From: a virus
Taxonomy: Duplodnaviria; Caudoviricetes
Length of the DNA stretch: 64,000 nucleotides
IMG/VR virus record: IMGVR_UViG_3300042561_000440
Location: 363 to 64,362 of that record
Direction: 5' to 3' (one strand)
Numbering within the stretch: the first letter of the stretch is position 1; every line of letters starts with the position of its first letter. The notes beneath the pieces are model-generated. The model worked only from the letters and a program-made list of their open reading frames with translations. It did no database searches and was not told where the DNA came from. The translations under genes and the position numbers were made by a program. This document shows positions 1 to 64,000 of the stretch, piece after piece.

Positions 1-1
1 G

Positions 2-136
2 GAGCGTTACTGCCGGGTGATGCTGACCGTGGTCAAGAAGCACGACCCTGAATACCCGGACCTCCAGCACCTCTCCAACTTCATTGATTGGCAATCTGAG
101 AGGTTTGACCGAATCGTCAAAGGGGAAGACAAATGA
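2..136 (+). CDS. 3' end of an ORF entering from before the window (ERYCRVMLTVVKKHDPEYPD...KGEDK*); possibly the C-terminus of the metallopeptidase starting at 63586 if the genome is circular
   Basis: Open frame from base 2 to a TGA that overlaps the ATG of 133..396 (ATGA coupling). Confidence 0.5.
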   Translation, partial: ERYCRVMLTVVKKHDPEYPDLQHLSNFIDWQSERFDRIVKGEDK

Positions 137-396
137 GCCTGACCGATCCGCAGACGTTGATCCTTTTGGTTGGAGTCCTGTTGCTGGCGTCCCCGGCCCT
201 CATGGGTAGTGCAGTCCTATGGATCAAGAACCTCCTGTACCGGAACTCCATCAAGGAGGATGCCCAGATCAGCACGGTGGTCCAGCTTCTCCAGTTGAAG
301 AACCGGCTGGAAAAGGAGGGCTGCACGGTTGCCTCCGACTCCACCAAAGACCTTGTGTTCGCCCTTGTGTACGGAGAGAAGCCGAAGAAGGACTGA
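133..396 (+). CDS. Small membrane protein, holin-like candidate
   Basis: 87 aa, N-terminal hydrophobic helix (LILLVGVLLLASPALMGSAVLWI), charged C-terminus, coupled to neighbours. Confidence 0.5.
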   Translation: MSLTDPQTLILLVGVLLLASPALMGSAVLWIKNLLYRNSIKEDAQISTVVQLLQLKNRLEKEGCTVASDSTKDLVFALVYGEKPKKD

Positions 397-399
397 CCA

Positions 400-852
400 G
401 TGAAGTGGGCCAGAGGGCTATTCGGGGCAGCACTGATCCTCTTTGCCCTCTACGGGATCAAGGAGGTGGTGGTCCCTGTTGTCTGCCCGCCTCCAAGACC
501 GCCCAAGCCGCCAGTTCAGGTCCTCGTCGGTAACCACTTTGAGCATGAAGTCATAAGGCTGACCAACCAAGAGCGAACCCGCCGTGGACTTCGACCGTTG
601 AAGATGAACACCCAGATGATGGCCTTCGCCAGAAACTGGTCAGCAGTCCAAAGCCGAACCCGAATGCACCACTCAAGAGGAAGCGGTTACGGCGAAAATG
701 TTGCTGTTGGACAGTCCAGTCCAGAGGCAGTCATGCAGGCTTGGATGACATCAATTGGCCATCGTCGGAACATACTCAACCCAAACTACAGTTATATTGG
801 TGTCGGCTATGTAAACGCTGGCCGCCCCTACTGGACGCAAAACTTCAAATGA
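400..852 (+). CDS. CAP/SCP-domain exported protein
   Basis: N-terminal signal/TM, Pro linker, then TNQERTRRGLRPL, GENVAVGQ, WMTSIGHRRNIL, IGVG, YWTQNF motifs. Confidence 0.9.
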   Translation: MKWARGLFGAALILFALYGIKEVVVPVVCPPPRPPKPPVQVLVGNHFEHEVIRLTNQERTRRGLRPLKMNTQMMAFARNWSAVQSRTRMHHSRGSGYGENVAVGQSSPEAVMQAWMTSIGHRRNILNPNYSYIGVGYVNAGRPYWTQNFK

Positions 853-1448
853 GAAAACTACCGCCGGGAACGTGCTGTGACTGTGGATGCGTCACATCCA
901 GCAAGTACCGATTGCGATGCACTTCATGCGGACAGAGGAAGCGTCGAGGCAGTGAGCCGGGGCTGCCAGACGGCTTTGTTGTGGACGAGTGCTTTGGAGA
1001 TCAGGTAGGCAAGCTCATTTGGACGCTTAGAAAAGGTTATGCCGTCAATCGACGCACTGAAAACGGAAAGATCAAAAAGGTCCCTCTTCACGATCTCGTC
1101 TGGGAGTTATCGGGCAGGCCAGCCCCGAAGTTCCCCATGACCATCGACCACTGCAACCGCGACCCCAAAGACAGCCGTCTTGAAAACCTGCGAATCGCCA
1201 CGCCATCACTTCAGGCCCTGAACACCAGAAAGCCAACAGGCAAGTACGGATTACCTGCGGGCGTGTCTTTTGTGGAGTTCAATGGCAGCGGCAAGAAGAG
1301 GGCAAAGCCATACGCAGCCAGAATACGCCACAGAGACAAGAGGACTTTCATCGGGATGTTCACCACCCCCGAAGAAGCGTCCGCAGCCTACGAAAAGAAA
1401 CGTGCCGAACTCATTTCCCTTGAGTGTTCCCTTTCCTCCCCGGAGTAA
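849..1448 (+). CDS. HNH homing endonuclease with C-terminal AP2 domain
   Basis: TIDHCNRDPKDSRLENLR (HNH_3-like); GVS...YAARIR...FIGMFTTPEEASAAY (AP2); start set at the ATGA overlap at 849. Confidence 0.85.
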   Translation: MRKLPPGTCCDCGCVTSSKYRLRCTSCGQRKRRGSEPGLPDGFVVDECFGDQVGKLIWTLRKGYAVNRRTENGKIKKVPLHDLVWELSGRPAPKFPMTIDHCNRDPKDSRLENLRIATPSLQALNTRKPTGKYGLPAGVSFVEFNGSGKKRAKPYAARIRHRDKRTFIGMFTTPEEASAAYEKKRAELISLECSLSSPE

Positions 1449-1453
1449 CTCCC

Positions 1454-1867
1454 ATGAAAAAGTATGTGATCTTTGCCATTGCTCTTCTCCTTGGCTGTCT
1501 GGCCATCCCGGTCGTTGAGCCGGTTCAGGCTGGCAACTGCCACGGCAAGAAGAAGGCGACCCCCACGGCGGTGACCGTGGAGGAAGATGTTGTTGTCGAA
1601 GGTGCCAAGGTCAAGGTGAAGGACACCGTGACCGTCGAAGAGGGCCCGGCTGGCGTGACCGTGGTCGAGAAGATCGAGGTGGACGAGGGCCCGGTCGGTG
1701 GCCCCGTCGGCGTCCATGCTTCTCGGAAGGCTGCCCGTAAGGTGAAGCGAGCGACCATTGCGGAGGCTAAGGCCGAACGCAAGGCTGCCCGTGCCGCCCA
1801 GAAGGAAGCCAACGCCGAGTTTGAAGCCGGTGCTGAGGAAGCCGTCCGCGAGGCCTACTCCAAGTAG
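1454..1867 (+). CDS. Exported protein with signal peptide, acidic Val/Glu-rich segment and Lys/Ala-rich tail
   Basis: MKKYVIFAIALLLG...VQA signal; GGAG RBS upstream. Confidence 0.7.
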   Translation: MKKYVIFAIALLLGCLAIPVVEPVQAGNCHGKKKATPTAVTVEEDVVVEGAKVKVKDTVTVEEGPAGVTVVEKIEVDEGPVGGPVGVHASRKAARKVKRATIAEAKAERKAARAAQKEANAEFEAGAEEAVREAYSK

Positions 1868-1881
1868 TCGTTGGCATCACT

Positions 1882-1916
1882 CCGGGGGGCCATGCTTCCG
1901 GCGCATGGTCCCCCGG
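1882..1916 (+). terminator. GC-rich 14-bp hairpin (terminator or stabiliser; no U-tract)
   Basis: ccggggggccatgc / gcatggtcccccgg inverted repeat in intergenic space. Confidence 0.45.
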
Positions 1917-1938
1917 GGAGCCGGTTCAGGAGTTAAGA

Positions 1939-2229
1939 ATGAGCAGACTTTTGAGAACGCTGCGAGAAAGCAGGATGTCTCCTCAACAGCAGGAGTTGCT
2001 CAAGTTTTTAATCACTGGTGGCCAGTACAGCAGCCTGCCACCTGACATTGGTGCTGATCCCATCGGAGACCCGGCGGCTGACTATCTGGATGGCCCCAGC
2101 ATGGCAGACATTCTCTTGAAGAACGCCAAGGCCATGGCCGTCCACGACATGCTCAGGCAGGCCCGGTCAGAGGACGGCAACCCACGGATGGCACCCATGA
2201 TCGCATCTATTGGCCAACTGGACCGATGA
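1939..2229 (+). CDS. Hypothetical protein
   Basis: AGGAG RBS, 96 aa, ATGA coupling to next gene. Confidence 0.6.
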   Translation: MSRLLRTLRESRMSPQQQELLKFLITGGQYSSLPPDIGADPIGDPAADYLDGPSMADILLKNAKAMAVHDMLRQARSEDGNPRMAPMIASIGQLDR

Positions 2230-2897
2230 GCGAAACACCTAAACCACCCGACCAGACCCGGCAGTGTGACAACTGCAAGCAAGTTAAGCCGCTTAACCCT
2301 AAGCATTTTCCTAGGGTAAAGGGCACCCAGCACAGCTATCAATGGGTCTGCCGCCCCTGCAAGGTCAAGATCAAACAGCAGGCCCAGATGGAGCGGCTGG
2401 AGAGGACTGCCATTGGCAACTACCTCTCTCGGACGGTCTCGGGCGGCTCCAACATCCCCCACACAGCAGAGCTTCTAGAGGGGATCATGCACTACTTTGG
2501 TGGTGCAAACGGGTTCGCCAGTCTGGTGATGAAGCAATACTTTGAGGCCGCCCCGGGCAGCAGGATGCGCAACTCCCTGCTTGAAATGGTCGTTCGGCTG
2601 GCGTCCAAGAACACCGAGCAGGGCGGTGCCAAGAAGCCCATCGACCTGTATTCAGAGGAGGAGCTAGAGGCCGAGATTGACAAGCGTCTCAGGCAGGCCG
2701 TCCTGACCTATGGAGGAGTAAGGCACATCGATGTCCAAGAAGAAGAACCAGATTCCACCAACCCCACTCCCAACGGTCCAGAGCATATCGAGCTTCCAGC
2801 GGGACGAGTTGAAGAGCTTGCAGAGCGAGCTAGCAGAGAGGCGCATAGAAGCCTTGAGGCTGTACAGGCCAACCGACAGGCAGAAGGAGTTTCATGA
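2226..2897 (+). CDS. Putative terminase small subunit with N-terminal Zn-finger
   Basis: Directly upstream of TerL; CDNC...CRPC; helical DLYSEEELEAEI segment. Confidence 0.55.
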   Translation: MSETPKPPDQTRQCDNCKQVKPLNPKHFPRVKGTQHSYQWVCRPCKVKIKQQAQMERLERTAIGNYLSRTVSGGSNIPHTAELLEGIMHYFGGANGFASLVMKQYFEAAPGSRMRNSLLEMVVRLASKNTEQGGAKKPIDLYSEEELEAEIDKRLRQAVLTYGGVRHIDVQEEEPDSTNPTPNGPEHIELPAGRVEELAERASREAHRSLEAVQANRQAEGVS

Positions 2898-4407
2898 GTG
2901 CCGCTCTAGTGAAACACTTGTGCTGGGTGGAAATCGTTCCGGCAAGTCCCTCTGTTCATTCATAGAGGACGCATGGGCCGCAACTGGCACCCATCCCGTC
3001 GAAGGAAAGTACAGAAAAGAGGGCGGGAATCTCGTCATCGTCGGCCAGAACTGGAAACACATCGGATTAGTCGTAGTGCCCTATTTGTTCAAGGCCGGGG
3101 CCTTCAAGATCATCAAGGACAAGGCGACGGGCCAGTTCCGAGCCTACGATCCGGTTCTCGACGCCGACCGGGCCAAGGAAGCCAAGCCAGCCCCGCCCCT
3201 GATCCCGCCCCGAATGGTCAAGAGCTTTTCATGGGTGCTGAAGTCAGCAGGTTACTTGAACTCCTGCGAGCTACATAACGGCTGGACAATCTATTGCTTC
3301 TCTTCAGAGGGTGATCCCCCCCAAGGCTTCCAAGCTGATAGGGTCCATATAGATGAAGACCTTAACAACGAATCATGGGTTCCTGAAATGCAAGCTCGCC
3401 TTGCCGACAGGAAAGGTCTCTTCTGTTGGTCAGCCATGCCACATTCCAAGAACGAGGCTCTGCTTGGGCTAAACGAACGAGCCGACAAGGCAGAGGAAGT
3501 TGGCAATACCAAGGACATCAGGCGGTTTGTCCTGAGGTTTCTTGATAACCCCCATATCGATGGCGATGAGAAACGGAAGGCCATCGAGCGGTGGTCGGCC
3601 ATTGGTGATGACGTTCTTAGGCAGAGGTCCGAGGGTGAGTTCGTCATCGACAGCATCCTCGTCTACCCGAACTTCAACCCCAACATCCACTCCTGCGAGC
3701 TAGAGACACCGGACATCCCAGACGATTGGTGCCGGTATGCCGTGGTGGACCCGGGTCACGCCGTCACCGCCGTGCTGTTTGCAGCCGTCCCACCAGAAGG
3801 CGACCGGGTGGTGTGCTACGACGAGCTTTACATAAGGAACTGCAACGCCACCATATTTGCCACTGAGTTTCATAAGAAGGCGGGCGGCAAGCAGTTCTAT
3901 GCCTTTTTGATTGACTCGCACGGTGCCCGCCTGACGGATATTGGCTCAGGAAAATCCCCTCAGGACCAGTATTCCGAACAGCTTTCAGCCCTAGGAATCA
4001 AGTCCAAGGTGACTGGCTCAAGCTTCATCCCCGGCTCTGATGACATCCAGTCCGGCCTTCACGCTGTCCGGCAGATGCTCCACATCCGCCCGGACGGAAC
4101 CCCTCGCATCCGGTATGTCAGGAGCAGGATGCCCAACTTTGAGCGGGAGATGAAGCGGTACAAGAAGAAGACCGTGAGCGTGGCGGGCACCACCATCGTG
4201 ACAGACGAGCCCAACAAGAGAGGCGAGTTCCATCTGGTGGACTGCCTCAGATACCTGTGTGCTTATAGCCCCGATTACCACAAGCCAGAGGTAAAGGTGG
4301 AAGCACCATGGTGGCAGGCATGGAAAGAGCGCAGGGACAAAGAGCAGGGCAAAACTGGTGCTATTTACTTAGCCCCTGCTAGCTATTCCGAAGTGTACTA
4401 CGCCTGA
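2731..4407 (+). CDS. terL: Terminase large subunit
   Basis: Walker A LGGNRSGKS, Walker B VHIDE, nuclease motifs AVVDPG and HLVDCLRY. Confidence 0.93.
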   Translation: MSKKKNQIPPTPLPTVQSISSFQRDELKSLQSELAERRIEALRLYRPTDRQKEFHECRSSETLVLGGNRSGKSLCSFIEDAWAATGTHPVEGKYRKEGGNLVIVGQNWKHIGLVVVPYLFKAGAFKIIKDKATGQFRAYDPVLDADRAKEAKPAPPLIPPRMVKSFSWVLKSAGYLNSCELHNGWTIYCFSSEGDPPQGFQADRVHIDEDLNNESWVPEMQARLADRKGLFCWSAMPHSKNEALLGLNERADKAEEVGNTKDIRRFVLRFLDNPHIDGDEKRKAIERWSAIGDDVLRQRSEGEFVIDSILVYPNFNPNIHSCELETPDIPDDWCRYAVVDPGHAVTAVLFAAVPPEGDRVVCYDELYIRNCNATIFATEFHKKAGGKQFYAFLIDSHGARLTDIGSGKSPQDQYSEQLSALGIKSKVTGSSFIPGSDDIQSGLHAVRQMLHIRPDGTPRIRYVRSRMPNFEREMKRYKKKTVSVAGTTIVTDEPNKRGEFHLVDCLRYLCAYSPDYHKPEVKVEAPWWQAWKERRDKEQGKTGAIYLAPASYSEVYYA

Positions 4408-4420
4408 CAAAAGCCTCTTG
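4405..4420 (+). promoter_or_regulatory. 16-nt box TGACAAAAGCCTCTTG (copy 1)
   Basis: Identical to 60617..60632; both copies start at a stop codon. Confidence 0.55.
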
Positions 4421-4485
4421 TTGTCTTGCATTTCGCTCCGGTAAATGGTGTCAGCGTTGCTTGAACACCAATTTCTGGAGGTTAT

Positions 4486-4812
4486 ATGGCCACCTTTCAA
4501 ATGCCCGCCCTGTCGGTGGGTGACATGGTTCTCTTCTACGACAACCCTTTCACCGATGGGAATCCGGTGATGGGTTGGGTCACCTGCAAGCCCGGCACCC
4601 AGACCATCAAAGTGCTGGTGTTTGCCGAGGACGCTGGCTTTGTCGAGAAGCCGTCCGTCCGGCACAGGGATGACCCGTTCTGGAGGGAGAGCGAAACGGC
4701 ACAGGCGTGGCAGAAGTGGGGTGCGTTCGATCTTCACCCCAACACCAAGGCCTTGAAGGAACTCCAAGCTCTTTTGACCAAGACCAAGATCGAGGCCGCT
4801 AAGAAGGGTTGA
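4486..4812 (+). CDS. Hypothetical protein
   Basis: GGAGG RBS, 108 aa, between terL and portal. Confidence 0.7.
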   Translation: MATFQMPALSVGDMVLFYDNPFTDGNPVMGWVTCKPGTQTIKVLVFAEDAGFVEKPSVRHRDDPFWRESETAQAWQKWGAFDLHPNTKALKELQALLTKTKIEAAKKG

Positions 4813-4834
4813 TGCGCGTCCAGAAGCCCGACAG

Positions 4835-4845
4835 GTACATAAATA
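4835..4845 (+). promoter_or_regulatory. GTACATAAATA motif, candidate late promoter
   Basis: Recurs at 7986, 23919, 57473, 61426; begins 25 nt before the ATG at 4860. Confidence 0.55.
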
Positions 4846-4859
4846 CAAAGGAGAGTTCC

Positions 4860-5201
4860 ATGAAGCGGTTTTTGATCGCAGCTACGGCTTTCGGGATGTG
4901 TTTGAACTGGACGGTGGAAGCCCATGCAAAGCCCCGCCGCCAGTACCAGCAAGGCCAGCCGGTCCAGAACGTAGTGCGAGCCATGACCAACACCGCTCAA
5001 GGGGTGGCCGAGGCCTGTGCCCGCATGGGTCGGCTTCAGCACATGGGCGGCAACGGCGGCATGATGGAAGGCATCGGGATGGCCAGCACCCCGGAAGCAG
5101 CGGTCAGGAACTGCTGCTACTACGGGCAGATTGCCATTCAGGATCAGGGTGTAGCTCAGGGGCCGAACGGGATGTGGTACGCCTGTATCCGAGGTAGGTG
5201 A
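4860..5201 (+). CDS. Exported small protein, degenerate CAP-like
   Basis: Signal peptide MKRFLIAATAFG; LQHMGG..EGIG..TPEAAV..CCYY..GVAQG..WYACIR resembles a reduced CAP fold. Confidence 0.6.
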   Translation: MKRFLIAATAFGMCLNWTVEAHAKPRRQYQQGQPVQNVVRAMTNTAQGVAEACARMGRLQHMGGNGGMMEGIGMASTPEAAVRNCCYYGQIAIQDQGVAQGPNGMWYACIRGR

Positions 5202-7318
5202 TGGACGAAAACCTGTATCCCGAGCTTCCCTCAGAGGGCTCCGATGGTGGCCCGTTTGAGGCCCCGCCGCAGGACATTATCCCGCAAAAGAGGATGGAGG
5301 ATGCCCTTAGGGCTATCTCTACCTCTTGGCTGTCGAAGCTCAAGCAGGCCCAGAAGCACAAGAAGCCGTTCTCCGATGACTCCAAAGAGTGCATGAACTT
5401 CTTTGACGGTCACGGGGACTGGTTCTGGAAGTCTGACGGCAAGAGCGACAAGAGCTATTCCAAGCTGGCACCGCCCAGCTTCAGGATGTGCATCAACAAG
5501 GCTTTTGAGGCTGTAAAGCTCTTTGGGTCAGTCATTTACCACCGCAACCCGGTAAGGACTGTCACCCCAAGGACGTTCCCGGCGATCCCGCCACAGGCCA
5601 TGGGCATCGACCCCAGCCAGCCGCCACAGATCGATCCGATGACCGGGCAGCCCATGCCCGATCCCATGCTCCAGCAGTACATGCAGGCCTCAAGTCAGAT
5701 AGACATGATGGAGGAGCAGAGGCGAACGGTAGCCCAGCTTGTAGAGACCTACCTGAATTACACGCCCGTGGAGTTGAACCTCAAGGAACACTCCAGAAAG
5801 GCTGTTGACGAGGCCATTATCAAGGGCATGGGGGTGTGGTGGACCGAATTGGTCGAACTCCCAGCCACAGAAGACGGCCAGACCTTCGGGATCATCGGCT
5901 CGTTCTATGACTCCTGTGACAATCTCTTGATGGACCCGGACGCAGACGAGCAGGAGGACATCCTGTGGTGTGCCCGGCGGTGCGTTCACCCGATTGACGA
6001 AGTGGCGGCCCAGTATGGCCTGAGCAAAGAGGACCTAAAGGGTCATCTAGAGAGCTTCGTGGCCCGATCCCAAGAAGAAGACCGGGACTACAAGACCAAG
6101 AAGCAGAACGGCAAAACCAACGACCTGTGCGTTTACTGGAAGATTTGGTCTAAGACCGGATTCGGCCACACGCTCAAGGGATTCCCCAAAGAGTTTGCCG
6201 GGATGTTCGATGCCCTTGGTCAGAACTGCTATGTGGTTGTGGCAGAAGGCGTAGATTTCCCTTTGAATTGCCCCAAGGAAATAGCCCTTGAGCAGCCAGA
6301 CGAGACGGGCCTTCCAAACAGCCTTTTCACCAAGAGCCGCTGGCCCATTCCCTACTACGCGGACATCAATGGCTGGCCTTTCACTCCGCTTCAGTTCCAC
6401 AGAAAGCCGGGGTACATCTGGCCCATCTCCCATCTGAAGCCGGGTCTGAGTGAGCTTAAGTTCCTGAACTGGGCCATGTCCTTCTTGGCGGGCCGCATCA
6501 TGGTGTCCTGCAAGACCATGGTGGGCGTGGCCAAGGCTGCCGGGGATGACATTAAAGACCAGATTCTCAAGCACGAAGAGTCTGGGTTTTCCCTTGTGGA
6601 ACTCTCTGAAACGCTCGGACGGTCAGTCAACGACATTGTTTCAGTGTTTCAGATGCCCAACGTCTCGCAGGACGTATGGACCATTTTGCAAGCCGTCTCT
6701 GAGATGTTCGACAAAAGGGTCGGACTTACAGAGTTGGTCTATGGAATGACTCGCAACCAGTTTAGGTCAGCCGCAGAGGCACAGGTCAAGTCTGAGCAGA
6801 TTTCAGTAAGGCCGGATGACATGGCCAATGTACTGGAAGACGCTATGTCCACCTTGTCTAGGAAAGAGGCCTTGGCTGCCCGTTGGCTCCTCCAGCCCCA
6901 AGACGTTGCCCCTATCCTTGGACCGCTTGGGGCTCAGGTGTGGAGCGGGATCATCCAGCAGATCGACGTTCACGGTCTTGCCCGGGAGTTTGACTACAGG
7001 ATCGAGGCCGGTTCTGCCCGCAAGCCGAACAAGGCGGGCAGAGTCGAGCAGATGAACTTGGCCATGCAGAATCTTGGGCCACTTCTCCAAGGCCTCCTCC
7101 CCATGGGCCAAGTGGGCCCCATGAATGCCCTCCTGTCGGATTGGTGCAAGTCGCTCGACCTTGACCCCAAGCCGTACATGATCCCCGAGCCGCCCCCGCC
7201 GCCGCCTCCCGGCCCGCCACCCGGACCTCCAGCCGGTGAGAGCGGGGCTTCGCCCGAAGAGAGCGGCGGCGGGGCTCCCCCTCCTGAGCCACAGCAAATG
7301 CCACCGGAGTTTCAGTAA
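5201..7318 (+). CDS. Portal protein
   Basis: About 705 aa after terL; DEAIIKGMGV, GLTELVYG...RSAAEAQ, FDYRIEAGS; Pro-rich C-terminus typical of podovirus-type portals. Confidence 0.85.
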   Translation: MDENLYPELPSEGSDGGPFEAPPQDIIPQKRMEDALRAISTSWLSKLKQAQKHKKPFSDDSKECMNFFDGHGDWFWKSDGKSDKSYSKLAPPSFRMCINKAFEAVKLFGSVIYHRNPVRTVTPRTFPAIPPQAMGIDPSQPPQIDPMTGQPMPDPMLQQYMQASSQIDMMEEQRRTVAQLVETYLNYTPVELNLKEHSRKAVDEAIIKGMGVWWTELVELPATEDGQTFGIIGSFYDSCDNLLMDPDADEQEDILWCARRCVHPIDEVAAQYGLSKEDLKGHLESFVARSQEEDRDYKTKKQNGKTNDLCVYWKIWSKTGFGHTLKGFPKEFAGMFDALGQNCYVVVAEGVDFPLNCPKEIALEQPDETGLPNSLFTKSRWPIPYYADINGWPFTPLQFHRKPGYIWPISHLKPGLSELKFLNWAMSFLAGRIMVSCKTMVGVAKAAGDDIKDQILKHEESGFSLVELSETLGRSVNDIVSVFQMPNVSQDVWTILQAVSEMFDKRVGLTELVYGMTRNQFRSAAEAQVKSEQISVRPDDMANVLEDAMSTLSRKEALAARWLLQPQDVAPILGPLGAQVWSGIIQQIDVHGLAREFDYRIEAGSARKPNKAGRVEQMNLAMQNLGPLLQGLLPMGQVGPMNALLSDWCKSLDLDPKPYMIPEPPPPPPPGPPPGPPAGESGASPEESGGGAPPPEPQQMPPEFQ

Positions 7319-7425
7319 TGCACGGAAACAGCGTAGACCCGGAACTGCGGTTTCCTTGCACGTTGGATTGGTGTCAGCACGGCCACTATCAGCGACATTT
7401 CCGCTGGAAGAAGTTGGAGGACTAC

Positions 7426-7974
7426 ATGAACAAACAATTCATGCCAATTGAAATCCTAAATGCCCCTGCCCACGTTCAGCAGCACTACATCAAGGTGCTT
7501 GCTATGGGCTATGGAGAGAGGTGGGCCACGATGGTGGCATTGCAGCAGCCCCCGGGCACCAAGGGCACCGACCGCGCCTTTCAAGAGGGCCGCCTTGCTG
7601 GCAACCAGTGGGACGAACTGCCTCCCCGTCAGGCCAAGAAGATGATCCGAGAGGCCAAGGCGGCAGGCATCAACATCTCTGGAAAGCAATATGTAAGCGG
7701 GTTGGCCAACAAGCTTGGGCATTGCGACCCTATGGCTTGGGTGTCTGATCTGTCTGATGTGAAGAGGGTTGCCAAGGCTAGGAACCTCAACGTCACGGGC
7801 ATGGTCAACATGGAGGCCACCGAGCTTCCCGTCATCAGGCACGACCTGAACCCGCGAATCGCCAAGGAGCTTGCCAAGAAAGAGATCGCCAAAAACCCCA
7901 AGCTTTCTATGGCCGCTGCCCTTGAGAAGGTCAAAGAAAAGCACGCCCCCCGCTGGAAGAAGCCTGCACGCTGA
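7426..7974 (+). CDS. Hypothetical basic protein
   Basis: GGAGG RBS before ATG 7426 (not 7318). Confidence 0.7.
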   Translation: MNKQFMPIEILNAPAHVQQHYIKVLAMGYGERWATMVALQQPPGTKGTDRAFQEGRLAGNQWDELPPRQAKKMIREAKAAGINISGKQYVSGLANKLGHCDPMAWVSDLSDVKRVAKARNLNVTGMVNMEATELPVIRHDLNPRIAKELAKKEIAKNPKLSMAAALEKVKEKHAPRWKKPAR

Positions 7975-7985
7975 CGCCCCTGCCC

Positions 7986-7994
7986 GTACATAAA
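7986..7994 (+). promoter_or_regulatory. GTACATAAA motif, candidate late promoter
   Basis: Intergenic, begins 26 nt before the ATG at 8012. Confidence 0.55.
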
Positions 7995-8011
7995 AGAGGT
8001 AGGAGCGTCCC

Positions 8012-9280
8012 ATGTCTCTTCCAGCCATCCCCTGCCACTCGCCCTCGACTTTCTCCAACTGCGCCTCCGATGAGCGGGGCTACTGGAAAATCCGGGTACG
8101 GCAAGACACCGCAGAAAACTGGGCCAAGAACGACCCTGTTCTTGCCTCTGGTGAGTTTGGCTATGTGATTGGCTCTGCCAATCCGGGCCAGCTTCTGAAG
8201 ATTGGCGACGGCACCCTGCGGTGGAGCCAGCTTCCTTGGCTCATGGCCACGGGTAACTCCGGGCCCCCGGGTCCAGTCGGCCCTCCCGGCGGGAACATGG
8301 CCCTGACCATTCAGGCCAACGAGCCAGCCGTTGCCCCTCTGGGTGACCTGTGGCTCCAGCCTGTTTCAGCCAGTTCAGCCAACCTGTTCATCTCCAACGG
8401 GTTTGACTGGATTTCGGCAGGCTCTGCGGGCGGTGCAGCGGGCACCATCGACACCACGGCATTCAGCTATGGCAACCCACCGTACACGGGCGGTGCCACA
8501 TACATTCCGCCCAACTCCATTGCCGCCAATCCCAGCCCGGCGTACCCGCTTCAGGAGTACATCAACAGGCTGGAAGCTGCCCTGCGGAGCGGCCAGATCG
8601 CCAACTCAGGAAGCAGCACTGCCCTGTGGAGGCTGACGGTTGGCTCAAGCGTCACCATCGGCGGCCTTCTCAGCGTGGCTGGTGGCATCCGATACGGTGG
8701 AACCCTTGGGCCGATCACCAGAGCGGACGAGGAGCCCGAGTACACAGGCGGCTTTGAGCTTCCCCCTCCGACCCAAGACGGCTACCTCCGGGCCGATGCC
8801 GACGATAACAACTGGTACTTCCACGATCCGGTCATTGTCTCGGACACCCAGCCGCCGGAACCCCCGGTAGTTGGAACTCTCTGGGTCTATCCCGATGGTA
8901 CGGCCCCTTCCGAGAACTTCAGCTTTGTCAACCCTCCGGTCTACGCCGACGCCCCCATAGTCGAGCAACCCAACGGGCTCTCCATTGGCCTGTCTCCAGA
9001 CGGTCAGGAAATCCACCAGCCCTACATGGTTGGCGGTGTGAAAGTCCTCGTTGGCGGGAAGGCATACCTCCTGCCGCTTCTGGAAGCCCCGGCATTTGCC
9101 CCCGGGTCAGAGCCCACTCCCCTGTTCACCTACGACGATGACCCGATCACCCAGCAACTGAACGGCACCATCATCGGCATGAACGCTGATGGCACAGAGA
9201 TCACCCAGCCCTACATGGTGGGTGGCATTGCCGTCATCGTCCAAGGCAAGCGTTATTTGTTGCCGGTTATTGAAGAATAA
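8012..9280 (+). CDS. Fibre protein with Mtd/hyaluronidase-type N-terminal anchor and duplicated C-terminal module
   Basis: RQDTAENWAKNDPVLASGEFG..KIGDG..WSQLPW; short GPP collagen; two QPYMVGG...YLLP repeats. Confidence 0.75.
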   Translation: MSLPAIPCHSPSTFSNCASDERGYWKIRVRQDTAENWAKNDPVLASGEFGYVIGSANPGQLLKIGDGTLRWSQLPWLMATGNSGPPGPVGPPGGNMALTIQANEPAVAPLGDLWLQPVSASSANLFISNGFDWISAGSAGGAAGTIDTTAFSYGNPPYTGGATYIPPNSIAANPSPAYPLQEYINRLEAALRSGQIANSGSSTALWRLTVGSSVTIGGLLSVAGGIRYGGTLGPITRADEEPEYTGGFELPPPTQDGYLRADADDNNWYFHDPVIVSDTQPPEPPVVGTLWVYPDGTAPSENFSFVNPPVYADAPIVEQPNGLSIGLSPDGQEIHQPYMVGGVKVLVGGKAYLLPLLEAPAFAPGSEPTPLFTYDDDPITQQLNGTIIGMNADGTEITQPYMVGGIAVIVQGKRYLLPVIEE

Positions 9281-9290
9281 GGTAACGCTC
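9260..9290 (+). promoter_or_regulatory. Candidate promoter TTGCCG-N17-TAACGCTC for the HNH gene
   Basis: Same spacing and -10 region as TTGACA-N17-TAACGCTC at 39089. Confidence 0.3.
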
Positions 9291-9295
9291 AGTCC

Positions 9296-9904
9296 ATGGT
9301 CATCGACATCAAAAAACTGCGACTGCAACAGAGGAACGCTCGTCCCGAGAACAGGGAGCGAAGGCGACTGTACTCACTGGCTAATAAAGAAAAGCACGCT
9401 GCGTACTCAAAGAAATGGCGGGAAGCCAACCCTGAACTGCGGAGAGCCTCCAAGCGCAGGTGGGAAAAGGCCAACCCAGAAAAACACGCCGAGTCCACCC
9501 GCCGCCAACACCGCGAATACATGAAGAAACGCAAGGCACAAGACCTAGACTTTCGGATTTGCGTCCAGTTGCGGGATAGGACAAGTCAAGCCATCAAGAA
9601 CGAATCCAAAGCTGGCTCTGCCGTCCGAGATTTGGGCATGAGCAGTGCCGACTTCAAGCTACACATTGCGTCCCAGTTCAGCCCCGGAATGGAATGGGAA
9701 ACGTGGGGCAGTTCCTTTGAGCTTGACCACATTTACCCCCTCGCTGGTGCCGACCTGAACGACCGTTGCCAATTCAAGGCCGTAGCCAACTGGCGTAACT
9801 ACCAGCCCCTGACCCCCGAAGACAACAGCACGAAGGGCGACTCCATCACTGACGCTGCCCGTGAGCGGTTTGAGGTTCTCGCCAACTTTTTGGAGGTGAT
9901 GTAA
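9296..9904 (+). CDS. HNH endonuclease (homing type)
   Basis: Basic helical repeats (WREANPE/WEKANPE), then ELDHIYPL...NYQPL..EDNSTKGD. Confidence 0.8.
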   Translation: MVIDIKKLRLQQRNARPENRERRRLYSLANKEKHAAYSKKWREANPELRRASKRRWEKANPEKHAESTRRQHREYMKKRKAQDLDFRICVQLRDRTSQAIKNESKAGSAVRDLGMSSADFKLHIASQFSPGMEWETWGSSFELDHIYPLAGADLNDRCQFKAVANWRNYQPLTPEDNSTKGDSITDAARERFEVLANFLEVM

Positions 9905-11988
9905 TGCCCGCCCCAGCCCGTCCCGCCCCCATCAAGGTCATTGCTGACTCGACCCGCTTCGCAAACGGGATCGTGGGTGTCTACACGGACGCTGAAGTCG
10001 ATGCTCTGCTTGCAAATCTGCCAGCAGGAGTTGGCGAACCCGCCATCACTGTCCACGCTGGGTCGCCCCCTGTGCCGCTCTCCGGTGACCCAACCCCGCA
10101 AGAGCTAGAAGACTCTTTTGCGGCCCTGTCCAATGGATTGCATTACTACCCAGACGGCGGGGCTCTTATTGCTGTCTTGCGTGGAGAATATCAGACAACC
10201 ATTACGATCACTGGTGCCGTCAAGTCGGTTGCCCAGATCGTCAAGTCTTCGGCGGGCCTGCCCACTCCCGACAACCCGTCAATGGTTGTCACGCAGATGG
10301 CTGACGGGAAGTGGTTTAGGGTCAAGGGCGACAGGCGGGATCAGCCGTTTGGCGACCCGGAGATAGTTGACATCTTCAAGTTGGTCAGTGGCGGTGACCT
10401 GACGGCTCTGAATGCCTACTACACGGGGCTGGAGGTCGAGGCCCTACTGGCTCCGATCAAGAATGACATCGCAGCCTTGGCATCCAACCAAGGCCAACAG
10501 CCACAGCCGGTAGACCTTGACCTTATCAACAGCCAGTTGCAGAGCCTCGCCACCATCACCCAAGACGTGATGGACAAGGTGGACGCCAAGGCCGACAAGA
10601 CCACGGTGGCAACTCTTAGCACCACCCTGATGAACTCCATCATGGAGGTGAAGGATGACGTTTACACCAAGTCCGAAGTCGATGACAAGCTGGAAGCCGA
10701 CAAGGACTTCTCCATTGCCAACGACAACGTGCTTCTGGGTCAGATCACCTCCCTCCAAGAGATCGTGTCCAATCTGGGCACTGACATCGGAACTGGCCAG
10801 ATCGACGTTCTGGATGCCATTCGGGACGTTGAGATTGAACCCTCAATGGTGTCGCTCACAGGGGATGCAAACTCCCCGATTGCGTGGAAGGGTGGCCTGT
10901 CCCTGACTCCGGTCAAAGAAGGTGACCACTGGCGGCTGAATTGGAATGACGGCAAGGCCATCCACACCCTTGTTCATGGCGACGAGTTCACTTCAGCCAA
11001 TATCGTCGCCGCACTGGCTAGCCAAGACGTTTCGGTGGCGAACCTCCAGACCGGGGGGCTTGAACTCAACGAACTGTTTATGGGTGCTGCCGGTGACCGG
11101 CTCATCACTCAGGTGGCTGGTGGCTCCGAGAACACGGTTGCCTACCTGTCTGACCTATCTGGCTATGCCCCGATCTCCACGACCACGCTCATCACAACCC
11201 AGATTCAGGCACTGTTCGACAGCATCTACACCCGGGCAGAGAGCGATGATCGGTATGCGGCCAAGTCGGACAACAGCCAGAACCTTTTTGCCAAGACCAT
11301 TGTGGCCCAAGCGGTTGGCTTTGGTGACTCAGCCCTAACCCCAGCCGCCCTGACCTATACCGATACCGGAGAAGGCTTTGGCCCACGGCTGGTGTTCGCG
11401 GTTGGCATGGTCAACGACTATGTGGCCCTGCGGAGTGACTTTGAGCCAATCAAGTCCCGCATAGACGCCCTTGAGAGCAAGGCCGAACCGGCTTCGGTTG
11501 ATGCCTACACGAAGGCACAGGTTGATGCCAAGCTGGCTGCCATTAACCCGACCAGTGCCGCCAACATCAATGACCCTGCCTTGGCTGCTTTCAAGAAGTC
11601 TGTGCTTGATGAAGTGAAGTTGATGCTGGTGGGCGGCACGAAAATGCCACCGGCAGACATTGATTGGACACCGATCATCCGAATGGAGGGCGCGAAGGAA
11701 ACAGCCTCAACGCAGATTGAAGCCCGAATGCTTGGCGGGTTCATCGAACTCAAGGGGACTTTGACGTTCAATGCTGGCAGCGGCGATTGGGTGCCGCTGC
11801 GACTGCCGCCACAGTTCCCGATGGCCGAAATTGAAGCGAAATACCCGCTTGCCATGCGGCTCGTTGGGTCTGCCGTTACCTATGGCTACTGCACCGTCAG
11901 CAACAAAAACCGCGACATCTATGTAAGTCCCGGCGCACGATCAAGCGAGGCGACATTTTCTGGCATTCGATGGAAGGCGGCGTACTGA
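9904..11988 (+). CDS. Tail/fibre protein
   Basis: Repeated YTxxEVD fibre motifs (YTDAEVD, YTKSEVD, YTKAQVD), coiled coil, C-terminal beta receptor-binding-like domain. Confidence 0.7.
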
Positions 11989-11990
11989 CA

Positions 11991-12953
11991 ATGCAAAACC
12001 GAAAAGCCTTTACCCTCGTTGAGTTGCTGGTGGTCATTGCCATCATCGGCACCCTCGTTGGCTTTCTCCTCCCGGCCATTCAGGCTGCGAGGGAGTCGGC
12101 CCGCAGGACCACCTGCACCAACAACCTCAAGCAGTTGTCCTTGGCCTGCATCAGCCATGAATCGGCCCAAAAGACATTCCCAAGAGGCACCAAGTGCTAT
12201 GACGGCAGCTATGCCAATCTGGCCAAGAAGAGCCCGGTGGTAGACGGGGATTTGCGCTGGCATCACGATCATGCCTTTTTGAGTTACGCCCTGCCCTACA
12301 TTGAGTCAGAGGCCACCATCAAGAGGTTCGATCAGGACAAGAGCTTCACCAACGAGGCCAACAAAGAGGCCCGCAGGGGAATGCTTGCCTTGTCATTCAT
12401 GGCCTGCCCTTCTGACATCGGACTCCAGAAGAACGAATGGGACTTGGATCGCTGGGCTAGGGTTCGCATGAACTACGTCTGCAACTACGGCAACACCAAC
12501 TACGGTCAGGCCACCAAGTCCGGCGTTGCCCACGGCGGTGCCCCTTTCACTATGGTGGTGGGAGTCAAGCCCGCACAGGTCACAGACGGCCTCTCCAAGA
12601 CGATGTTGCTGTCCGAAACAACTGTCACAGGCCCAGAGGACTCATGGCAGGGGCCACCTTCCGATGTGTCTTTTGCAAACGGCGGGCAAACATACACCGC
12701 ATGGCTCATCCCTAATAGCACTGTCTGCGAAGAGACTGTTAGGTATCCGACTGCCCTGAACGGCAGGCCAGCCGGATGTACTACGCTGGAGGATTGGGAG
12801 TTGCAGGTGCTGTCAGCCCGCTCCAAGCACCCGGCTGGTGTGGTGATAGCGAACTGTGATGGGGCCACCCGGCTCGTTGCCAATCAAGTTGACCTTGCCG
12901 TCTGGCGGTCTGCCAGCACTGCCAAGGGCGGCGAAACACTGGTACTGGAATAA
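11991..12953 (+). CDS. DUF1559 prepilin-type N-terminal cleavage/methylation protein with H-X9-DG motif
   Basis: [16 protein letters not shown]...[18 protein letters not shown]; CPSD; DGLSKT; [14 protein letters not shown]. Confidence 0.93.
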
Positions 12954-12957
12954 GACC

Positions 12958-13167
12958 ATGGCATCACTCGCATATTGGAGCGGCACGAAGTGGGTCACCA
13001 TCTCCACTGGTAGTGGTGGTGGTGGCAGTGGACTGCCCGGACCTCCCGGCCCCAAGGGGGACAAAGGTGACAAGGGAGAGGACGGCAAGTCCATCTCTGT
13101 CAGCAAGCAACCTTCCCAGCCTGCTACCGCAGAGATGGGCGACGTTTGGATTCAGGAACAACCCTAA
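12958..13167 (+). CDS. Mini collagen-like fibre protein
   Basis: YWSGTKWV, Gly-X-Y run, QPATAEMGDVWI; ATG at 12958. Confidence 0.75.
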   Translation: MASLAYWSGTKWVTISTGSGGGGSGLPGPPGPKGDKGDKGEDGKSISVSKQPSQPATAEMGDVWIQEQP

Positions 13168-13185
13168 TAAGAAAGGTGATGGAAG

Positions 13186-13656
13186 ATGGCCAATAACGCA
13201 TACATCTACGACGGTACAAGGTGGGTCAGCATCGTTGGTCCCGAAGGCCCGGAAGGTCCCGAAGGTCCCAAGGGCGACCCGGGCGAGGACGGCAAGGACG
13301 GCAGTGGCGTAACCATCAAGGGAACGGCCACGGTCTATCCCCCATCTGCGACCCCCACTGCCGGTGATATGTACCTTGTCGATGACCCGGTTCCGGCTGG
13401 CTTTCCCCCCGGCACTCAGCCCGGCGACGGCCTCGTCTGGACCGGCACGGCTTGGGAAAACGTCGGTGCCATCCGTGGTCCTAAGGGCGAGCGCGGCGAC
13501 AGGGGTGACAAGGGTGCTGACGGTGCCGATGGTGCCGATGGTGCCCCCGGCGTGGACGGTCAGGCCGGTGAGGATGGCAAATCCATCAAGGTCAGCGTCC
13601 AGAACTCCCAGCCTGCTACGGCAGCGGCGGGCGATGTCTGGATAGATCCCGCCTAA
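13186..13656 (+). CDS. Collagen-like fibre protein
   Basis: YIYDGTRWV, two Gly-X-Y runs, QPATAAAGDVWI. Confidence 0.8.
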   Translation: MANNAYIYDGTRWVSIVGPEGPEGPEGPKGDPGEDGKDGSGVTIKGTATVYPPSATPTAGDMYLVDDPVPAGFPPGTQPGDGLVWTGTAWENVGAIRGPKGERGDRGDKGADGADGADGAPGVDGQAGEDGKSIKVSVQNSQPATAAAGDVWIDPA

Positions 13657-13737
13657 AGGGGGGGTATCGCTAACAAACCCCAAGAATCAGGGGGGTGCGC
13701 TGGTGGGAATGCCACCGCCCCCCTTGGAGGAAGAGCA

Positions 13738-14262
13738 ATGAGAGATTGGTCGAAGTCCAGCCCGAAAGTCCACGTTACCGCCGAGCAACTCCGTGAGATG
13801 CACCATGATCGCCGGATGTCGTTCAAGGAAATGGGTGCCCAGCTTGGGTGCGGCAGGTCGCAAGTCCAGAGGCTAATGAAGAAGCACGGCATCGAAGCAC
13901 TCCCCGTAAACCGTCCAGAAAGAAGTGCCAAGATCGCCGCCAAGCGGAAAGGCCAGTTCACCCCCATGCAGGCCAAGTGGTCTGGTCGCTCCTGCCTCAA
14001 GGTCACCGTGGACGGCAAGCGAGTTCAAGCCCACCGAGCAATGGCAGAAATGATCCTTGGCCGAAAGCTCACTGCGGACGAGACAGTCCACCACTGCGAC
14101 AACGACCAAAAGAACAACAGCCCAGACAACCTGTGGGTGTTTCCAACCAAGGCAGATCACACCCGATACCACCGCACCGGAGAAGTCGCCATCGGCACCA
14201 TGCCGCTGGGCGAGTTTGTCATGCGGGGCCCACAACCAGTCAGCAATAACAAGGTGGCATAG
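13738..14262 (+). CDS. HNH endonuclease with N-terminal HTH
   Basis: SFKEMGAQLGCGRSQVQR HTH; AHRAMAE..LGRKL...VHHCDNDQKNNSPDNL; GGAGG RBS. Confidence 0.85.
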   Translation: MRDWSKSSPKVHVTAEQLREMHHDRRMSFKEMGAQLGCGRSQVQRLMKKHGIEALPVNRPERSAKIAAKRKGQFTPMQAKWSGRSCLKVTVDGKRVQAHRAMAEMILGRKLTADETVHHCDNDQKNNSPDNLWVFPTKADHTRYHRTGEVAIGTMPLGEFVMRGPQPVSNNKVA

Positions 14263-15701
14263 TGGCTAAAGACGTAAAAATCTATGACGGCTCCGATTGG
14301 CACTCCATCAAAGGCCCCAAGGGTGATGACGGAGCCAAGGGCGATGCTGGTGTGCCCGGACCAACGGCTGTTTCTGCGGACGCTGGCAATGTCCTAGAGG
14401 TAGGTGCCGATAGCCTCCTCAAGCTGGACCCCGCCAAGCTCGACTCCCGATTCGTCAACGTCACGGGCGACACGATGACCGGGCAGTTGAGGATTGAGGG
14501 GCCGTCCAGCCCCAACGGGCTTATGCACCTTGTAGGCGAAACGGCGGCTTTTACTGCCGAAAGCTACTCCAACACGGCATCCAGCGGAGCGATCTACCGT
14601 GCAAGGCGGGCGAGGGGAACATCTGCCGCACCGCTGGCCGTCCAAGCTGGCGACCGGATTCTCGGCCTGAGCCAAGCGGGCGCAAGGCAGGATGGCACCT
14701 TCCGCAATGCGGGCCTGTTTGCACTCAATGTCACGGACACGCCGCTCCCGACTGACAATGCGCTAAAGACTCATTGGCAGTTGTCGGCTGGCAATGGGCT
14801 GGGTACGGGCGTGAGTGTCATAGCGGAGTTCGGAATCAAGGGCTCCTTTCTCAACACCGAAGCCCTTGGCGTGAACCTCCTTGACCCGACTCACAATTTG
14901 GAAGTGGGCGGCGATACGATGTTACGCGGCCCGCTGGAAGTGGTGGGGGACATTACCAGCACAGGAACTGCCCACAACTTCGCTGCCGATAGCATCCTCG
15001 TTTCCGCCGTCAGTGGTGCCGTCAAAAAGACGGGCGACACCATGACGGGGCCGCTCAAGATCGAGGCACCCGCCGCTCCGAACGGATGGTTTCAAGCGGT
15101 CGGTGATGCTGCGTCATTCACGGGCGAGAGCTATTCAAACACAGCCACCAGCGGAGCTATTTATCGGTCGAGGCGGGCGAGGGGAACTGCGTCGGCACCG
15201 CTGGCCGTTCAAGCTGGGGATCGGATTTCCTCCATGAGCCAAATGGGCCAGCGTGGGGACGGAACATGGAGGAATTGCGGTGCGATTCTTCTTGATGTTT
15301 TGGACACGCCAGCCCCGACCGACAACACGATCAAGACGCGATGGATCATTCAAGCCGGAAACGGCTCTATCGTGACGCCGATTCTGGTTATGGAGGCCGG
15401 TTCGTCCTATTTCGCCTGTCCGCGCGTTGGCATTGGATCGGCCGTTCCAACTTGCCAGCTTGACGTTCTCGGTGACACGGCACTGCGTGGCAATGTTGAT
15501 GTCACTGGCAACATCACAAGCACCGGCACGGCTCACTCGTTCGCCGCTGGCTCCATCCCCGCCCCCGCCGTTATCGGCGGCACGGCCAGCACCCCGACCG
15601 CTGGCACTGTGGCGGCATGGGGTTCGATGCGGTGGGATGAAAACTTCCTCTACATCCGCACCGGAACAGGCTGGAAAAAAGTAGCCCTCTCAGCCCTCTA
15701 G
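14262..15701 (+). CDS. Tail fibre protein with internal tandem duplication
   Basis: GDTMTG fibre motifs; two ~189-aa units; C-terminal WDENFLYIRTGTGWKKVAL. Confidence 0.8.
   Translation: MAKDVKIYDGSDWHSIKGPKGDDGAKGDAGVPGPTAVSADAGNVLEVGADSLLKLDPAKLDSRFVNVTGDTMTGQLRIEGPSSPNGLMHLVGETAAFTAESYSNTASSGAIYRARRARGTSAAPLAVQAGDRILGLSQAGARQDGTFRNAGLFALNVTDTPLPTDNALKTHWQLSAGNGLGTGVSVIAEFGIKGSFLNTEALGVNLLDPTHNLEVGGDTMLRGPLEVVGDITSTGTAHNFAADSILVSAVSGAVKKTGDTMTGPLKIEAPAAPNGWFQAVGDAASFTGESYSNTATSGAIYRSRRARGTASAPLAVQAGDRISSMSQMGQRGDGTWRNCGAILLDVLDTPAPTDNTIKTRWIIQAGNGSIVTPILVMEAGSSYFACPRVGIGSAVPTCQLDVLGDTALRGNVDVTGNITSTGTAHSFAAGSIPAPAVIGGTASTPTAGTVAAWGSMRWDENFLYIRTGTGWKKVALSAL
14463..15560 (+). repeat. Two diverged direct repeats, period 567 nt, in the fibre gene
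   Basis: acgggcgacac..atgac.ggg at 14463 and 15030; shared ESYSNTA.SGAIYR.RRARGT..APLAVQAGDRI. Confidence 0.85.
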
Positions 15702-15710
15702 GAGTTAACC

Positions 15711-15881
15711 ATGACCGACGAGATTGATCGAGAAGTTGCCGACACTGAAGCCATGCTTGCCGAACTGAAGAAACGTCAGGCCGAAGAGGCAAAAATAACT
15801 GCCGTTCAGGACGCAGCACTTGCGAAAGTTCGTGCTGAATGTGCAGCGGCCCGTGCCGGACATTCAATTGACGAGGAGTGA
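15711..15881 (+). CDS. Small coiled-coil protein (possible fibre chaperone)
   Basis: AGGAG RBS; MTDEIDREVADTEAMLAELKKRQ..., 56 aa, below the ORF track cutoff. Confidence 0.6.
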   Translation: MTDEIDREVADTEAMLAELKKRQAEEAKITAVQDAALAKVRAECAAARAGHSIDEE

Positions 15882-15883
15882 CC

Positions 15884-18493
15884 ATGGTCTTTTCCCCCAG
15901 CACCTGCGAGCCCAAGCCCCAGACCTCTCCATTCAGGATGGTGAGCCGTCCTGCTATTGAGTGGTCTACGATCAACCCTGTGCTTGGGCTGGGGGAATGT
16001 GCCCATGAAACTGACACTGGCCGATTCAAGGTTGGTGACGGCAAGACTCCCTATAAGAACCTCGCCTACCAGATGAGCATTGGGGTTCCGGGCGAGCCGG
16101 GTCCAGTGGGCTCAGACGGACCTCCGGGCCCCCCGGGCCCTCGCGGCGAACGTGGTGAACAGGGTCCTGTCGGAGCGGCTGGTCCTGCCACGGTTCTCCA
16201 GATTGGGACGGTTGCATCTGGGCCAATTCCCAGCGTCACTCTGGTGGGCAATGCTCCCTTGCAGACTCTGAACTGGGTCATCCCCAAGGGTGAGAAGGGT
16301 GATGCCGGGGCCACCAACTCCTTGAAGATTGGCACGGTGGTGGCGGGCATCAACCCTGCCGCAACGATCACCGGAAATGCCCCCGATCAGACCCTCAATC
16401 TGGTGCTGCCAAGAGGCGAGAAGGGTGATGCCGGTGCGCAGGGGACCCCGGGTGTCAAGGGTGACCGTGGTGACGTAGGGCCCAAGGGGGACACCGGCGC
16501 AGGTGCTGTCATCAAGGGAACCGCCAGTGCCTATCCGCCCGTAGCGAACCCTGTAGTCAACGACCTCTACATCTTGGGCAGTGCCGCCTCCCTGACTGGT
16601 GCCCCTGCCTCCAGCGTTGGTCCTGCATCTGTTGGTGATGGCGTGGTGTGGACTGGGACTAGCTGGGTCAACGTCGGCCCGCTGCGAGGCTCCCAAGGTA
16701 TTCAGGGTAACGTCGGCCCTTCTGGTCCGGCTGGCCCCGCCGGTCCTGCCACCACCCTTGCCATCGGGGCTGTGTCAGCGGGCACTATTGCTCAGGCATC
16801 GCTGACGGGCACGGCTCCCAACCAGACCTTGAACTTGGTCCTGCCCAAAGGTGATGCCGGTGTGGCCGGGCCCAAGGGGGATGCTGGTGCGGTTGGCCCG
16901 GCTGGCCCGCCCAACTCGCTCACTGTCGGAACGGTCACCCAAGGCGTGGCTGGAAGTGCCCCCACTGTGACCATTACCGGAGTGGCCCCGGCCCAGACCA
17001 TCTCGTTCCGGTTCCCGGTTCCCGCCGACCCGGCTGTCAACAAGCTCTCGATTGGCACGGTGACTCAAGGTGGTGTCCCCAGTGCCACGATCACCGGGAC
17101 GCCCCCGAATCAGATACTCAATCTGGTGCTGCCTAATCCGCAGGTCACGCAGTCCACTTCGTTCTCGGTCAACCCTGTCAACGCCTCTGGGTTTGTAGGC
17201 GAGTCTGTTTCATTTACGGCCACCGCCCAATCCACAGAAGGCCCTCTGGTCTACAAGTGGCAGGTGTCAAACGACAACGGGGCGACCTTCGCCGACATTA
17301 CCGGGGCTGGCACAAACACCTACACATTCACCCCTGTTCTTGCAGATTCTGGGAAGCGGTACAGGTGTGTTGCTACCACTCCCACGCTGGGGCCCACTTA
17401 CAGCCTGATTGCAACACTGACTGTCACGGTCAGGCCCATTCCAGATGGCTCGTCGTGGCGAGCCGGGGTCGCAAATGGCTCAGGATACATCGAGTTCCTC
17501 AATGGCCTGTTCATTGCTGGCAACGGACGTTGGTCTACGGACGGTGCCGAATGGACGAACGCAATGCCGACAGGAATCGATCTGTTTCATCGCGGAGCTT
17601 TCGGGAACGGAACGTGGGTTGCTGGCAAGAGAGTGCCAGCGGAGTTCGTGACCGGCCTCAGCACAAGGCCCGAATACTTTGTTGCCTGCACTAGTGCTGA
17701 CGGCAAAAACTGGACTGCAAGAGAGTCCTTCAGTTTGTTTGGCGGAAATCTTTTGGGATCACAAAACGCAATCTTTGGATACGGATTTGGAAAGTTTGTC
17801 TGCTTCTACAGCACAGAAAGAAACTACTACGTCCAAGGGTCCACCGTTGTCCGAAAGCTAAATGTAATTGTTGCTATGTGGAGTTCTGACGGGATCACTT
17901 GGAACAACTGCCCTGCCATTACCGGAATGGTGACAGGAAACTCGCCGCTAAATACCGCTGCAACGGGCTTTACGGCAACGGCACAGGCCAATGCCTTTAC
18001 GAGAATGACCTCCGTGGCCACAGGCACCGGCAACAGCCCGCTCATGGTAGCCACCGGATTGATAGTGTCAGGCGCAACGAACCAATACTTAGCCAGTGCC
18101 GATGGAATCACTTGGGTTCTGAAAACTTTCCCAGCGTTTGTTGCCGTGCAGGACGTTGCTTTTGGTGCCACTAACTTTGTGGCTGTCGGAACGGGCGGTG
18201 TCTGCTTCCGCACAGCTACGCCAGCAACTCCGCTTACCACCGCAAGCATTGCTTTCTCGGTTGCCAATATGCCAGCAACTGCAAGCTGGAGTGGCATCAC
18301 CTATGGAAACGGCAAGTTCGTGGCAGTGGCAAACGGATCGGCCACGGCAGCTAACTCCGTTGACGGGGCTACATGGGCACAGAAGACCCTGCCGAGCAGT
18401 TCTTTGTGGGATGGCGTGGCGTTCGGCAACAACAGGTTTATTGCGTCAGCCGCCGCTGGCACCACCACTGCCGCCACCGCCATCAGTGATTAG
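15884..18493 (+). CDS. Long collagen fibre with Ig-like domain and C-terminal beta-propeller-like repeats
   Basis: Mtd-type N-terminus (NPVLGLGECAHETDTGRFKVGDG), Gly-X-Y plus IGTV..G..LNLVLP repeats, YKWQVSND..YRC Ig, SxDGxxW / FGNG repeats. Confidence 0.85.
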   Translation: MVFSPSTCEPKPQTSPFRMVSRPAIEWSTINPVLGLGECAHETDTGRFKVGDGKTPYKNLAYQMSIGVPGEPGPVGSDGPPGPPGPRGERGEQGPVGAAGPATVLQIGTVASGPIPSVTLVGNAPLQTLNWVIPKGEKGDAGATNSLKIGTVVAGINPAATITGNAPDQTLNLVLPRGEKGDAGAQGTPGVKGDRGDVGPKGDTGAGAVIKGTASAYPPVANPVVNDLYILGSAASLTGAPASSVGPASVGDGVVWTGTSWVNVGPLRGSQGIQGNVGPSGPAGPAGPATTLAIGAVSAGTIAQASLTGTAPNQTLNLVLPKGDAGVAGPKGDAGAVGPAGPPNSLTVGTVTQGVAGSAPTVTITGVAPAQTISFRFPVPADPAVNKLSIGTVTQGGVPSATITGTPPNQILNLVLPNPQVTQSTSFSVNPVNASGFVGESVSFTATAQSTEGPLVYKWQVSNDNGATFADITGAGTNTYTFTPVLADSGKRYRCVATTPTLGPTYSLIATLTVTVRPIPDGSSWRAGVANGSGYIEFLNGLFIAGNGRWSTDGAEWTNAMPTGIDLFHRGAFGNGTWVAGKRVPAEFVTGLSTRPEYFVACTSADGKNWTARESFSLFGGNLLGSQNAIFGYGFGKFVCFYSTERNYYVQGSTVVRKLNVIVAMWSSDGITWNNCPAITGMVTGNSPLNTAATGFTATAQANAFTRMTSVATGTGNSPLMVATGLIVSGATNQYLASADGITWVLKTFPAFVAVQDVAFGATNFVAVGTGGVCFRTATPATPLTTASIAFSVANMPATASWSGITYGNGKFVAVANGSATAANSVDGATWAQKTLPSSSLWDGVAFGNNRFIASAAAGTTTAATAISD

Positions 18494-18501
18494 GAGTCCC
18501 C

Positions 18502-19566
18502 ATGTACACAGCACTCGATGCTTGCCAGTACCTCATGGACTCCGTTGGTGGCGGTGCCCAAGACCAAGAACACCGGGTCCTGCGGCAGTCGATCTTCCAT
18601 GCCTACCGGGACTTGGTGGCCGTCAGGGATTGGCGGTGGTATCAGGCCGAAGAGGAAATCAGCCTGTGCTGCCAGAACACAGTCTCCCGACATACCCTGC
18701 CGTGGGGCGTCCAATCCATAGATGCCTTCATGCTGCCCCAGACCGGGGTGGTGGCTGACTACCTGCGGCCTACTGAATGGACGCGATTGATCGAGTCCCA
18801 GTTCCGGGGGTTTGCCCGGATTGCTTGGACGATCCTGCCCTCGACCCTCCTGCCGGACAGGTTCGACCTGTGCGTTTTCAATGGGTGGGCGGGTGACAAC
18901 ACTGCCACCGTGACCTATCGCCGTCGCCCCCGTGACCTCCGTTTCACGGGCTGGGAGCCACAGGCCAGAAACGGCACGATTTCTTGGGATGGGGTGGATG
19001 TGGACGGTGACGGCACCACCTTTACCAACTTGATGGTGGGCAGTGTGATCCGCGTTTCGGCTGACCCAAAGCGGCACCCAGAGCCCCTCACCGGGATGAA
19101 CGCCTACTCGGACGAGGGCCTGATCTACGGGATCAACAACGGCAACTCCCTTTACGCCCGCAGTCCAGCCGGTGACATGAAGTATCAGGCGGGCACCAAG
19201 TTCGTCATTACCGACTACTTGGACTTGTCTCCCGGGATGTACACGGCCTTGTTGAGCGGCGCAGAAGTCTGGCTGGCTAGGCTGATGGGCAAGAACATCG
19301 AGGGGGCCACCGGCATCTACGGGCGTGACCTCCGCATGGCCTTTGAGTCTGACGCCATGGCTCCGCTCTCTGGAAGACGGGACAACGGTGGGAATGGGTA
19401 TGGCGGCGGGTACTACGCCATGTGGTATCTCCGACCGGGTGTTGACCAAGGCGTCCCCTCTCGCCCCTTTGGTGGCCCAAATGCTCAAGGAACCTGCCCA
19501 ATCCCGGCAGAGGTCTTTGGCGGCTCCTCCAGTTCCTCGTTTGATGACTGCGGGGCTCCCCAGTGA
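18502..19566 (+). CDS. Putative head-tail adaptor (tail tubular A-like)
   Basis: Position, helical N-terminus (IFHAYRDL..RDWRW), size. Confidence 0.55.
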   Translation: MYTALDACQYLMDSVGGGAQDQEHRVLRQSIFHAYRDLVAVRDWRWYQAEEEISLCCQNTVSRHTLPWGVQSIDAFMLPQTGVVADYLRPTEWTRLIESQFRGFARIAWTILPSTLLPDRFDLCVFNGWAGDNTATVTYRRRPRDLRFTGWEPQARNGTISWDGVDVDGDGTTFTNLMVGSVIRVSADPKRHPEPLTGMNAYSDEGLIYGINNGNSLYARSPAGDMKYQAGTKFVITDYLDLSPGMYTALLSGAEVWLARLMGKNIEGATGIYGRDLRMAFESDAMAPLSGRRDNGGNGYGGGYYAMWYLRPGVDQGVPSRPFGGPNAQGTCPIPAEVFGGSSSSSFDDCGAPQ

Positions 19567-22469
19567 GGATCAACCAGTTCAAGGGCTGGGCCCCTGCCTT
19601 CTCTCGATACCTCTTGCCAGTTGGCGGTGCGGTCGAGCAGGTCAATGCCACCTGCCTGACGCCGGGGCAACTCACCATTCGGGGCGGCAGCAAGAAGATC
19701 GCCAGCACCCAAGACAGAATGATCGAAATGTGGGGCCTCTCGGTCGGCTCCACTCAGACCGATGTGATCCTCGCCCAAGACGATGACGGCAAGATCGTCC
19801 AGTTCTCTGGGATCGGGGGCACGGTCACCCAGAAGACTCTCTACACAGGGCAGTTCTCTGGCCAGCACCCCGTGTCGTTTTCTCAGGGCAGGCGAGGGGA
19901 AATCTATTTGTATCAGGGCTTTGGCCGCAGAGGGCTGGTCAGAACCTCTGATGGCAAGGTCCGTCCAGTAGGGCTCGATGCCCCGGCCACCAAGCCCACG
20001 GTGGTGATCGACTCCACGGTCAGCTACTACTTGGCCAGAATCGACATCATCGATGCTGGCAATGGCTACAACATCCCGCCCTCTGTCTACATTGGCGAGC
20101 CCGGATTGGGAGGTCGGCAGGCCAAGGCCATCACCAGAATTGCCGATGCCCAAGTCTCGGAGATCGAGGTCACTGACGGTGGCTCGGGCTACACCAAGGC
20201 CCCGTGCGTCAAGCTCACCGACACCCCCAACGGCCCTGCCACTGGAACAGGTGCGGCTGCGGCACTGGAGCTAGAGACTGGCTGTGCCAATGGCGACCCG
20301 GAGACTGGCATCGTCTATTGGGAGATCAGCCAACTACCCACTTGGTTCTGGCTGTGCTTGAGCGAGTACGCCCGGGAAGGCAAGGGGATCATCGTGCCAG
20401 CAGTGGGTGGTTCTGGCACAGGGGCCAAGGCAATCTTTTGGATCGACGGCCTCTATGACGGCAACTGCTACAAGCAAAACTCAGACGGCACAGACCTAGA
20501 GAACTTCGGGGTGCGTGTTCAGGTCTACGACTTTGGTCAAGGCTACAAGCCAGACGATGTGGTCACCGCCACCATCAAGACGGCTGGGGCTTTTCAGGCT
20601 GGATTTGGGTTTAACGGCCCCCGCTGCGACACGGTGCAGCAGTGCCAAGTCAAGGCCGAAGGGATTGGGCTCTACCACCCCAAGGCCCCCGACAAGCTGA
20701 CCATCATTGACTCCAATTCGTACAAGCAGCGGAAGCTCAAGACCGTCATCACCAAGGGCGGCTCGGGCTACCTGACACCGCCGACGTTCGTGACTGAAGA
20801 TGGCGACATCATCAACACGGAAGTGGATTGCAACGGCTCGGTCACCAAGCTCAAGGTGGCCCAGCCCAACAAGCTCTACTTGTTTCCCCCCAGACTGCTA
20901 GACACCAGCGGGGATGTGGGCGGGGCTACTGCACTTGCGATTGTCCGGCCCAACTTCCGGGGCAAGTACCAGTGTTACTACCGCTATGTGGATGAGAGCC
21001 TCACCAAGGAGCAGGGTGGGCCGATCTACTCCAACCTGTCTCCGCTCACAGAGGTGGACTGCGGGGAAGCGGCGAAGAAGCTGACTTGGAGCAACCTGCC
21101 GTCTGCGGCTCAGGCCACCCATGTGGAGCTTTGGCGGTCCACCAGCAATCAGGCGACCACCCTGTTCCGCGTGGCCAAGCTGCCCATCGGCACAGACTCC
21201 TATGTGGATGAGCTTTCGGACTACGACCTGACCAATGCCGACCGCAAGGACTTTGAAGGCCAGCCGATCCTGTTGTCAGACGGGCGGCTGAACATGAACC
21301 GCTACGGGGTGGCCAGCACCGACTTTGCCGTGGGCGTGATCTTCCAAGACAGGACGTTCTTGGGGGTGGACACAACCGGCAAGCGGCCCAACACCTTGCT
21401 CTACTCAGAAGCCGACGCCCCAGAAGCTATCCCAGAGATCAACGAGCTAGTCTTGCAGACCAACCTGCGAGACACCGACTACATCACAGCTCTGATTCCC
21501 TATGCGGGAGCCCTGATGGTGATGCAGTCCCGGCACTGCCACCGGCTGAACTTCGTGAACCGCCCTGAACTCGATGCCACCTCCTCTTTGGTGGCCTACC
21601 GGGGCTGCCTAAACCAGAGATGCTGGGACATCTGGCTCGGGACCGCCTACATTGCCGACGATTGCGGGTTCTACACCCTTGATCCGCAGGGTCAGGTAGA
21701 GGACATCTCGGCTGCCATCTCGACCTTGTTCCGCACCAACACCGACCCGACCCAGCCGACCATCGACTTTGCCAAGCGGGAGTGGTTCTTCGTCCGGGCC
21801 GACAAGGATCAGGGCTTGATCCGGTTCCATGTCAGCTTCACCGGGGACGAGGGTACGTTCCCCACCCGGCAGATCGTCTACGACCCGGACTCCAAGACTT
21901 ATTGGCTAGAGCAATACCCCTATGTTTTCTCGGCAGCCACTCAGGTGCGGGCCAGCGACGGCTCTATCCAGATGGTCACGGCCAGCGAAGAGGCCCTCCA
22001 CATTTTCTCTGTGGGCCTGACCGATGACGGCATCCCCGTGGACTACTCGTTCCGCACTGGGCACATGGCCTACGAAACAGACGAAACTGCCAAGAACGGG
22101 GGCCAGCAGCAGAGCCGGAATGTCTCGGTGGTCTACCGGCCAACGGACTCTAGCTCCGTATTGAAACTGGCCAATTACTACAACGGCTCCAATACCCCCA
22201 GAGCCAACGTGGCCATGAGGGATCGAGGGGTAGGTTTTGTCCACCAGACAGACGAGCCTGCCGCCACAGTGGATATGGTCAAGCTGCCCCACCAAGAGGC
22301 CGAGTCCCATGGTGTTGCTAAGGCCCTGTTTGCAGGCAAGACCATCACCGACTTCTACGGGTCCGACTCCCATGTCTCGATCAAGCTCTACGGCCAACAG
22401 ACCGACGCCGGGCCCGTGGTCATCCACCAGATCGACGTAGCCGGGGTAGCTGCCAGCGGAGGTGACTGA
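19563..22469 (+). CDS. Putative tail nozzle/stabilisation protein (tail tubular B-like)
   Basis: 968 aa beta-rich; GxGY..P repeats; THVELWRS; LLYSE..PE..P. Confidence 0.6.
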   Translation: MRINQFKGWAPAFSRYLLPVGGAVEQVNATCLTPGQLTIRGGSKKIASTQDRMIEMWGLSVGSTQTDVILAQDDDGKIVQFSGIGGTVTQKTLYTGQFSGQHPVSFSQGRRGEIYLYQGFGRRGLVRTSDGKVRPVGLDAPATKPTVVIDSTVSYYLARIDIIDAGNGYNIPPSVYIGEPGLGGRQAKAITRIADAQVSEIEVTDGGSGYTKAPCVKLTDTPNGPATGTGAAAALELETGCANGDPETGIVYWEISQLPTWFWLCLSEYAREGKGIIVPAVGGSGTGAKAIFWIDGLYDGNCYKQNSDGTDLENFGVRVQVYDFGQGYKPDDVVTATIKTAGAFQAGFGFNGPRCDTVQQCQVKAEGIGLYHPKAPDKLTIIDSNSYKQRKLKTVITKGGSGYLTPPTFVTEDGDIINTEVDCNGSVTKLKVAQPNKLYLFPPRLLDTSGDVGGATALAIVRPNFRGKYQCYYRYVDESLTKEQGGPIYSNLSPLTEVDCGEAAKKLTWSNLPSAAQATHVELWRSTSNQATTLFRVAKLPIGTDSYVDELSDYDLTNADRKDFEGQPILLSDGRLNMNRYGVASTDFAVGVIFQDRTFLGVDTTGKRPNTLLYSEADAPEAIPEINELVLQTNLRDTDYITALIPYAGALMVMQSRHCHRLNFVNRPELDATSSLVAYRGCLNQRCWDIWLGTAYIADDCGFYTLDPQGQVEDISAAISTLFRTNTDPTQPTIDFAKREWFFVRADKDQGLIRFHVSFTGDEGTFPTRQIVYDPDSKTYWLEQYPYVFSAATQVRASDGSIQMVTASEEALHIFSVGLTDDGIPVDYSFRTGHMAYETDETAKNGGQQQSRNVSVVYRPTDSSSVLKLANYYNGSNTPRANVAMRDRGVGFVHQTDEPAATVDMVKLPHQEAESHGVAKALFAGKTITDFYGSDSHVSIKLYGQQTDAGPVVIHQIDVAGVAASGGD

Positions 22470-23098
22470 TGGCTATTAGCCAGCGGGCGGCACAGGAAAT
22501 AGCCAGCCTCCTGATTCAGGGCGGCATCCCAGCAGGCCATGCCACCGACATCGGCCAGCGGCTCCTGTCTCTGGCGGGCTCGTCCTCCTCGTCATCGTCC
22601 TCTAGCTCAGACGAGCAGAGGGTGATCGACTCCAGCACCGCCCGGTCTAGCAGGTTCAGAAACCAGTTCCGGCAACCCGAACAGCCAGCCCAAGTAGGTG
22701 AGGCCGGGAAGGATGGCATCGCAGGCCAAGCCGGATGGGAGGGCACAGCAGGCAAGGATGGAACCAGCGGCGTGGATGGCCAAGCTGGCACTGCGGGCGA
22801 GGCTGGTGCTGCCGGGGAAGCCGGGGCAGCAGGTGCAGCCGGTGCTGGGATCGACCCCCGGCTGGTGAACAACATTCTCAGGCGGCTGCGGGACCTAGAG
22901 CAAAAGGACCCGGGCGAGCCCAAGTGCGACAACTTCCAAGCCTTCGGTCAGTCCAGCCTGTGCAACATCGTCAAGCAGCAGGCCAAGGAGTTGGGCCGGG
23001 TCAAGGAGCGGCTCGACAGCATTGAAAAAACACTGAAGGCCCTCGACCGGCGGCTGGAGGCCATCGAGAAGTTCATGCCCCCGCAGGAATGCCTGTGA
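22469..23098 (+). CDS. Collagen-like/coiled-coil virion protein
   Basis: GEAGKDG/GAAGEA repeats, C-terminal coiled coil. Confidence 0.65.
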   Translation: MAISQRAAQEIASLLIQGGIPAGHATDIGQRLLSLAGSSSSSSSSSSDEQRVIDSSTARSSRFRNQFRQPEQPAQVGEAGKDGIAGQAGWEGTAGKDGTSGVDGQAGTAGEAGAAGEAGAAGAAGAGIDPRLVNNILRRLRDLEQKDPGEPKCDNFQAFGQSSLCNIVKQQAKELGRVKERLDSIEKTLKALDRRLEAIEKFMPPQECL

Positions 23099-23499
23099 AG
23101 ACCTTCCTGAAACGGGACGGCAGGCTCATCGCCAAAAATGGCAAGTTCGTGGTGGCTGACAACCCAGCCGACTGCGAATGCTGCGAGCCCCCGTGCGGGG
23201 TGTCAGCCAGTTCCGGTGGTCAGGGCGTGACGGTCACTGACTACGCCATGCCAACGCGAGGTGGGGATGTGGAGTTCCGTTACGACTCCTTTGGAATCCC
23301 TGACGCCTACAAAATCGAGGGCGGCGGGCAGGTCTTCATCGACACCGGGCCGGTTTCAGGACAGGGGACTCGGACGTTCAACAAGCCACAGGGGCTAAAG
23401 AAGGTAACCGTGACTGTTACCGGGCCCCAAGGAACGGCATGGCGGTACTTCCTTGGATGCCCCCCGGAAACCCGGGATGGGGATAACCCACTCCCATGA
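23089..23499 (+). CDS. Hypothetical Cys-containing beta protein
   Basis: CECCEPPC, YDSFGIPD...GTAWRYFLGCP; coupled to neighbours. Confidence 0.65.
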   Translation: MPVKTFLKRDGRLIAKNGKFVVADNPADCECCEPPCGVSASSGGQGVTVTDYAMPTRGGDVEFRYDSFGIPDAYKIEGGGQVFIDTGPVSGQGTRTFNKPQGLKKVTVTVTGPQGTAWRYFLGCPPETRDGDNPLP

Positions 23500-23930
23500 T
23501 TACCTGCCACAAGAAGCACCTGATCGCCCGCTGCAACGAGCGGGGCTACTTGCTATCAGAGGCAATGCCGTGCGTGGTCAAGCAGGACGGCCCGTACTGG
23601 ACAATCGACACCAGTCACCCGAGTTACCCGCATGACAGGGAGCCCCAGCCCTGCAAAGCCGGGACCGCCCTCAAGTCTTTGCTAGGGCGGGTTGGCATTA
23701 CCTCAACCCCTGACTGTAGCTGTGACGCCAAGGCAGCCCACATGGACATGATGGGATGCCCATGGGTTAGGGAGAACCTAGACATGGTGGTGGAATGGCT
23801 AGAGGAAGAGGCCATCAAGAGGGGCCTGCCGTTTTGCCGCATGGCAGGCAAGGCTCTGGTGAGGCTGGCGGTGAGGCTGGCTGAAACAAAAGCCAATGTC
23901 CCGCCCGGTCAGGGGTCGGTACATAAATGA
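23496..23930 (+). CDS. Hypothetical Cys-rich protein
   Basis: 144 aa, DCSC, ATGA coupling. Confidence 0.65.
   Translation: MITCHKKHLIARCNERGYLLSEAMPCVVKQDGPYWTIDTSHPSYPHDREPQPCKAGTALKSLLGRVGITSTPDCSCDAKAAHMDMMGCPWVRENLDMVVEWLEEEAIKRGLPFCRMAGKALVRLAVRLAETKANVPPGQGSVHK
23919..23928 (+). promoter_or_regulatory. GTACATAAAT motif, candidate late promoter heading the internal-protein operon
   Basis: Begins 32 nt before the ATG at 23951. Confidence 0.55.
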
Positions 23931-23950
23931 GATAGGCGAGGACCATTCTC

Positions 23951-24595
23951 ATGGCATTCAACAAATTCTTGGCGTACAGGTCGCAGGGCGTTAATCCGTC
24001 CATGTACAGCGACAACCGGCAAGAAGCCATGAGGATGATGGACGAGGACATGGCCGCCCGGTGGGACAAAGACCGGAACGGCTTTCAGCAGGCCATGCTC
24101 CGTCAGGCCCAGCAAGAGCGGCAAGGCAGGCTAGGCGAGGCTGCCCCAGAGGAAACCAAGAAGGACCAGCCCGCACCGCAGCAGCCAGCCCAGCAGCCCG
24201 CCCCCCACGGCAATGCCATGGGAGGTGCCCCTATTCGGTGGCCCGGGATGCACCCAGCCCATCACTTTGGTGCGCTCCAGAACATGGTTGCCTCCACCAA
24301 TCAGGCTTGGGCTAACGAGATGGACTCCAGAAGGGAGCAGGCCGAAGCGGAGCGGTCACGGCAACACGCATACGAAATGCAGTCTCTGGAGCAGCAGCAG
24401 AACAACTACCAGCAAGCTAGCCAGCAAGAGTCCGCTCAGTTGGAAAACTCGGCTAGGCAGGCCAGAAACCGCAGCCTTCTCGGGGCGGCGGGACTAGGTG
24501 GAGTCACTGTGCGGTCGGACGGTCGCGGGAACACCAGCCGCAGCCGACATCCGTTTGGCCGCAGCCCCTTTGCACGCTCACTACTGGGTGATTAA
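23951..24595 (+). CDS. Gln-rich putative internal virion protein
   Basis: Low-complexity Q/A helical composition; first of a coupled series. Confidence 0.6.
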   Translation: MAFNKFLAYRSQGVNPSMYSDNRQEAMRMMDEDMAARWDKDRNGFQQAMLRQAQQERQGRLGEAAPEETKKDQPAPQQPAQQPAPHGNAMGGAPIRWPGMHPAHHFGALQNMVASTNQAWANEMDSRREQAEAERSRQHAYEMQSLEQQQNNYQQASQQESAQLENSARQARNRSLLGAAGLGGVTVRSDGRGNTSRSRHPFGRSPFARSLLGD

Positions 24596-25008
24596 TGGCA
24601 TCTTTTGCCGCACAACAACCCGGAGCCCCTCGCTCAAACGTCCAGACCAACGGTCAGGCTGTTAATCCGGCCAGCCTTTTGTCTGGCCTCACGCGAGAGT
24701 CACAAGTGAACGCCAACACCGGGACCGCTACCGGAGATCGGGCCGTTCAGGACTACGCCAAGGGGATGCTGTATGCCAACCGTGCAGCACTAGGCCGAAG
24801 CTCGGCCACTCAGAACGCGAAGACGAACATGGAACGAATGAGCCAAGGGGAGCAAATGAATCAGGCGTGGAGCCAAGCTCAGATGAACAGATTCAAGAGC
24901 ATGTCTCAGCAGAAGTCCCAGCAATCTTCCCTTGCCCAAAGCCTTTTAGCTCAACAGATCGGTCTCAATTCTCAGTGGCAAACTAGCGTCTTGGGGATGA
25001 TGAGATGA
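24595..25008 (+). CDS. Gln-rich putative internal virion protein
   Basis: TAATG coupling, Q/S/A-rich. Confidence 0.6.
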   Translation: MASFAAQQPGAPRSNVQTNGQAVNPASLLSGLTRESQVNANTGTATGDRAVQDYAKGMLYANRAALGRSSATQNAKTNMERMSQGEQMNQAWSQAQMNRFKSMSQQKSQQSSLAQSLLAQQIGLNSQWQTSVLGMMR

Positions 25009-25466
25009 TCGGTGCCAGCCAAACTCCATTCCGAATCAAGCCGCCTCGATTGCTGGCCGACTCTGCCACCGAGAGCATGGCCAACAACGTCTACGCCTCA
25101 ACGCTCCAGCAGGGCCAGACCAAGGGCTACGACGCTCAATTCCAGAACGCTGGCAAGGGCTTCTCTGTCGGCAGCAAAGACCGGATGTTTGCCGACCAGC
25201 AGCGGGCAGCCGGTGCAGCCGAAGGGGCCCAAGCAGCAGCCTCAATTCGTGCCGATGACCAGCAGTTCAACGAGTCCCAAAAGAATGCGCATCAGATGCT
25301 CAGGGACCAAGCTCTTGTCTTTGACAAAAACCAAGCCACTGAGCGTAACAACGCCAACTTCCAAAGAATGTTTGCCAACCGTCAGGGCAAATCAGAGATA
25401 GCAATGGCCCGCCAAAGGGCTGCCATGAACCTTCGTCTTGCACTCATGTCCCAAGGACTTGATTAA
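25005..25466 (+). CDS. Putative internal virion protein
   Basis: ATGA coupling, Q/A-rich. Confidence 0.6.
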   Translation: MIGASQTPFRIKPPRLLADSATESMANNVYASTLQQGQTKGYDAQFQNAGKGFSVGSKDRMFADQQRAAGAAEGAQAAASIRADDQQFNESQKNAHQMLRDQALVFDKNQATERNNANFQRMFANRQGKSEIAMARQRAAMNLRLALMSQGLD

Positions 25467-25477
25467 AGGATCGCACG

Positions 25478-25735
25478 ATGAGTCACGTTGTAGGACTGGA
25501 CCTTGAAGACCTGAGCCCCGCCCAGCTTCGCAAGTTGCTGAGGCACACCATGCGGAACTCCATGCCCAAGGGCAAGCGTCCACCCGAGGATGACAACGAC
25601 GAAGACGATGCCGATGACGAGGAGAACGAAGACCTCGTTGACCTGCACCGGGAGAAGAAGGGCGACTCTAAGCCGCCCAAGGTAACGAAAGACGATCTGC
25701 CCAAAGACTCCAAGCTGGACAAAGAGGAAGACTGA
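25478..25735 (+). CDS. Small acidic protein
   Basis: AAGGA RBS, D/E tract. Confidence 0.6.
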   Translation: MSHVVGLDLEDLSPAQLRKLLRHTMRNSMPKGKRPPEDDNDEDDADDEENEDLVDLHREKKGDSKPPKVTKDDLPKDSKLDKEED

Positions 25736-28527
25736 TGACCCTCCCGAAGAAGCCTAGCTCTGCCGGTCGCATCCCCTCGCTCATTGCAGCTAAGAAGGGG
25801 ACTCGGGTGATCAACGGCAAGACCTTTGACATCCCCAAGGTCGATCTCGTTCGTGCCATGTTCAAGGGCTCGGATGCAGACCGTGCTGCCCTGCGGGAAA
25901 TGTGGGGCCAGCTAGAGCCCAGCCAGAAGCAAGAGCTTGCCATCTCCATGGCCAACGAGATGCCCAGTGCCACCCTGAAAGAGGGTGCCCAGCGCGGGCT
26001 TGGCGACACTCTGAGTTTTGAAGGCAAGGAAATCCTCGACTACATGAGGGGCGTTGACCTGCCCCCAGAGCGGATTGCTGTCTTGTCTGGTGACGAAGCT
26101 GCTGGAGGCAGGAAGGGGAGCGACAGTTCCGCAGGTTCTGTTGTGGATGGCAACAAGGAGCCGGGTGCTGTAGACGAAAGCATTAGGGATGCTGGCGATG
26201 AGGGTGCCACGGACGAGGTTTCGACCGAGGAGCCCTCTGATGACACCCGCCCTACCATGCAGCGGCGCAAGCTGCCGGACGGCATGGACCCTGACGCGCT
26301 GGGGCTCAAAGACCCTAACTCAGAGAAGTCCACCTCCAAGATAAGCAAGCAGACCCCGCTCCACTCCCAAAGAACAGTTTCGATTGTCGAGGTGCCGGGC
26401 CCAGACGGCAAGCCCCAAAAGACCGTGCTTGTCGAAACAGAGGGGAGATACTCTGACCCGGACATGGCCCGCGTCCGCAAGGCCGAAAGTGGCAAAGACC
26501 CGGGCGGCATGGAGAGGGTCAAGACATACAAAGACCCAGAGACCGGCGTCAGTGGCCAAGGCTACTCCGGTCGTGGCCCAGCCGACATGACGGAGCGGGC
26601 CCCGAATGACGTATACAACGACACCTTCAGGCAAATCCTTGAGGGCACCCGTGGGGAAGCCGACCGCATTGGCTCCATGTATGAGGCTCTCCGCAACAAC
26701 GACAACTTCCACGAAGACCCCCGCGTTGCTTTTCAGAGCCCACGCCAAATGGCAGAGGCCCTCTGGAGGAACGCTGATCAAGTCTCTTTCTTGGAAGCCC
26801 GCAATCCCGTCAGCCCTCTGGACCGCAGGCGGCTAACTGGCGACATCGAGAGCGAGAATGTTGGCAGCCGATACCTTGGCCTGCCCGACACCACTCCGGG
26901 CCAAGCTGCCCGCATGGCTCAAGAAGCCGGGATGCCAACCGACAACACCAAGCTTCGATCCCGAGCCGAAGAGGACATCCTTCAGACCATCGAGAAGGAG
27001 GTGGCTCTCAGGTACGGTGGCTCTGGCTGGGGCCGCAAGTATGACGAAGCTGGCAACCTCGTTGAGCCGGGGATTGGCGAATCCAACACGCCCAGCAACA
27101 TGCCCGCCGTCACCTCCGAGGGGCCGAGCAGGCTCCCCGAGCAGTCGGCAGATCAGGGCCTGTGGCAGCCAGAGCCCGACGATCCCATGTACGACAGGGT
27201 TCAGGAGTTTCGCCAAGCTGCTTACCGGCAGGGTACGCAAGACCGTGTTGGCGGCTTGCCCATGGACAATCCCGGCACCCCCGAGGGTTCGTCCAAGTCA
27301 TCTGGATTCCGAGAAAAGCCAGACAACCGCAGCCCCGCACAAATCGAACGGGACAATGCTGACAAGCAGGCCGCATGGGAGGGCCGCCGCAACTCCGCAG
27401 CGGATCGGTTCAACTCCTACTCCAAAGACAAGAACATGCAGGGGGTCATTAAGACCCGACGCACAGCCCGAGAAGTGCAGGCTGACATCAATGATGCCCA
27501 TGACCGTGGTGCTGATGACGCCTACATTGCCGGTCTTCAGGAGGAATTGAGGCAGGCCAAGATTCTCGACGGCATCACCAGCAGGATTGAAAACGTCCGG
27601 GCAAAGAGCGATCCCGCCCAGCCCACGCAAGTTGGCACAGAGGATGACGGTCAGGCTGTTAGCACCAGAGGCCGACAAGGCAGAAGGGCCGACCCACACA
27701 AGGACATGAAGGACAGGGTTCGTCTCATGGCTGAACAAGCCCGTGACGGACAGAAGGCCCCGCCCAAAGAAAATAATGCCGATGTGGCTGTGTCGGAAGA
27801 TACGGTCAATCAGATGCTTGAAGAAGGACGCCCCGGCTCCATTGACGATCCAGACAGCCCCGACTACATCCCGCCTGTCAATGCAATGGGCGAGCCGGAC
27901 GGAGGCCTGTCTGGCCCGCCAGAGCGAGCCCCCGCCCCAAGAAGCACTCCTTCTGCGGCAGCGGCAGACAATGCCACCCCTGAGGATTTGGCTCTTGAGG
28001 CATCGGCTACCGAGATCACCCCAGACCCAGTGCCTGAACCAGACGCACCGGCTACGCCAGACATCACGGCTTCTCCCGACGAGCCGGAAGTGCCACGAAC
28101 TCCAGAAGAGACAGTAACGCCCGACCCCAGCACTAAGGTGGACGAGGCTACTGTTGCCGCTGATGCTGATCCGAAGTCCACAACGAAACCCACAGCAAAG
28201 CCCAAGCAGACTTGGGGCAGAAGGCTTGGCCAAGTTGCGGGTCTGGCGGCACCAACCATTGGCGTTGGTCTGATCCTCAGGGCCATGCTGGGATCGGGTG
28301 GCAGTGCTGGTCTTGCCCAGCCTATCGGCAGTGCCGCCAATGCCGCACCGCCAGAAGACGAACTTGGGCTTGGAGGCGGCAAGGGGGGGATGCCAATGGC
28401 GTCACCGTATCCGGCTGGCGACAGCTTTACCCCAATGAGTTCTGCCGACCGAATCAAGCTCATGCAGCAAATGAATAGCTGGCAGCCAAGCTCAGGCACC
28501 CAAACAGCACAGAGTTGGAGACACTAA
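25735..28527 (+). CDS. Large putative ejection protein
   Basis: 930 aa, mostly low complexity, one hydrophobic segment near the C-terminus. Confidence 0.6.
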   Translation: MTLPKKPSSAGRIPSLIAAKKGTRVINGKTFDIPKVDLVRAMFKGSDADRAALREMWGQLEPSQKQELAISMANEMPSATLKEGAQRGLGDTLSFEGKEILDYMRGVDLPPERIAVLSGDEAAGGRKGSDSSAGSVVDGNKEPGAVDESIRDAGDEGATDEVSTEEPSDDTRPTMQRRKLPDGMDPDALGLKDPNSEKSTSKISKQTPLHSQRTVSIVEVPGPDGKPQKTVLVETEGRYSDPDMARVRKAESGKDPGGMERVKTYKDPETGVSGQGYSGRGPADMTERAPNDVYNDTFRQILEGTRGEADRIGSMYEALRNNDNFHEDPRVAFQSPRQMAEALWRNADQVSFLEARNPVSPLDRRRLTGDIESENVGSRYLGLPDTTPGQAARMAQEAGMPTDNTKLRSRAEEDILQTIEKEVALRYGGSGWGRKYDEAGNLVEPGIGESNTPSNMPAVTSEGPSRLPEQSADQGLWQPEPDDPMYDRVQEFRQAAYRQGTQDRVGGLPMDNPGTPEGSSKSSGFREKPDNRSPAQIERDNADKQAAWEGRRNSAADRFNSYSKDKNMQGVIKTRRTAREVQADINDAHDRGADDAYIAGLQEELRQAKILDGITSRIENVRAKSDPAQPTQVGTEDDGQAVSTRGRQGRRADPHKDMKDRVRLMAEQARDGQKAPPKENNADVAVSEDTVNQMLEEGRPGSIDDPDSPDYIPPVNAMGEPDGGLSGPPERAPAPRSTPSAAAADNATPEDLALEASATEITPDPVPEPDAPATPDITASPDEPEVPRTPEETVTPDPSTKVDEATVAADADPKSTTKPTAKPKQTWGRRLGQVAGLAAPTIGVGLILRAMLGSGGSAGLAQPIGSAANAAPPEDELGLGGGKGGMPMASPYPAGDSFTPMSSADRIKLMQQMNSWQPSSGTQTAQSWRH

Positions 28528-30545
28528 TGGACGGCACTTCCCAGTCTATTGACCGCATTCGCCGTGCCCGTAAGTCTGGCCAAGAAATGATGGCCGACGT
28601 TGAGCGGCTGCCTTGGCAGCTTGACCCGCATCACACTGTCACTACGCCCCATGCTGCGGGTGATACTGATGTGCCGCTGCCTGTTGCCAATCCACTCTGG
28701 CCGCGACGAGAGCCCGACCTACAGGCCGCACGCGAGGCCCAGTACCCAGAAGTAGACCCCGCCCCCGGCGAGGAAAGCCCACACAGGCAATACAGATTTC
28801 TTGATGACGTTGCCAGCGGCAGCCGTGGCGTTGACAACCGACGCTCCTTGGAAGAGGACGGGCTCGACAATCCTCTGGAGCAAGATGCCCAATACAGGGA
28901 CCAGTCCGGCCTGTCACAGCAGGACTGGGAGGTTTCCGGCGGCATGACTGGCAGAGAGCGCATGAAGGCCATGTCCGATCAGGCTATAGCTGCCGACAAG
29001 GCCAAGTTCGCCCAAGGGGAGGCCGTTGCTAAAAGAAGGGCTGCCGTCCGAGAGCGGAGCAACCAAGAGTATGAAGAGTGGATGGCTGGCAGGCCCGAGC
29101 GGATGGCACAGGCCGAGAAGGAGCGAGAGGCTCTCCTGACCAAGAAGCGTGAAGAAACCCAGAGGCAGAACGCCGCTGACTCCGAGGCTGCATTTGAAGC
29201 AGGTATCAGTGCTGACCTTTCGACAGACCCAAATTTCACCTTTGATCCAGTTCAAAAGAGAGCAGACCTTGCAGCCACCGAAGAAAACAGGGATGTGAAA
29301 AGGGCTGCCGAGTATGACCAAGAGATTTTTGAAGATGACTATGGGAATGACCCTATTGAGTCAACGCCCATGGAGGCCCCGCTGCCCGGAGAAGAGACCC
29401 TTCCTCCCTCAGTTGCTGGCTGGGCACAGAGAAGAGCCGAGCGTGGTCAGGGCGGTCTCAATGCACTGAGGGCTCGATACCACAAAGAAGTTCCCGAAGA
29501 CGCCAGAACCGGGGGGATGCACACTTTTGAGGACTGGCTTGCCCGCAATGGCATTAAGCCCGACATGCCGGTCGCAGAAGCCATGCCGATACTGAACAAA
29601 CTGTCTCCAATGAACGCCGATCATGTTGGCAGGCGGCGAGAGCAGTACGTCAGCACCATGATGAAGCGTCATGCGGATGAGCTTAAAGCCCGTGGCATTA
29701 CCCGCGATCAACTGTTGCAGGCCTATGACTACGGTGTCTCGTCAGACCAGAGCGGCGACCCGATCTTGGCTGGCTCCCGTGCCGCCAACAAGATGATAGT
29801 CAACGGCCTGAAAGACGGACGCGACCAGCAGATTGCAATCAACCACAACAAGCGGGTTGACGCACGAAACCGTGCCCGAGACTTTGGTGTGCCGCTTGGT
29901 GCAGTCCAGTTCTTTGACTCACTCCAAGCCGCCAAGACCCCGGAGGAGAGGGCCAACATTTTCGCTCTGGCCCACCGGGCTCAACCCATGATGGGCTGGG
30001 ACAAGATGGCTGGCCTGCTCATGAAGGGCGAGATCGACAACGATGCCCTGACTCAGTGGGCACAGAGCATGGGCGGGAATGCCAAGCCTAATCCACTGGA
30101 TCAGGTCGGGCAGAACGGACAGGCTATTGCCAGCGGGCCGCTAACCGCCTCCACCATGGCCATGGCCAAAGCCGAGGTGCAGAGGGAGATGCCAAACGCA
30201 AAGCCCGCCGAACAGAAGGCTGCCCTTGCAAACAAGATGCTGCCAGCTATTCGGAATCACATTGCTAGCGGTCAGCCTCTGGGCATCGAGAACATCACGC
30301 AGGCTGCCATGGTCTTGTCTGATGACCCGGCTGACTTTGCTTACCAGATTGGGCTTCCCGCCAACGACCCGAGGGTGGGCCAGCTTTACCAGCAGATTCA
30401 TGGCAAACCTATTCCTAGGGGCTGGGCTGGCACATTCAACTCAATCGGCCAGTGGTTCGACCGATTTGCGGCCCCCGGTGCCGCTCAAGCTGCCCAGCCC
30501 GGAGCAATCCCGCCCGAGGTCAAGGCGTGGGGTGGAGGAGCCTAA
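28527..30545 (+). CDS. Putative ejection protein
   Basis: About 672 aa helical; GGAG RBS and TAATG coupling at 28527. Confidence 0.6.
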   Translation: MDGTSQSIDRIRRARKSGQEMMADVERLPWQLDPHHTVTTPHAAGDTDVPLPVANPLWPRREPDLQAAREAQYPEVDPAPGEESPHRQYRFLDDVASGSRGVDNRRSLEEDGLDNPLEQDAQYRDQSGLSQQDWEVSGGMTGRERMKAMSDQAIAADKAKFAQGEAVAKRRAAVRERSNQEYEEWMAGRPERMAQAEKEREALLTKKREETQRQNAADSEAAFEAGISADLSTDPNFTFDPVQKRADLAATEENRDVKRAAEYDQEIFEDDYGNDPIESTPMEAPLPGEETLPPSVAGWAQRRAERGQGGLNALRARYHKEVPEDARTGGMHTFEDWLARNGIKPDMPVAEAMPILNKLSPMNADHVGRRREQYVSTMMKRHADELKARGITRDQLLQAYDYGVSSDQSGDPILAGSRAANKMIVNGLKDGRDQQIAINHNKRVDARNRARDFGVPLGAVQFFDSLQAAKTPEERANIFALAHRAQPMMGWDKMAGLLMKGEIDNDALTQWAQSMGGNAKPNPLDQVGQNGQAIASGPLTASTMAMAKAEVQREMPNAKPAEQKAALANKMLPAIRNHIASGQPLGIENITQAAMVLSDDPADFAYQIGLPANDPRVGQLYQQIHGKPIPRGWAGTFNSIGQWFDRFAAPGAAQAAQPGAIPPEVKAWGGGA

Positions 30546-33500
30546 TTGGACCCGTTTGCCTACCCCGGGTTCTCGGACAAACCCAAGAAACCAATCATTG
30601 GGTACGGGCAGCAGTACGGCCTGACATACAACGGCTTTGATGAGGACGTTCAGAAGGAGCAGTTGTCTCTCCCTGAACGGAACGAACTCCTAGACACCCT
30701 TTCCGACTACGGTGCCCCGGCTGTCAGCGGTCTGTTTGACGGACTGGACTGGCTGGGGTCTCAGGCACGGTCTGCTATCACAGGCAAGGAAGACGCCAGC
30801 GAGGAAGACGTTCTGAAGGCTGCCGGTCTGCTCCCATCTGAAGAAGCATTGGGTGGGTGGGGCAGGCCGATTGCCAAGATTGCGGCTGGCATTGCAACTG
30901 ACCCGCTGACATACACCGGGCTTGGGGCTCTTGGCAGTGCTGCCACGCAGGCCGGTAAGGCAGCCAAGGCGGCTGGGTTTCTTGATGATGCCGCCCGTGC
31001 TGCTAGCCGAACCCAAGTAGACAACATCATCAGTGGTGCAGCCAAGGTGGATGACCTTAGCTGGATAGGCAAGAGGGCACAGAAGCAGTTCCTTGATGAC
31101 ACTGGCACCGACATCACCAGACTGAGCGACGAGGACCTGTTTGCCAGACCGCTCATTGGTCAGGGTCAGGCCCGCCGAGACATGACACTGGGCGAGTTGT
31201 TAGAACGCCAGAGAGACTGGGGTCAGGCCCATTACGACGAGTCCTTTGAGAACCTTCAGGACTTCTTTGCCCGCAACGGCGGCGACCTTGCCTCTCTTCA
31301 GGACACCAAGCTCACTAACGACATCAACTTCGGCCTGCCTTCTTATGGCTGGAACGTGGGATTTAACGTGCCGCTGGGTGAGTCGGCCATGAAGGCTGCC
31401 GATGCTGCGGGCGATCTCTTTAGGTGGAGTGCCCCGGGCCGGTATGCCCACGCTGCTTTTGACCAGAGCGTCCACGGTGCCACTCAGGCCGCAGACCAGA
31501 TCGAACTTGCAAAGCTATCCCGGTCAGATGCCATCACCTCTGCCGCCGGGAGAAGGGAAGCCAACCGAGTGGTCTCCCTGCTACCCCAGTTTAAAGACGC
31601 CGCCACTGACATCAGGATGGGCAACGCCATCCGCAACGTCATTGAAGAAGTGGGGCCAACTCTGGCGGGTGATGCCCGGGTTGCCCATGACGAAGTGCTG
31701 AAGGCTCTCACGGACTTCCGGGCTGGAACTGCCACTGGCGAGGCCGCACAGATTGGGCAGTTCATTGACGAGTGGAAGAACTTGTCCAAGAGGTACATAG
31801 ACCGCAGCCGGGATGTTGGCATAGGCGGCGGGGAATTGGATGACACCTTTGGCACACAGTATTTTCCGCGAGTTCTGGACGATGCCACATTCAATAAGGG
31901 CGGCGGCGGGCCAAGTCGAGGCACTGATTACAGTCGGATGACCTCTGACCAGATCGCCCGCAAGGCCTCCTTTCATGTACCGGGCGGCACCAACACTCTC
32001 CAAGAGTTGAGCCTTGACCCCCGTCTTGCTGGCCAGATGCGGACTGCCGCAAACGACGAGCTTGCTGCGGACATTATCCAGCAGGTCATGCAGCAGAAGA
32101 TCGGTCAGCTTAGGGCAGCCGGTCGCCCAATGGTGGACGCCACCGGGGCACCGCTCACCTACAGCCGACAGAACGCCATTAGCCTAGCCAAGACCCTGAG
32201 GGAAATAGACCCAGACGCCATTGCCAAAAAGCTTCCCATATTTGGGCAGCACCCGGCAGAGTCGGTCGCCAAATACATTACCGGCAGGGAGAAGGCCATG
32301 GGCCGGGCGGGCGTGATCTACAACACGCTTGGCAGGTCAGCCATGCCGGTCAGGCATACGCAAGTTACTGGTGGTGGTGCTGATTCTGCACTCGACACCC
32401 TTAATGACTTGGGTCTGAACACCATCGACCGCCGGGGGCTGATGCTTCCGCCGGGAGTGGCCGACATCGAGGGGGCCAAAGTTCAACTTCTAGACAGGCT
32501 GCACGCCATCGGCCTGAAGAACGGCATCCCAGAGTTTGCCTACGGGAATGTGGACAGCCTGTCGAACGTCTCCTTTGACTCCCGGGCCATCAAGACACTG
32601 CAACGAATCGCTGACTTCTACGAGGTCCCAGAAGTCCAGAGCAGCATGTTTAAGATACTGGATGCGGTGACAACCCTATGGAAGTCATCTATTTTGGCTT
32701 GGCCATCCCGGTTCGTAAGGGACTTTTACTCAGGTGCGTTCTCTAACTTTGTTCTAGTGACACACCCGACCGACATGATGAATGGCTATGCCTCTGCCAA
32801 GCACCTCATCCAAGGACGTTCGGAAGAGCTTGACGAAATCCTTCAGCTTATGCCTCGATACAAGAGGTACGCGACCCCAGAAGAGCGGGCCCAGAAATAC
32901 CTTGGCGACCTAGCCGCCGCCGGTATCAGCAAGGGTCGCCAGCTTGAGGACGTTGGCCAGTCCGCACTGGCCAAGCAGTCGGGCGAAGGCATCAGGGCCG
33001 AGCTTCACGCAGGTGCAGCACCGCAGACTACTTTTGGTTTTCAGGTGACAGACCTGCTTTCGGGGCGTATGCCACTGTCATCCAGACACTCAGCCGGTGC
33101 CGAGCTTCTTGACTTGGGCAACTGGAAGAAGTCCCTGTCCGACGCACCTCAGACATTCCTCGATGCTGTTCAAGGGAAAAAGTCTGATGAGTTGGTCAAC
33201 CCCGTGCTTCGTGCCTCTGCCAAGCTTGGCGACACCACCGACAAGCTCAACCGCATCGCTGGGTACAACGGCCTTCTTTTGCAGGGGGTATCACCAGAGC
33301 AAGCGGCAAAGATGGTAATGGAGTTTCATGTTGATTACTCCTCCCTAACCAAGTTTGAGAAGGGCTGGATCAGGAACGCTATTCCGTTTTGGTCTTACCA
33401 AAGCCGCATTGGCAAGTGGGCACTCAAGCAAATCGTGACCAAGCCGGGCGGTGCCTTCACTCAGGCTGGCATCCGGGCCCCTCAGGTGCTGTCCCAAAAC

Positions 33501-34292
33501 GGTGCCGAGGACGAGTACGTTCCCGCCCGCATTGCTGACAAGTATGGTGTCTCTCTTGAGCCTCTCCGCAAGATTCCCGGCATGGCACCCCTTGTTGACG
33601 CCATTGCACCAGCCGATGCTAGCGTTACATCGTGGGTATCCGACATTGATCTTCCCGGCATAGATCAGATCAATATGTTCCGGCCTAAGGTGGACCCTGA
33701 AACCGGGGCCATCTACCCGCTCAAGACCACGACCGACTCGCTTCTTAGCTTGGCCGAAGGTGCCCACCCACTTATCAAGGCTGGCGTTGAGCTAGGCACC
33801 GGACGGGACACATACACCGGGATCAAAAAAAACTACGCCCGCTCGACCCTGCCTAAAGTCCTGTCCAATCTGGGGATGCTGGGCCCCGAGAGCTACAAAA
33901 CAGCAGAAAGCCTAGGCATCCTCGACACCGCACTTCAGTTCGCAGTGCCCGGCTACAGCCGATCTGGCCAGCTAATCCGCAGGCTGACAGACCCGAGGCT
34001 AGAGAACCCCGGGACGGCGGCGGCTCAGGCTCTATTCAATATGTTCACTGGAGCCAAGATCGAAAACATTGACGATCAGGAAAAGACCCGAGACGCCTTG
34101 GATAAGATCAGCGAGATTCTGGCAGACGATCCAGCCGTCAGGAACTTTGAAAGCACCTATATCCCTAAAGAACTCCTGCCGGTGGTGGACGAGCGAACCC
34201 GGCAGCTATACCAACTCGACCGCCAGCTTCGGAAAGAACGCAGGCAGATTCAGAATGTGAAGCCAGACCGCTATAACCCGCTCAATTACTAG
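30546..34292 (+). CDS. Large ejection/polyvalent-type protein
   Basis: 1248 aa; DPLTY motif; VDYSSLTKFEK..IRNAIPFWSY and HPLIK..VEL.TG.D.YTG motifs of large phage internal proteins; GGAGG RBS before TTG. Confidence 0.65.
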   Translation: MDPFAYPGFSDKPKKPIIGYGQQYGLTYNGFDEDVQKEQLSLPERNELLDTLSDYGAPAVSGLFDGLDWLGSQARSAITGKEDASEEDVLKAAGLLPSEEALGGWGRPIAKIAAGIATDPLTYTGLGALGSAATQAGKAAKAAGFLDDAARAASRTQVDNIISGAAKVDDLSWIGKRAQKQFLDDTGTDITRLSDEDLFARPLIGQGQARRDMTLGELLERQRDWGQAHYDESFENLQDFFARNGGDLASLQDTKLTNDINFGLPSYGWNVGFNVPLGESAMKAADAAGDLFRWSAPGRYAHAAFDQSVHGATQAADQIELAKLSRSDAITSAAGRREANRVVSLLPQFKDAATDIRMGNAIRNVIEEVGPTLAGDARVAHDEVLKALTDFRAGTATGEAAQIGQFIDEWKNLSKRYIDRSRDVGIGGGELDDTFGTQYFPRVLDDATFNKGGGGPSRGTDYSRMTSDQIARKASFHVPGGTNTLQELSLDPRLAGQMRTAANDELAADIIQQVMQQKIGQLRAAGRPMVDATGAPLTYSRQNAISLAKTLREIDPDAIAKKLPIFGQHPAESVAKYITGREKAMGRAGVIYNTLGRSAMPVRHTQVTGGGADSALDTLNDLGLNTIDRRGLMLPPGVADIEGAKVQLLDRLHAIGLKNGIPEFAYGNVDSLSNVSFDSRAIKTLQRIADFYEVPEVQSSMFKILDAVTTLWKSSILAWPSRFVRDFYSGAFSNFVLVTHPTDMMNGYASAKHLIQGRSEELDEILQLMPRYKRYATPEERAQKYLGDLAAAGISKGRQLEDVGQSALAKQSGEGIRAELHAGAAPQTTFGFQVTDLLSGRMPLSSRHSAGAELLDLGNWKKSLSDAPQTFLDAVQGKKSDELVNPVLRASAKLGDTTDKLNRIAGYNGLLLQGVSPEQAAKMVMEFHVDYSSLTKFEKGWIRNAIPFWSYQSRIGKWALKQIVTKPGGAFTQAGIRAPQVLSQNGAEDEYVPARIADKYGVSLEPLRKIPGMAPLVDAIAPADASVTSWVSDIDLPGIDQINMFRPKVDPETGAIYPLKTTTDSLLSLAEGAHPLIKAGVELGTGRDTYTGIKKNYARSTLPKVLSNLGMLGPESYKTAESLGILDTALQFAVPGYSRSGQLIRRLTDPRLENPGTAAAQALFNMFTGAKIENIDDQEKTRDALDKISEILADDPAVRNFESTYIPKELLPVVDERTRQLYQLDRQLRKERRQIQNVKPDRYNPLNY

Positions 34293-35125
34293 CCTGCTAT
34301 TGGAGGCGGTGATGGACAGGAGTTTGGCAGTAGGCTCTTATCAATATAGTGCTTCATAGCAAGCTCGGGTGAGCGGTGTCCCAAGAAGCGGCTGGCCTGA
34401 CCGGGATTGGTCGCCTCGACCCACGTTGCCCCGGTCCTTCGCATCCACTTGCAGGTGCCAATCACGCCCGCCTGTTTCACCAGACGCGCCCACCTGATCC
34501 GCAGCCACCGCTCTGCCAGTGCCCAGCGGAAAATGGTGCCGTCTTTTGAGCGGACACTTAGGTCGTTGAGAATCCGGCTGCACTCCGGTGACAGAACGTG
34601 GACGATGCCGTCGCCGGTTTTGTGCTGGATGGTGTGCAGCCTGCCGTCCCGAATCTGGTGTGCCTTGAGGTTGAGCAGGTCGCTGAACCTGAGGCCGCAC
34701 TCGTACCCCGCCAACAGCCAGCCGCTGAAGAAGAGGGCCGCCGGGCACCCGCTCTGTAGGTTGCCAGAAAGTTGACGGGCGTGGTGCAGCAGACGCCGCA
34801 GTTCCTCCTGTGTCCATGCAACCGGCGGTGACAGCGGTGCCTTGACTCTGCGCACACCGTCCGTAAAATGTGTGGCACTGGGACCGAGGGCAGCCCGCAC
34901 AACCGTACAGGCCTGCCGCCGGTAATTCGCCTTGGTTTGTTTGGAGCAGGCCAGCGAGTCGAGCCAGTTGTTGATCGATTCAGGATTCAGGTTGGCCACG
35001 GATGTCACGCCAAACGCGGACAGTCTCTCGACTGTCCTGTACAGATGCCGCCGGTAGTTGGGGCAGACCTCTCTCTGCGAGAGGTATCGGTCCAGCACTG
35101 CCTTCAGCGGTGTCTTGTCTGTCAT
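34289..35125 (-). CDS. int: Tyrosine integrase
   Basis: GLRFSDLLNL (R), QHKT (K), KWMRR (variant HxxR), LGH...HY; probable start ATG 35125. Confidence 0.9.
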   Translation of the reverse strand: MTDKTPLKAVLDRYLSQREVCPNYRRHLYRTVERLSAFGVTSVANLNPESINNWLDSLACSKQTKANYRRQACTVVRAALGPSATHFTDGVRRVKAPLSPPVAWTQEELRRLLHHARQLSGNLQSGCPAALFFSGWLLAGYECGLRFSDLLNLKAHQIRDGRLHTIQHKTGDGIVHVLSPECSRILNDLSVRSKDGTIFRWALAERWLRIRWARLVKQAGVIGTCKWMRRTGATWVEATNPGQASRFLGHRSPELAMKHYIDKSLLPNSCPSPPPIAG

Positions 35126-35261
35126 TGGTGGTACGTCGTGGCGTCCACTATCCTGACCAGTCTTTCGCGGTCGTGCCGTTCCCCCCAAAGATGGCGACTT
35201 CTTTTTGGGGGTCTTCTCCCCGCTGTGTTTTTTCCGACAAAAAAAGGAATCGTGAACCCTC

Positions 35262-36221
35262 ATGGATAACTCCAGCAATGAGGGAAGTGTTGCTTCTACC
35301 AGTGATGCCGGTTACGCTGCCGTGGATTGCGGGCGTAACTCAGTTGGTAGAGTGCTAGCTTCCCAAGCTACCTATCGTTCGGTTGATGTTCGGCACGGCG
35401 AATCCAACGAGGATTACCACGCCGACCGGGGGCACTTCTCTTGCTCCCAGATCAAAGACTTCATCGAGTCGCCGTCTTACTTCCATAGACGGCACATCCT
35501 CCGGTGTGAACCATCGCCCTCTTCAGAGAGCTTGGCCAGAGGAACGCTTGTTCACCTTTGCTTTGAGCTTGGGTGGGAAGCTGCTGCCGACCGGATCAAG
35601 GTCATCCCGGCAGAGCATCTGACCGGCACTGGTCTCCTGTCCACTAAGGCTGACAGCAAGAAGTGGGTGGCCGATCAGGGTGACGCCATTCTGGTCACCC
35701 CTCAGGACGCAGAGTTCCTGACCGAGGTGCAGTCTCAATGCACCTTGAACAAGGCGGTGTCCAAGCTGCTGGACAGCCTCATCCACAAAGAAGTCTCCAT
35801 CCGGTGGTCGAGGGACAACGGCACCAAGCTGCGGTGCAGGCCTGACGCCATCACTAACGATGGCAGGGTGGTTGATTACAAGACCACCAAGTACCGGAAT
35901 CCTGCCAAGGATTTTTGGAGAGCATGTAAGGACTACATGTATGGGCTGCAATCAGCCCTTTACCAAGAGGGTGCAGCCGCCGCTGGGTTCAGTGACGAGC
36001 CCCTCATCTTTGTCCTCATCAGCACGGCCTCTCCGTGCGTGATTGCCAAGACCCTTCCCCAAAGGTTTATCGACCTTGGGAAGACCCAGTTGGATCGTGC
36101 ATTGGCTGATCTGTCTGCACGGATGTCGTTCGGTGACTGGACCCCCGATGGATATGGGTCCATCGATGAATTGTATATGCCCGAATTCTGTTTCAAGGAT
36201 TACCAAGGAGGTGACGCATGA
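35262..36221 (+). CDS. RecE/exonuclease VIII-like PD-(D/E)XK nuclease
   Basis: SNEDYHA, SCSQIK, GTLVH, LRCRPD, VVDYKTT, YGLQSALY. Confidence 0.88.
   Translation: MDNSSNEGSVASTSDAGYAAVDCGRNSVGRVLASQATYRSVDVRHGESNEDYHADRGHFSCSQIKDFIESPSYFHRRHILRCEPSPSSESLARGTLVHLCFELGWEAAADRIKVIPAEHLTGTGLLSTKADSKKWVADQGDAILVTPQDAEFLTEVQSQCTLNKAVSKLLDSLIHKEVSIRWSRDNGTKLRCRPDAITNDGRVVDYKTTKYRNPAKDFWRACKDYMYGLQSALYQEGAAAAGFSDEPLIFVLISTASPCVIAKTLPQRFIDLGKTQLDRALADLSARMSFGDWTPDGYGSIDELYMPEFCFKDYQGGDA
35290..35318 (+). promoter_or_regulatory. Sigma70-type promoter TTGCTT-N17-TACGCT just upstream of the tRNA half
   Basis: Exact 17-nt spacer, TAnnnT -10 ending 10 nt before tRNA position 1. Confidence 0.55.
35329..35370 (+). 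tRNA. 5' half of tRNA-Gly(CCC); candidate attP core
   Basis: GCGGGCG-TA-ACTC-AGTTGGTA-GAGT-G-CTAGC-TTCCCAA-GCTA; no T-arm or 3' acceptor follows; about 200 nt from int. Confidence 0.8.
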
Positions 36222-36841
36222 CTGCTATGTATGGCGAACGCTCGGCCCAAGTTGACCAGTTGTTTGAGGCCCTTAGTAAGTTCCATGGAGACATTACCAA
36301 TGTTGAACGGACTCGACAGGGTGAGTTCGGTTTGTATGCCGATCTTGGTGCCTGCTGGGACAAGGTTCGGAAGGCTCTTGCTGCCAATGGGCTCGGCCTT
36401 ACTCAACCTATTCTCCCTTATGGATCGGACGGGTCTCTGGCTGTTGTGTCTCACCTTGGGCATTCCTCAGGCCAGTACCTCATCTCGGCTATCCCGCTCA
36501 CGCCGGGACTGAATATGCAGGAGCTTGCCGGTGAGGCTACCTATGCCCGCCGCATTGCCATGAGCGGACTGCTGGGGCTGGCTGCCGACTGGGATGACGA
36601 TGGCAAGCAGGCAAAGGCCAACCATCAGGCTCACAGGTATGCCAACGATACCGACCGCAAGTGGTGCGAGAAGGCAAAGAAGGCGATCAGCGATGCCCTC
36701 TATGCCGCCGATGGTGATGCCCTCACTGAGGTGCAGCACAAGATCGAGAAGGCTGTGAAGGACGGCCACATCTCTCCTGCCAGCCAGCAGATGCTGGAAG
36801 AGTATGCCGCCAGCGTTGGAGAGGAGGTGACCAATGCTTAG
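36218..36841 (+). CDS. erf: ERF-family ssDNA annealing protein
   Basis: YADL..., HSSGQ, TYARR..MSGLLGLAADWDDDG. Confidence 0.88.
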   Translation: MTAMYGERSAQVDQLFEALSKFHGDITNVERTRQGEFGLYADLGACWDKVRKALAANGLGLTQPILPYGSDGSLAVVSHLGHSSGQYLISAIPLTPGLNMQELAGEATYARRIAMSGLLGLAADWDDDGKQAKANHQAHRYANDTDRKWCEKAKKAISDALYAADGDALTEVQHKIEKAVKDGHISPASQQMLEEYAASVGEEVTNA

Positions 36842-37322
36842 CGACAAGCAGGTCAATGACCTTGAGAACCTGATTGTGTTCTCAACCATGGACAACCTTC
36901 CTCTGATTCTTTCCCGTGCCATCCCGTTGTTGTTCAGCGAGTTGCGTCTGGTGAGGGCCACGCTCGACAGCAAGGTTGGCGACTTCCTTGGAGGCATCCA
37001 TGACCAGCGAGAAGAGGTGGGTGAAGGTGCAGGTGATAGCGGACTACCACCACGGCATGAGCCTGTGGAAGCTGGCCCAAAAGTATCGGGGGATGGCCAC
37101 GCAGGTGGAGATCAGGCAGTGGCTGGGGAACAAGGTGAGGCCCAAGAGCGGGGAGATGGAACACATAGACGAAAGCGAGGTCGCCCAAAGAAAGCTGGAG
37201 GTTCAGTCTCACTGGACACCGGAGCAAGCCAGCAAGAGGTGGGTGGGGAGGCTGATCCAGCCCAAGGTTTCGATTCACTCCTCGGCATCGAAGCTACTCC
37301 CAGACTGAAAGGCGGTGCCTGA
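36834..37322 (+). CDS. Hypothetical protein; its low-complexity C-terminal part overlaps the next gene
   Basis: GGAGGTG RBS. Confidence 0.5.
   Translation: MLSDKQVNDLENLIVFSTMDNLPLILSRAIPLLFSELRLVRATLDSKVGDFLGGIHDQREEVGEGAGDSGLPPRHEPVEAGPKVSGDGHAGGDQAVAGEQGEAQERGDGTHRRKRGRPKKAGGSVSLDTGASQQEVGGEADPAQGFDSLLGIEATPRLKGGA
37000..37308 (+). CDS. HTH-like protein nested in another frame
   Basis: GGAGG RBS before ATG 37000; ADYHHGMSLWKLAQKY....EIRQWL. Confidence 0.55.
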   Translation: MTSEKRWVKVQVIADYHHGMSLWKLAQKYRGMATQVEIRQWLGNKVRPKSGEMEHIDESEVAQRKLEVQSHWTPEQASKRWVGRLIQPKVSIHSSASKLLPD

Positions 37323-37528
37323 TGGGTCTCGCATTGACCAGAAGGATTGGAGAGTCCGTGTTGCTTGTGTGCAGGGAGATTGGCCCGATCAAGGTCACCA
37401 TCACTGGCCGTGGCCAGAACCCCAACCACATCAAGATCAACATCGAGGCACCGCAGAACGTCAACATCATCAGGGAAGAGTTACTCGACAAAGAAAGGCG
37501 GAAGGATTCGCATGACAACAGCTACTAA
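37322..37528 (+). CDS. csrA: Carbon storage regulator CsrA homologue
   Basis: LALTRRIGESV...IKINIEAPQNVNIIREEL. Confidence 0.88.
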   Translation: MGLALTRRIGESVLLVCREIGPIKVTITGRGQNPNHIKINIEAPQNVNIIREELLDKERRKDSHDNSY

Positions 37529-39080
37529 TCAGTGCCACCTTCCCCTGTTTGATGATGTCCTTAGGGACTATCAGCGGGAAGGAATCCTTAAAGCACGGGC
37601 TAGCTTCCGTGCTGGTAATAAGCGGGTCATGATCGTGCTGCCCACCGGAATGGGCAAGACTCGCTTGTTCACAATCCTGCCCCGGGACGGAGCCCGGGTG
37701 CTGGTTGTGTGCCCACAGCGTGAACTCGTCGGGCAGACAGTGCAGTCCATCAGGTCGCTCAGAAGGATGGCTGCCGGGATCGAGATGGCTGGTGACCGCT
37801 GGGATGGTGAGAGTTGGGCGGTGGCCTGCTACGCCAGCTTGGTTTCCAACGAACGCTACAAGAAGTTCTTGGGCAACATCGATCTGGTGGTGGTAGACGA
37901 GTGCGACACCAGCTTCTCCATCCCGTTCCGGGCGATGATGGAAGAGTTCGTGTCCCACGGGGCAAGGGTCTTGGGGGTGACGGCCACGCCTTTCCGTGGT
38001 GACAAGGCCAGCCTCTTTGGATTCTACGAGGATGTCCCTTTCTGCATGGAATTGCGAGATGCCCTTGCCCAGAACTGGTTGGTCAGCCCCAAGGTGTTCG
38101 TCCACCGGGTCAAGAGTGTGGACTTCAGCAAGCTGGCCAAGGCCAAGTCAATCGACTACAGCCCCGAGCAGCTTGATCGGCTTCTCACCAGTGAGCAAGT
38201 CAGCCACGACATTGCTGCCCTAGCCATGGAGGTGATGCAGGACAGCCACAACGTCCTGTTCTGCAACAGCGTTCTCCAGTCGAGGATCATGCGGGACCTC
38301 ATGTCCACTAGGCATGGCGTGAAGACCAGCTTGGTATGGGGAACCCAGAACCCAGAGGAAAGAGCCGCAGAGATCAAGGCATTTGAGGACGGCACCAACA
38401 AGCTGATCGTCAACTGCAATGTTCTAGGCAGGGGCTATGACTGCCCAGAGATCAGGTGCATCGTCAACGCCAAGCCCACCAAGAGTAAGGCCCGGTACAT
38501 CCAGTGTCTGGGCCGTGGGACTAGGGCACTGACAGGCACTCTCCAGCAGGGCATGAGTCTGGAGGAGAGGGCTGCCGCCATCGCGGCTAGCAGCAAGCCC
38601 CACTGGTACATGCACGACATCACCTCGACAGTGCGGTTCCATGAGCCCATCACGGCCATCGACATCCTGCTCCAAGGCCCCAAGGACATTATCCAAAAGG
38701 TCAAGGAAAAGAATGAGGACAAGGAGACCACGCCCGAGGAACTGGACGAGGCATTGGCAGAGGCAATCGCAGAGCAAGAGGCTCTGGAGAAGCTGGCCAG
38801 AGAAGAAGAGAAGCGGCGTCGTGCAGAGCTTGTTGTCGGCGTGACATTCGACTCCGAATCCCGAGACCTGTTTGCCAAGGCTGATGCCAAGGCTCCGAAG
38901 GTAAGGACCTATCGGATTCTTTTTGGCAAGTACAAAGGCTACCCAATTAGCAGCCCCGAGGTTCCAGATAGTTATCTCCGATGGCTGTTAGACAAGGGCA
39001 GGCTCACTCCTTTCTGGCATCAAGTTCACCGACAAGAGCTTGAGCGCAGAGAGGCCCGCAAGCGGACACAAAACAACTGA
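37512..39080 (+). CDS. SF2 (DExD) helicase with C-terminal FGKYKG domain
   Basis: LRDYQ, PTGMGKT, DECD, TATP, GYDCP, QCLGRGTR; FGKYKG..VPDSYLRWL. Confidence 0.92.
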   Translation: MTTATNQCHLPLFDDVLRDYQREGILKARASFRAGNKRVMIVLPTGMGKTRLFTILPRDGARVLVVCPQRELVGQTVQSIRSLRRMAAGIEMAGDRWDGESWAVACYASLVSNERYKKFLGNIDLVVVDECDTSFSIPFRAMMEEFVSHGARVLGVTATPFRGDKASLFGFYEDVPFCMELRDALAQNWLVSPKVFVHRVKSVDFSKLAKAKSIDYSPEQLDRLLTSEQVSHDIAALAMEVMQDSHNVLFCNSVLQSRIMRDLMSTRHGVKTSLVWGTQNPEERAAEIKAFEDGTNKLIVNCNVLGRGYDCPEIRCIVNAKPTKSKARYIQCLGRGTRALTGTLQQGMSLEERAAAIAASSKPHWYMHDITSTVRFHEPITAIDILLQGPKDIIQKVKEKNEDKETTPEELDEALAEAIAEQEALEKLAREEEKRRRAELVVGVTFDSESRDLFAKADAKAPKVRTYRILFGKYKGYPISSPEVPDSYLRWLLDKGRLTPFWHQVHRQELERREARKRTQNN

Positions 39081-39088
39081 CCGAATGA

Positions 39089-39119
39089 TTGACATTTTTT
39101 TCAGAGGACAGTAACGCTC
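39089..39119 (+). promoter_or_regulatory. Candidate promoter TTGACA-N17-TAACGCTC
   Basis: Perfect -35 at the start of a long intergenic region; -10 imperfect. Confidence 0.4.
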
Positions 39120-39124
39120 GCACA

Positions 39125-39770
39125 ACTTCCCCGAGAGCCTGCACGGGGCCGGAGATTGCAGCACCAACAACTCAATGATTCCCGCACGACGGACAGGGAC
39201 AACACGGTGGCGTCATGCGGCGAAGGCCTACCACGGGAGTCGGACGAAGGCCAAACCTATACGAAGAAGCAAGGGGTGTCTGAGGCGAGTGGTAACCAGC
39301 GGCTCGTCAATAGCAATGTTTCAAGTCCATCCTGCCGCAGCCAATAGGGTGGAATCACGCCGTCATAACGACCCACAGGGGGCTCCGGTATGGCGGGCGG
39401 TGCAGCGTGTTCCCGATCACTTGGATTTTAAGAACGAAGCAAACGACATGGCCACTGATGCCGCCGCCGCCTAGTGCTGCCGCTCCATCAGTCTCCCAGT
39501 CGTGACCAATAGTGTGCCGGTACGGGGCCAAGCAGGAAGTCATTTACTTCTGCCCGTCAGACCGGAGCGAGCATTGGTCAGCTTCGTCTTAAAGTTGAAG
39601 TCCGGTAGGAGGGAATACGCTTCACCGAGGACTAAAACCCTTGGACATAACAAACTGCCCCCATGAATTACCTTGGGGGTTGCGCTACCTATAGGACAGT
39701 GGCCGACCTTTAACTGGGACCGACCATCGGCTGGAACGGCGGCACCCCAATCATTACCCCCAGCGAGTTC
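39125..39770 (+). ncRNA. Candidate large structured RNA (or replication origin)
   Basis: No convincing CDS; long-range 19-nt helix 39382-39400/39550-39568 with G-U pairs, plus several local stems. Confidence 0.4.
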
Positions 39771-39787
39771 CCTAAGGAGATGATCTG

Positions 39788-40159
39788 ATGAAGGTTACCC
39801 ACAAGAGTGCTGATGGCCGGTTGTCGATTGAGGTGGACGGCAATGACACCAAGGCCATCTTTGACGAGTTGGCTGGTGCCCAAGAAATCTTTGGCGTGTC
39901 TACCTGCGGTGCCTGTGATTCCAAGAACGTCCACTTCCAAGTGCGACAGGTACAGGGCAACACCTATAGGGCGGTTCGGTGTGCAGATTGCGGATGCGAA
40001 CTGAACTTCGGAACCCGCAAGGCTGATGGCCAAATCTACCCCCGTCGCAAGGACCCCAAGACTCAGGACTGGCTGCCCAACAACGGCTGGACCAAGTGGA
40101 CTGGTGCCCCGCAGCACGACGATCAAGACGATCCTTTCTCCAAGCCTGCCCGCCGGTAG
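39788..40159 (+). CDS. Zn-ribbon protein with SSB-like acidic tail
   Basis: CGAC, CADC; C-terminal DDQDDPF; AAGGAG RBS. Confidence 0.65.
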   Translation: MKVTHKSADGRLSIEVDGNDTKAIFDELAGAQEIFGVSTCGACDSKNVHFQVRQVQGNTYRAVRCADCGCELNFGTRKADGQIYPRRKDPKTQDWLPNNGWTKWTGAPQHDDQDDPFSKPARR

Positions 40160-40188
40160 TCACCACCACCACCTGAAGGAGCAGGCTG

Positions 40189-40566
40189 ATGAGCAAACAG
40201 AAGGAGCGTTCGATGCGGATGCTGGAGGCCTATGCCATCCAATGCACCCGCTGTGCAGTGTGCTGGTGGCGGAAGTACAGGCCGGGGAGAAGGTGCGAAC
40301 TGCACCATATCGTAGGCCGTCGAGGCAAAGACCCACATCACCATAGGAACATCATCATGGTGTGTGACCAATGCCATTACGGCTATCACTCCGGTGGGCA
40401 GAAGGCCCTGACGCTTGGCCAAATTCTCAAGGCCAAGGAGGAAGAGGACGGGGAGGTTGACATCCCATTCCTTGCCGGTCTGTGCGGCAAGGTGGGGCTG
40501 CGGGAAGACCCTTCACCGCTGCCGGAATGGGCCATTCAAGAAAGGGAAATCAATGCCAATAAATAG
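40189..40566 (+). CDS. HNH-fold nuclease
   Basis: CAVC, ELHHIVGR, NIIMVCDQCH. Confidence 0.75.
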   Translation: MSKQKERSMRMLEAYAIQCTRCAVCWWRKYRPGRRCELHHIVGRRGKDPHHHRNIIMVCDQCHYGYHSGGQKALTLGQILKAKEEEDGEVDIPFLAGLCGKVGLREDPSPLPEWAIQEREINANK

Positions 40567-40963
40567 CAGACAAAAAGGAAAGAGAGGAGAGCTAGACCTA
40601 TGCCATTCGCTGATCTCTGTGTTGGGTTGGTCGGGAACCAGACGGGCGCAGCAATTCAATGGAAGTGCAGGCCACGCGGATGTGGTGATTCCCCAGCTAC
40701 CGAGAGTGTTTCCCGAGTGCAAGCTGGTCAACAGGCTGAACCTGAGCGAGGCGATGAAGGTAGCCGTAGCCCAATGCCATGGACTTATCCCTGTAGTATT
40801 CCACCGGAGGGACAGGGAGGAGTGGATGGTAACGGTGAGGCTGTCGGACTGGAGGGAACTGTCGATGATGGTCGCCGCCGCTACCCCTCAGGAGCAGTCC
40901 GATCCCACCTGCCAGAGCGATACGACCTTGTGCCCACCATCGGGCTCCAGCGAGTCGCCATGA
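40553..40963 (+). CDS. Holliday junction resolvase-like PD-(D/E)XK nuclease
   Basis: NSRQKGKRGE, ADVV, ECK, PVVFHRR..EEWMVT. Confidence 0.8.
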   Translation: MPINSRQKGKRGELDLCHSLISVLGWSGTRRAQQFNGSAGHADVVIPQLPRVFPECKLVNRLNLSEAMKVAVAQCHGLIPVVFHRRDREEWMVTVRLSDWRELSMMVAAATPQEQSDPTCQSDTTLCPPSGSSESP

Positions 40964-41163
40964 CCATGGCAGAGGGTGCCGCCAAGTATGGGGAACACAA
41001 CTGGCAGAAGGGATTCCCCGTGCCGGACATCCTGAACCACGCCTTGGCTCATGTCTTCAAGTATCTGTCCGGGGACCGGGCAGAAGATCACCTTGGCCAT
41101 GCCGCAGCCAATCTGCTTATGGCTATTCACACGGAGGAGAGCAATGGAAAAGATCGAGGATGA
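40822..41163 (+). CDS. dATP/dGTP diphosphohydrolase (DUF5664-like)
   Basis: SGAVRS..RYDLVP, GAAKYGEHNW.KG, EDHLGHAAANL; start uncertain (GTG 40822). Confidence 0.8.
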   Translation: MDGNGEAVGLEGTVDDGRRRYPSGAVRSHLPERYDLVPTIGLQRVAMTMAEGAAKYGEHNWQKGFPVPDILNHALAHVFKYLSGDRAEDHLGHAAANLLMAIHTEESNGKDRG

Positions 41164-41476
41164 AATCCTGATGGGTGGATGGAGATGCCTTTGTATAGGG
41201 TTGCTTATACAGGCGGTCCAGAATGCCGAGAAAGACGGCAAGCTCATGAGGTTCAAGGGCACCCGTAGCCTGACGGGAAGCGGCCTCGACAAAGAGCTTC
41301 TCAACCAGCGGCTTCAGTCAAGAGACTGGCTGGCTGGCGGGGTCGGGCTCATCACCTTTGAGGATTGCTGCGAGGCGATGGGGGTGCATCCAGATAGGGC
41401 AAGAGAGCAAATCTTGGAGCGTTCCCGCATGAGGAAGAGGGTCCCCGAGATCACTGAAATCAAGGGGGAGTGGTAA
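41144..41476 (+). CDS. Hypothetical protein
   Basis: GGAGGAG RBS before ATG 41144. Confidence 0.65.
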   Translation: MEKIEDEILMGGWRCLCIGLLIQAVQNAEKDGKLMRFKGTRSLTGSGLDKELLNQRLQSRDWLAGGVGLITFEDCCEAMGVHPDRAREQILERSRMRKRVPEITEIKGEW

Positions 41477-41685
41477 TGGCAAAGCCCAATCCAGACAAGA
41501 AGGTGAAGAAAGAAAAAAGCCCCCAGCCCTGCGACGAGTGCGGGGCTAGGGGCGAGTATTGCGTTGACTCTTTTGGGATACCCACGGACACTTGGAGGTG
41601 CGCTCAGTGTCATGAACAGGCCTGCCGACGCAAGATCAGGCATGACATGTGGCATAGGTATGGCTATCGATTCTCAGAAAAATGA
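41476..41685 (+). CDS. Small Zn-finger protein
   Basis: CDEC...CAQC; coupled on both sides. Confidence 0.6.
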   Translation: MAKPNPDKKVKKEKSPQPCDECGARGEYCVDSFGIPTDTWRCAQCHEQACRRKIRHDMWHRYGYRFSEK

Positions 41686-42236
41686 AACGCACCTACACCG
41701 ACAACTCGCTGACCCCCGAGCAGCAGGCGGTTGTCGAGGAAGCAGTGCTGTTAGTCCCGGCCTGCATCAAAAGCTTCCTGAACTCAATGCCATGCCTGAG
41801 GGAAGTCGCAAGAGAGTGCGACCTAAAGAGTGCCGCCTACATGGCCTGCTGCCGGGCAGCTAGGACATACGAGAGGGGCAAGGGTATAAGCGTATCCGCT
41901 TACTTCTCCATCGCCATAAAGAATGGGATGCTAAGGGAGGTTCAGAAGGAGCTTAAGTCAAACGCTTACTCCATAATGCGGATACCATTGGAGCAGGTCT
42001 ATGACCGGGAGCCTCCCAAGAGAGAGGCAAACCCAACGGCCATGCCCTCCATGCTCACGCTGACTGAGACTGAGAGGGATTGGGTGGAGCGGTTTGTGTT
42101 TGATGGTCAGAACAAGGGGGGGAGCTTTCGGGCGTTTGGCAGGGAGTCGGGGCGTGATTGTCGGACTGCGAAGAAGATGCTTCGCTCGATTCTGGACAAG
42201 CTTCGGTCTGCGATTGAGGATCACCCTGACGCCTAG
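41682..42236 (+). CDS. Phage sigma70-family factor
   Basis: Region-2-like DLKSAAYMACCRAARTYERGKGISVSAYFSIAIKNGMLRE; degenerate region 4 LTETERDWV...LDKLR. Confidence 0.72.
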   Translation: MKRTYTDNSLTPEQQAVVEEAVLLVPACIKSFLNSMPCLREVARECDLKSAAYMACCRAARTYERGKGISVSAYFSIAIKNGMLREVQKELKSNAYSIMRIPLEQVYDREPPKREANPTAMPSMLTLTETERDWVERFVFDGQNKGGSFRAFGRESGRDCRTAKKMLRSILDKLRSAIEDHPDA

Positions 42237-43008
42237 TGTATTTCCTTGGGGTCTTGGTGGCCTTGCCCATCTTGATTGACCCACCCCGGGCGGTGAGTTC
42301 CCTGAACCCGTCCCGCCCGGGGTAGCCAGCAGCCCTAGCCTTGAGGGCATAGTGGAACCAGCACTGCCAATACTGGTCGCCATTGGCCCGCCTTATCCCC
42401 TTCTTCCTAAGGTATTCTGCGATCCCCTTCCAAGTCTTGCCGTGCTGGTCATGCTGCACGATGGCCCACTCAATGATCTTGCGTTCGGTGTGGTCCCAGT
42501 CCCACTGACCGGCACTGTTCTTCTTCCAGCCTACGGGCGGCCTATTCCCAGCAGGCAGGCCCTTCTCTGCCCGGATGGCCATGGCTTCTTTGGTTCGCTG
42601 GCTAATCCAGTGTCGCTCCAGTTCCGCCACTGACCCAAGCAAGTGCATGACGAACTTGCCCAGCGGGGTGGCTGTATCCAAGGCAACGTCCAGAGACAGG
42701 AAGCCAATGCCCTTGGCGTCGAACATCTGGATCAAGTGGGTCATGTCGAACAGGTTACGGAAGGCCCGGTCCATCTTGGACCAGCACACAACGTCACCCT
42801 TCTGGGCCAGCACCCACAGCTTCAGCCCCTCAGGCCGCTCGGTAAAAGGCTTGCCGCCCGAGGTAGCCTTGTCCTCAAAGAACCCGCCCCACTCATGGGT
42901 CTCACTAAACCGTGCATCATAGGTGGCACGGATAACCTTTTGCTGTGCCTCAAAGGTATAGGCCTGACCAGATGTCGAAGCCCGGCAGTATCCGTAGAAG
43001 GTTGGCAT
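42055..43008 (-). CDS. Serine recombinase (resolvase catalytic domain plus recombinase DNA-binding domain)
   Basis: YGYCRAST, EDKATSG, RPEG, MDRAFRN, AELER..ISQRTK, PPVGW, IAEYLRKKG. Confidence 0.9.
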   Translation of the reverse strand: MPTFYGYCRASTSGQAYTFEAQQKVIRATYDARFSETHEWGGFFEDKATSGGKPFTERPEGLKLWVLAQKGDVVCWSKMDRAFRNLFDMTHLIQMFDAKGIGFLSLDVALDTATPLGKFVMHLLGSVAELERHWISQRTKEAMAIRAEKGLPAGNRPPVGWKKNSAGQWDWDHTERKIIEWAIVQHDQHGKTWKGIAEYLRKKGIRRANGDQYWQCWFHYALKARAAGYPGRDGFRELTARGGSIKMGKATKTPRKYTRRQGDPQSQTEACPESSEASSSQSDNHAPTPCQTPESSPPCSDHQTQTAPPNPSQSQSA

Positions 43009-43016
43009 GGTTTCCC

Positions 43017-43322
43017 CTAAGTACAATACCTCATGACATTAACGAACCCGTCGAATCCCTTTTCGCCAGCTTCCGGCAGCCGTGCAAACACCTTTGCGTT
43101 GTGCTTCCTGACCTCTGTTAAATACCTTTTCTTGTAGGTGCGGTTAGGAAACGTCTCGTACAAAACGTGGTTAATGACACGCCCATCTCTTGCAGTTTCT
43201 GACAAGCATGTGGCGTTCACAACCATCGAGGTGCAGAAGGGGAAGCCAGCGTACTGGCATTGCTGCCACCGAACAGACCACCCCAAGGCAGTGGCACACT
43301 CAATGAATTCATTCACTGTCAT
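43017..43322 (-). CDS. Hypothetical protein
   Basis: AGGAGG RBS before ATG 43322. Confidence 0.55.
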   Translation of the reverse strand: MTVNEFIECATALGWSVRWQQCQYAGFPFCTSMVVNATCLSETARDGRVINHVLYETFPNRTYKKRYLTEVRKHNAKVFARLPEAGEKGFDGFVNVMRYCT

Positions 43323-43527
43323 CGCCGCCCTCCTGACTGATGTGCTTGTCTTTCCACCCCGCTGGTGACCAGTGGTGTTCAGCGTACCGGACGGCAGCCA
43401 GAACCTTTTGCTTAGTCTCATCGTCCAAGAAATTGGTTGGCCCCTCTGCCGCCATGACTGTCGCACTTCGGGAAACGATTGTCCACATTCCGTCCTGAAC
43501 TGTCTTAGTCCACGCTGGCTTACTCAT
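43309..43527 (-). CDS. Hypothetical protein
   Basis: ATGA coupling with upstream LexA-like gene. Confidence 0.55.
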   Translation of the reverse strand: MSKPAWTKTVQDGMWTIVSRSATVMAAEGPTNFLDDETKQKVLAAVRYAEHHWSPAGWKDKHISQEGGDDSE

Positions 43528-43748
43528 TTGAGGTAGTCTCTCCAGTTGAATTGAATTGCTCGGCACCCGCTCCGTTTGCAGGCACCCTTCTTCTCGCAGG
43601 CTTTCAAGTGGCCTAGCACCGCGCCCGGTGACTTGAATCCAAAGTGCCGCATGATCTCTCGGTACGATGGCTGGATTCCTTTCTTGTCGATTGACTTGGC
43701 GATATACCCAAGGACTTTCTGCTGTTGCTTGGTAAGTGCTTTATGCAC
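43524..43748 (-). CDS. LexA-type DNA-binding domain only
   Basis: LTKQQQKVLGYI...G..PSYREIMRHFGFKSPGAV..HLKA.EKKG; AGGAG RBS before GTG; no S24 peptidase domain. Confidence 0.82.
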   Translation of the reverse strand: MHKALTKQQQKVLGYIAKSIDKKGIQPSYREIMRHFGFKSPGAVLGHLKACEKKGACKRSGCRAIQFNWRDYLK

Positions 43749-43758
43749 AGGTGAACTC

Positions 43759-44085
43759 CTAGTTTGACGCTGCCTCTGCCGAAGCCGCCGCACACTCTGG
43801 ACACCGATCCAGAAACCCCTTGTGCAGGAGGTCGGCCCGGACGCAAGCCTTGGTTCCGCAGGTACACTGAACGTGGACCAGTTCGATACGCTCCTCATCA
43901 ACGAGTGTGACCTCCCCGTCAGACAGAACCTTCAGCCCGGTAGCAATCATGAGTTCGCCGTTGGCCGGGTCCACCCAGTAGTTGGCGATCCTTGGGTGGA
44001 AGGCGGGCTCGATGCTGGGCCAAAATTTATGGAACAAACAGTTGGGTGTGACACACTTTGGCTTCCGTTTCTTTTTCTTAGCCAT
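43759..44085 (-). CDS. Zn-finger hypothetical protein
   Basis: CTCG...CPEC. Confidence 0.6.
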   Translation of the reverse strand: MAKKKKRKPKCVTPNCLFHKFWPSIEPAFHPRIANYWVDPANGELMIATGLKVLSDGEVTLVDEERIELVHVQCTCGTKACVRADLLHKGFLDRCPECAAASAEAASN

Positions 44086-44097
44086 CCCGTGGCCCCT

Positions 44098-44148
44098 AAA
44101 TAAAAAGACCGGGGGGCATGGGAGATACGCTTCCCTGCCCCCCGGTCC
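44098..44148 (-). terminator. Intrinsic terminator
   Basis: Long GC stem followed by TTTTTATTT on the minus strand. Confidence 0.75.
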
Positions 44149-44170
44149 TGCCTAGTTGTGGTGCTGACGA

Positions 44171-44536
44171 TCAGCCAAAGATGTTGGCAAGCTCGTCCTC
44201 TTCGGTCCCATCCTCCTTCTCCAGCACCGGCTCGTCAGCCGCCGCCTCCACCTTGGCAGGCTTGGCCTTGGGCTTCTCAGCCTTTGCCACCTTGCCGCCG
44301 CCCAGCCGAGCCTTGAGAATCTCACGGGCCCGCTCAATCTTCGGCACCCGCCCCTCAGTCCTGAGGAGAGGGATGTCATCAGCCAGACCGGCACGGCGAA
44401 GCTCATAGACACGCTGGTAAACGGTCTCGGGCTTCACTCCGATCTTGGTGGCGAACTCCTCCTTGGTCATGCCGCTCTCAGCGGCAGCCATGTAGAGGGG
44501 CAGAAACTTTTCAATCGGCATACGGTCCTTAGCCAT
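44171..44536 (-). CDS. HTH DNA-binding protein
   Basis: MTKEEFATKIGVKPETVYQR; acidic tail; AAGGAG RBS. Confidence 0.7.
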   Translation of the reverse strand: MAKDRMPIEKFLPLYMAAAESGMTKEEFATKIGVKPETVYQRVYELRRAGLADDIPLLRTEGRVPKIERAREILKARLGGGKVAKAEKPKAKPAKVEAAADEPVLEKEDGTEEDELANIFG

Positions 44537-44795
44537 CGATCTTGCTCCTTTCAAACTCTTCCACTGTGTCAGTCGGCTGGACAAGCAGGGCACACACCCT
44601 GCATTCAATGCCCTTGGACTTCAGAAATTCCGCACGGTCAAAAGCCTGTGGTGCAAACGGGAAGTGGGCTGGAAGGTTGGAATACTCATCGTCTTGGTCG
44701 GCCCGCCAGTCCCCGTCCTTCTTGTAAACTACTAACCATCCGTACACCTGTATGTCTGTAGGTTTTACATCTCGTTTGCCCTCTTCGTCAAGCAT
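44529..44795 (-). CDS. Hypothetical protein
   Basis: 88 aa, overlap-coupled. Confidence 0.6.
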   Translation of the reverse strand: MLDEEGKRDVKPTDIQVYGWLVVYKKDGDWRADQDDEYSNLPAHFPFAPQAFDRAEFLKSKGIECRVCALLVQPTDTVEEFERSKIDG

Positions 44796-45057
44796 CTTTT
44801 CTCCTAAATATCATGGTGGGATTAAACACATTGGCCACAACGGATATGTAATGGCACAGGCACAAGGTCTGGCACAGCCAGTCCATGATAGTGCCGTATG
44901 CCCTCTGGTCTCCGAACATAAACACAGAGTAAGACACTGCCATGACTGTCCTCATGCCATACCAAAAGGGGTCTCTTGCCCCATGCTCGTATGTTCCCAG
45001 CATGAACAGTCCGTAACTAAACTGCATAGCAACCATCGTTTCCCAAGAGATTTCCAT
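44788..45057 (-). CDS. Small hydrophobic hypothetical protein
   Basis: 89 aa, fills the gap in the operon. Confidence 0.45.
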   Translation of the reverse strand: MEISWETMVAMQFSYGLFMLGTYEHGARDPFWYGMRTVMAVSYSVFMFGDQRAYGTIMDWLCQTLCLCHYISVVANVFNPTMIFRRKDA

Positions 45058-45066
45058 TGCAGCCCC

Positions 45067-46422
45067 CTAGCAGAGAGGCATGGAATCAATAAGCTCACGC
45101 TCAATGATCCCAGCAAAGGCTTCCTCTGGCACACACTCAGTAGCCTGAACGACAAGGCCATACCCCATCATTTCATCGGGGCTCAGGTCACTACAGATAA
45201 CCTTGTCGTGATTGTCCGGCCAATACACCAGCTTGTCTCTGGCCTTGAGGTCGTTCAGCATCACGGCCCGGTTGGCATCGAAGGCAGTCACTCCCTTCTT
45301 GAGGACCCGGAGGGTGTGGTAGCAACGCTCCAGTGGGGTGCCCCGCTTGAGGCTTCTTTGCGCACTGTCCCCACCCCATCGGTAGGTGCTTCTGAACGGG
45401 CTGTCATCCGCACTGCCAGCCTTCAGCATGTAATTGCCATGGGGTGGAATGATTACTTGAACGCAGCGAATCTGCTCACCGTAAGAATCCATATACCCAG
45501 CCTTGGCCGCACTGACAGTCCAGTACATGACCAACTGGGGGAGATAATAGAACACACCATCCAAGTGGCGATCCCTAGCCAAGCAGTGTGAACCAATGGG
45601 CGAGAACCGTCGGTCAACAAACCGTGAGGTCAGCCGCACCCCGGCAAGGTCATCTTGCTGCTTGAGCATGGGGTACAGTGCAATCTTCAGGTGCTTGTGT
45701 CGCTCCTGAATCTTCAGTGCCTCTCGATGGACACGGGCAGCGGCCATCCTCACCATTGCCGAGTCCCACAACTTCTCACCGTCTGGCCCAAGAGGAGAAA
45801 GCATGGATTCATACCAAGCTTCCTTGCCAACAGAGCCGGGAAGAAAGCCAAGCTGAATATCCAGCGGGGACCGGAAGTAATTGAGCAGGCCTCTCTGGAT
45901 TTCGCCCTCCTCACGGTGGGAGAAGTCAAGCATCTTCCCGTCTTTGTCACGGAGGAATACGCTAGTCGTGTTGGTTGTGCAGACAACACCGCAGCTTCCC
46001 CTGCTGTTGACCTTGAATCCGCCGGCAGTCTTCCACATTTCACTGCCATCGGCATTGTAAAAGGTTGCCGGAACCCACCGCTTGAACGCCACCCCAGCAG
46101 GAAGCGAGATAGGCAGCCACCTCATGACAGTCTTTCTGTAGTCGCTGATCCTGATCTCAAGCTGATACCTTGTGTAGCACTTGCCGTCCTTCTTGCTGCC
46201 TGAGATTTCAGCAATCCGAGTGCCTTTGACGTAATAGTTAAAGCTGTAGATGCTGCCATTGCCCGTGCCGTGCGGGGTGGCACCAACTTTCAGGCCCGGA
46301 ATGAGCTTCTCGCTGCCCCCGTCAAACAGCTTGGCATACTCAACAGGGTCAGACTTGTAGAGCTTCGCCGCCCGGAGCAGCAAGCTGGTGAACGTGTAGA
46401 TTTCCTTGGCTGGTTTAGCCAT
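45067..46422 (-). CDS. Hypothetical protein (451 aa)
   Basis: AAGGAGGAG RBS before ATG 46422. Confidence 0.7.
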   Translation of the reverse strand: MAKPAKEIYTFTSLLLRAAKLYKSDPVEYAKLFDGGSEKLIPGLKVGATPHGTGNGSIYSFNYYVKGTRIAEISGSKKDGKCYTRYQLEIRISDYRKTVMRWLPISLPAGVAFKRWVPATFYNADGSEMWKTAGGFKVNSRGSCGVVCTTNTTSVFLRDKDGKMLDFSHREEGEIQRGLLNYFRSPLDIQLGFLPGSVGKEAWYESMLSPLGPDGEKLWDSAMVRMAAARVHREALKIQERHKHLKIALYPMLKQQDDLAGVRLTSRFVDRRFSPIGSHCLARDRHLDGVFYYLPQLVMYWTVSAAKAGYMDSYGEQIRCVQVIIPPHGNYMLKAGSADDSPFRSTYRWGGDSAQRSLKRGTPLERCYHTLRVLKKGVTAFDANRAVMLNDLKARDKLVYWPDNHDKVICSDLSPDEMMGYGLVVQATECVPEEAFAGIIERELIDSMPLC

Positions 46423-47881
46423 CAAGCTCCTCCTTGTGTGGTGAATCGGGGATACGAACCTTGGTGGCCCACGGTGGAACAAACCCATCCTGAGTGGCAG
46501 CCACAATCAATTGACCCTTGAGCTTCTGGTCTGGCCAAGGGGTGCCGGTGTCCGTCACCAAGACGGTGACATCCGGCTCGTACTTATCCTCTGAGTAGGC
46601 AAGGGGGACTCTCATGTCTGTCCCGCCGCCGCCAACCAACTCAAACTTGTCGTGAACTGCGGACACCATTTTGTCTTGGTGAACCTGAGCATCGCAGGTA
46701 ATCACCGGGACGTTGCCAACGGCCTTGAGGCCCTGCTTGACCACGGTCAAGGCCTTGGCAAGACAGCCAGCGGTCATCGAACCAGAGGTGTCGATGATGA
46801 CCACTGCCTTGGGGTTGTACTTCTTCACCCCCTTGAGGCGAACCTCCACGCTATCCTGCCTACGGTTAGGCCGATGATAGGTGTAGTCCGGGGCACCACG
46901 GTGATTGGCAATAGCCTTGGCCACCGTAGCCCGGAGCTTGTCCCAAGGGTTGGGTTGGGGGTGGAGCTTGGACTTGATGACCCGCTTCAGCCCAGCCGGA
47001 ATAGTTCCCCGGCCATTAACCCAGTCCCGGTCAGCCTCAAGCTGCTCGATCTTGTTCTCCAGTGCCTCAAGCAGGTTGTCTTCCATGAAGGCATCCCACT
47101 TGGGGTCCGGCTCCTCCTCGTACTCACGGGGCAGACCGTCAGCGGCAGAGCCGTCACCAATCAGCTTGAAGTCACCGCCTTTTCCGTTGCCCTCATCTTC
47201 ACCACCAGATGGGCCATCGCCTTCCTGATCTCCCGGCTCTCCCTTGCCGCCATCCTCTTCGCCGCCTTCAGAATCTTGGGGTTCGCCGCGACCATCGCCA
47301 CCCTCCTCTTGCTCTTCGGATTCTTCGGTGCCATCGCCGCCATCCTCATCAGACTCTTCGCCCTCCTCCTCGTCCTCAGACTCACCACGGGGCGGCTCAG
47401 GAGGAATCGGCGGCTTGGGCTCAGGCTCACTGATGATCGCATACAACTGCTCGACCGTCATGTTCCTTTCGATCTTGGGCCACTGCTTCTTGGCATCGGG
47501 GAAGGTGACTCCATCCTTAGGGCAAAGGTGGGCAATGGCTTCCATCATCTCCCACACCACGATGTCCATGGCAATGTTCAGATTCCGCCGATCCTTGGGG
47601 GACGGGCGGTCACCGACAATCGACATAGACCGATGGCAGTGCCGAAGGATTAAGTGCCACGCCTCATGGCAAACAACGTAGCCGCCCTCCTCAAGCGTGA
47701 TGGTCTCGCAAAAGGCAGGGTCGTAATAGAGGCGACCATACTTGTCCACTGCCATGGTCCCGATGCCCGGTCGCTCAACAGGAGTCAAGCTATAGACATA
47801 CGGTGCAATGTAGGGGAAGTGGTCGTAGACTGTCATTCGATATTGGGTAATCAGATCGACAAGGTTTGCTGCTGTGGTCAC
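46415..47881 (-). CDS. DUF2201-type metallopeptidase-VWA protein
   Basis: TMAVD, HEAWH, acidic linker, MIDAS DTSGS, GGGTD, VLVTD. Confidence 0.88.
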   Translation of the reverse strand: MTTAANLVDLITQYRMTVYDHFPYIAPYVYSLTPVERPGIGTMAVDKYGRLYYDPAFCETITLEEGGYVVCHEAWHLILRHCHRSMSIVGDRPSPKDRRNLNIAMDIVVWEMMEAIAHLCPKDGVTFPDAKKQWPKIERNMTVEQLYAIISEPEPKPPIPPEPPRGESEDEEEGEESDEDGGDGTEESEEQEEGGDGRGEPQDSEGGEEDGGKGEPGDQEGDGPSGGEDEGNGKGGDFKLIGDGSAADGLPREYEEEPDPKWDAFMEDNLLEALENKIEQLEADRDWVNGRGTIPAGLKRVIKSKLHPQPNPWDKLRATVAKAIANHRGAPDYTYHRPNRRQDSVEVRLKGVKKYNPKAVVIIDTSGSMTAGCLAKALTVVKQGLKAVGNVPVITCDAQVHQDKMVSAVHDKFELVGGGGTDMRVPLAYSEDKYEPDVTVLVTDTGTPWPDQKLKGQLIVAATQDGFVPPWATKVRIPDSPHKEELDG

Positions 47882-48075
47882 TGCGAATTCTCCAAGTGTT
47901 TGATGGCCTGCTTGCCAGCCCTAAGCATCTGATCCTCGACGGCTTTCCGGTTAAGCGGATTGCCAACATCAACAGGAGTGAAGAGGGCCAAGGCAAATCC
48001 CTTTAGCCGCAGCTTCCGCAAGAACTCACTGTCTTCCGGGGTCATTCCGGCACGGTACTTGTGGCGGTAAAGCAT
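47878..48075 (-). CDS. Small hypothetical protein
   Basis: Between ATPase and VWA genes, GTGA coupling. Confidence 0.55.
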   Translation of the reverse strand: MLYRHKYRAGMTPEDSEFLRKLRLKGFALALFTPVDVGNPLNRKAVEDQMLRAGKQAIKHLENSQ

Positions 48076-48079
48076 TGGT

Positions 48080-49240
48080 TCACCCCGCCTTCTTCTGACG
48101 GAGGTGGGCCGGGATGCGGTCGCCAAACTCACTCAGTGCAGCCAATGACTTGGCACTCAGCTTGGTCTTCTCAGGCCGGGCCTTGACCAAGTGCTTGAGT
48201 TGGGTGAACACAAGGTCTGCCGTGTCCTTGCCCACGTTCTTGCAGAACAGGTCAATGGCAGCGTCCATCCGGCTCTCGGAATACTGGTTCTTGATGGCAG
48301 TCACCACCGAAACCAGCAAGGTCACGGTCAAGTCAGCCCGCTTCTTGTCGTGCTGAAAGGTCTTGCGCCCGGCCAGCACTTCCTCAACATCAACGAGGTC
48401 ACGCTGGTCAATGAACTGCATCAGGTTGCGGCCAGTGGTTGCACCAACCAGAGCCACGGCAATGTCCTTCTTGACAGTGGCCGGGGCATTGACTGACTCA
48501 GCAGCAGCCAGTGCATCTCGGCACCACCGCCAAGTACGGGGAGTGGCATAGGCCATGACATCATCCCCATTCGGCTTCACCAACCGCTCTGCTGAGTTCT
48601 TGTCGGTGTAGCTGGTGATGGCACTACCAAACAGGGCACGGTAACGCTTCCAGTCAGAGGGAACATCGGGGATAAAGGCAGTGCCCCACTCGTCATCTTC
48701 CGAGTTCATGCCCCGCTTCCAAGACTCGTAGTCAGGCTTCCACTCAAAGTGAGCGAAGCGATTGGCCAGAGACTTCTCAAGCGGGCTGGCATTGGGTGCC
48801 CACTCAGGAGGATTGCAGGCTGCCATGAAGATGGTGTCCGGGTGGATCACCAAGTCACCGATCAAAAGCTCGGTGTAAATCTGAAGCAGTGCAGCCCGAA
48901 CAGTTGGCGGGACGGTGGTCATCTCGTCGGTAAAGAGCAATGCCCCGGGCCGAGTCAATCGACCTGCCCACTTGGGCGGTGCCGCCACAAAGTAGGACTT
49001 GTCCTCAGACAGGAACGGGATGCCGCTGAAATCCTCAGGGGCATGGCAGGCACCGATGACATAGCTCAGGTCACGGCCCCAAGCCTTGGCCACCTGCTTG
49101 ATAACAGCAGACTTGCCAACGCCGGGAGGCCCGGAGAACAGGACCGGGGCACCAACCCTTGCGGTGATGAAGCCAGCAACATTGGGGTCAGCCTTCGCCC
49201 AATCCCGGCTGGTGTAGATAGGGTGAACAGTAGAAACCAT
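48080..49240 (-). CDS. MoxR-like AAA+ ATPase
   Basis: GPPGVGKS, EDFSGIP, LFTDE, AACNP, LANRF, TPRTW. Confidence 0.88.
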   Translation of the reverse strand: MVSTVHPIYTSRDWAKADPNVAGFITARVGAPVLFSGPPGVGKSAVIKQVAKAWGRDLSYVIGACHAPEDFSGIPFLSEDKSYFVAAPPKWAGRLTRPGALLFTDEMTTVPPTVRAALLQIYTELLIGDLVIHPDTIFMAACNPPEWAPNASPLEKSLANRFAHFEWKPDYESWKRGMNSEDDEWGTAFIPDVPSDWKRYRALFGSAITSYTDKNSAERLVKPNGDDVMAYATPRTWRWCRDALAAAESVNAPATVKKDIAVALVGATTGRNLMQFIDQRDLVDVEEVLAGRKTFQHDKKRADLTVTLLVSVVTAIKNQYSESRMDAAIDLFCKNVGKDTADLVFTQLKHLVKARPEKTKLSAKSLAALSEFGDRIPAHLRQKKAG

Positions 49241-49286
49241 TTGGATTTCTCCAGAGTGAGGGGGGGTGGTTGCCGGTGGCCTCCAG

Positions 49287-49318
49287 ACCACAGGTCCCGG
49301 CCCAGCTTCGCTGGGCTC
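49287..49318 (-). promoter_or_regulatory. Repeated structured leader element, copy 1
   Basis: Minus strand GAGCCCAGC-GAA-GCTGGGC-CGGGACCTGTGGT, 47 nt before the ATG. Confidence 0.7.
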
Positions 49319-49331
49319 ATGCGTCTAACGA

Positions 49332-49619
49332 TCAGGTGCAGAACCGCATCGCAAGATTTGCCTTGTTCTCGGCAATGTTCTTCTCCATGCACTCAACGCA
49401 CTGGTTCTGCATGGCAATCAGGTTCGTCAGTTGAGACACCAGCTTCTCGGCATCCTCAACAGTGAAGAACTTCTCCATGTTGGCTTCTTTCCAGTGGGCC
49501 TCATGCACAAGGCTGGACAGATACTTGCTGAACGGCAGCGTTCTTTCCTCAAGATGTGCAACCAAGGCACTTGCCGCTTCGTTGAACTCACTCCAATCGG
49601 GCTCTTCTTCTCTCGCCAT
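49332..49619 (-). CDS. Hypothetical protein
   Basis: AAGGA RBS before ATG 49619. Confidence 0.55.
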   Translation of the reverse strand: MAREEEPDWSEFNEAASALVAHLEERTLPFSKYLSSLVHEAHWKEANMEKFFTVEDAEKLVSQLTNLIAMQNQCVECMEKNIAENKANLAMRFCT

Positions 49620-49675
49620 GTGGGTTTTTCCTTGTGAAGTAAGGGGAACTTGAGCAAGCCGCTTCTTGGTGCGCT

Positions 49676-50578
49676 TCATGAACACCATTCCAGTGCAGCA
49701 TGGGCATTGACCGCATCCTTGACCTTCTTGACGATCTCCTTGGACTCAACCAGATCGACACCCAAGATTTCCGAGTAGTCATTCAGCAAGTCCAAGACTT
49801 CCTGACACTCCTTCAGCCGGGTGGCAGTGCCATTAGCCCGCTGCTTCTTGTCATCGCCAAGGTCATGGATCGAGGCCTCGACAGCCTTCATCCGGTCCTT
49901 GGCAATCTGCTTGACTGCCTTCATCACCGCCGCATAAGAAGTCTCAGTGGGGACCACCGGGAACTTCACCATCACCAACTCAGGCCCGCCGCCAATGGCA
50001 TTGATGTGCTTGGCAAACTGATCGAACCGCTCAATCCCCTTCTCAGGCAGGAAGTAAAAGCCGCCCGTCCGTCGCACAAGGATTCCACCCAAGGTGGAGA
50101 TGACCTTGGCAAAGCAGCCGGAAACCATGGCAGTTGGGTAGTAGTTGCAGCGGTGGTCAAACACCTTCTGCAACACCGCCTCCACCTGAGACTTATGGTT
50201 GTCGAGCTGGGGAAGAATGGCTGAGTTGTGCTTGGGGATGCAGACCATCCCGTTGGCATCAATCACAACACTTGCCACAAACACCGGGTCAACATCCTCA
50301 TTGCCGGGATTGATCTGGCGGGCATCAAACCCAGTGACATCTGCCGACAGCCGGAAGGTCTTGATTGGCTTGCCCCGCACCTTGATCTTGGCCTTCTCGA
50401 TGAAGGTCATGAAAGCATCTTGCAGGGCAGCCGCCTTGACGCTGTGCTTGGGAGCCAGCCCATCAAGGTTCACCCCCTTGAGTGCCGCAGCAAGGTCAGC
50501 AATCTTCATCTCCTCGGGCTCCCAGTAAATCATCCCACCGTCCTTGCCCGATCCATCGACGTTGATGATCTTGTTCAT
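49676..50578 (-). CDS. DUF6744/DUF3150-like protein of MoxR-VWA clusters
   Basis: GGMIYW, VRRTGGFYFLP, helical C-terminus; context. Confidence 0.6.
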   Translation of the reverse strand: MNKIINVDGSGKDGGMIYWEPEEMKIADLAAALKGVNLDGLAPKHSVKAAALQDAFMTFIEKAKIKVRGKPIKTFRLSADVTGFDARQINPGNEDVDPVFVASVVIDANGMVCIPKHNSAILPQLDNHKSQVEAVLQKVFDHRCNYYPTAMVSGCFAKVISTLGGILVRRTGGFYFLPEKGIERFDQFAKHINAIGGGPELVMVKFPVVPTETSYAAVMKAVKQIAKDRMKAVEASIHDLGDDKKQRANGTATRLKECQEVLDLLNDYSEILGVDLVESKEIVKKVKDAVNAHAALEWCS

Positions 50579-50668
50579 ACTCACCTCTTTCTTTAGTGCA
50601 GGCACAATGCCTGAGCCCACTTGCCAAGGCTTGCACTTGGCTGCCGCTAAGTAAGTGGGTGCCAGTTA

Positions 50669-51514
50669 CTAGACTGGCGGGAGTTCAAACGTGGCATCGG
50701 GCCGTGCATACAGCTTGCTCAGGCCGCGATGCTCAAGGAATGCAACAATCGCAGTGCAACACCGAACGTAGGTGTCGAACCGTGCCGGAATTCCCTTGTG
50801 AAGGACGTTGGACAACAGGTATTCCCGAAGCCTGATTGCCGCAGTGTCACCGGCAGAAGGGGCAATCCCGCTGGCAAGGATTTCCATGAACTCCTTGAGG
50901 CGGGTCTTGTTTGCTGAGAACGAAGCCGCAGCAATGGCAGCGTAGACCTGAGCAATGGCAATCTTCCGGTGCTGCCGGACGGACATGGCAAAGATCACTG
51001 CCTGTTCGTACTGGGACTGCATCTTGGCAAACTCACCAAGCTCAACCTCCTCATAGGTGGTCGAGTTCCAGCACTCAGCACCAATGGTCTGACGCTCAAG
51101 CTCAACAAGCATTGCCCGGTAGACAGCCAAGGCATTCCGGCTCAGGTGCTTGCCGGTAAAGTCCATGTTGTCCCCGAGAGTCCTCTTGTCGCCCTTGTCC
51201 AAAGAGTCATGGGCCTCAAGTGGCAGGCCGTAAGTCACCATCACTTGGACCGGAACCCCGGCCAAGACAATGGCTGCAAGCCGGTGCTGTCCGTCAGCCA
51301 AGACATCGTTCTCGTAGAAGGCAATGCCTTGATGCGTCACCCTCCACAGTCCCTTGGTGATGGACCGGGCAATCGACTTGACCTTTCGCTCCGACATCTT
51401 TCTGTTGCGTTTGTTGGCAGTTGTCAGCCAAGACTTGGCAACTTGTGGGGTGACGGTCATCACTTCGCTGATGAGACCGCTGGCGGAACTGTTGTTGGTA
51501 ATGCTTTTAATCAT
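50669..51514 (-). CDS. ParB/Srx-like N-terminal domain protein
   Basis: VTPQVAKSWL..NR..., GIAF, LADGQHRLAAI. Confidence 0.75.
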   Translation of the reverse strand: MIKSITNNSSASGLISEVMTVTPQVAKSWLTTANKRNRKMSERKVKSIARSITKGLWRVTHQGIAFYENDVLADGQHRLAAIVLAGVPVQVMVTYGLPLEAHDSLDKGDKRTLGDNMDFTGKHLSRNALAVYRAMLVELERQTIGAECWNSTTYEEVELGEFAKMQSQYEQAVIFAMSVRQHRKIAIAQVYAAIAAASFSANKTRLKEFMEILASGIAPSAGDTAAIRLREYLLSNVLHKGIPARFDTYVRCCTAIVAFLEHRGLSKLYARPDATFELPPV

Positions 51515-51726
51515 CGAGCCCTCCTGTATGCCCTTGATGCCATCCGAATTTGTTCGGGGTCATGGCCTACAACAACCAATGACCCAGCAGTCTTGTGCCC
51601 GTAGCTCATAAACGTCACCTTGCGATGCTCACCGGAGCAGCCAAGGCAAGTAACCGACCGCCCAGTCTCAAGAAGAAACTCAGCCCGCTCGTCAGCAACA
51701 GGCTGGTCACACCTCAAGCACTTCAC
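51511..51726 (-). CDS. TraR/DksA C4 zinc-finger protein
   Basis: CLRCDQPVADERAE...TCLGC. Confidence 0.7.
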   Translation of the reverse strand: MKCLRCDQPVADERAEFLLETGRSVTCLGCSGEHRKVTFMSYGHKTAGSLVVVGHDPEQIRMASRAYRRAR

Positions 51727-52001
51727 TCAGCCCTCCTTTCAGACTCCCTTGCACCAGCCAAGGAAATCTTGTGTGTCGGGTCTTCGCTGTTGATGTCGGC
51801 CCAAATCAGCACCCAAAGCTGACCCTCATACCACTCAACCTTGACGGGCAGGCCGCAGCCATCTTGAGAACCGCAGTCCCCGTAGCCTTCGGCACCAAAC
51901 CAAAGGGTGCCGCCCTCTGCCAGCACCACAGTGAAAGGCACCTTGGTATTGTCGCCTGTGTGAAAGTCCTCCAAGACGCCACTGAACTTGATGTCACTCA
52001 T
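51723..52001 (-). CDS. Hypothetical protein
   Basis: GGAGG RBS; VLIWADINSEDPTHKISL. Confidence 0.65.
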   Translation of the reverse strand: MSDIKFSGVLEDFHTGDNTKVPFTVVLAEGGTLWFGAEGYGDCGSQDGCGLPVKVEWYEGQLWVLIWADINSEDPTHKISLAGARESERRAE

Positions 52002-52290
52002 GGCCCCTCCCTTCTGCCTTGGCAATGGCGTCTGTAAAAACCTCAAACTCCCCGGACAGATGCTCGTCAATGTCGTAGTCCTGCATGACATCCACTGCTT
52101 TCTTGAGAGCGGCCAGCAAGTCATGGGCAGAGGCAGCGCGGCCTGCAACAACATCTTCCCGGCGAACCACATCGGCCTGCTCCATGAGGGCAAGCCTCAT
52201 GTTGTCGGCGTGTTCGGAGAAAGCCATGGCCTGCCGAACCCAGTAGTCCCGGCTTTTCCGAAGTCGATTGATCTCGTCGGCGTCACTCAT
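51994..52290 (-). CDS. Hypothetical protein
   Basis: SAHDLLAALK...AIAKAEG phage-type motif. Confidence 0.65.
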   Translation of the reverse strand: MSDADEINRLRKSRDYWVRQAMAFSEHADNMRLALMEQADVVRREDVVAGRAASAHDLLAALKKAVDVMQDYDIDEHLSGEFEVFTDAIAKAEGRGHE

Positions 52291-52496
52291 TCCTCATCTC
52301 CTTTCTTAGGACCATAGATGTCCTTGAGCCTGTCCCTCTCAGCCGGGGACAGTGCGTCATAGATTTCGTACTGGGTCTCAACCGGCAGCTTGAAGATGTC
52401 CCTCAGGTCAACCATCCCCTTGAAGGGAGAGTCCTTTTCGATGGCCAGCTTGATGACCACCACCCAATCCTCAACCGTCTTGTCCTTGGCTTTCAC
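52287..52496 (-). CDS. Hypothetical protein
   Basis: 69 aa, coupled. Confidence 0.6.
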   Translation of the reverse strand: MKAKDKTVEDWVVVIKLAIEKDSPFKGMVDLRDIFKLPVETQYEIYDALSPAERDRLKDIYGPKKGDEE

Positions 52497-52660
52497 TTCT
52501 TATCTCCCTCTCTTGTGGTGTGGCTCCAAGTCAGTTGCGGGGCCAGCCAGTTGCAGAAGGCTCTGACGTATTGCTCCCGGCTTTCCTCAGGTTGTGGCCC
52601 CCTGAAACCACGCAGCTTCAGGTGGGCAGCAAGCTCCTCGATGGTGCTGACGTTGCTCAT
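52493..52660 (-). CDS. Small hypothetical protein (55 aa, MSNVSTIEEL...)
   Basis: Translated by hand; GGAGG RBS; coupled on both sides. Confidence 0.55.
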   Translation of the reverse strand: MSNVSTIEELAAHLKLRGFRGPQPEESREQYVRAFCNWLAPQLTWSHTTREGDKK

Positions 52661-52797
52661 CACTCATCCTCCTCATAGCTTTCGACAACAACTGACTCGT
52701 CCGGCCTTAGGTCAAGCAGGTCTTGCCAGTCCCAAGAGTCAGGGCTGGGCGTAAACTTCTCATTGAAAATGATGGTCAGGGTGACGGTGGCTTTCAT
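52660..52797 (-). CDS. Small acidic protein (45 aa, MKATVTLTII...)
   Basis: Translated by hand; stop/start overlaps. Confidence 0.55.
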   Translation of the reverse strand: MKATVTLTIIFNEKFTPSPDSWDWQDLLDLRPDESVVVESYEEDE

Positions 52798-52892
52798 TCT
52801 TCACCCTCCCCTTGGACACACTTGGGGCAGGTCGTGACTCCCTCAAGCTGGAGGAAGCAGCCGCAAGAATCGCAGTGGTCAGATTCACTCAT
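52794..52892 (-). CDS. 32-aa Zn-ribbon microprotein
   Basis: MSESDHCDSCG...CPKC; AAGG RBS; ATGA overlap. Confidence 0.5.
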   Translation of the reverse strand: MSESDHCDSCGCFLQLEGVTTCPKCVQGEGEE

Positions 52893-52948
52893 GGCAAACC
52901 TTTCTTACGCAGATTGGACAATCCAGATAGAGGCTTTTGTCGAGCCAC

Positions 52949-52993
52949 AAAAAAACCCGGCCAGCCCCAAGGTTTCCCTCAGGACTGGCCGGG
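52949..52993 (-). terminator. Intrinsic terminator
   Basis: Long stem with GAAA loop, then T7GT. Confidence 0.8.
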
Positions 52994-53216
52994 CCACACA
53001 CTTCACAGGAGTCTCTTAGTCAGGTCAGGAATAGGCCTCGGTCAAAATGAAGCCTTCAACGTCATCCAGCCACGAAATCACCTTGTCAGGAGTAGGAACA
53101 AGGGTTGGTGTCACGACTGCCACAACTTCCTTCATAATCACCCCATAGTAAAAAAGGTTGTGATAAACCAGTAGGAAACGGCACCGCACAGATAACTGAA
53201 GGCAAGGTCTTGCATC

Positions 53217-53639
53217 TCAGTTGCCCTCCCTCTTGACACCCCGCTTTCGGAGCCCAGCAGCCTTGGCAGCAGCCCTCCAAGCTGGATATTCAGGCGACTG
53301 GAAGAAGGCAGCAAGCTCGTCAACTTGGTCCTCGTAGAGGCTGCAAGCGTTCTGGAACTTGGGATTCCGCCAGTGGAACTTGCAGTAGCCCAAGGGGTAG
53401 ACCGTGGTGTCGCAAGGGGCTCCCTCAAGGGCAACCTTCTCGTCAGCAGGGATCGACCGATACTTAGCCTTGGCAGGCTCGGAAGGAATCGGGGCAGCAA
53501 TTACTTGCTCGACAACAGCGTCAGTCACAGCTTCAGCAGCGGCCTCAACAGCGGCTTCCACAGCAGCAGCGGAAGGAGGAGTGTGGTCGCCCATGATTTC
53601 AGCAAACATTTCGTCAAAGTTGTCATTGTCATTGGACAT
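53217..53639 (-). CDS. Hypothetical early protein, paralogue of 55742..56065
   Basis: TTVYPLGY...CSLYEDQVDELAAFFQS. Confidence 0.7.
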   Translation of the reverse strand: MSNDNDNFDEMFAEIMGDHTPPSAAAVEAAVEAAAEAVTDAVVEQVIAAPIPSEPAKAKYRSIPADEKVALEGAPCDTTVYPLGYCKFHWRNPKFQNACSLYEDQVDELAAFFQSPEYPAWRAAAKAAGLRKRGVKREGN

Positions 53640-53684
53640 GGATACTCTCCAGAGGGGAAACGGGGGGAAACGGAACCGGCCCAG

Positions 53685-53724
53685 ACCACAGAACCCGGCC
53701 CAGCGTTAGCTGGGCTCGCGGGGG
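53685..53724 (-). promoter_or_regulatory. Repeated structured leader element, copy 2
   Basis: CCCGCGAGCCCAGC-TAAC-GCTGGGC-CGGGTTCTGTGGT, 46 nt before the ATG. Confidence 0.75.
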
Positions 53725-54029
53725 GAAATTGCTCTTGCCGCCATCGCCACCAAGGCTTCAAGCATGGCATTAAGCTTGGACTCATAGTCAGACTTCTCAC
53801 TTGCCCTAAGCTCGGCAAGCTTGACGCACTCGTCTTGGGTGGCAGCAAGTTGGTTGCTGATGTTGCTGATCGTCTTGAAAAGCTCTGCCTCTCTTTCTCT
53901 TAGGGCTTGATTGCCCCGAATAACCTGCGCCTCAAGCTGGCTAACCCTGTCCCTAAGAAGGTTTTCTTCGGACAGGAGCAGCCTGCTACGCTTGGGCTTT
54001 GGCCCTAGCAAGAAGTCTTTCCTTGCCAT
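53706..54029 (-). CDS. Coiled-coil hypothetical protein
   Basis: AAGGAG RBS; its stop codon lies in the loop of leader copy 2. Confidence 0.6.
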   Translation of the reverse strand: MARKDFLLGPKPKRSRLLLSEENLLRDRVSQLEAQVIRGNQALREREAELFKTISNISNQLAATQDECVKLAELRASEKSDYESKLNAMLEALVAMAARAISPREPS

Positions 54030-54060
54030 GCTTTCTCCTTGGTGGTGGGGAAGTGACAAC

Positions 54061-54104
54061 AAAAAAACCGGGGCAGCCAAGGATTTCTCCCTGACTGCCC
54101 CGGT
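54061..54104 (-). terminator. Intrinsic terminator
   Basis: 16-bp stem, AGAAAT loop, T7GT. Confidence 0.8.
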
Positions 54105-54120
54105 AAGCAATTGCCCCACT

Positions 54121-54276
54121 TCAGATAACGTCCCAACCATTGAGCCGAATGTGCTGGGTCTCAAGCCTCTTGCCAGCCCTGCGGTTAGCCCGGTGGTTAA
54201 GCCTCTTGAAATCCTTCTTGCCGCGCCGCTTGGAGCCCTTGGTGACCATGCTCCAAGCCTTGGTCCAGTCAGTCAT
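54121..54276 (-). CDS. Small very basic protein (51 aa, MTDWTKAWSM...)
   Basis: Translated by hand; K/R-rich. Confidence 0.55.
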   Translation of the reverse strand: MTDWTKAWSMVTKGSKRRGKKDFKRLNHRANRRAGKRLETQHIRLNGWDVI

Positions 54277-54475
54277 TCAGCACCCCTTTCTTGAGTTCGG
54301 CAATATCTTCACTCAGCACGGCAATCCTTCTGGTCTTGGCGTTGCCCCACTTCTCAAGCCTCGCCTTTTCCTCTTCCAAGAACTTGACCCTTGCCAGAAG
54401 GGCCGCAATCTGAACGTCCTTGGCCTGAACCAAAATCTTGAGCCCGTCGTCGGTCAACCTATCCAAAATGGACAT
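54269..54475 (-). CDS. Small coiled-coil protein
   Basis: AAGGAG RBS. Confidence 0.6.
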   Translation of the reverse strand: MSILDRLTDDGLKILVQAKDVQIAALLARVKFLEEEKARLEKWGNAKTRRIAVLSEDIAELKKGVLND

Positions 54476-54486
54476 GGCAAGACTCC

Positions 54487-54849
54487 TTAGGAAAAGAGGG
54501 ACAACTGTTTAGATTGCTGCTGGCAACTACCCCCTTGGGCAGGACGCCAACGATGCCGCTCCTTGACCAACTCCCAGACTTCAAGAAACTCAGGAGTACC
54601 CTTGGCCCATTCCTTGCCGTAGTTGCGTCTCGGCACTCTCAAGAATTGCCGCTCAACCCGGTGGATAAGCTCATTCTCAGCAGCCACCATGTCATTGGTG
54701 GGGAAGGAATCTATTGGTGTGAGAATGTCTGGATTGGGCTTTCGGTAGGCAGGGTTTCTCTTGGATATATCCCGAGCCTTGCCGAAGCAGTAAAGCCTCT
54801 TGTCGGGGTCATACCTGAGGTAGATAAACCCAGCTTGGTAGCCATCCAT
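54487..54849 (-). CDS. GIY-YIG (T5orf172-like) domain protein
   Basis: GFIYL...LYCFGKARDISKR...AENELIH...GKEW. Confidence 0.7.
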   Translation of the reverse strand: MDGYQAGFIYLRYDPDKRLYCFGKARDISKRNPAYRKPNPDILTPIDSFPTNDMVAAENELIHRVERQFLRVPRRNYGKEWAKGTPEFLEVWELVKERHRWRPAQGGSCQQQSKQLSLFS

Positions 54850-54870
54850 GAGTCCCTCCTTTCTGGGAAC

Positions 54871-54915
54871 AAAAAAACCCCCGGAACCCAAGGATTTCTC
54901 CAAGGATTCCGGGGT
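54871..54915 (-). terminator. Intrinsic terminator
   Basis: Long stem, GGAGAAATCC apex, T7GT. Confidence 0.8.
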
Positions 54916-54933
54916 AGTGGTGGCCCTCAAGGC

Positions 54934-55143
54934 TCAGTTGTCCGAAGGCTTGGCGTTCAGGTTGGCCCGGCAAGTCTCAATCACCAGCTTGACCGCCTCA
55001 GTCTGGAGGACAGCCAAGAACTTGACGCCCACTTCCTTGCTGACCTTTCCAGTGTGCATCCCAACAAAGACTTGGGCAGCGGTGGCCATGGCATTGTGAA
55101 TCACGTTGTCCACCATGGCCCTATCTTCAGCGGTCATGTTCAT
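54934..55143 (-). CDS. Small hypothetical protein
   Basis: 69 aa between two terminators. Confidence 0.6.
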   Translation of the reverse strand: MNMTAEDRAMVDNVIHNAMATAAQVFVGMHTGKVSKEVGVKFLAVLQTEAVKLVIETCRANLNAKPSDN

Positions 55144-55184
55144 GATTAAGCCTTCTTTTTGAGGGTGAAACTGACTGACTGAAC

Positions 55185-55224
55185 AAAAAAACCCCGGCCA
55201 ACCCATTGAAGGGCTGACCGGGGT
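55185..55224 (-). terminator. Intrinsic terminator
   Basis: accccggtcagccc/gggttggccggggt stem, then T-run and GT. Confidence 0.8.
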
Positions 55225-55245
55225 AATTGCTTGCCCAGAGGGGGC

Positions 55246-55443
55246 TCACTCAACAACGACGTAGCCGTTCTCCTCCAAGACTTCAGTTGCAGCGAGGTGG
55301 GCGCAAGCAACTTGCTCTTCGGGCTCCATGCCATCGTCATAGAAGGCAAGGATGTTGGCCTCAGGATCGACATCCTTGAGGGGCTGCCCAGCAGTCTTGG
55401 AGACCAACTGAGCGACGTAGGCAACGAATTCATAGCGTTTCAT
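55246..55443 (-). CDS. Small acidic hypothetical protein
   Basis: CAGGAG RBS, MKRYEF start. Confidence 0.65.
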   Translation of the reverse strand: MKRYEFVAYVAQLVSKTAGQPLKDVDPEANILAFYDDGMEPEEQVACAHLAATEVLEENGYVVVE

Positions 55444-55486
55444 GGGAAAGACTCCTGAGAAGGGGTGTGAGAACCGGAACCGCTGA

Positions 55487-55524
55487 ACCACAGAACCCGC
55501 CTCCCCTTTGGGGAGGACACGGGG
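55487..55524 (-). promoter_or_regulatory. Repeated structured leader element, copy 3
   Basis: CCCGTGT-CCTCCCC-AAA-GGGGAGG-CGGGTTCTGTGGT, 44 nt before the ATG. Confidence 0.75.
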
Positions 55525-55545
55525 GGAAGATGCTGATGAACTTCA

Positions 55546-55616
55546 GGAGACCCACCCAAGAATCGAACTTGGCCCCCTGAGCAAGGCTCAAAGGTTCCAT
55601 GTCGAGCTTCAGCCCC
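55546..55616 (-). ncRNA. tRNA-like element (Ala/tmRNA-like ends)
   Basis: Starts GGGGCTG; perfect T-arm CCAAG-TTCGATT-CTTGG; ends CTCC; no CCA and non-canonical anticodon arm. Confidence 0.35.
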
Positions 55617-55678
55617 AAGCCCTCTAGAAAGACTTGAGAACGTCGTTAGCCCTTGTGGGCCACCTGAAATCCACCAAC

Positions 55679-55720
55679 AAAAAAACCCCCAGAGCAACCC
55701 GTTAAGGTCACTCTGGGGGT
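55679..55720 (-). terminator. Intrinsic terminator
   Basis: acccccagag/ctctgggggt stem, then T-run and GT. Confidence 0.8.
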
Positions 55721-55741
55721 TAGTTGGGAAGCCCCTAAGGC

Positions 55742-56065
55742 TTAAGCCTTGGGACGGTCAGAGAGGCTAGCAAGCTCACTCTGGAGGTGGGCAATGAGTT
55801 CCTCCACAGCGTTCTTGTAGAGGCAACCATTGCCTTGGTTGAGTTCCAGCCGGATGTATCCCTTGGGATACCGGGTGGTGGACATGGTGGAAGTCTTGGC
55901 CCTCCACTGAACCTTGCCCTCGACCGGCTGGTAATCCTTGGGCTTGGGCTCAAGGAAGGCCTTGATGGTGGGCTTGAGGTGGTCAAACACCCCAGACTTG
56001 TCCTCCAGCATGGCCTTGAGTTGAGTCTTGGGGAACTTGGTGGGGTCAAAAGCAACGGTGGACAT
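55742..56065 (-). CDS. Hypothetical early protein, paralogue of 53217..53639
   Basis: TTRYPKGY...CLYKNAVEELIAHLQS; AAGGAG RBS. Confidence 0.7.
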   Translation of the reverse strand: MSTVAFDPTKFPKTQLKAMLEDKSGVFDHLKPTIKAFLEPKPKDYQPVEGKVQWRAKTSTMSTTRYPKGYIRLELNQGNGCLYKNAVEELIAHLQSELASLSDRPKA

Positions 56066-56115
56066 GAGAAACTCCTTGGGAAAGTGTGAGAAACAAACCG
56101 AACCGAAACCGACCA

Positions 56116-56153
56116 ACCACAGAACCCGGCCCTCCTTCGGAGGGCTCGCGGGG
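56116..56153 (-). promoter_or_regulatory. Repeated structured leader element, copy 4
   Basis: CCCGCGAGCCCTCC-GAA-GGAGGGC-CGGGTTCTGTGGT, 51 nt before the ATG. Confidence 0.75.
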
Positions 56154-56154
56154 A

Positions 56155-56289
56155 TCAACTGTTGACTTCAACCTGCTCACTCCTCTGCTCCCAGAGTGAG
56201 AGAAACATGTCGAAGATTTCTTCTTGGGTGGCCCCTTGGTTCATCTCCAAGGTTTCTTGGAACCCCAAGAAGGGACAAGACAGGGACAT
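56155..56289 (-). CDS. First early ORF, 44-aa acidic peptide
   Basis: TGGAG RBS before ATG 56289. Confidence 0.5.
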   Translation of the reverse strand: MSLSCPFLGFQETLEMNQGATQEEIFDMFLSLWEQRSEQVEVNS

Positions 56290-56354
56290 GGTGGAATCTC
56301 CAGAGAGGGAGAGAGGAGGAAGTGCCAGTTGCCAAGAGCGGCGACCGGCACCAA

Positions 56355-56384
56355 ACCACAGAGCCCGGCCCAGCTTCGCTGGGC
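56355..56384 (-). promoter_or_regulatory. Repeated structured leader element, copy 5
   Basis: GCCCAGC-GAA-GCTGGGC-CGGGCTCTGTGGT, 66 nt before the ATG. Confidence 0.7.
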
Positions 56385-56761
56385 AGAAACCACACAAGAG
56401 CTAACTACTGTGGTTCTTCTTGTTCAGCAGAACTGTTGGTGTTGGTAATTACCTACAGTTGGTGGTGCTGCAAGGAGGGAAGGTCATAGGTTTATGGCAA
56501 GTTTTCTTATAGAGCCGGGATACCGTTCCCAGCGATATTCCCATTAATAGATCAAGCTGCAAGAGCCGCGCACGCACCCACCCGCCCACCCCCGCGCGTG
56601 AGTCAACTACAGTAACGTCCCCCTCTTGGATTTTTTCCAACTTTTGAAACCGGGGTATCCATCTCTACACCGGGGCATCCCACTAACCAACAAAAGCCCC
56701 TTACCAAAACGCACCACGGCCCACATAACGGTTCACAAGCCCAAGAACCACCGGAGCGGCC

Positions 56762-56902
56762 ATGTCAACGAACAGCCCCGCAAACAACAAGCGGTACTGC
56801 AAGGCGTGGTATCAGAGACTGAAGCAAGAACCTGCTAAGTGGCGGGCCTTTCTGGACCACCGGGCTCGCTACAAGAAGGTTGCGAATCTGGTGGCCAAAT
56901 GA
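56762..56902 (+). CDS. Small basic protein (46 aa, MSTNSPANNK...)
   Basis: GGAG RBS, ATGA coupling to 56899. Confidence 0.5.
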   Translation: MSTNSPANNKRYCKAWYQRLKQEPAKWRAFLDHRARYKKVANLVAK

Positions 56903-57105
56903 GTGGCTCCAAGCACGCTGCCCCACCCACCGGATATTGGGCAGAAGGGTTCACGCCGGAGCAGATTATTGAGGTCTACCGGCAGCACCACGCCGCACAA
57001 TTACCCCCTGAGCCCGTCCCTCTGAACCAGCACCCCTTCATCAAGCTGGTCGAGGGCTTCTTTGGACCCCTTTCTCTAATCAAAGTCGATGGACCAAAAG
57101 TGTAG
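56899..57105 (+). CDS. Hypothetical protein
   Basis: Coupled start. Confidence 0.5.
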   Translation: MSGSKHAAPPTGYWAEGFTPEQIIEVYRQHHAAQLPPEPVPLNQHPFIKLVEGFFGPLSLIKVDGPKV

Positions 57106-57151
57106 TTTTGAGCCGAGCTAGTAGACATCTCTGTATATGGGGACACAACCA

Positions 57152-57484
57152 ATGGCAAGGAAACCGATGACCGACAAAGAGCTAGACATCTTCATGCTTT
57201 CACAGATCGATGCGGAGGCCCTGATTCGGGAACTGCACGACAAGATCACCTTCGTCAAAGAGGTTTTGGCAAAAGTTTCCAAACAGAGAGACGAGCTTGC
57301 TGCGGATGCCGCCATCACCAAAGAGGAGTGGGATGCCATCGCATTTGCCTGCACCACCATCAGGGACGCTATGCACCGGGAGGTTGGCACACCAGATGCA
57401 GACCTTAGGCCACACGCCGATGCCATAGCCACTCTCTTCAAGCTCAGGGAACGTCTCACCAAGGCCCGCCCGGTACATAAATGA
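57152..57484 (+). CDS. Hypothetical helical protein
   Basis: About 110 aa; start could be 57137 or 57152. Confidence 0.6.
   Translation: MARKPMTDKELDIFMLSQIDAEALIRELHDKITFVKEVLAKVSKQRDELAADAAITKEEWDAIAFACTTIRDAMHREVGTPDADLRPHADAIATLFKLRERLTKARPVHK
57473..57482 (+). promoter_or_regulatory. GTACATAAAT motif, candidate late promoter
   Basis: Same motif as 4835/7986/23919, overlapping the end of the upstream ORF. Confidence 0.55.
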
Positions 57485-57487
57485 AGT

Positions 57488-57601
57488 ATGAGCGGCTTCC
57501 TTGCGGGTGCGGTCGGGTTTGTGGCTGCCCTTGTGGGCGGGACGCTGCTTGTCACCTTCGTGGCAATGGTGCTGATCGACCTGTTCGGGCGGCGCAAGTG
57601 A
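57488..57601 (+). CDS. 37-aa single-TM membrane peptide
   Basis: MSGFLAGAVGFVAALVGGTLLVTFVAMVLIDLFGRRK. Confidence 0.5.
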   Translation: MSGFLAGAVGFVAALVGGTLLVTFVAMVLIDLFGRRK

Positions 57602-57677
57602 GCCAGTGTTCGTTTTATTTCTCATAGGCGCGTTCATATTGTTTCACATTATGGACGCTTTGGTAGGAGATTAAGCC

Positions 57678-57977
57678 ATGCCAATGAACAGCAACCCGCC
57701 GATGTCCTCGGTGGACCGGATTCGCAAGATTTCACAGAAGGGCTATGGCCTTGGGGGCTCGATTCTCCCGCCGCCAGCACCTGCTCCTGCACCAGCACCA
57801 AGCCCATACGGCCAGCCGTCTGGACCCATGCACGACAGCATCCAGCAGGACTTCCAGCAGTTCACCGCCCCGCAGCCCCAGCCGATGCTGCCCCCCGACC
57901 GCGACTTGAACACTCCGGTCGCATACAACCCGATTACCGGGGCGGGCTATACGGCTGGGCCAAAGCGGAGAATGTGA
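57678..57977 (+). CDS. Pro-rich hypothetical protein
   Basis: AGGAG RBS. Confidence 0.6.
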   Translation: MPMNSNPPMSSVDRIRKISQKGYGLGGSILPPPAPAPAPAPSPYGQPSGPMHDSIQQDFQQFTAPQPQPMLPPDRDLNTPVAYNPITGAGYTAGPKRRM

Positions 57978-58177
57978 TGGCCAAGCTGGCGAAGGTCGAA
58001 TTTCTGGGCGGCCCGATGGACGGCAAGCTAATCGCGGTGCCCAACTCAGTGGATGTCTACCACTGCTGCCTGAATCCCATGCTTATCCACCTGTATGTCA
58101 GGGATGAGCAATACACAGGCAAGGGATTCAGAACGGTGTTCCGGCATACAGAACTGATGGCTGCCAAGAGGGACTAG
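57974..58177 (+). CDS. Small protein with FLGGPMDG motif
   Basis: GGPxDG motif common in small phage proteins. Confidence 0.6.
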   Translation: MMAKLAKVEFLGGPMDGKLIAVPNSVDVYHCCLNPMLIHLYVRDEQYTGKGFRTVFRHTELMAAKRD

Positions 58178-58179
58178 TC

Positions 58180-59364
58180 ATGCCATTGCCCAAAGGGTCG
58201 CCAAAAGTAATCAAGGTCCCGACGCTGGACCACACCAAGATCATGGGCGACATCCGAAACGTCCACGGCAATGCTCTGTTCAACCAGAACAGGGTCCCTG
58301 ACAACATTGATGACACCTATGAGGTGTGGAAGAAGGCCACAGACGATGTTTACGAGCAGGCCAGAAAGAACGCCCCCGACGCCCCGGCGGCCAAGGGTGG
58401 ATTCCCGGGCATAGCCCACTATCCGATCGAATTCGTGGACAGCGACGGCAAGAAGACCACTGCCACCTTAGGCAGAGGCAGCCTTTTCAATATGCTCGTT
58501 GATCAGTGGGGGCCGGACAGAGCCATGGAAATGGCCCGAGAGGCCGCTGCTCGAAACTGGAAGAAGCCCGACCCGCACGACATTTACCCCGCCCTGCACC
58601 CTTGGGGCCCAGACCACCACTTTGATCGAAACATCCACATCATCAGGGAAGACGGCAAGCCCATAAGCAACGGTGCCGCCTCCCCGGGGCCCGACTACAT
58701 TCGCTACCGGAAGGCCGACGAAGGCAACACGGGCGACATGGAGATTCACGAAACCGCCCACCAATCGGCAGACTATGGCGGCCTGTGGGATGACCGTGCA
58801 ATCACCTCAAGCATCAGAGATTCCTCGCCGCTGTTCTGGATGTCTCATCTAAAAGACCCATCCAGCAAAACCGCCGTCACGAAGAGCATGAGGGACATTC
58901 TCATGGACTCTGCGGATGAGTACGGAATGAATTGGGACCCACAGGCGGGTGAGTTTGGCCCAGTCAGCCCAGAAGAGTTTTTCCAGCTTATGACCAATGG
59001 GGCGGGCAACTACTTCTTAAGGCCTGCTGAGATGAGGGCCAATACGCAGGTGTGGAAGAACCTTGCCCTTCAACGCAACGGCTTCTACACATTGGCCGAT
59101 CTGCCTAAGTCGGTGTCGCAGCGGGACTTCTTCAGGAACGCACTCACCCAAGACATTGCCCCAATCCCGCCGAGAGAAGCCACGCCTGATTTTGACAACG
59201 AAAAGTACAACTACTTGCAGGTCATGCAGCGGGCCATCCGAGAGAACATGAACTCCAAGGGCACTGGGCTCCACGACAGCCTCATCGGCAGACTGCCAAT
59301 GGTCGGAGGCATAGCTGCCGCCCTATCTCAAGGAGGTGCCAGCAATGGACCCGAGAGAAATTAA
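58180..59364 (+). CDS. Putative zincin metallopeptidase-domain protein
   Basis: IHETAHQ (HExxH) and downstream YFLRPAEMRA. Confidence 0.6.
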   Translation: MPLPKGSPKVIKVPTLDHTKIMGDIRNVHGNALFNQNRVPDNIDDTYEVWKKATDDVYEQARKNAPDAPAAKGGFPGIAHYPIEFVDSDGKKTTATLGRGSLFNMLVDQWGPDRAMEMAREAAARNWKKPDPHDIYPALHPWGPDHHFDRNIHIIREDGKPISNGAASPGPDYIRYRKADEGNTGDMEIHETAHQSADYGGLWDDRAITSSIRDSSPLFWMSHLKDPSSKTAVTKSMRDILMDSADEYGMNWDPQAGEFGPVSPEEFFQLMTNGAGNYFLRPAEMRANTQVWKNLALQRNGFYTLADLPKSVSQRDFFRNALTQDIAPIPPREATPDFDNEKYNYLQVMQRAIRENMNSKGTGLHDSLIGRLPMVGGIAAALSQGGASNGPERN

Positions 59365-60619
59365 CCGCCGCTCTGCCGTCACGGAGTCAGTCATCCGCGA
59401 CCTTGAGGGTGCTGGCTTATTGAGTCACCCCAATGTGAACAGGCAGGCCATCATCGACGGCTTGCTCCGGGGCGACGGCGACAGCAACGATGTCAAGCAA
59501 TACCAACTCCTCCAGCACTACACCAATCCAGACACGGAACTCAAAGGCCACGAAGATGCCATCTACGGCATCCCTCCAGAAGAACTCCGCAAGTTCGCCC
59601 ACAGAGACTTTCAGGGTAGAGGATGGTCAGAAGCAGATCAGGCCAAGCTAGGAAGGCCCGTCAAGCAATACGATGACTCCCTATCGACCGGGTGGTTGGG
59701 GCTCAACCCCGGTGCGGGTGCTGGAGAGCTTTCTGAGGGAGACAGGCAAGCGCAGGAGTGGCAACGCCGCCGCAGACTCACGGAAGGACTTCTGGATTCC
59801 AGCAAGGCAACCGCTGGCGGCGGGAACTACAACTACGGCTCACCGTCCGGCCCCATGCGAACTGCCGCCTACACGGCTGACGAGAACAGGCTCATTCAGC
59901 AGGACAATGCAACCGCCGAGTTTGACCGGACGCGAGGCCAGAGGTTCGGTGAGTCCGGCTACCACGGGATGCTGGAAAACCCTGAATACGTTGTTGGCGA
60001 TGTCTTCACAAGATACCTCGACCCAACCAGTGCGTGGTTCAAGGCCCAAGTCCATGAAGGAATGAGTGGCGATCAGGCTGACGTTCTTGCCCAAAAGAGG
60101 GCACAAGCGGCCAAGATGTCAAACACCAACGCCACCAAGATACCCAAGAAGTTCGACACATCCACGCCCGAAGCCAAGGATAAGTCATACCAGCAGGTAA
60201 AAGGCATATACAAAGGCCTGCTACCAAAGAGCTATGACGATTCCGAAAGGCAGGAAACAGGGCAATACCCAAGCTATGCCGCATCTACATTGGCAGAAGG
60301 CATAGGCAACTCAGCAGACATCGGCACTTTTATGTCCGCTGCGGGTGGGTGGAAGCACATGCTCAAGGAGCTTCTGACCGAAGACGTTCCCACGCAAGCT
60401 GGAATTAACGGTCTTTTTGGTGCTTGGAACAACGTCCCAAAGAAGTGGGGCACTCCCGGCAACGAGGCCAGAACAGACCTTTACAACCCCGCCACCGGCA
60501 AGCCCGAGACAGATGACGAGTTCAAGTCCAAGATGAGTCAGTGGCAGGCCGATAGGGATAATGCCCTAAGGAATTATCAAACCTACGAGGGCTATGGCAG
60601 GCCCTTAATGACAAGGTGA
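59345..60619 (+). CDS. Hypothetical protein, possibly internal virion protein
   Basis: AGGAGG RBS before ATG 59345. Confidence 0.6.
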   Translation: MDPREINRRSAVTESVIRDLEGAGLLSHPNVNRQAIIDGLLRGDGDSNDVKQYQLLQHYTNPDTELKGHEDAIYGIPPEELRKFAHRDFQGRGWSEADQAKLGRPVKQYDDSLSTGWLGLNPGAGAGELSEGDRQAQEWQRRRRLTEGLLDSSKATAGGGNYNYGSPSGPMRTAAYTADENRLIQQDNATAEFDRTRGQRFGESGYHGMLENPEYVVGDVFTRYLDPTSAWFKAQVHEGMSGDQADVLAQKRAQAAKMSNTNATKIPKKFDTSTPEAKDKSYQQVKGIYKGLLPKSYDDSERQETGQYPSYAASTLAEGIGNSADIGTFMSAAGGWKHMLKELLTEDVPTQAGINGLFGAWNNVPKKWGTPGNEARTDLYNPATGKPETDDEFKSKMSQWQADRDNALRNYQTYEGYGRPLMTR

Positions 60620-60632
60620 CAAAAGCCTCTTG
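60617..60632 (+). promoter_or_regulatory. 16-nt box TGACAAAAGCCTCTTG (copy 2)
   Basis: Identical to 4405..4420. Confidence 0.55.
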
Positions 60633-60687
60633 AGGGATTGAGGTCATCGCCAAAGACTCCTAGTAGCCCTTTACTACTGGAGGTTTT

Positions 60688-61809
60688 ATGGCTGATGATT
60701 TTGCCAGCGTCCCGTCCGAGGCACCCGTTAGCTCCGCTCCCGAGGCCCCGTCTAGCAGCCCGGCACCAGAGCAGTCGAGCAGTCAGCCATCACCAGCATC
60801 TCAGCCAACCCAGTCGGCAGCACCAGCCCAACAGCAGGTTGGTTACTGGGACAGGTTCAAGTCCCTGCCTGAGTTCCAAGGGCAGGATGACCGTGCCATC
60901 GCCGCCCGCCTGTATCAGGCCATGGAGCGAGAGAAGGCCGCCGCCAAAGCCCTCGCCCAGTACCAGCAGGTGATCCCATACGCCCAAGAGTACATCACTT
61001 ATCGCCCTGAATTCCAGAAGTGGCGGGCCTCGCAACAGCAAGCTCAACAGGCCCCCCAGCAACAGGCCGCCCCGCAACCACAGAAGTGGTGGAGCCCTCC
61101 CGAAGTCAAGGAAAGCTACAAGCGATACCTGACCAAGGACGAGAACGGCAGGGAGATCATCCACCCGGATGCCCCCATTGACGCTCGCAATGCCCTGCTT
61201 GAGTACCAGAACTACAAGGCAGACTTTGCCCACAAGTTCTTGGCAAACCCAGAAGAGGCACTTGGCCCAATGGTGCAGGAGATGGCAGCCAAGCAGGCCC
61301 AAGAACTCATCCAGCAGACCATGGCCCAGAAGGAGAACGAGAGCTTCGTGTCCCAGATCGAGAAGGACAACGAGGATTGGCTCTTCGATAAAGAAACAGG
61401 GAATGTCACACCGGAAGGGTTACTCGTACATAAATACATTGAGCAAGCAAGAGAGAAGGGCATCGGCGGCCCCCAAGCACGTTGGGAATACGCTGTTGCC
61501 ATGACCGAGAGAGACATGCTTGCTCAACAGTTCGACCAGCAGCAGCAACAGCAGAGTCAGGTTCAGCAGTCGGTGCAGCAGTTCATGGCCCAGCAGGCAC
61601 AGGCCCCGCGCCCTGCCCCGCAGCCAGCAGCAGCCCCGCCTCGACAGCCGGATGTGGCCCAGCAGAACATGCAGTACCTGAGGAAAGAAGCCTCAAGAAA
61701 CCCGAGTCGTTCAGCGGGAACGGCGACCAACGATCCACGGGCCCCGAAGCCCAAGATGACCTTTGAACAAATGCTAAGGGAAGAAGCAAGTTCCCGAGGC
61801 TTTATCTGA
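60688..61809 (+). CDS. Capsid scaffolding protein
   Basis: Upstream of MCP; P/S/Q-rich ends, helical core. Confidence 0.7.
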   Translation: MADDFASVPSEAPVSSAPEAPSSSPAPEQSSSQPSPASQPTQSAAPAQQQVGYWDRFKSLPEFQGQDDRAIAARLYQAMEREKAAAKALAQYQQVIPYAQEYITYRPEFQKWRASQQQAQQAPQQQAAPQPQKWWSPPEVKESYKRYLTKDENGREIIHPDAPIDARNALLEYQNYKADFAHKFLANPEEALGPMVQEMAAKQAQELIQQTMAQKENESFVSQIEKDNEDWLFDKETGNVTPEGLLVHKYIEQAREKGIGGPQARWEYAVAMTERDMLAQQFDQQQQQQSQVQQSVQQFMAQQAQAPRPAPQPAAAPPRQPDVAQQNMQYLRKEASRNPSRSAGTATNDPRAPKPKMTFEQMLREEASSRGFI

Positions 61810-61822
61810 AAGGATAGCTTAG

Positions 61823-62959
61823 ATGGCAAGCTCGACTGACTGGGCCCGTTCTATTGGCACGACCATTACCAATTACTTGAGGGAGGAAGAGCTAAACACC
61901 TTCCGCAAGTTCAAGGTATTCGCGGCTCTGGAGGGTTCTGGCAATGTCATCATGAATCAGGGAGGCTTGGGCCTCAACTGGCAGGTTCGTTATAGGAACC
62001 AGCCTGTGACGGGAAACAATGGTGAGACTCCCCGAGTCTTTGCCCGTCAGAACCTGTGGGTCGATGCCAACCTCCCTTACCGTGGCTATCAGGTAACGGA
62101 CTCGATCTACAAGCGTGAGATGCTTGAGAACCGTGGCCAGCAGGCCCTGATCAATGTCGCTGGCAAGATGGCCAGTCGGCTTCAGGAGTCGATGGAGCAG
62201 CATCTCGCCAAGGAAATCTGGATCGACGGCAATTTGGCCGGAAACGAGCTGCGATTCCACGGGATTGAGAGCTTCTGTGCCGTCGATGGCACGGTCAACG
62301 TCGTGGACGGCACCAAGCGAGCTACGCCCAATGCCGATGACCCGTTCGGCTGGCCTGCTGACGTTTACGCTGGCATCAACACTGGGCTCGGCGCTGTGGC
62401 CGGTTCCCAGCTTCAGGGGTCATGGCCGAATGGCGTGGCCGATCCTGAATACGACTTCTATAGCCCGATTGTAGTGAACTACACCAGCAAGTATTTCAAG
62501 GGCAAGAACTCCACTGGTGCTGACTCCTTCACTTGGCAGGACCAGTGTGTGCAGGCTGTCCGAGAGGGCATCCAGCAGGCAAAGAGAAACGACACCAAGG
62601 CCAGTCAGATCGACATGGTGATCCTCGACCGGAAGCTCTACATCGACTACATGAACAAGTTGGACAGCAAGGAGCGCATCCTTGCCAACAACAACGAAGG
62701 TCTTCGTAGCTACGGATTTAAGGACGTATTCCAGCAGGACGGTGTGGATATCTCGACTGAGTATGCCGTGCCGAACGGATGTGGATACGGCTTGTCCATT
62801 GCCAACATGGAACTCCGATGCATGGAGGGTTCCCTGATGACTTCCGAAGGTCCCTTCTACAACGAAGATACCCAAGCCTATCGGTATGTCGTGTCGGTTT
62901 TGGCAAACCTGAAATTTGTTTCGCCTCGTAACTTCTTCAAGTTGCAGGCCATCGCCTGA
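61823..62959 (+). CDS. Major capsid protein
   Basis: 378 aa after scaffold; QGGLGL..QVRY, LENRG..ALIN, IWIDG..RFHGI, PRN C-terminus, consistent with an HK97-fold MCP. Confidence 0.82.
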   Translation: MASSTDWARSIGTTITNYLREEELNTFRKFKVFAALEGSGNVIMNQGGLGLNWQVRYRNQPVTGNNGETPRVFARQNLWVDANLPYRGYQVTDSIYKREMLENRGQQALINVAGKMASRLQESMEQHLAKEIWIDGNLAGNELRFHGIESFCAVDGTVNVVDGTKRATPNADDPFGWPADVYAGINTGLGAVAGSQLQGSWPNGVADPEYDFYSPIVVNYTSKYFKGKNSTGADSFTWQDQCVQAVREGIQQAKRNDTKASQIDMVILDRKLYIDYMNKLDSKERILANNNEGLRSYGFKDVFQQDGVDISTEYAVPNGCGYGLSIANMELRCMEGSLMTSEGPFYNEDTQAYRYVVSVLANLKFVSPRNFFKLQAIA

Positions 62960-62989
62960 TCCTAAGCCCAAGAAGGAAAGCAAAGACCC

Positions 62990-63562
62990 ATGAGCATTCT
63001 CAATTCTGATCCTTGGTTCGGGCGTGGCACTACGCTGTTCGCTGGTCCGGCTCGGTACGCTGGCTTTGATCTGGCCAACGCCACCGTGGACCCCCAGAAC
63101 GGCAAGAACTGCACCGGCAGCCAGAAGGTGTTTGCGGACTTTGACCCCCGCGTGACCAACACGGGTGTCTGGTTGAGCAACCGCCCCGTGACCTGCATCG
63201 CTGTCCGCAACACCAGCGGCGGCCCGCTCCTCCCGGGTGCGCTGGTGAAGTTCAAGAAGTCGGCCATCCTCGATGAGGTTGACGGCGTGGCTGCGGCTGC
63301 GACCGACGCCCCTCTGGGTGTGGTGGACGAGTACCTGCCCGCTTCGGGTGTTGCCAACAACGATGTGTTCTGGCTGGTGGTCTCTGGCCCGACCGCGATC
63401 AACACGGCGGCTGCCCTCACGGCTGGCTCGCTGGTGACCGCCACGGCTGGTGCTGCCGCGACCGGGACCGCTGCCAATGCCATCGGGGTGACCATCTCGG
63501 CCCCTGCCAACGGCAAGGTGCGGACGCTGGTCAACACCGGCTACGGCCACTCGGCTGCCTGA
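62990..63562 (+). CDS. Capsid cement/decoration protein
   Basis: After MCP; Ala/Gly-rich; GVVD..VA.NDVFWLVVSGP..A.AG. Confidence 0.7.
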   Translation: MSILNSDPWFGRGTTLFAGPARYAGFDLANATVDPQNGKNCTGSQKVFADFDPRVTNTGVWLSNRPVTCIAVRNTSGGPLLPGALVKFKKSAILDEVDGVAAAATDAPLGVVDEYLPASGVANNDVFWLVVSGPTAINTAAALTAGSLVTATAGAAATGTAANAIGVTISAPANGKVRTLVNTGYGHSAA

Positions 63563-63566
63563 CATA

Positions 63567-63591
63567 ACCCATGAGGTAACCGCTCATGGGT
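63567..63591 (+). promoter_or_regulatory. Hairpin occluding the RBS and ATG of the next gene
   Basis: ACCCATGAG-gtaaccg-CTCATGGGT, perfect 9 bp. Confidence 0.65.
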
Positions 63592-64000
63592 GCGGACAAC
63601 ATCTGTCTTAACGCAGCCCGTGTAGCAGTAGCCTTCTGGGCGTTAATCACATTCGGCTGGCGGGACAGGCCCAAACAAGAGCCTCCCCGCCAGCCGAAGT
63701 CTTTGCAGGCCCCCGCACAAGTCCGGCCCCCAGACCCGCCACCAGCCAAGCCCAAGCCCGTGTCGGTGCTGGCCAAGCCGGACCTCCCATTCGTCACGAA
63801 CATCTGCCCGCCCGTCACCAAGCCAGTAGCCAAGAAGGTCCCGATTCTCACCGATCTGTACTGCCGGGTGCCCAACCCCGACTACTTTGCTGACCACCGG
63901 GAGCCGGATGACCTCGTAACCCATGTCCATGAGCTAACCCACGGGGTCAGCAACAGGCTCCACGCCAGCACCATAAAGCACGGGATTTACCTAGGGGACG
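63586..64000 (+). CDS. Membrane-anchored zinc metallopeptidase (partial, runs off the window)
   Basis: N-terminal hydrophobic segment, Pro linker, HELTHGVSNRL (HExxH at 63928-63942); not in the supplied ORF track. Confidence 0.7.
   Translation, partial: MGADNICLNAARVAVAFWALITFGWRDRPKQEPPRQPKSLQAPAQVRPPDPPPAKPKPVSVLAKPDLPFVTNICPPVTKPVAKKVPILTDLYCRVPNPDYFADHREPDDLVTHVHELTHGVSNRLHASTIKHGIYLGD

Follow-up and report, generated by a model that had tools for sequence, protein, structure and literature searches.

A tRNA-Gly(CCC) 5' half within a nuclease reading frame at the putative attP of a phage tied to Pirellulales, and its 3'-half counterparts in sister phages

Why does a phage genome carry the 5' half of a tRNA gene, and why inside the reading frame of a recombination nuclease? 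Elements that integrate into tRNA genes almost always carry the 3' part of the gene, which is usually explained by the host promoter staying with the 5' part. The half tRNA discussed here lies in a stretch of 64,000 nucleotides (the window) that comprises bases 363 to 64,362 of an IMG/VR virus record of 64,362 bp, which has direct terminal repeats and a completeness rating of 100%. The window contains structural-type genes (portal, collagen-like and Mtd_N-bearing tail proteins) and encodes a DUF1559/N-methyl protein, a kind abundant in planctomycetes. Further genes code for a tyrosine integrase, a PD-(D/E)XK nuclease, an ERF protein, CsrA, a helicase, a small serine recombinase and a protein with a LexA DNA-binding domain. 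ARAGORN predicted no tRNA gene in the whole 64-kb window.

The tRNA piece occupies positions 35329-35370 on the forward strand and is an exact copy of positions 1 to 42 of an intact, ARAGORN-called tRNA-Gly(ccc) gene in a Pirellulales MAG (locus L002), with the anticodon CCC at 35362-35364. The exact 42-mer occurs at this one locus, on one contig, in the GTDB species-representative collection, and by an arithmetic estimate no such match is expected by chance even in about 6e11 bases. Identity between the window and the host gene extends over 43 nt (35328-35370; 48 of 50 nt by blastn), beginning essentially at tRNA +1 and ending after position 42. The first 41 nt are the same in at least 11 Pirellulales tRNA-Gly(CCC) genes among the matches listed from a sample of 401 genomes, where the 5' pattern is present in 148. 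When scored with cmscan against the tRNA model the piece reaches 22.6 bits (E 0.028), short of the gathering score of 29, which is no surprise for half a tRNA. The assignment of 35329-35370 as a 5'-type attP copy of Pirellulales tRNA-Gly(CCC) is well supported by these comparisons. As far as sequence can tell, the match also ties this uncultured 64-kb phage group to the Pirellulales, in keeping with the planctomycete host supposed in the initial annotation.

The piece lies 203 bp from the gene of a tyrosine integrase (278 aa; 34289-35125, reverse strand, start taken at ATG 35125), so that the initial annotation was right in placing a 42-nt 5' half beside the integrase. The integrase matches PF00589 with 27.5 bits (cut-off 27.1), and its residues R146, K169, R230, H250 and Y260 are invariant among four homologues. 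The gene is divergent to the nuclease ORF, and the intergenic region between them, the putative P arm (35126-35261), contains a conserved hairpin with a T run. This terminator-like hairpin, called at 35206-35222 on the forward strand, is followed by a T-rich tail and is kept in the consensus fold of all six phages compared below, with little covariation. As it stands just upstream of the leader in six out of six phages, it would insulate the site from upstream transcription. The leader itself (35262-35328, forward strand) consists of a conserved ATG in the context RACCCTCATG and 22 codons ahead of the tRNA piece.

For the comparison we used six phage contigs: the window, L003, L010, L034, L057 and L058. 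All five relatives show the same order as the window, namely integrase, conserved intergenic region, RACCCTCATG, tRNA piece and downstream gene, and all six keep the context of the leader ATG. Two kinds of cassette occupy this layout. The window and L003 are 5'-types; L010, L034, L057 and L058 are 3'-types that carry the anticodon arm and the 3' half. The 42 nt are unchanged in L003 even though identity to the window is only 55% for its integrase and 65-68% for the flanks; nowhere are the two genomes more alike than in the att region (81% over 140 nt). L010 has an integrase 99% identical to that of the window, a nuclease 88% identical and an overall identity of 92.6% over 9.7 kb. Nonetheless, its cassette, between the conserved ...CTCCAG and the nuclease, covers tRNA positions ~29-76 (anticodon arm, variable loop, T arm and 3' acceptor strand). 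Opposite halves thus occupy one position beside integrases that are 99% identical, which argues that the integrase does not dictate the choice of half; judging from these contigs, cassette type does not follow the integrase.

L034 is close to L003 (78-96% in the flanks), with a break in homology exactly at the cassette. The 3' halves of L034, L057 and L058 each have a different T arm, as if these cassettes were following different host alleles. A search with Rfam left the 3' halves of L010 and L034 unreported at E<=1; their tRNA nature is suggested by the 3' pattern, found in 153 of the 401 genomes, and by ARAGORN on simulated junctions. No vestige of a full-length ancestral tRNA at attP was detected, either in the window to the right of the core in comparison with the tRNA 3' part (p 0.89) or in the leader of L034 in comparison with the 5' half (p 0.45). 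The same vestige test gave p 0.012 (uncorrected) for the leader of L010. A leader-motif scan of viral contigs returned ten loci, with L003 and L010 as the only relatives; the other eight were rejected as chance matches. The metagenome locus L005 is a twin of L003, and L006 is the same contig as L010.

The sole tRNA segment common to 5'- and 3'-type cassettes is the core AGCTTCCCAAGCTA (35357-35370, forward strand), which corresponds to tRNA positions 29-42 and has an inverted repeat AGCTT/AAGCT around CCC. Because nothing else of the tRNA is common to the six attPs, we infer that strand exchange takes place within positions 29-42. The alternation of halves can be regarded as a natural experiment that narrows the crossover to 14 bp without bench work. 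We recombined each phage in silico with the tRNA gene of genome G001 in the middle of the anticodon loop, and then ran ARAGORN on the junctions. For both 5'-types (window and L003) a tRNA-Gly(ccc) was found only at attR, on the integrase side; for all four 3'-types (L010, L034, L057 and L058) a tRNA-Gly was found only at attL, on the nuclease side. In these simulated junctions both cassette designs rebuild the tRNA gene.

Overall, we consider it likely that the locus is the attP of a temperate Pirellulales phage, that its 14-bp core recombines with tRNA-Gly(CCC) and that the cassette sits in the frame of the nuclease. The adjacent integrase would recombine the anticodon-arm core AGCTTCCCAAGCTA with the host tRNA-Gly(CCC) gene. 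As the phage copy runs from the core to tRNA position 1 and not to the 3' end, the intact tRNA at attR, on the integrase side, would consist of the phage 5' half and the host 3' half. At attL the host promoter would be followed by a displaced host 5' fragment, joined to the remainder of the nuclease gene. In the 5' design all that the host promoter retains is a dead 5' fragment, so the rebuilt tRNA would have to be transcribed from the phage side; a candidate promoter for it, TTGCTT-N17-TACGCT, lies 10 nt upstream. Integration would also leave the nuclease-ERF operon without the conserved ATG and the sequence upstream of it. The cassette appears to be modular, with sister phages that have the same integrase carrying the canonical anticodon arm and 3' half.

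How does this arrangement compare with known systems? A 'reversed target orientation', which Zhao and Williams are said to have described in 2002, reportedly displaces a 5' fragment of the tRNA gene, and the 5' part on the element has to provide for its own transcription. The window resembles such elements in that the 5' part is borne by the element and the tRNA is rebuilt, here in silico, at the junction distal to the host promoter. It differs from them in two ways: a phage gene reads through the cassette in frame, and among phages that share one integrase a 3' cassette can take its place. Section 7 of PMC6563490, citing Zhao & Williams 2002, terms recombination at the 5' part of tRNA genes 'considerably less frequent'. 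The Islander numbers point in the same direction: of 3919 islands, 159 have a 5' fragment and 3760 a 3' fragment, and 2083 use anticodon-centred sites (PMC4383910). A 5' half alone is a documented but uncommon class.

The anticodon-centred 'site A' of Islander is similar to our locus: a tyrosine integrase adjoins a block identical to the host tRNA with a symmetric anticodon stem-loop, and the tRNA is restored (here in silico). The usual 'site A' block, however, runs from the anticodon arm to the 3' end, whereas the block of the window reaches the 5' end; L010, L034, L057 and L058 are of the usual kind. In tRNA-dependent lysogeny the core is about 10 bp, the tRNA is not rebuilt and the phage has a complete tRNA gene (Guerrero-Bustamante & Hatfull 2024, PMC10865867). 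The likeness is that a tyrosine integrase targets a tRNA gene and that the answer to tRNA loss is unusual. The window differs in having a 42-nt block, a tRNA that is rebuilt in silico and no phage tRNA gene. Our literature search, which left subscription papers and supplements outside, found no description of 5'/3' half alternation among phages with one integrase and nothing on a conserved in-frame attP at the 5' end of an early operon; with these limits both are weak negatives.

The promoter-like motif is found at 35290-35318 on the forward strand, with TTGCTT at 35290-35295, a 17-nt spacer and TACGCT at 35313-35318, and it ends 10 nt before tRNA +1. The hexamers and their spacing, and the position of motif and tRNA half within the RecE-like ORF, agree with the initial annotation. 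Both hexamers and their spacing are identical in L003, where 8 of the 17 spacer bases differ (by count); the motif is absent from all four 3'-type leaders. The tRNA-Gly(CCC) genes of the host order are preceded by TTGCnA-N17/18-TAGACT at 14-16 nt upstream (40 nt in L002), and the phage motif resembles these host tRNA promoters at TTGC..TA..CT. A comparison with 12 full-length host tRNA upstream regions (L002 and L041-L051) showed no extended similarity that would point to a host origin of the phage promoter. Of the 12 positions of the E. coli consensus only 6 are matched, and a simple sigma-70 scan of 34900-35700 returned no sites. The sequence GCTGCCG, which overlaps the -10 of the motif, is present in the 3'-type leaders too, so part of the motif conservation may reflect protein binding. 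Judged from these patterns, the motif may or may not function as a promoter, with about equal chances for both. The proposal in the initial annotation that integration would put an intact host tRNA under a phage promoter thus stands, in silico, for the rebuilding on the integrase side; for the promoter the evidence is a conserved motif.

The ORF that reads through the tRNA piece (35262-36221, forward strand) encodes a RecE-like PD-(D/E)XK nuclease (DUF3799). Residues 58-286 match PF12705 with 48 bits (cut-off 22, E 2e-12) and PF12684 with 46.1 bits (cut-off 26, E 6.8e-12), and at the tRNA piece the translation reads ...CGRNSVGRVLASQA.... The start of the next gene, which encodes an ERF-family single-strand annealing protein (36218-36841, forward strand; PF04404, E 3.8e-9), overlaps the nuclease stop (ATGA), for which reason loss of the nuclease start should depress ERF as well. 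From the conserved ATG the frame is open through the tRNA piece in six out of six phages. What follows the piece in this frame is the nuclease in four phages (window, L003, L010 and L057) and an inserted HNH-type gene in the other two (L034 and L058); in L034, which of these two is the one read that far, the HNH-type gene is coupled to a nuclease that has an ATG of its own. Only one of the three frames is free of stops across the 5' piece, and it is the one in use; the 3' piece leaves two of three open. At no fewer than five different downstream junctions the frame is preserved. The leader peptide is poorly conserved, and the conserved leader stretches are kept at third codon positions too, which suggests a constraint on the DNA rather than on the protein. 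In our estimation the ATG is probably the start of the operon, with the cassette as a tolerated N-terminal passenger.

Does the nuclease then need this ATG? In L010 the frame contains no ATG, GTG or TTG after the leader ATG until codon 81, well beyond the YH motif at codon 42. In both the window and L003, codons 20 and 30 of the frame are GTG (35322 and 35352 in the window); beyond the leader ATG, the window has no other in-frame start codon ahead of the YH motif. Neither of these lies after the piece, and the earlier statement that no in-frame start occurs between tRNA half and YH motif is therefore correct. An in-frame GTG inside the piece could be the real nuclease start in the window, L003 and L057, and L034 also has one in-frame GTG within the piece. 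Taken together, the open frame from a conserved ATG in all six phages and the lack of another start in L010 suggest that integration would sever the first gene of the operon from its start. The idea that integration decapitates the nuclease accordingly gains from the open frames and from L010; for the window itself GTG 35352 is still a possible start.

This GTG is central to a different reading of the locus, in which translation of the nuclease begins at GTG 35352 and the motif normally serves the nuclease-ERF operon as its promoter. Integration would then exchange the promoters, the rebuilt tRNA being driven by that of the phage and the operon by that of the host tRNA, and nothing would be silenced. 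Several observations fit this swap of promoters: GTG 35352 is in frame in the window and in L003, a GTG start gives 20-21 codons before the YH motif, near the 19 (by count) of the free-standing nuclease of L034, and the terminator-like hairpin between integrase and ATG leaves little room for another promoter upstream of the ATG. We nonetheless regard it as unlikely, given that L010 has neither the motif nor an in-frame start between the ATG and codon 81, that the ATG and its context are conserved in six out of six phages, and that the frame is kept over at least five downstream junctions. Another suggestion, made in the initial annotation, is that integration itself acts as a lysis-lysogeny switch for which no repressor is needed. 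Integration would indeed remove the start from the gene that heads a translationally coupled early operon, and there is a model for such a role in mycobacteriophage BPs. The integration-dependent immunity of BPs and its relatives reportedly relies on an attP in the repressor gene, with integration removing the 3' end of the repressor. In BPs the attP inside a phage gene acts as a switch, where integration changes the gene product. In the window, however, the split gene encodes a PD-(D/E)XK nuclease and no regulator, and it is the 5' end with start codon and upstream region that would be removed. Since the split gene is not a repressor, the window is not a case of integration-dependent immunity. 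Moreover, the earlier remark that no repressor was seen is not quite right: a 125-aa protein encoded at 43524-43901 (reverse strand) matches LexA_DNA_bind with E 3.8e-18 and is a candidate repressor by its profile. The switch is left without support and appears to us quite improbable.

Two further readings do away with recombination at this site. If the tRNA piece were a leftover from a phage tRNA gene since lost, or from an att site no longer in use, it would be no surprise that the collections searched held no lysogen. Such a relic should not look as it does here: there is no decay, with 42 of 42 nt matching both a living host gene and a phage with 55% integrase identity, the piece ends exactly at tRNA +1, and the sister cassettes track different host 3' halves. 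We consider this explanation very improbable. Hardly credible, finally, is a role of the half tRNA as RNA, be it a decoy or a tRNA-like element in the operon transcript, instead of as a DNA site. The piece would be transcribed within the operon, and cmscan sees a partial likeness to a tRNA; against this, it adjoins the integrase, complementary 3' halves are at the same place in sister phages, and downstream there is no partner for an acceptor or T arm (vestige test, p 0.89). Recombination of the core with the host tRNA-Gly(CCC) gene remains the reading that we prefer.

A wider proposal can be built on it, which we put forward only tentatively and hold to be rather doubtful at present. The attP cassettes of one planctomycete-phage integrase lineage might be exchangeable, being either a 5' half with its own promoter or a 3' half, always in frame in the first gene of an early recombination operon. 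Either would restore the tRNA, and each integration would sever the operon from its translation start, to be rejoined by excision. If true, the orientation of attP would be a module that can evolve and be swapped, and phage recombination functions would be switched off by integration itself. Sites of attP that are conserved within a reading frame are candidates for gene control by integration, distinct from the repressor systems of mycobacteriophages. In addition, tools for integration in planctomycetes could be made from the Int/attP pairs.

Prophage junctions (attL/attR) of this phage or a close relative were looked for with the 42-mer in genome, viral and metagenome collections and with proteins in 401 and 120 genomes, and none was found. 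This absence holds for these samples only, and lysogens are possible elsewhere. The exact 42-mer is present in one genome contig (the empty attB), one other viral contig and two metagenome contigs, none of them with the arms of this phage; these correspond to the empty host site, L003/L005 and L004. For the integrase, the best match in the 401 Pirellulales genomes has 40% identity, and 23 of the 401 have a match at E<=1e-20. The nuclease gave no matches in 120 genomes of the host's family.

Integrated elements of this design do occur in Pirellulales. In genome G212 a host promoter is followed by tRNA-Gly(CCC) positions 1-41, a break and then a tyrosine integrase. On a second contig of this genome there are mobile-element-like ORFs together with an intact tRNA-Gly(CCC) gene and genes of the host, so the two junctions are on separate contigs. 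The integrase of G212 is unrelated to that of the window (BLASTP E 0.47) and adjoins the displaced fragment, not the rebuilt tRNA. Genome G151 and metagenome contig L004 show the host leader and tRNA positions 1-40/42, followed by foreign DNA whose first bases look similar in both. Displaced 5' fragments of tRNA-Gly(CCC) behind host promoters, with ends at 40-42, in G212, G151 and L004 provide a precedent within the order. Apparent extra 5' fragments in G330 and G147 were rejected, because they proved to be tRNAs truncated or doubled where a contig ends. A surplus 3' fragment of the canonical type is indicated for G067, G068, G114 and G201 by the counts of 3' (153/401) and 5' (148/401) patterns alone, compared among the matches listed (all but 17 of the 153 for 3' and all but 9 of the 148 for 5'). 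Genome G093, whose contigs are short, has two complete copies of tRNA-Met, one of which is beside an integrase homologue.

Displaced 5' fragments of the tRNA-Gly(CCC) gene are found behind host promoters in two Pirellulales genomes and on one metagenome contig: one lies in G212 (L039, contig G212:C54, 3469-3509), which has a complete copy of the gene on another contig (L040, contig G212:C372, 2364-2437), one in G151 (L052, contig G151:C50) and one on the metagenome contig L004. These fragments point to other elements of the 5' type at this tRNA. IS66-like ORFs are located upstream in L004. A candidate for a canonical island or prophage is seen on contig C5 of the Pirellulales genome G201, where a 3' fragment of tRNA-Gly(CCC) and an intact copy of the gene lie on the same strand, 96 kb apart (1491198-1491241 and 1587512-1587583). 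The Pirellulales genome G093 carries two complete and identical tRNA-Met genes (L021/L038 on G093:C141, L037 on G093:C138), one of which is separated by 111 bp from a divergently oriented homologue of the window integrase (34% identical). This may represent an element with an entire tRNA gene at its att site.

Just upstream of the nuclease-operon ATG, a C run, a G run and a second C run are followed by a T run (35170-35233, plus strand); the arrangement is conserved at the equivalent place in the sister phage contigs L003, L010, L034, L057 and L058. Either C run can pair with the G run, giving a terminator-like or an alternative hairpin, an arrangement that resembles an attenuator. In the consensus fold, all six phages have the terminator hairpin between int and the nuclease gene, with little covariation. 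In L034 (1714-2465) and, at the equivalent position, in L058, an inserted HNH-type gene of approximately 250 aa separates the att cassette from the nuclease gene. It shares its frame with the leader ATG, and its stop codon in L034 overlaps with the start codon (ATG) of the nuclease gene.

The initial annotation saw no clear CI-type repressor and overlooked a candidate prophage repressor at 43524-43901 (minus strand). This protein of 125 aa has a LexA DNA-binding domain (PF01726, E 3.8e-18) and lacks a peptidase domain. The genome's second recombinase is a serine recombinase (42055-43026, minus strand; Resolvase N-terminal domain, E 4e-30), whose small size (323 aa) is more in keeping with an invertase or resolvase than with an integrase.

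Several other genes deserve mention. A phage-encoded CsrA homologue (37322-37528, plus strand; PF02599, E 1.6e-10) sits within the nuclease-ERF-helicase operon. Amid the structural genes lies one whose DUF1559 product carries a prepilin-type N-methylation motif (11970-12953, plus strand; E 9e-40); the family is typical of planctomycete genomes. The match to a dATP/dGTP diphosphohydrolase N-terminal domain (40600-41163, plus strand; PF18909, E 2.5e-16) may point to manipulation of the nucleotide pool or to DNA modification. The genes at 8012-9280 and 15878-18493 (plus strand) encode tail-fibre-like proteins that contain Mtd_N and collagen repeats, and three HNH endonuclease genes are located at 741-1448, 13738-14262 and 40189-40566.

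Follow-up and report, generated by a model that had tools for sequence, protein, structure and literature searches.

The window analysed here, a stretch of 64,000 nucleotides (positions 363 to 64,362) of the phage record IMGVR_UViG_3300042561_000440, carries on its minus strand a leftward early operon in which a short signal is repeated in front of genes (Table 1). Five exact matches to CGGGNYCTGTGGT were found in the window, all on the minus strand, with 0.02 expected by chance and at least five matches in 0 of 100 shuffles, and these are the same five copies (A to E) as described in an earlier note on this sequence. The whole 64,362-bp record likewise holds five reverse and no forward matches. 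Allowing up to two mismatches gave 19 matches against 16.5 expected and all 14 extra ones had two mismatches; therefore further near copies are absent.

Each copy is a composite signal of about 45 nt, made up of a short CCCCGCGA-like 5' box, a 7-bp hairpin and a 13-nt 3' box. The stem is perfect in all five copies and lies directly 5' of the 3' box, which starts at the stem and ends with CTGTGGT in this phage; the sequence of the stem is free, while its pairing and a stable cap are fixed. As the earlier note had pointed out, three copies (A, B and E) have a C-GAA-G loop, and all five lie 44-66 nt (from box end to ATG) before a start codon, with a pyrimidine tract and GGAG downstream of the box. 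The upstream CCCG, which had been included in the proposed consensus, is present in B, C and D only, where it pairs with the CGGG of the box across a 3-nt bulge, and absent in A and E. The hairpin starts 10-30 nt after the upstream stop codon where an upstream gene exists, also in several copies of the L139, L149 and L159 relatives; in this phage the distance is 11 nt in B and 15 nt in E, and in D the 4-nt loop includes 53706-53708, where the upstream ORF 53706-54029 stops. The earlier note had left room for a known RNA family or a plain terminator, but the element matches no Rfam family and, as no U-tract follows the hairpin, it is not a plain terminator.

Table 1. Repeated element, terminators and control region of the leftward operon (window coordinates).
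Feature	Position	Strand	Description
Copy A	56355..56392	minus	5' flank; hairpin 56368-56384, GCCCAGC-GAA-GCTGGGC; box 56355-56367, CGGGCTCTGTGGT; R2 model 42.0 bits; first element of the operon; ATG at 56289, 66 nt downstream
Copy B	56116..56153	minus	CCCCGCGA flank; hairpin 56129-56145, GCCCTCC-GAA-GGAGGGC; box 56116-56128; R2 model 51.8 bits; 11 nt past stop of 44-aa ORF; 51 nt before ATG 56065 (107-aa ORF, kept in relatives)
Copy C	55487..55524	minus	CCCCGTGT flank; hairpin 55500-55516, CCTCCCC-AAA-GGGGAGG; box 55487-55499; R2 model 37.7 bits; about 170 nt downstream of T1; ATG 55443, 44 nt further
Copy D	53685..53723	minus	CCCCGCGA flank; hairpin 53698-53715, GCCCAGC-TAAC-GCTGGGC; box 53685-53697; R2 model 36.9 bits; ATG 53639, 46 nt downstream
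Copy E	49287..49324	minus	hairpin 49300-49316, GCCCAGC-GAA-GCTGGGC; box 49287-49299, CGGGACCTGTGGT; R2 model 43.4 bits; 47 nt before ATG 49240 of AAA_5 ATPase gene; element at same position in L178 and L181
T1	55679-55721	minus	canonical long-stem intrinsic terminator, hairpin + U7 run
T2	55185-55224	minus	as T1; start codon 41 nt past U-run
T3	54871-54914	minus	as T1; start codon 21 nt past U-run
T4	54061-54104	minus	as T1; start codon 31 nt past U-run
T5	52949-52995	minus	as T1
T6	44102..44148	minus	terminator, 17 pairs, U5; 5.2 kb downstream of copy E; ribosome site and ATG about 22 nt past U-run
Terminator at 41518	41513..41555 (approximate)	minus	strong terminator
Divergent control region	56400..56620		AT-richer, upstream of copy A
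Inverted repeat	56386..56418	minus	AGAACCACA-N14-TGTGGTTTCT, directly 5' of hairpin A; leader A z-score -3.57

The region upstream of copy A is presumed to be the operator and promoter region of the operon. It contains a palindrome, AACTGTTGGT-N10-ACCTACAGTT, at 56431-56460 with related half-sites at 56406 and 56605, and no sigma-70 site was called in it by a consensus scan. The inverted repeat next to hairpin A may be either an extra leader hairpin or an operator. Operator-like repeats are found upstream of the first element in three clades: in this phage (W), in L178/L181 (five tandem palindromes about 100 nt upstream) and in L208 (three palindromes).

All strong terminators of the window are on the minus strand and belong to this operon, five of them in 52.9-55.7 kb and two at 44106 and 41518; two further, weak calls near 23 kb are on the minus strand as well, and the plus strand gave none. 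In this phage and in L131, L136, L178, L181 and L208, a start codon follows 21-45 nt past the terminator in 16 of 27 cases, which leaves no room for a standard promoter between them, and strong minus-strand terminators placed directly before genes require a read-through mechanism. The genes behind T2, T3, T4 and T6 are without the element. An arrangement of element, gene(s) and terminator is seen repeatedly (B to T1, C to T2, D to T5, and also in L178 and L181), and in three leaders, two of L139 (at 1768 and 483) and that of the L208 homologue of the 140-aa ORF, the element is followed by a terminator and then by a ribosome site and ATG. The stems of the terminators in these phages are 12-19 bp long.

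Uncultured relatives of this phage have the composite signal too, at corresponding positions, and the complete ones among them carry five to eight copies within 3-7 kb of one strand. The earlier note had described the stem as covarying, and this stands with the relatives included: across 31 distinct copies all seven stem pairs change on both sides with pairing kept, and the covariation score is 0.912 versus 0.238 in shuffled data (reached in 0 of 500 shuffles). Within the window three of the five stems share one sequence, so the strong evidence for covariation is that from the relatives. No G.U pair occurs in the 217 stem cells of the 31 copies, against 75 in the 484 cells of 32 terminators from these phages; C-G closes the stem in 29 and G-R-A forms the loop in 28 of the 31 copies. 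Stem length is constant at 7 bp (6 plus a mismatch in L178/L181), the box follows without a gap and keeps GGT at +11 to +13, and hairpin and box are one unit. In sister clades a TTCG-capped hairpin is found at the same positions, in L136 and, ahead of the 107-aa and 140-aa ORF homologues, in L208, and UUCG is a classic stable RNA tetraloop. In the L139 clade, a folded RNA module, which has G.U pairs and shows covariation, starts 4 nt after the box, which suggests that this leader acts as RNA.

Across the relatives the 3' box ends with CT(G/C)T(G/T)GG, but it is clade-specific and changes in concert within one genome. L178 has CCGGGCTG in 4/4 copies and L181 CGGGGCTG in 4/4, although their stems are identical and their loci 85.6-98% identical; L159 has CCCTGTTGG in 4/5 copies, and L139, L141 and L149 have CCTCTGG. 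Such concerted change implies a phage-encoded, trans-acting reader. Among 60 protein queries scanned against Pfam and PHROGs, none gave an RNA polymerase or sigma factor, and PDB sequence searches returned no hit. The 930-aa protein is of low complexity, and the 1248-aa protein (the largest ORF), with a confidently predicted fold (pLDDT 80.8), resembles polyvalent or internal virion proteins and had no match among PDB structures (best E 0.042, TM 0.11; N4 vRNAP E 0.19, TM 0.09). As no phage RNA polymerase was found, the host polymerase is the likely enzyme. No N-like protein common to all clades was found either; homologues of an arginine-rich 51-aa ORF (54121-54276) are limited to L131 and L208/L214.

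Our best explanation, held tentatively, is that the element is a nut/put-like antitermination site on the nascent RNA that lets the host polymerase pass the terminators of the operon. Three parts of this are inferred: recognition of the element in its RNA form, the existence of a reader and antitermination as the result. This proposal of the earlier note is favoured by the strong terminators without promoter room behind them, by the first copy lying downstream of an operator-like region and by the order of box, terminator and gene in relatives, and the UUCG caps in sister clades, the RNA module of the L139 clade and the likely use of host polymerase also count for it. The lambda nut site (boxA and boxB, recognised by N) and the boxB-boxA-boxC of rrn leaders are similarly small hairpins with a free stem, a fixed purine-rich cap and an adjoining linear box, lying in a leader that follows an operator-controlled early promoter and precedes terminators; in lambda, too, the operon ends with a recombinase gene and specificity differs among related phages. 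However, the lambda stem is 5 bp with a pentaloop, compared with 7 bp and a triloop here, the main linear box is here 3' of the hairpin and abutting it, the operon has five to eight copies where lambda has one, and neither an N homologue nor a shared arginine-rich protein was found. The put RNA consists of two hairpins, spans about 70 nt and is not known to depend on a phage protein. The element here, in contrast, has one hairpin with boxes and many copies, and its concerted box change points to a phage-encoded reader. In the partial texts of PMC9378689, PMC10325885 and PMC8955417, HK022 put and the pLS20 conAn sites (conAn2 among them) are, like the element here, cis-acting transcript elements at the start of an operon with many internal terminators.

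Several points count against antitermination. The L139 clade has five to eight elements per genome versus two to three terminators in the region, more than a processive system should need, and a terminator followed by an element 70-220 nt later is a promoter-like arrangement. According to an excerpt of PMC10325885, terminator stems above 14 bp resist conAn and those of 12 bp are intermediate, so the 12-19 bp stems of these phages would fall within the resistant range. The lack of G.U pairs, the C-G closing pair and the G-R-A loop match the DNA mini-hairpin consensus GCGNAGC, of which RNA versions are much less stable (PMC13037366, in part). No N-like protein is common to all clades, and Rfam gave no match.

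It is rather unlikely, in our view, that the element is a phage-specific promoter, in which the box, with or without a hairpin extruded from supercoiled DNA, would be read by a putative phage polymerase, sigma-like factor or activator; the first transcribed base would lie in the invariant GG of the box or immediately behind it, and the enzyme would ignore or only partly obey host-type terminators. Repeated boxes that stand before genes and evolve in concert are typical of promoter/polymerase pairs, and the recurrent units ending in a terminator, the number of copies on one strand, the tandem copies at the operon start (A and B here, two 95 nt apart in L178) and the L139-clade module exactly 4 nt past the box, like a 5'-terminal structure, agree with this. 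The hairpin is moreover a perfect palindrome, and its C-G closing pair and G-R-A loop are, according to PMC4496689 and PMC13037366, required for extrusion of N4 promoter hairpins, which also have a covarying stem of 5-7 bp, several copies before early genes and conserved bases beside the stem. On the other hand, the protein searches gave no RNA polymerase or sigma factor, a strong terminator right after the box in three leaders would abort most transcripts, the genes behind T2, T3, T4 and T6 lack the element, sister clades have TTCG caps, and there is no -35/-10 pair at fixed spacing and no AT-rich stretch upstream of B, D and E. The N4 geometry itself, suggested in the earlier note together with a doubt about the strand, was rejected. 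In the excerpt of PMC4496689 the N4 loop belongs to the template strand and +1 lies to its 5' side, which confirms that doubt, as the loop is here on the non-template strand and the box flanks the hairpin on the side opposite to that of the N4 start; applied here, this geometry would give antisense transcription. Nor was a vRNAP gene found, and the copies are not at the genome end. The promoter-early stem-loop (PeSL) cassette of T4-type phages, as described in part of PMC2839356, shares the repeated intergenic order of stop codon, stem-loop, conserved box, ribosome site and start codon, and likewise borders small orphan genes within a mosaic early region. It differs in carrying sigma-70-like -35/-10 sequences with an AT-rich upstream stretch, a variable stem-loop position and five subclasses, whereas here hairpin and box keep a register exact to the nucleotide and canonical terminators exist as separate structures.

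A role of the element in RNA processing or stability is unlikely in our view; a phage or host endoribonuclease would then recognise hairpin and box and cut between cistrons, leaving a protective 3' hairpin on the upstream message and a defined 5' end on the downstream one, with small genes expressed at different levels. The position of the hairpin shortly after the upstream stop codon, the copy number and cassette-like spread, and a concerted box change that suits a phage-encoded enzyme all fit, a uniform hairpin abutting a single-stranded box is the type of substrate of structure-specific RNases, and the L139-clade module, which we take to resemble a tRNA, could be an RNase P-type site. However, no nuclease candidate was found (early proteins 0/10 in Pfam and 0/10 in PHROGs), copy A has no cistron upstream, and the passage of polymerase through the terminators is left unexplained. 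RNase III needs a stem longer than the 7 bp found here (11 bp with the bulge in three copies), so an RNase III site of the T7 type is unlikely, while processing in general is possible.

A bare hairpin-stabilised pause site would fit the hairpin lying 10-11 nt before the invariant T-G step, the geometry of hairpin-dependent pauses, but leaves the clade-specific concerted box unexplained. This and the other single-strand DNA signal, a replication priming site like the mini-hairpins of phage G4 and RSF1010 ssiA, are very improbable: the mini-hairpin consensus has a known use at priming sites (partial text of PMC13037366) and all copies are on one strand near the divergent control region, but every copy lies in an intergenic leader close before a start codon, where priming need not be, the copies are confined to 3-7 kb of the genome, and protein-domain scans gave no primase.

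With antitermination as the preferred explanation, the leftward early operon would be transcribed, element included, from the operator-controlled promoter region upstream of copy A. The element, emerging from the host RNA polymerase as RNA, would be bound by a phage-encoded reader or, less likely, would bind the polymerase directly, and the elongation complex would be converted to a terminator-resistant form as with lambda nut or HK022 put. The modified polymerase could then pass the very strong long-stem terminators right before many of the operon genes, and copies B to E may reload or reinforce the modification ahead of the next terminators.

A reading of the minus strand from 49100 to 56600 bears out, with small corrections, the claim of the earlier note that a hairpin-plus-box leader stands in five copies before the early genes. 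Each copy (A to E, see the table) has a perfect 7-bp stem with a 3-nt loop (4 nt in one copy) and, abutting the stem, CGGG-N-Y-CTGTGGT. On the 3' side come CGGTTY repeats, then a pyrimidine tract and GGAG, and the start codon lies 44-66 nt past the end of the box. Exact matches to CGGGNYCTGTGGT number five in the window and are confined to the minus strand; 0.02 would be expected by chance, and none of 100 shuffles gave five. The complete 64,362-bp record gave five reverse and no forward matches to the box pattern. With up to two mismatches allowed, the window gave 19 matches against 16.5 expected, none of them with a single mismatch, indicating background only. An upstream CCCG, which had been described for the consensus as a whole, is present in B, C and D, where it pairs with the CGGG of the box across a 3-nt bulge, and is missing from A and E. 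The leaders are not unusually stable outside the hairpin, the folding z-scores against shuffled sequence being -3.57, +1.53, +0.64, -0.37 and +0.08 from A to E.

Related loci from uncultured phages in metagenomic contigs carry the element as well; the relatives come from lake samples. A first model built from the five window copies gave nine weaker matches in L178, L181 and L129, and clade-specific versions were shown by repeat finding together with hairpin scans. The stem is 7 bp across the relatives, with 6 bp plus a mismatched outer pair in L178 and L181, and the loops are GAA, GGA or AGA. Box sequence varies, in an unchanged register: CGGGTTCTGTGGT in the window, GAGGGGCTGTGGT in L129, TTGAGCCTCTGGT in L139 and L141, GTGGCCCTCTGGT in L149, TCGCCCTGTTGGT in L159 and CCGGGCTGTGG or CGGGGCTGTGG in L178 or L181. 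On the 5' side of the stem there is a weak box of alternating C/G/T/A (CGCGA, CGTGT, GTGCGTA and similar). Thirty-one distinct copies, drawn from eight genomes, were aligned; in counts that include related sequences, 96.8% of the stem cells pair, the unpaired cells being only the seven outer pairs of L178/L181. All seven stem pairs have changed on both sides (76 cells), and one-sided changes of the G.U type occur in no cell. The covariation score, related sequences included, was 0.912 against 0.238 after shuffling (reached in 0 of 500 shuffles), and pairing with slid partners gave at most 0.20. Of the 31 copies, 29 have C-G as the closing pair and 28 a G-R-A loop; 30 copies have a triloop (GAA, GGA, AGA or AAA) and one has TAAC.

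Coordinates and annotations of the element, its neighbours and other features of the phage (window positions unless a locus is named)
Feature	Position	Strand	Remarks
Element copy A	box start 56355	minus	stem GCCCAGC/GCTGGGC, loop GAA
Element copy B	box start 56116	minus	stem GCCCTCC/GGAGGGC, loop GAA
Element copy C	box start 55487	minus	stem CCTCCCC/GGGGAGG, loop AAA
Element copy D	box start 53685	minus	stem GCCCAGC/GCTGGGC, loop TAAC; stop codon of upstream ORF 53706-54029 inside the loop
Element copy E	box start 49287	minus	stem GCCCAGC/GCTGGGC, loop GAA
Intrinsic terminators T1 to T6	55679-55721, 55185-55224, 54871-54914, 54061-54104, 52949-52995, 44102-44148	minus	
Operator-like palindrome, window	56431-56460; also 56406, 56605		AACTGTTGGT-N10-ACCTACAGTT; divergent control region
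Operator-like repeats, L178/L181	L178:5260-5420		five tandem CAACTGC-N3-GCAGTTG; divergent control region
Operator-like repeats, L208	L208:5790-5940		three CACTAC-N5-6-GTAGTG; divergent control region
Three-way module	L139:2690-2822, L141:3567-3699, L149:3624-3756, L159:3422-3554	minus	also in sister leaders
Terminator between box and ribosome site	L139 at 1768 and 483; L208, leader of 140-aa homologue		
Weak late matches to the second model	L142:12751-12795, L143, L184, L185, L150:8999-9044, L158:9500-9545	plus	
Early block	57-42 kb	minus	about 30 mostly small orphan genes, then DUF6744 protein, AAA_5 ATPase, DUF2201 metallopeptidase/VWA protein, serine recombinase at the end
51-aa ORF	54121-54276	minus	arginine/lysine-rich, 10 R/K in a 20-residue window
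71-aa ORF	51511-51726	minus	two CxxC pairs
Major head protein		plus	PHROG 9953, E 1e-10
Portal		plus	weak match, below Pfam cut-off
Tail-fibre-like protein	15878-18493	plus	collagen repeats, Mtd_N domain, Ig domain
ERF recombinase, PD-(D/E)XK nuclease, helicase		plus	
Tyrosine-integrase-like ORF		plus	slightly below Pfam cut-off
Largest ORF (1248 aa)	30546-34292	plus	

A second model, made from the 31-copy alignment, matched 40 minus-strand sites, spread over 10 of 89 sources. Its matches in the window were the five known copies and no others, complete relatives have 7, 8 and 5 copies (each set one-stranded and within 6.6, 7.4 and 2.7 kb, respectively), and two genomes of other clades gave none. 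Six weak plus-strand matches (22-25 bits) were also seen in late regions, each of them preceding a gene that has a ribosome site; these may be chance or a diverged late copy. At the same positions L136 and L208, and probably L131, carry a variant, a 4-6-bp hairpin capped by TTCG, with CCCGCGTG as the 5' box and ATCGGCCAGTTG..GG (L208) or GGCAGGGCAGCGG (L136) as the 3' box. The order in the window is element, 44-aa ORF, element, 107-aa ORF, T1, element, 65-aa ORF, T2 and onward to the DUF6744 gene, a small ORF, element and the AAA ATPase; in L178/L181 it is element, element, 107-aa homologue, terminator, element, 65-aa homologue and onward to the DUF6744 homologue, a small ORF and element. The matching gene order shows that the element positions are orthologous. 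Exact-motif scans of IMG/VR gave 119 stretches with one match each for GSCGGGTTCTGTGGT and three stretches for CGGGTTCTGTGGT-N3-8-CGGTT, all of which on inspection were chance matches lacking the full architecture. The clade of L139, L141, L149 and L159 has in addition, 4 nt past the box, a covarying three-way module with G.U pairs, in which a 6-7-bp outer stem encloses a 4-bp hairpin and a 5-6-bp hairpin with an invariant 7-nt loop. The latter reads GGTTCGA..CC, which is the tRNA T-loop pattern, and the module looks like a tRNA without the anticodon arm. ARAGORN called no tRNA at the module, and at this position the window copies have CGGTTY repeats only.

The way in which the box changes between genomes points to a factor that reads it. 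L178 and L181 are 85.6-98% identical over aligned blocks and share four orthologous elements with identical stems, but the box is GGT-CCGGGCTG in 4/4 copies of L178 and GGT-CGGGGCTG in 4/4 copies of L181, and no compensating changes were found in the 5' flanks of these elements. Similarly, four of the five L159 copies have CCCTGTTGG where L139, L141 and L149 carry CCTCTGG. At this divergence, the same change arising independently four times at one site is very improbable (we estimate about 1e-5, with copies that are not fully independent). The concerted change in both cases argues that something encoded by each genome reads the box, and a trans-acting reader is thereby implied by the sequence comparison. 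No early protein was common to all clades in tblastn at E up to 1e-4. The 51-aa ORF is possibly an RNA-binding peptide, but it is not in all element-bearing clades, as homologues were found only in L131 and L208/L214 and are absent from the L178, L181 and L139 clades. A search of the window, L178 and L181 for a trans RNA complementary to the box gave only a local inverted repeat beside copy A.

The operon also has intrinsic terminators of exceptional strength. The window has five canonical ones (14-18 pairs, U7 run) within 52.9-55.7 kb, a further one at 44106 and a last one, closing the operon, at 41518. No call fell on the plus strand, and elsewhere on the minus strand there were just two weak calls, at 23 kb. 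In T2, T3, T4 and T6 a ribosome site and start codon follow 41, 21, 31 and about 22 nt past the U-run, and in six genomes (the window, L131, L136, L178, L181 and L208) the next start codon comes 21-45 nt after the terminator in 16 of 27 cases. A junction of this kind is seen family-wide: a 12-19-pair terminator, U6-7, a GTTG tail, then a pyrimidine tract, AAGGAG and the start codon. As this leaves no space for a standard promoter, the genes behind such terminators depend on read-through. The 32 distinct terminators contain 75 G.U among 484 pairs, against none in 217 cells of the element hairpin (a comparison of long with short stems), which indicates that the terminators are strand-specific RNA structures, unlike the element hairpin. 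According to PMC10325885, most terminators have 7-11-bp stems and stems of more than 14 bp resist the conAn antitermination of plasmid pLS20, whose operon, like that of the phage, has many internal terminators behind an antitermination site.

Antitermination of the nut/put kind, one of the functions proposed in the earlier note, is our best, tentative explanation, because some means of read-through must exist and no other leader signal is conserved at the start of the operon in all clades. In position the element resembles lambda nut, copy A lying past the operator-like region (from which a promoter is inferred) and before T1 to T6. The same succession of operator-like region, element and terminators is found in L178/L181 and L208, so that in three clades operator-like palindromes precede the first element; a repressor gene was not found in their vicinity. 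These palindromes also count for a reading at the RNA level, as do the folded L139-clade module with its G.U pairs and the TTCG cap in sister clades, UUCG being a classic stable RNA tetraloop. The structural side of the nut/put proposal did not hold. Lambda boxB has a 5-bp stem and a GNRA-like pentaloop, whereas the element has a 7-bp stem and almost always a triloop, and its conserved linear box is 3' of the hairpin, in contrast to boxA, which is 5' of boxB. The element is also present in many copies, and no N homologue was found among ten early proteins by Pfam/PHROG. HK022 put is a two-stem-loop RNA of about 70 nt, while the conserved part of the element is a single hairpin. The element would work most like lambda nut or HK022 put, but does not have their defining structure.

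A phage-specific promoter consisting of the single box and read by a hypothetical factor is a possible but less likely alternative. It would suit the recurring units of element, gene(s) and terminator, the tandem copies at the operon start and the L139 clade, where copies are many but terminators few. However, in three leaders a strong terminator stands between the box and the ribosome site, the genes behind four window terminators have no element, and no RNA polymerase was found, whether by Pfam/PHROG scans of the large ORFs (many ORFs are unannotated), PDB sequence searches or Atlas look-ups; a crude regex for polymerase motifs gave no consistent match. The largest ORF encodes a 1248-aa protein with a confident all-helical AF2 model (pLDDT 80.8, pTM 0.81), for which Foldseek gave nothing significant in the PDB (best E 0.042, TM 0.11; against N4 vRNAP E 0.19, TM 0.09). 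Its 60 BFVD matches at E up to 0.001 are, where named, polyvalent-protein-domain or internal virion proteins, and it is probably an ejected virion protein; the adjoining 930-aa ORF is low-complexity. Sigma-70-type promoters were rejected, since no -35/-10 pair occurs at fixed spacing before or after the hairpin. Upstream of B, D and E the sequence is coding and GC-rich. With CTGTGG as a -35, the sequence 17 nt downstream is unconserved and a CACAC motif differs by 10 nt in its position in B and C, and with TTGTTG of the terminator tails as a -35, no -10-like sequence follows in T3 or T4. To the PeSL cassettes of T4-type phages, as described in PMC2839356, the likeness is in layout only: the element is without a sigma-70-like -35/-10 and AT-rich upstream sequence, and a consensus scan was negative at all copies.

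An RNA processing or stability site, also proposed earlier, is somewhat more doubtful. T7-type RNase III sites comprise about two helical turns of double-stranded RNA, and the element offers a 7-bp stem, which in B, C and D alone is extended to 11 bp across a 3-nt bulge. The Rfam covariance models gave no match at E up to 1 in 48000-58000 on both strands, so that a known Rfam family, which had been named as a refutation, is not indicated there. Plain terminator behaviour had been named likewise and does not fit, as the stem is followed by the box and no T-run, in contrast to the canonical terminators of the genome.

The hairpin itself recalls the promoters of phage N4, for which a C-G closing pair and a G-R-A loop are needed for hairpin extrusion and recognition according to PMC4496689, and the element has both in nearly all copies. 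According to the same source the N4 loop is on the template strand, with transcription starting on its 5' side, whereas the element has its loop on the sense strand of the genes that follow it, an objection already raised in the earlier note and upheld here. An N4-type promoter was rejected, as its geometry would yield antisense RNA and no virion RNA polymerase gene was found in the phage. The element matches the DNA mini-hairpin consensus of PMC13037366, whose RNA versions are far less stable. It is conceivable, at rather long odds, that a second, N4-independent DNA mini-hairpin system exists, in which the C-G-R-A-G hairpin extrudes from supercoiled DNA. Extruded hairpin and clade-specific box would then together act as a site of initiation or loading, recognised on the non-template strand by a phage protein unlike all RNA polymerases and sigma factors known so far. 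That the element is a single-strand DNA signal, or nothing more than a pause signal, is highly improbable, and an integron attC-like reading was rejected, as only a few L139-clade stems resemble the core sites, most misfit and the loop is only 3 nt.

The record is a complete viral genome with direct terminal repeats (127 bp, exact on checking), with virion and recombination genes on the plus strand; the window takes up its bases 363-64362. The Mtd_N domain of the tail-fibre-like protein hints at a target of a diversity-generating retroelement. None of ten early proteins matched Pfam, and none matched PHROGs. The 71-aa early ORF by eye resembles TraR/DksA-type zinc fingers, a class that binds RNA polymerase; it had no Pfam match at E up to 0.01 and has homologues in six related loci. 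Searches of the phage collection, by megablast with 42000-58000 and by tblastn with the capsid protein, gave nothing similar and no cultured relative, and a search for close relatives with the AAA ATPase gave no match. The phage nevertheless belongs to a large uncultured lineage: the protein collection gave 858 capsid relatives at E up to 1e-5, and a relative is encoded by 430 stretches of IMG/VR, from which 80 loci were kept. Nine related loci are in MAG contigs with mixed labels (Planctomycetota in 4/9). L208 and L214 are one 97.7-kb MAG contig binned as Crocinitomicaceae, with two capsid genes 65.6 kb apart. This contig is probably a concatemer of a phage genome, so that its bin label says nothing about the host. 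No tRNA was called by ARAGORN in the window or in six relatives, and a keyword-level search of open-access text gave no description of the element or the phage group.

The early operon of these phages has an unusual architecture, in which long-stem terminators are fused to the next ribosome site and combined with a repeated signal whose box co-evolves in each genome. An antitermination function would make the element a new nut/put-like code, which could serve as a small, programmable switch for read-through. As a promoter it would represent only the second known system of the hairpin type, and should the mini-hairpin reading be true, transcription in a widespread uncultured family of temperate-like phages would be started or licensed in a new manner. 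Either reading would provide a testable handle on early-gene timing in these abundant phages.
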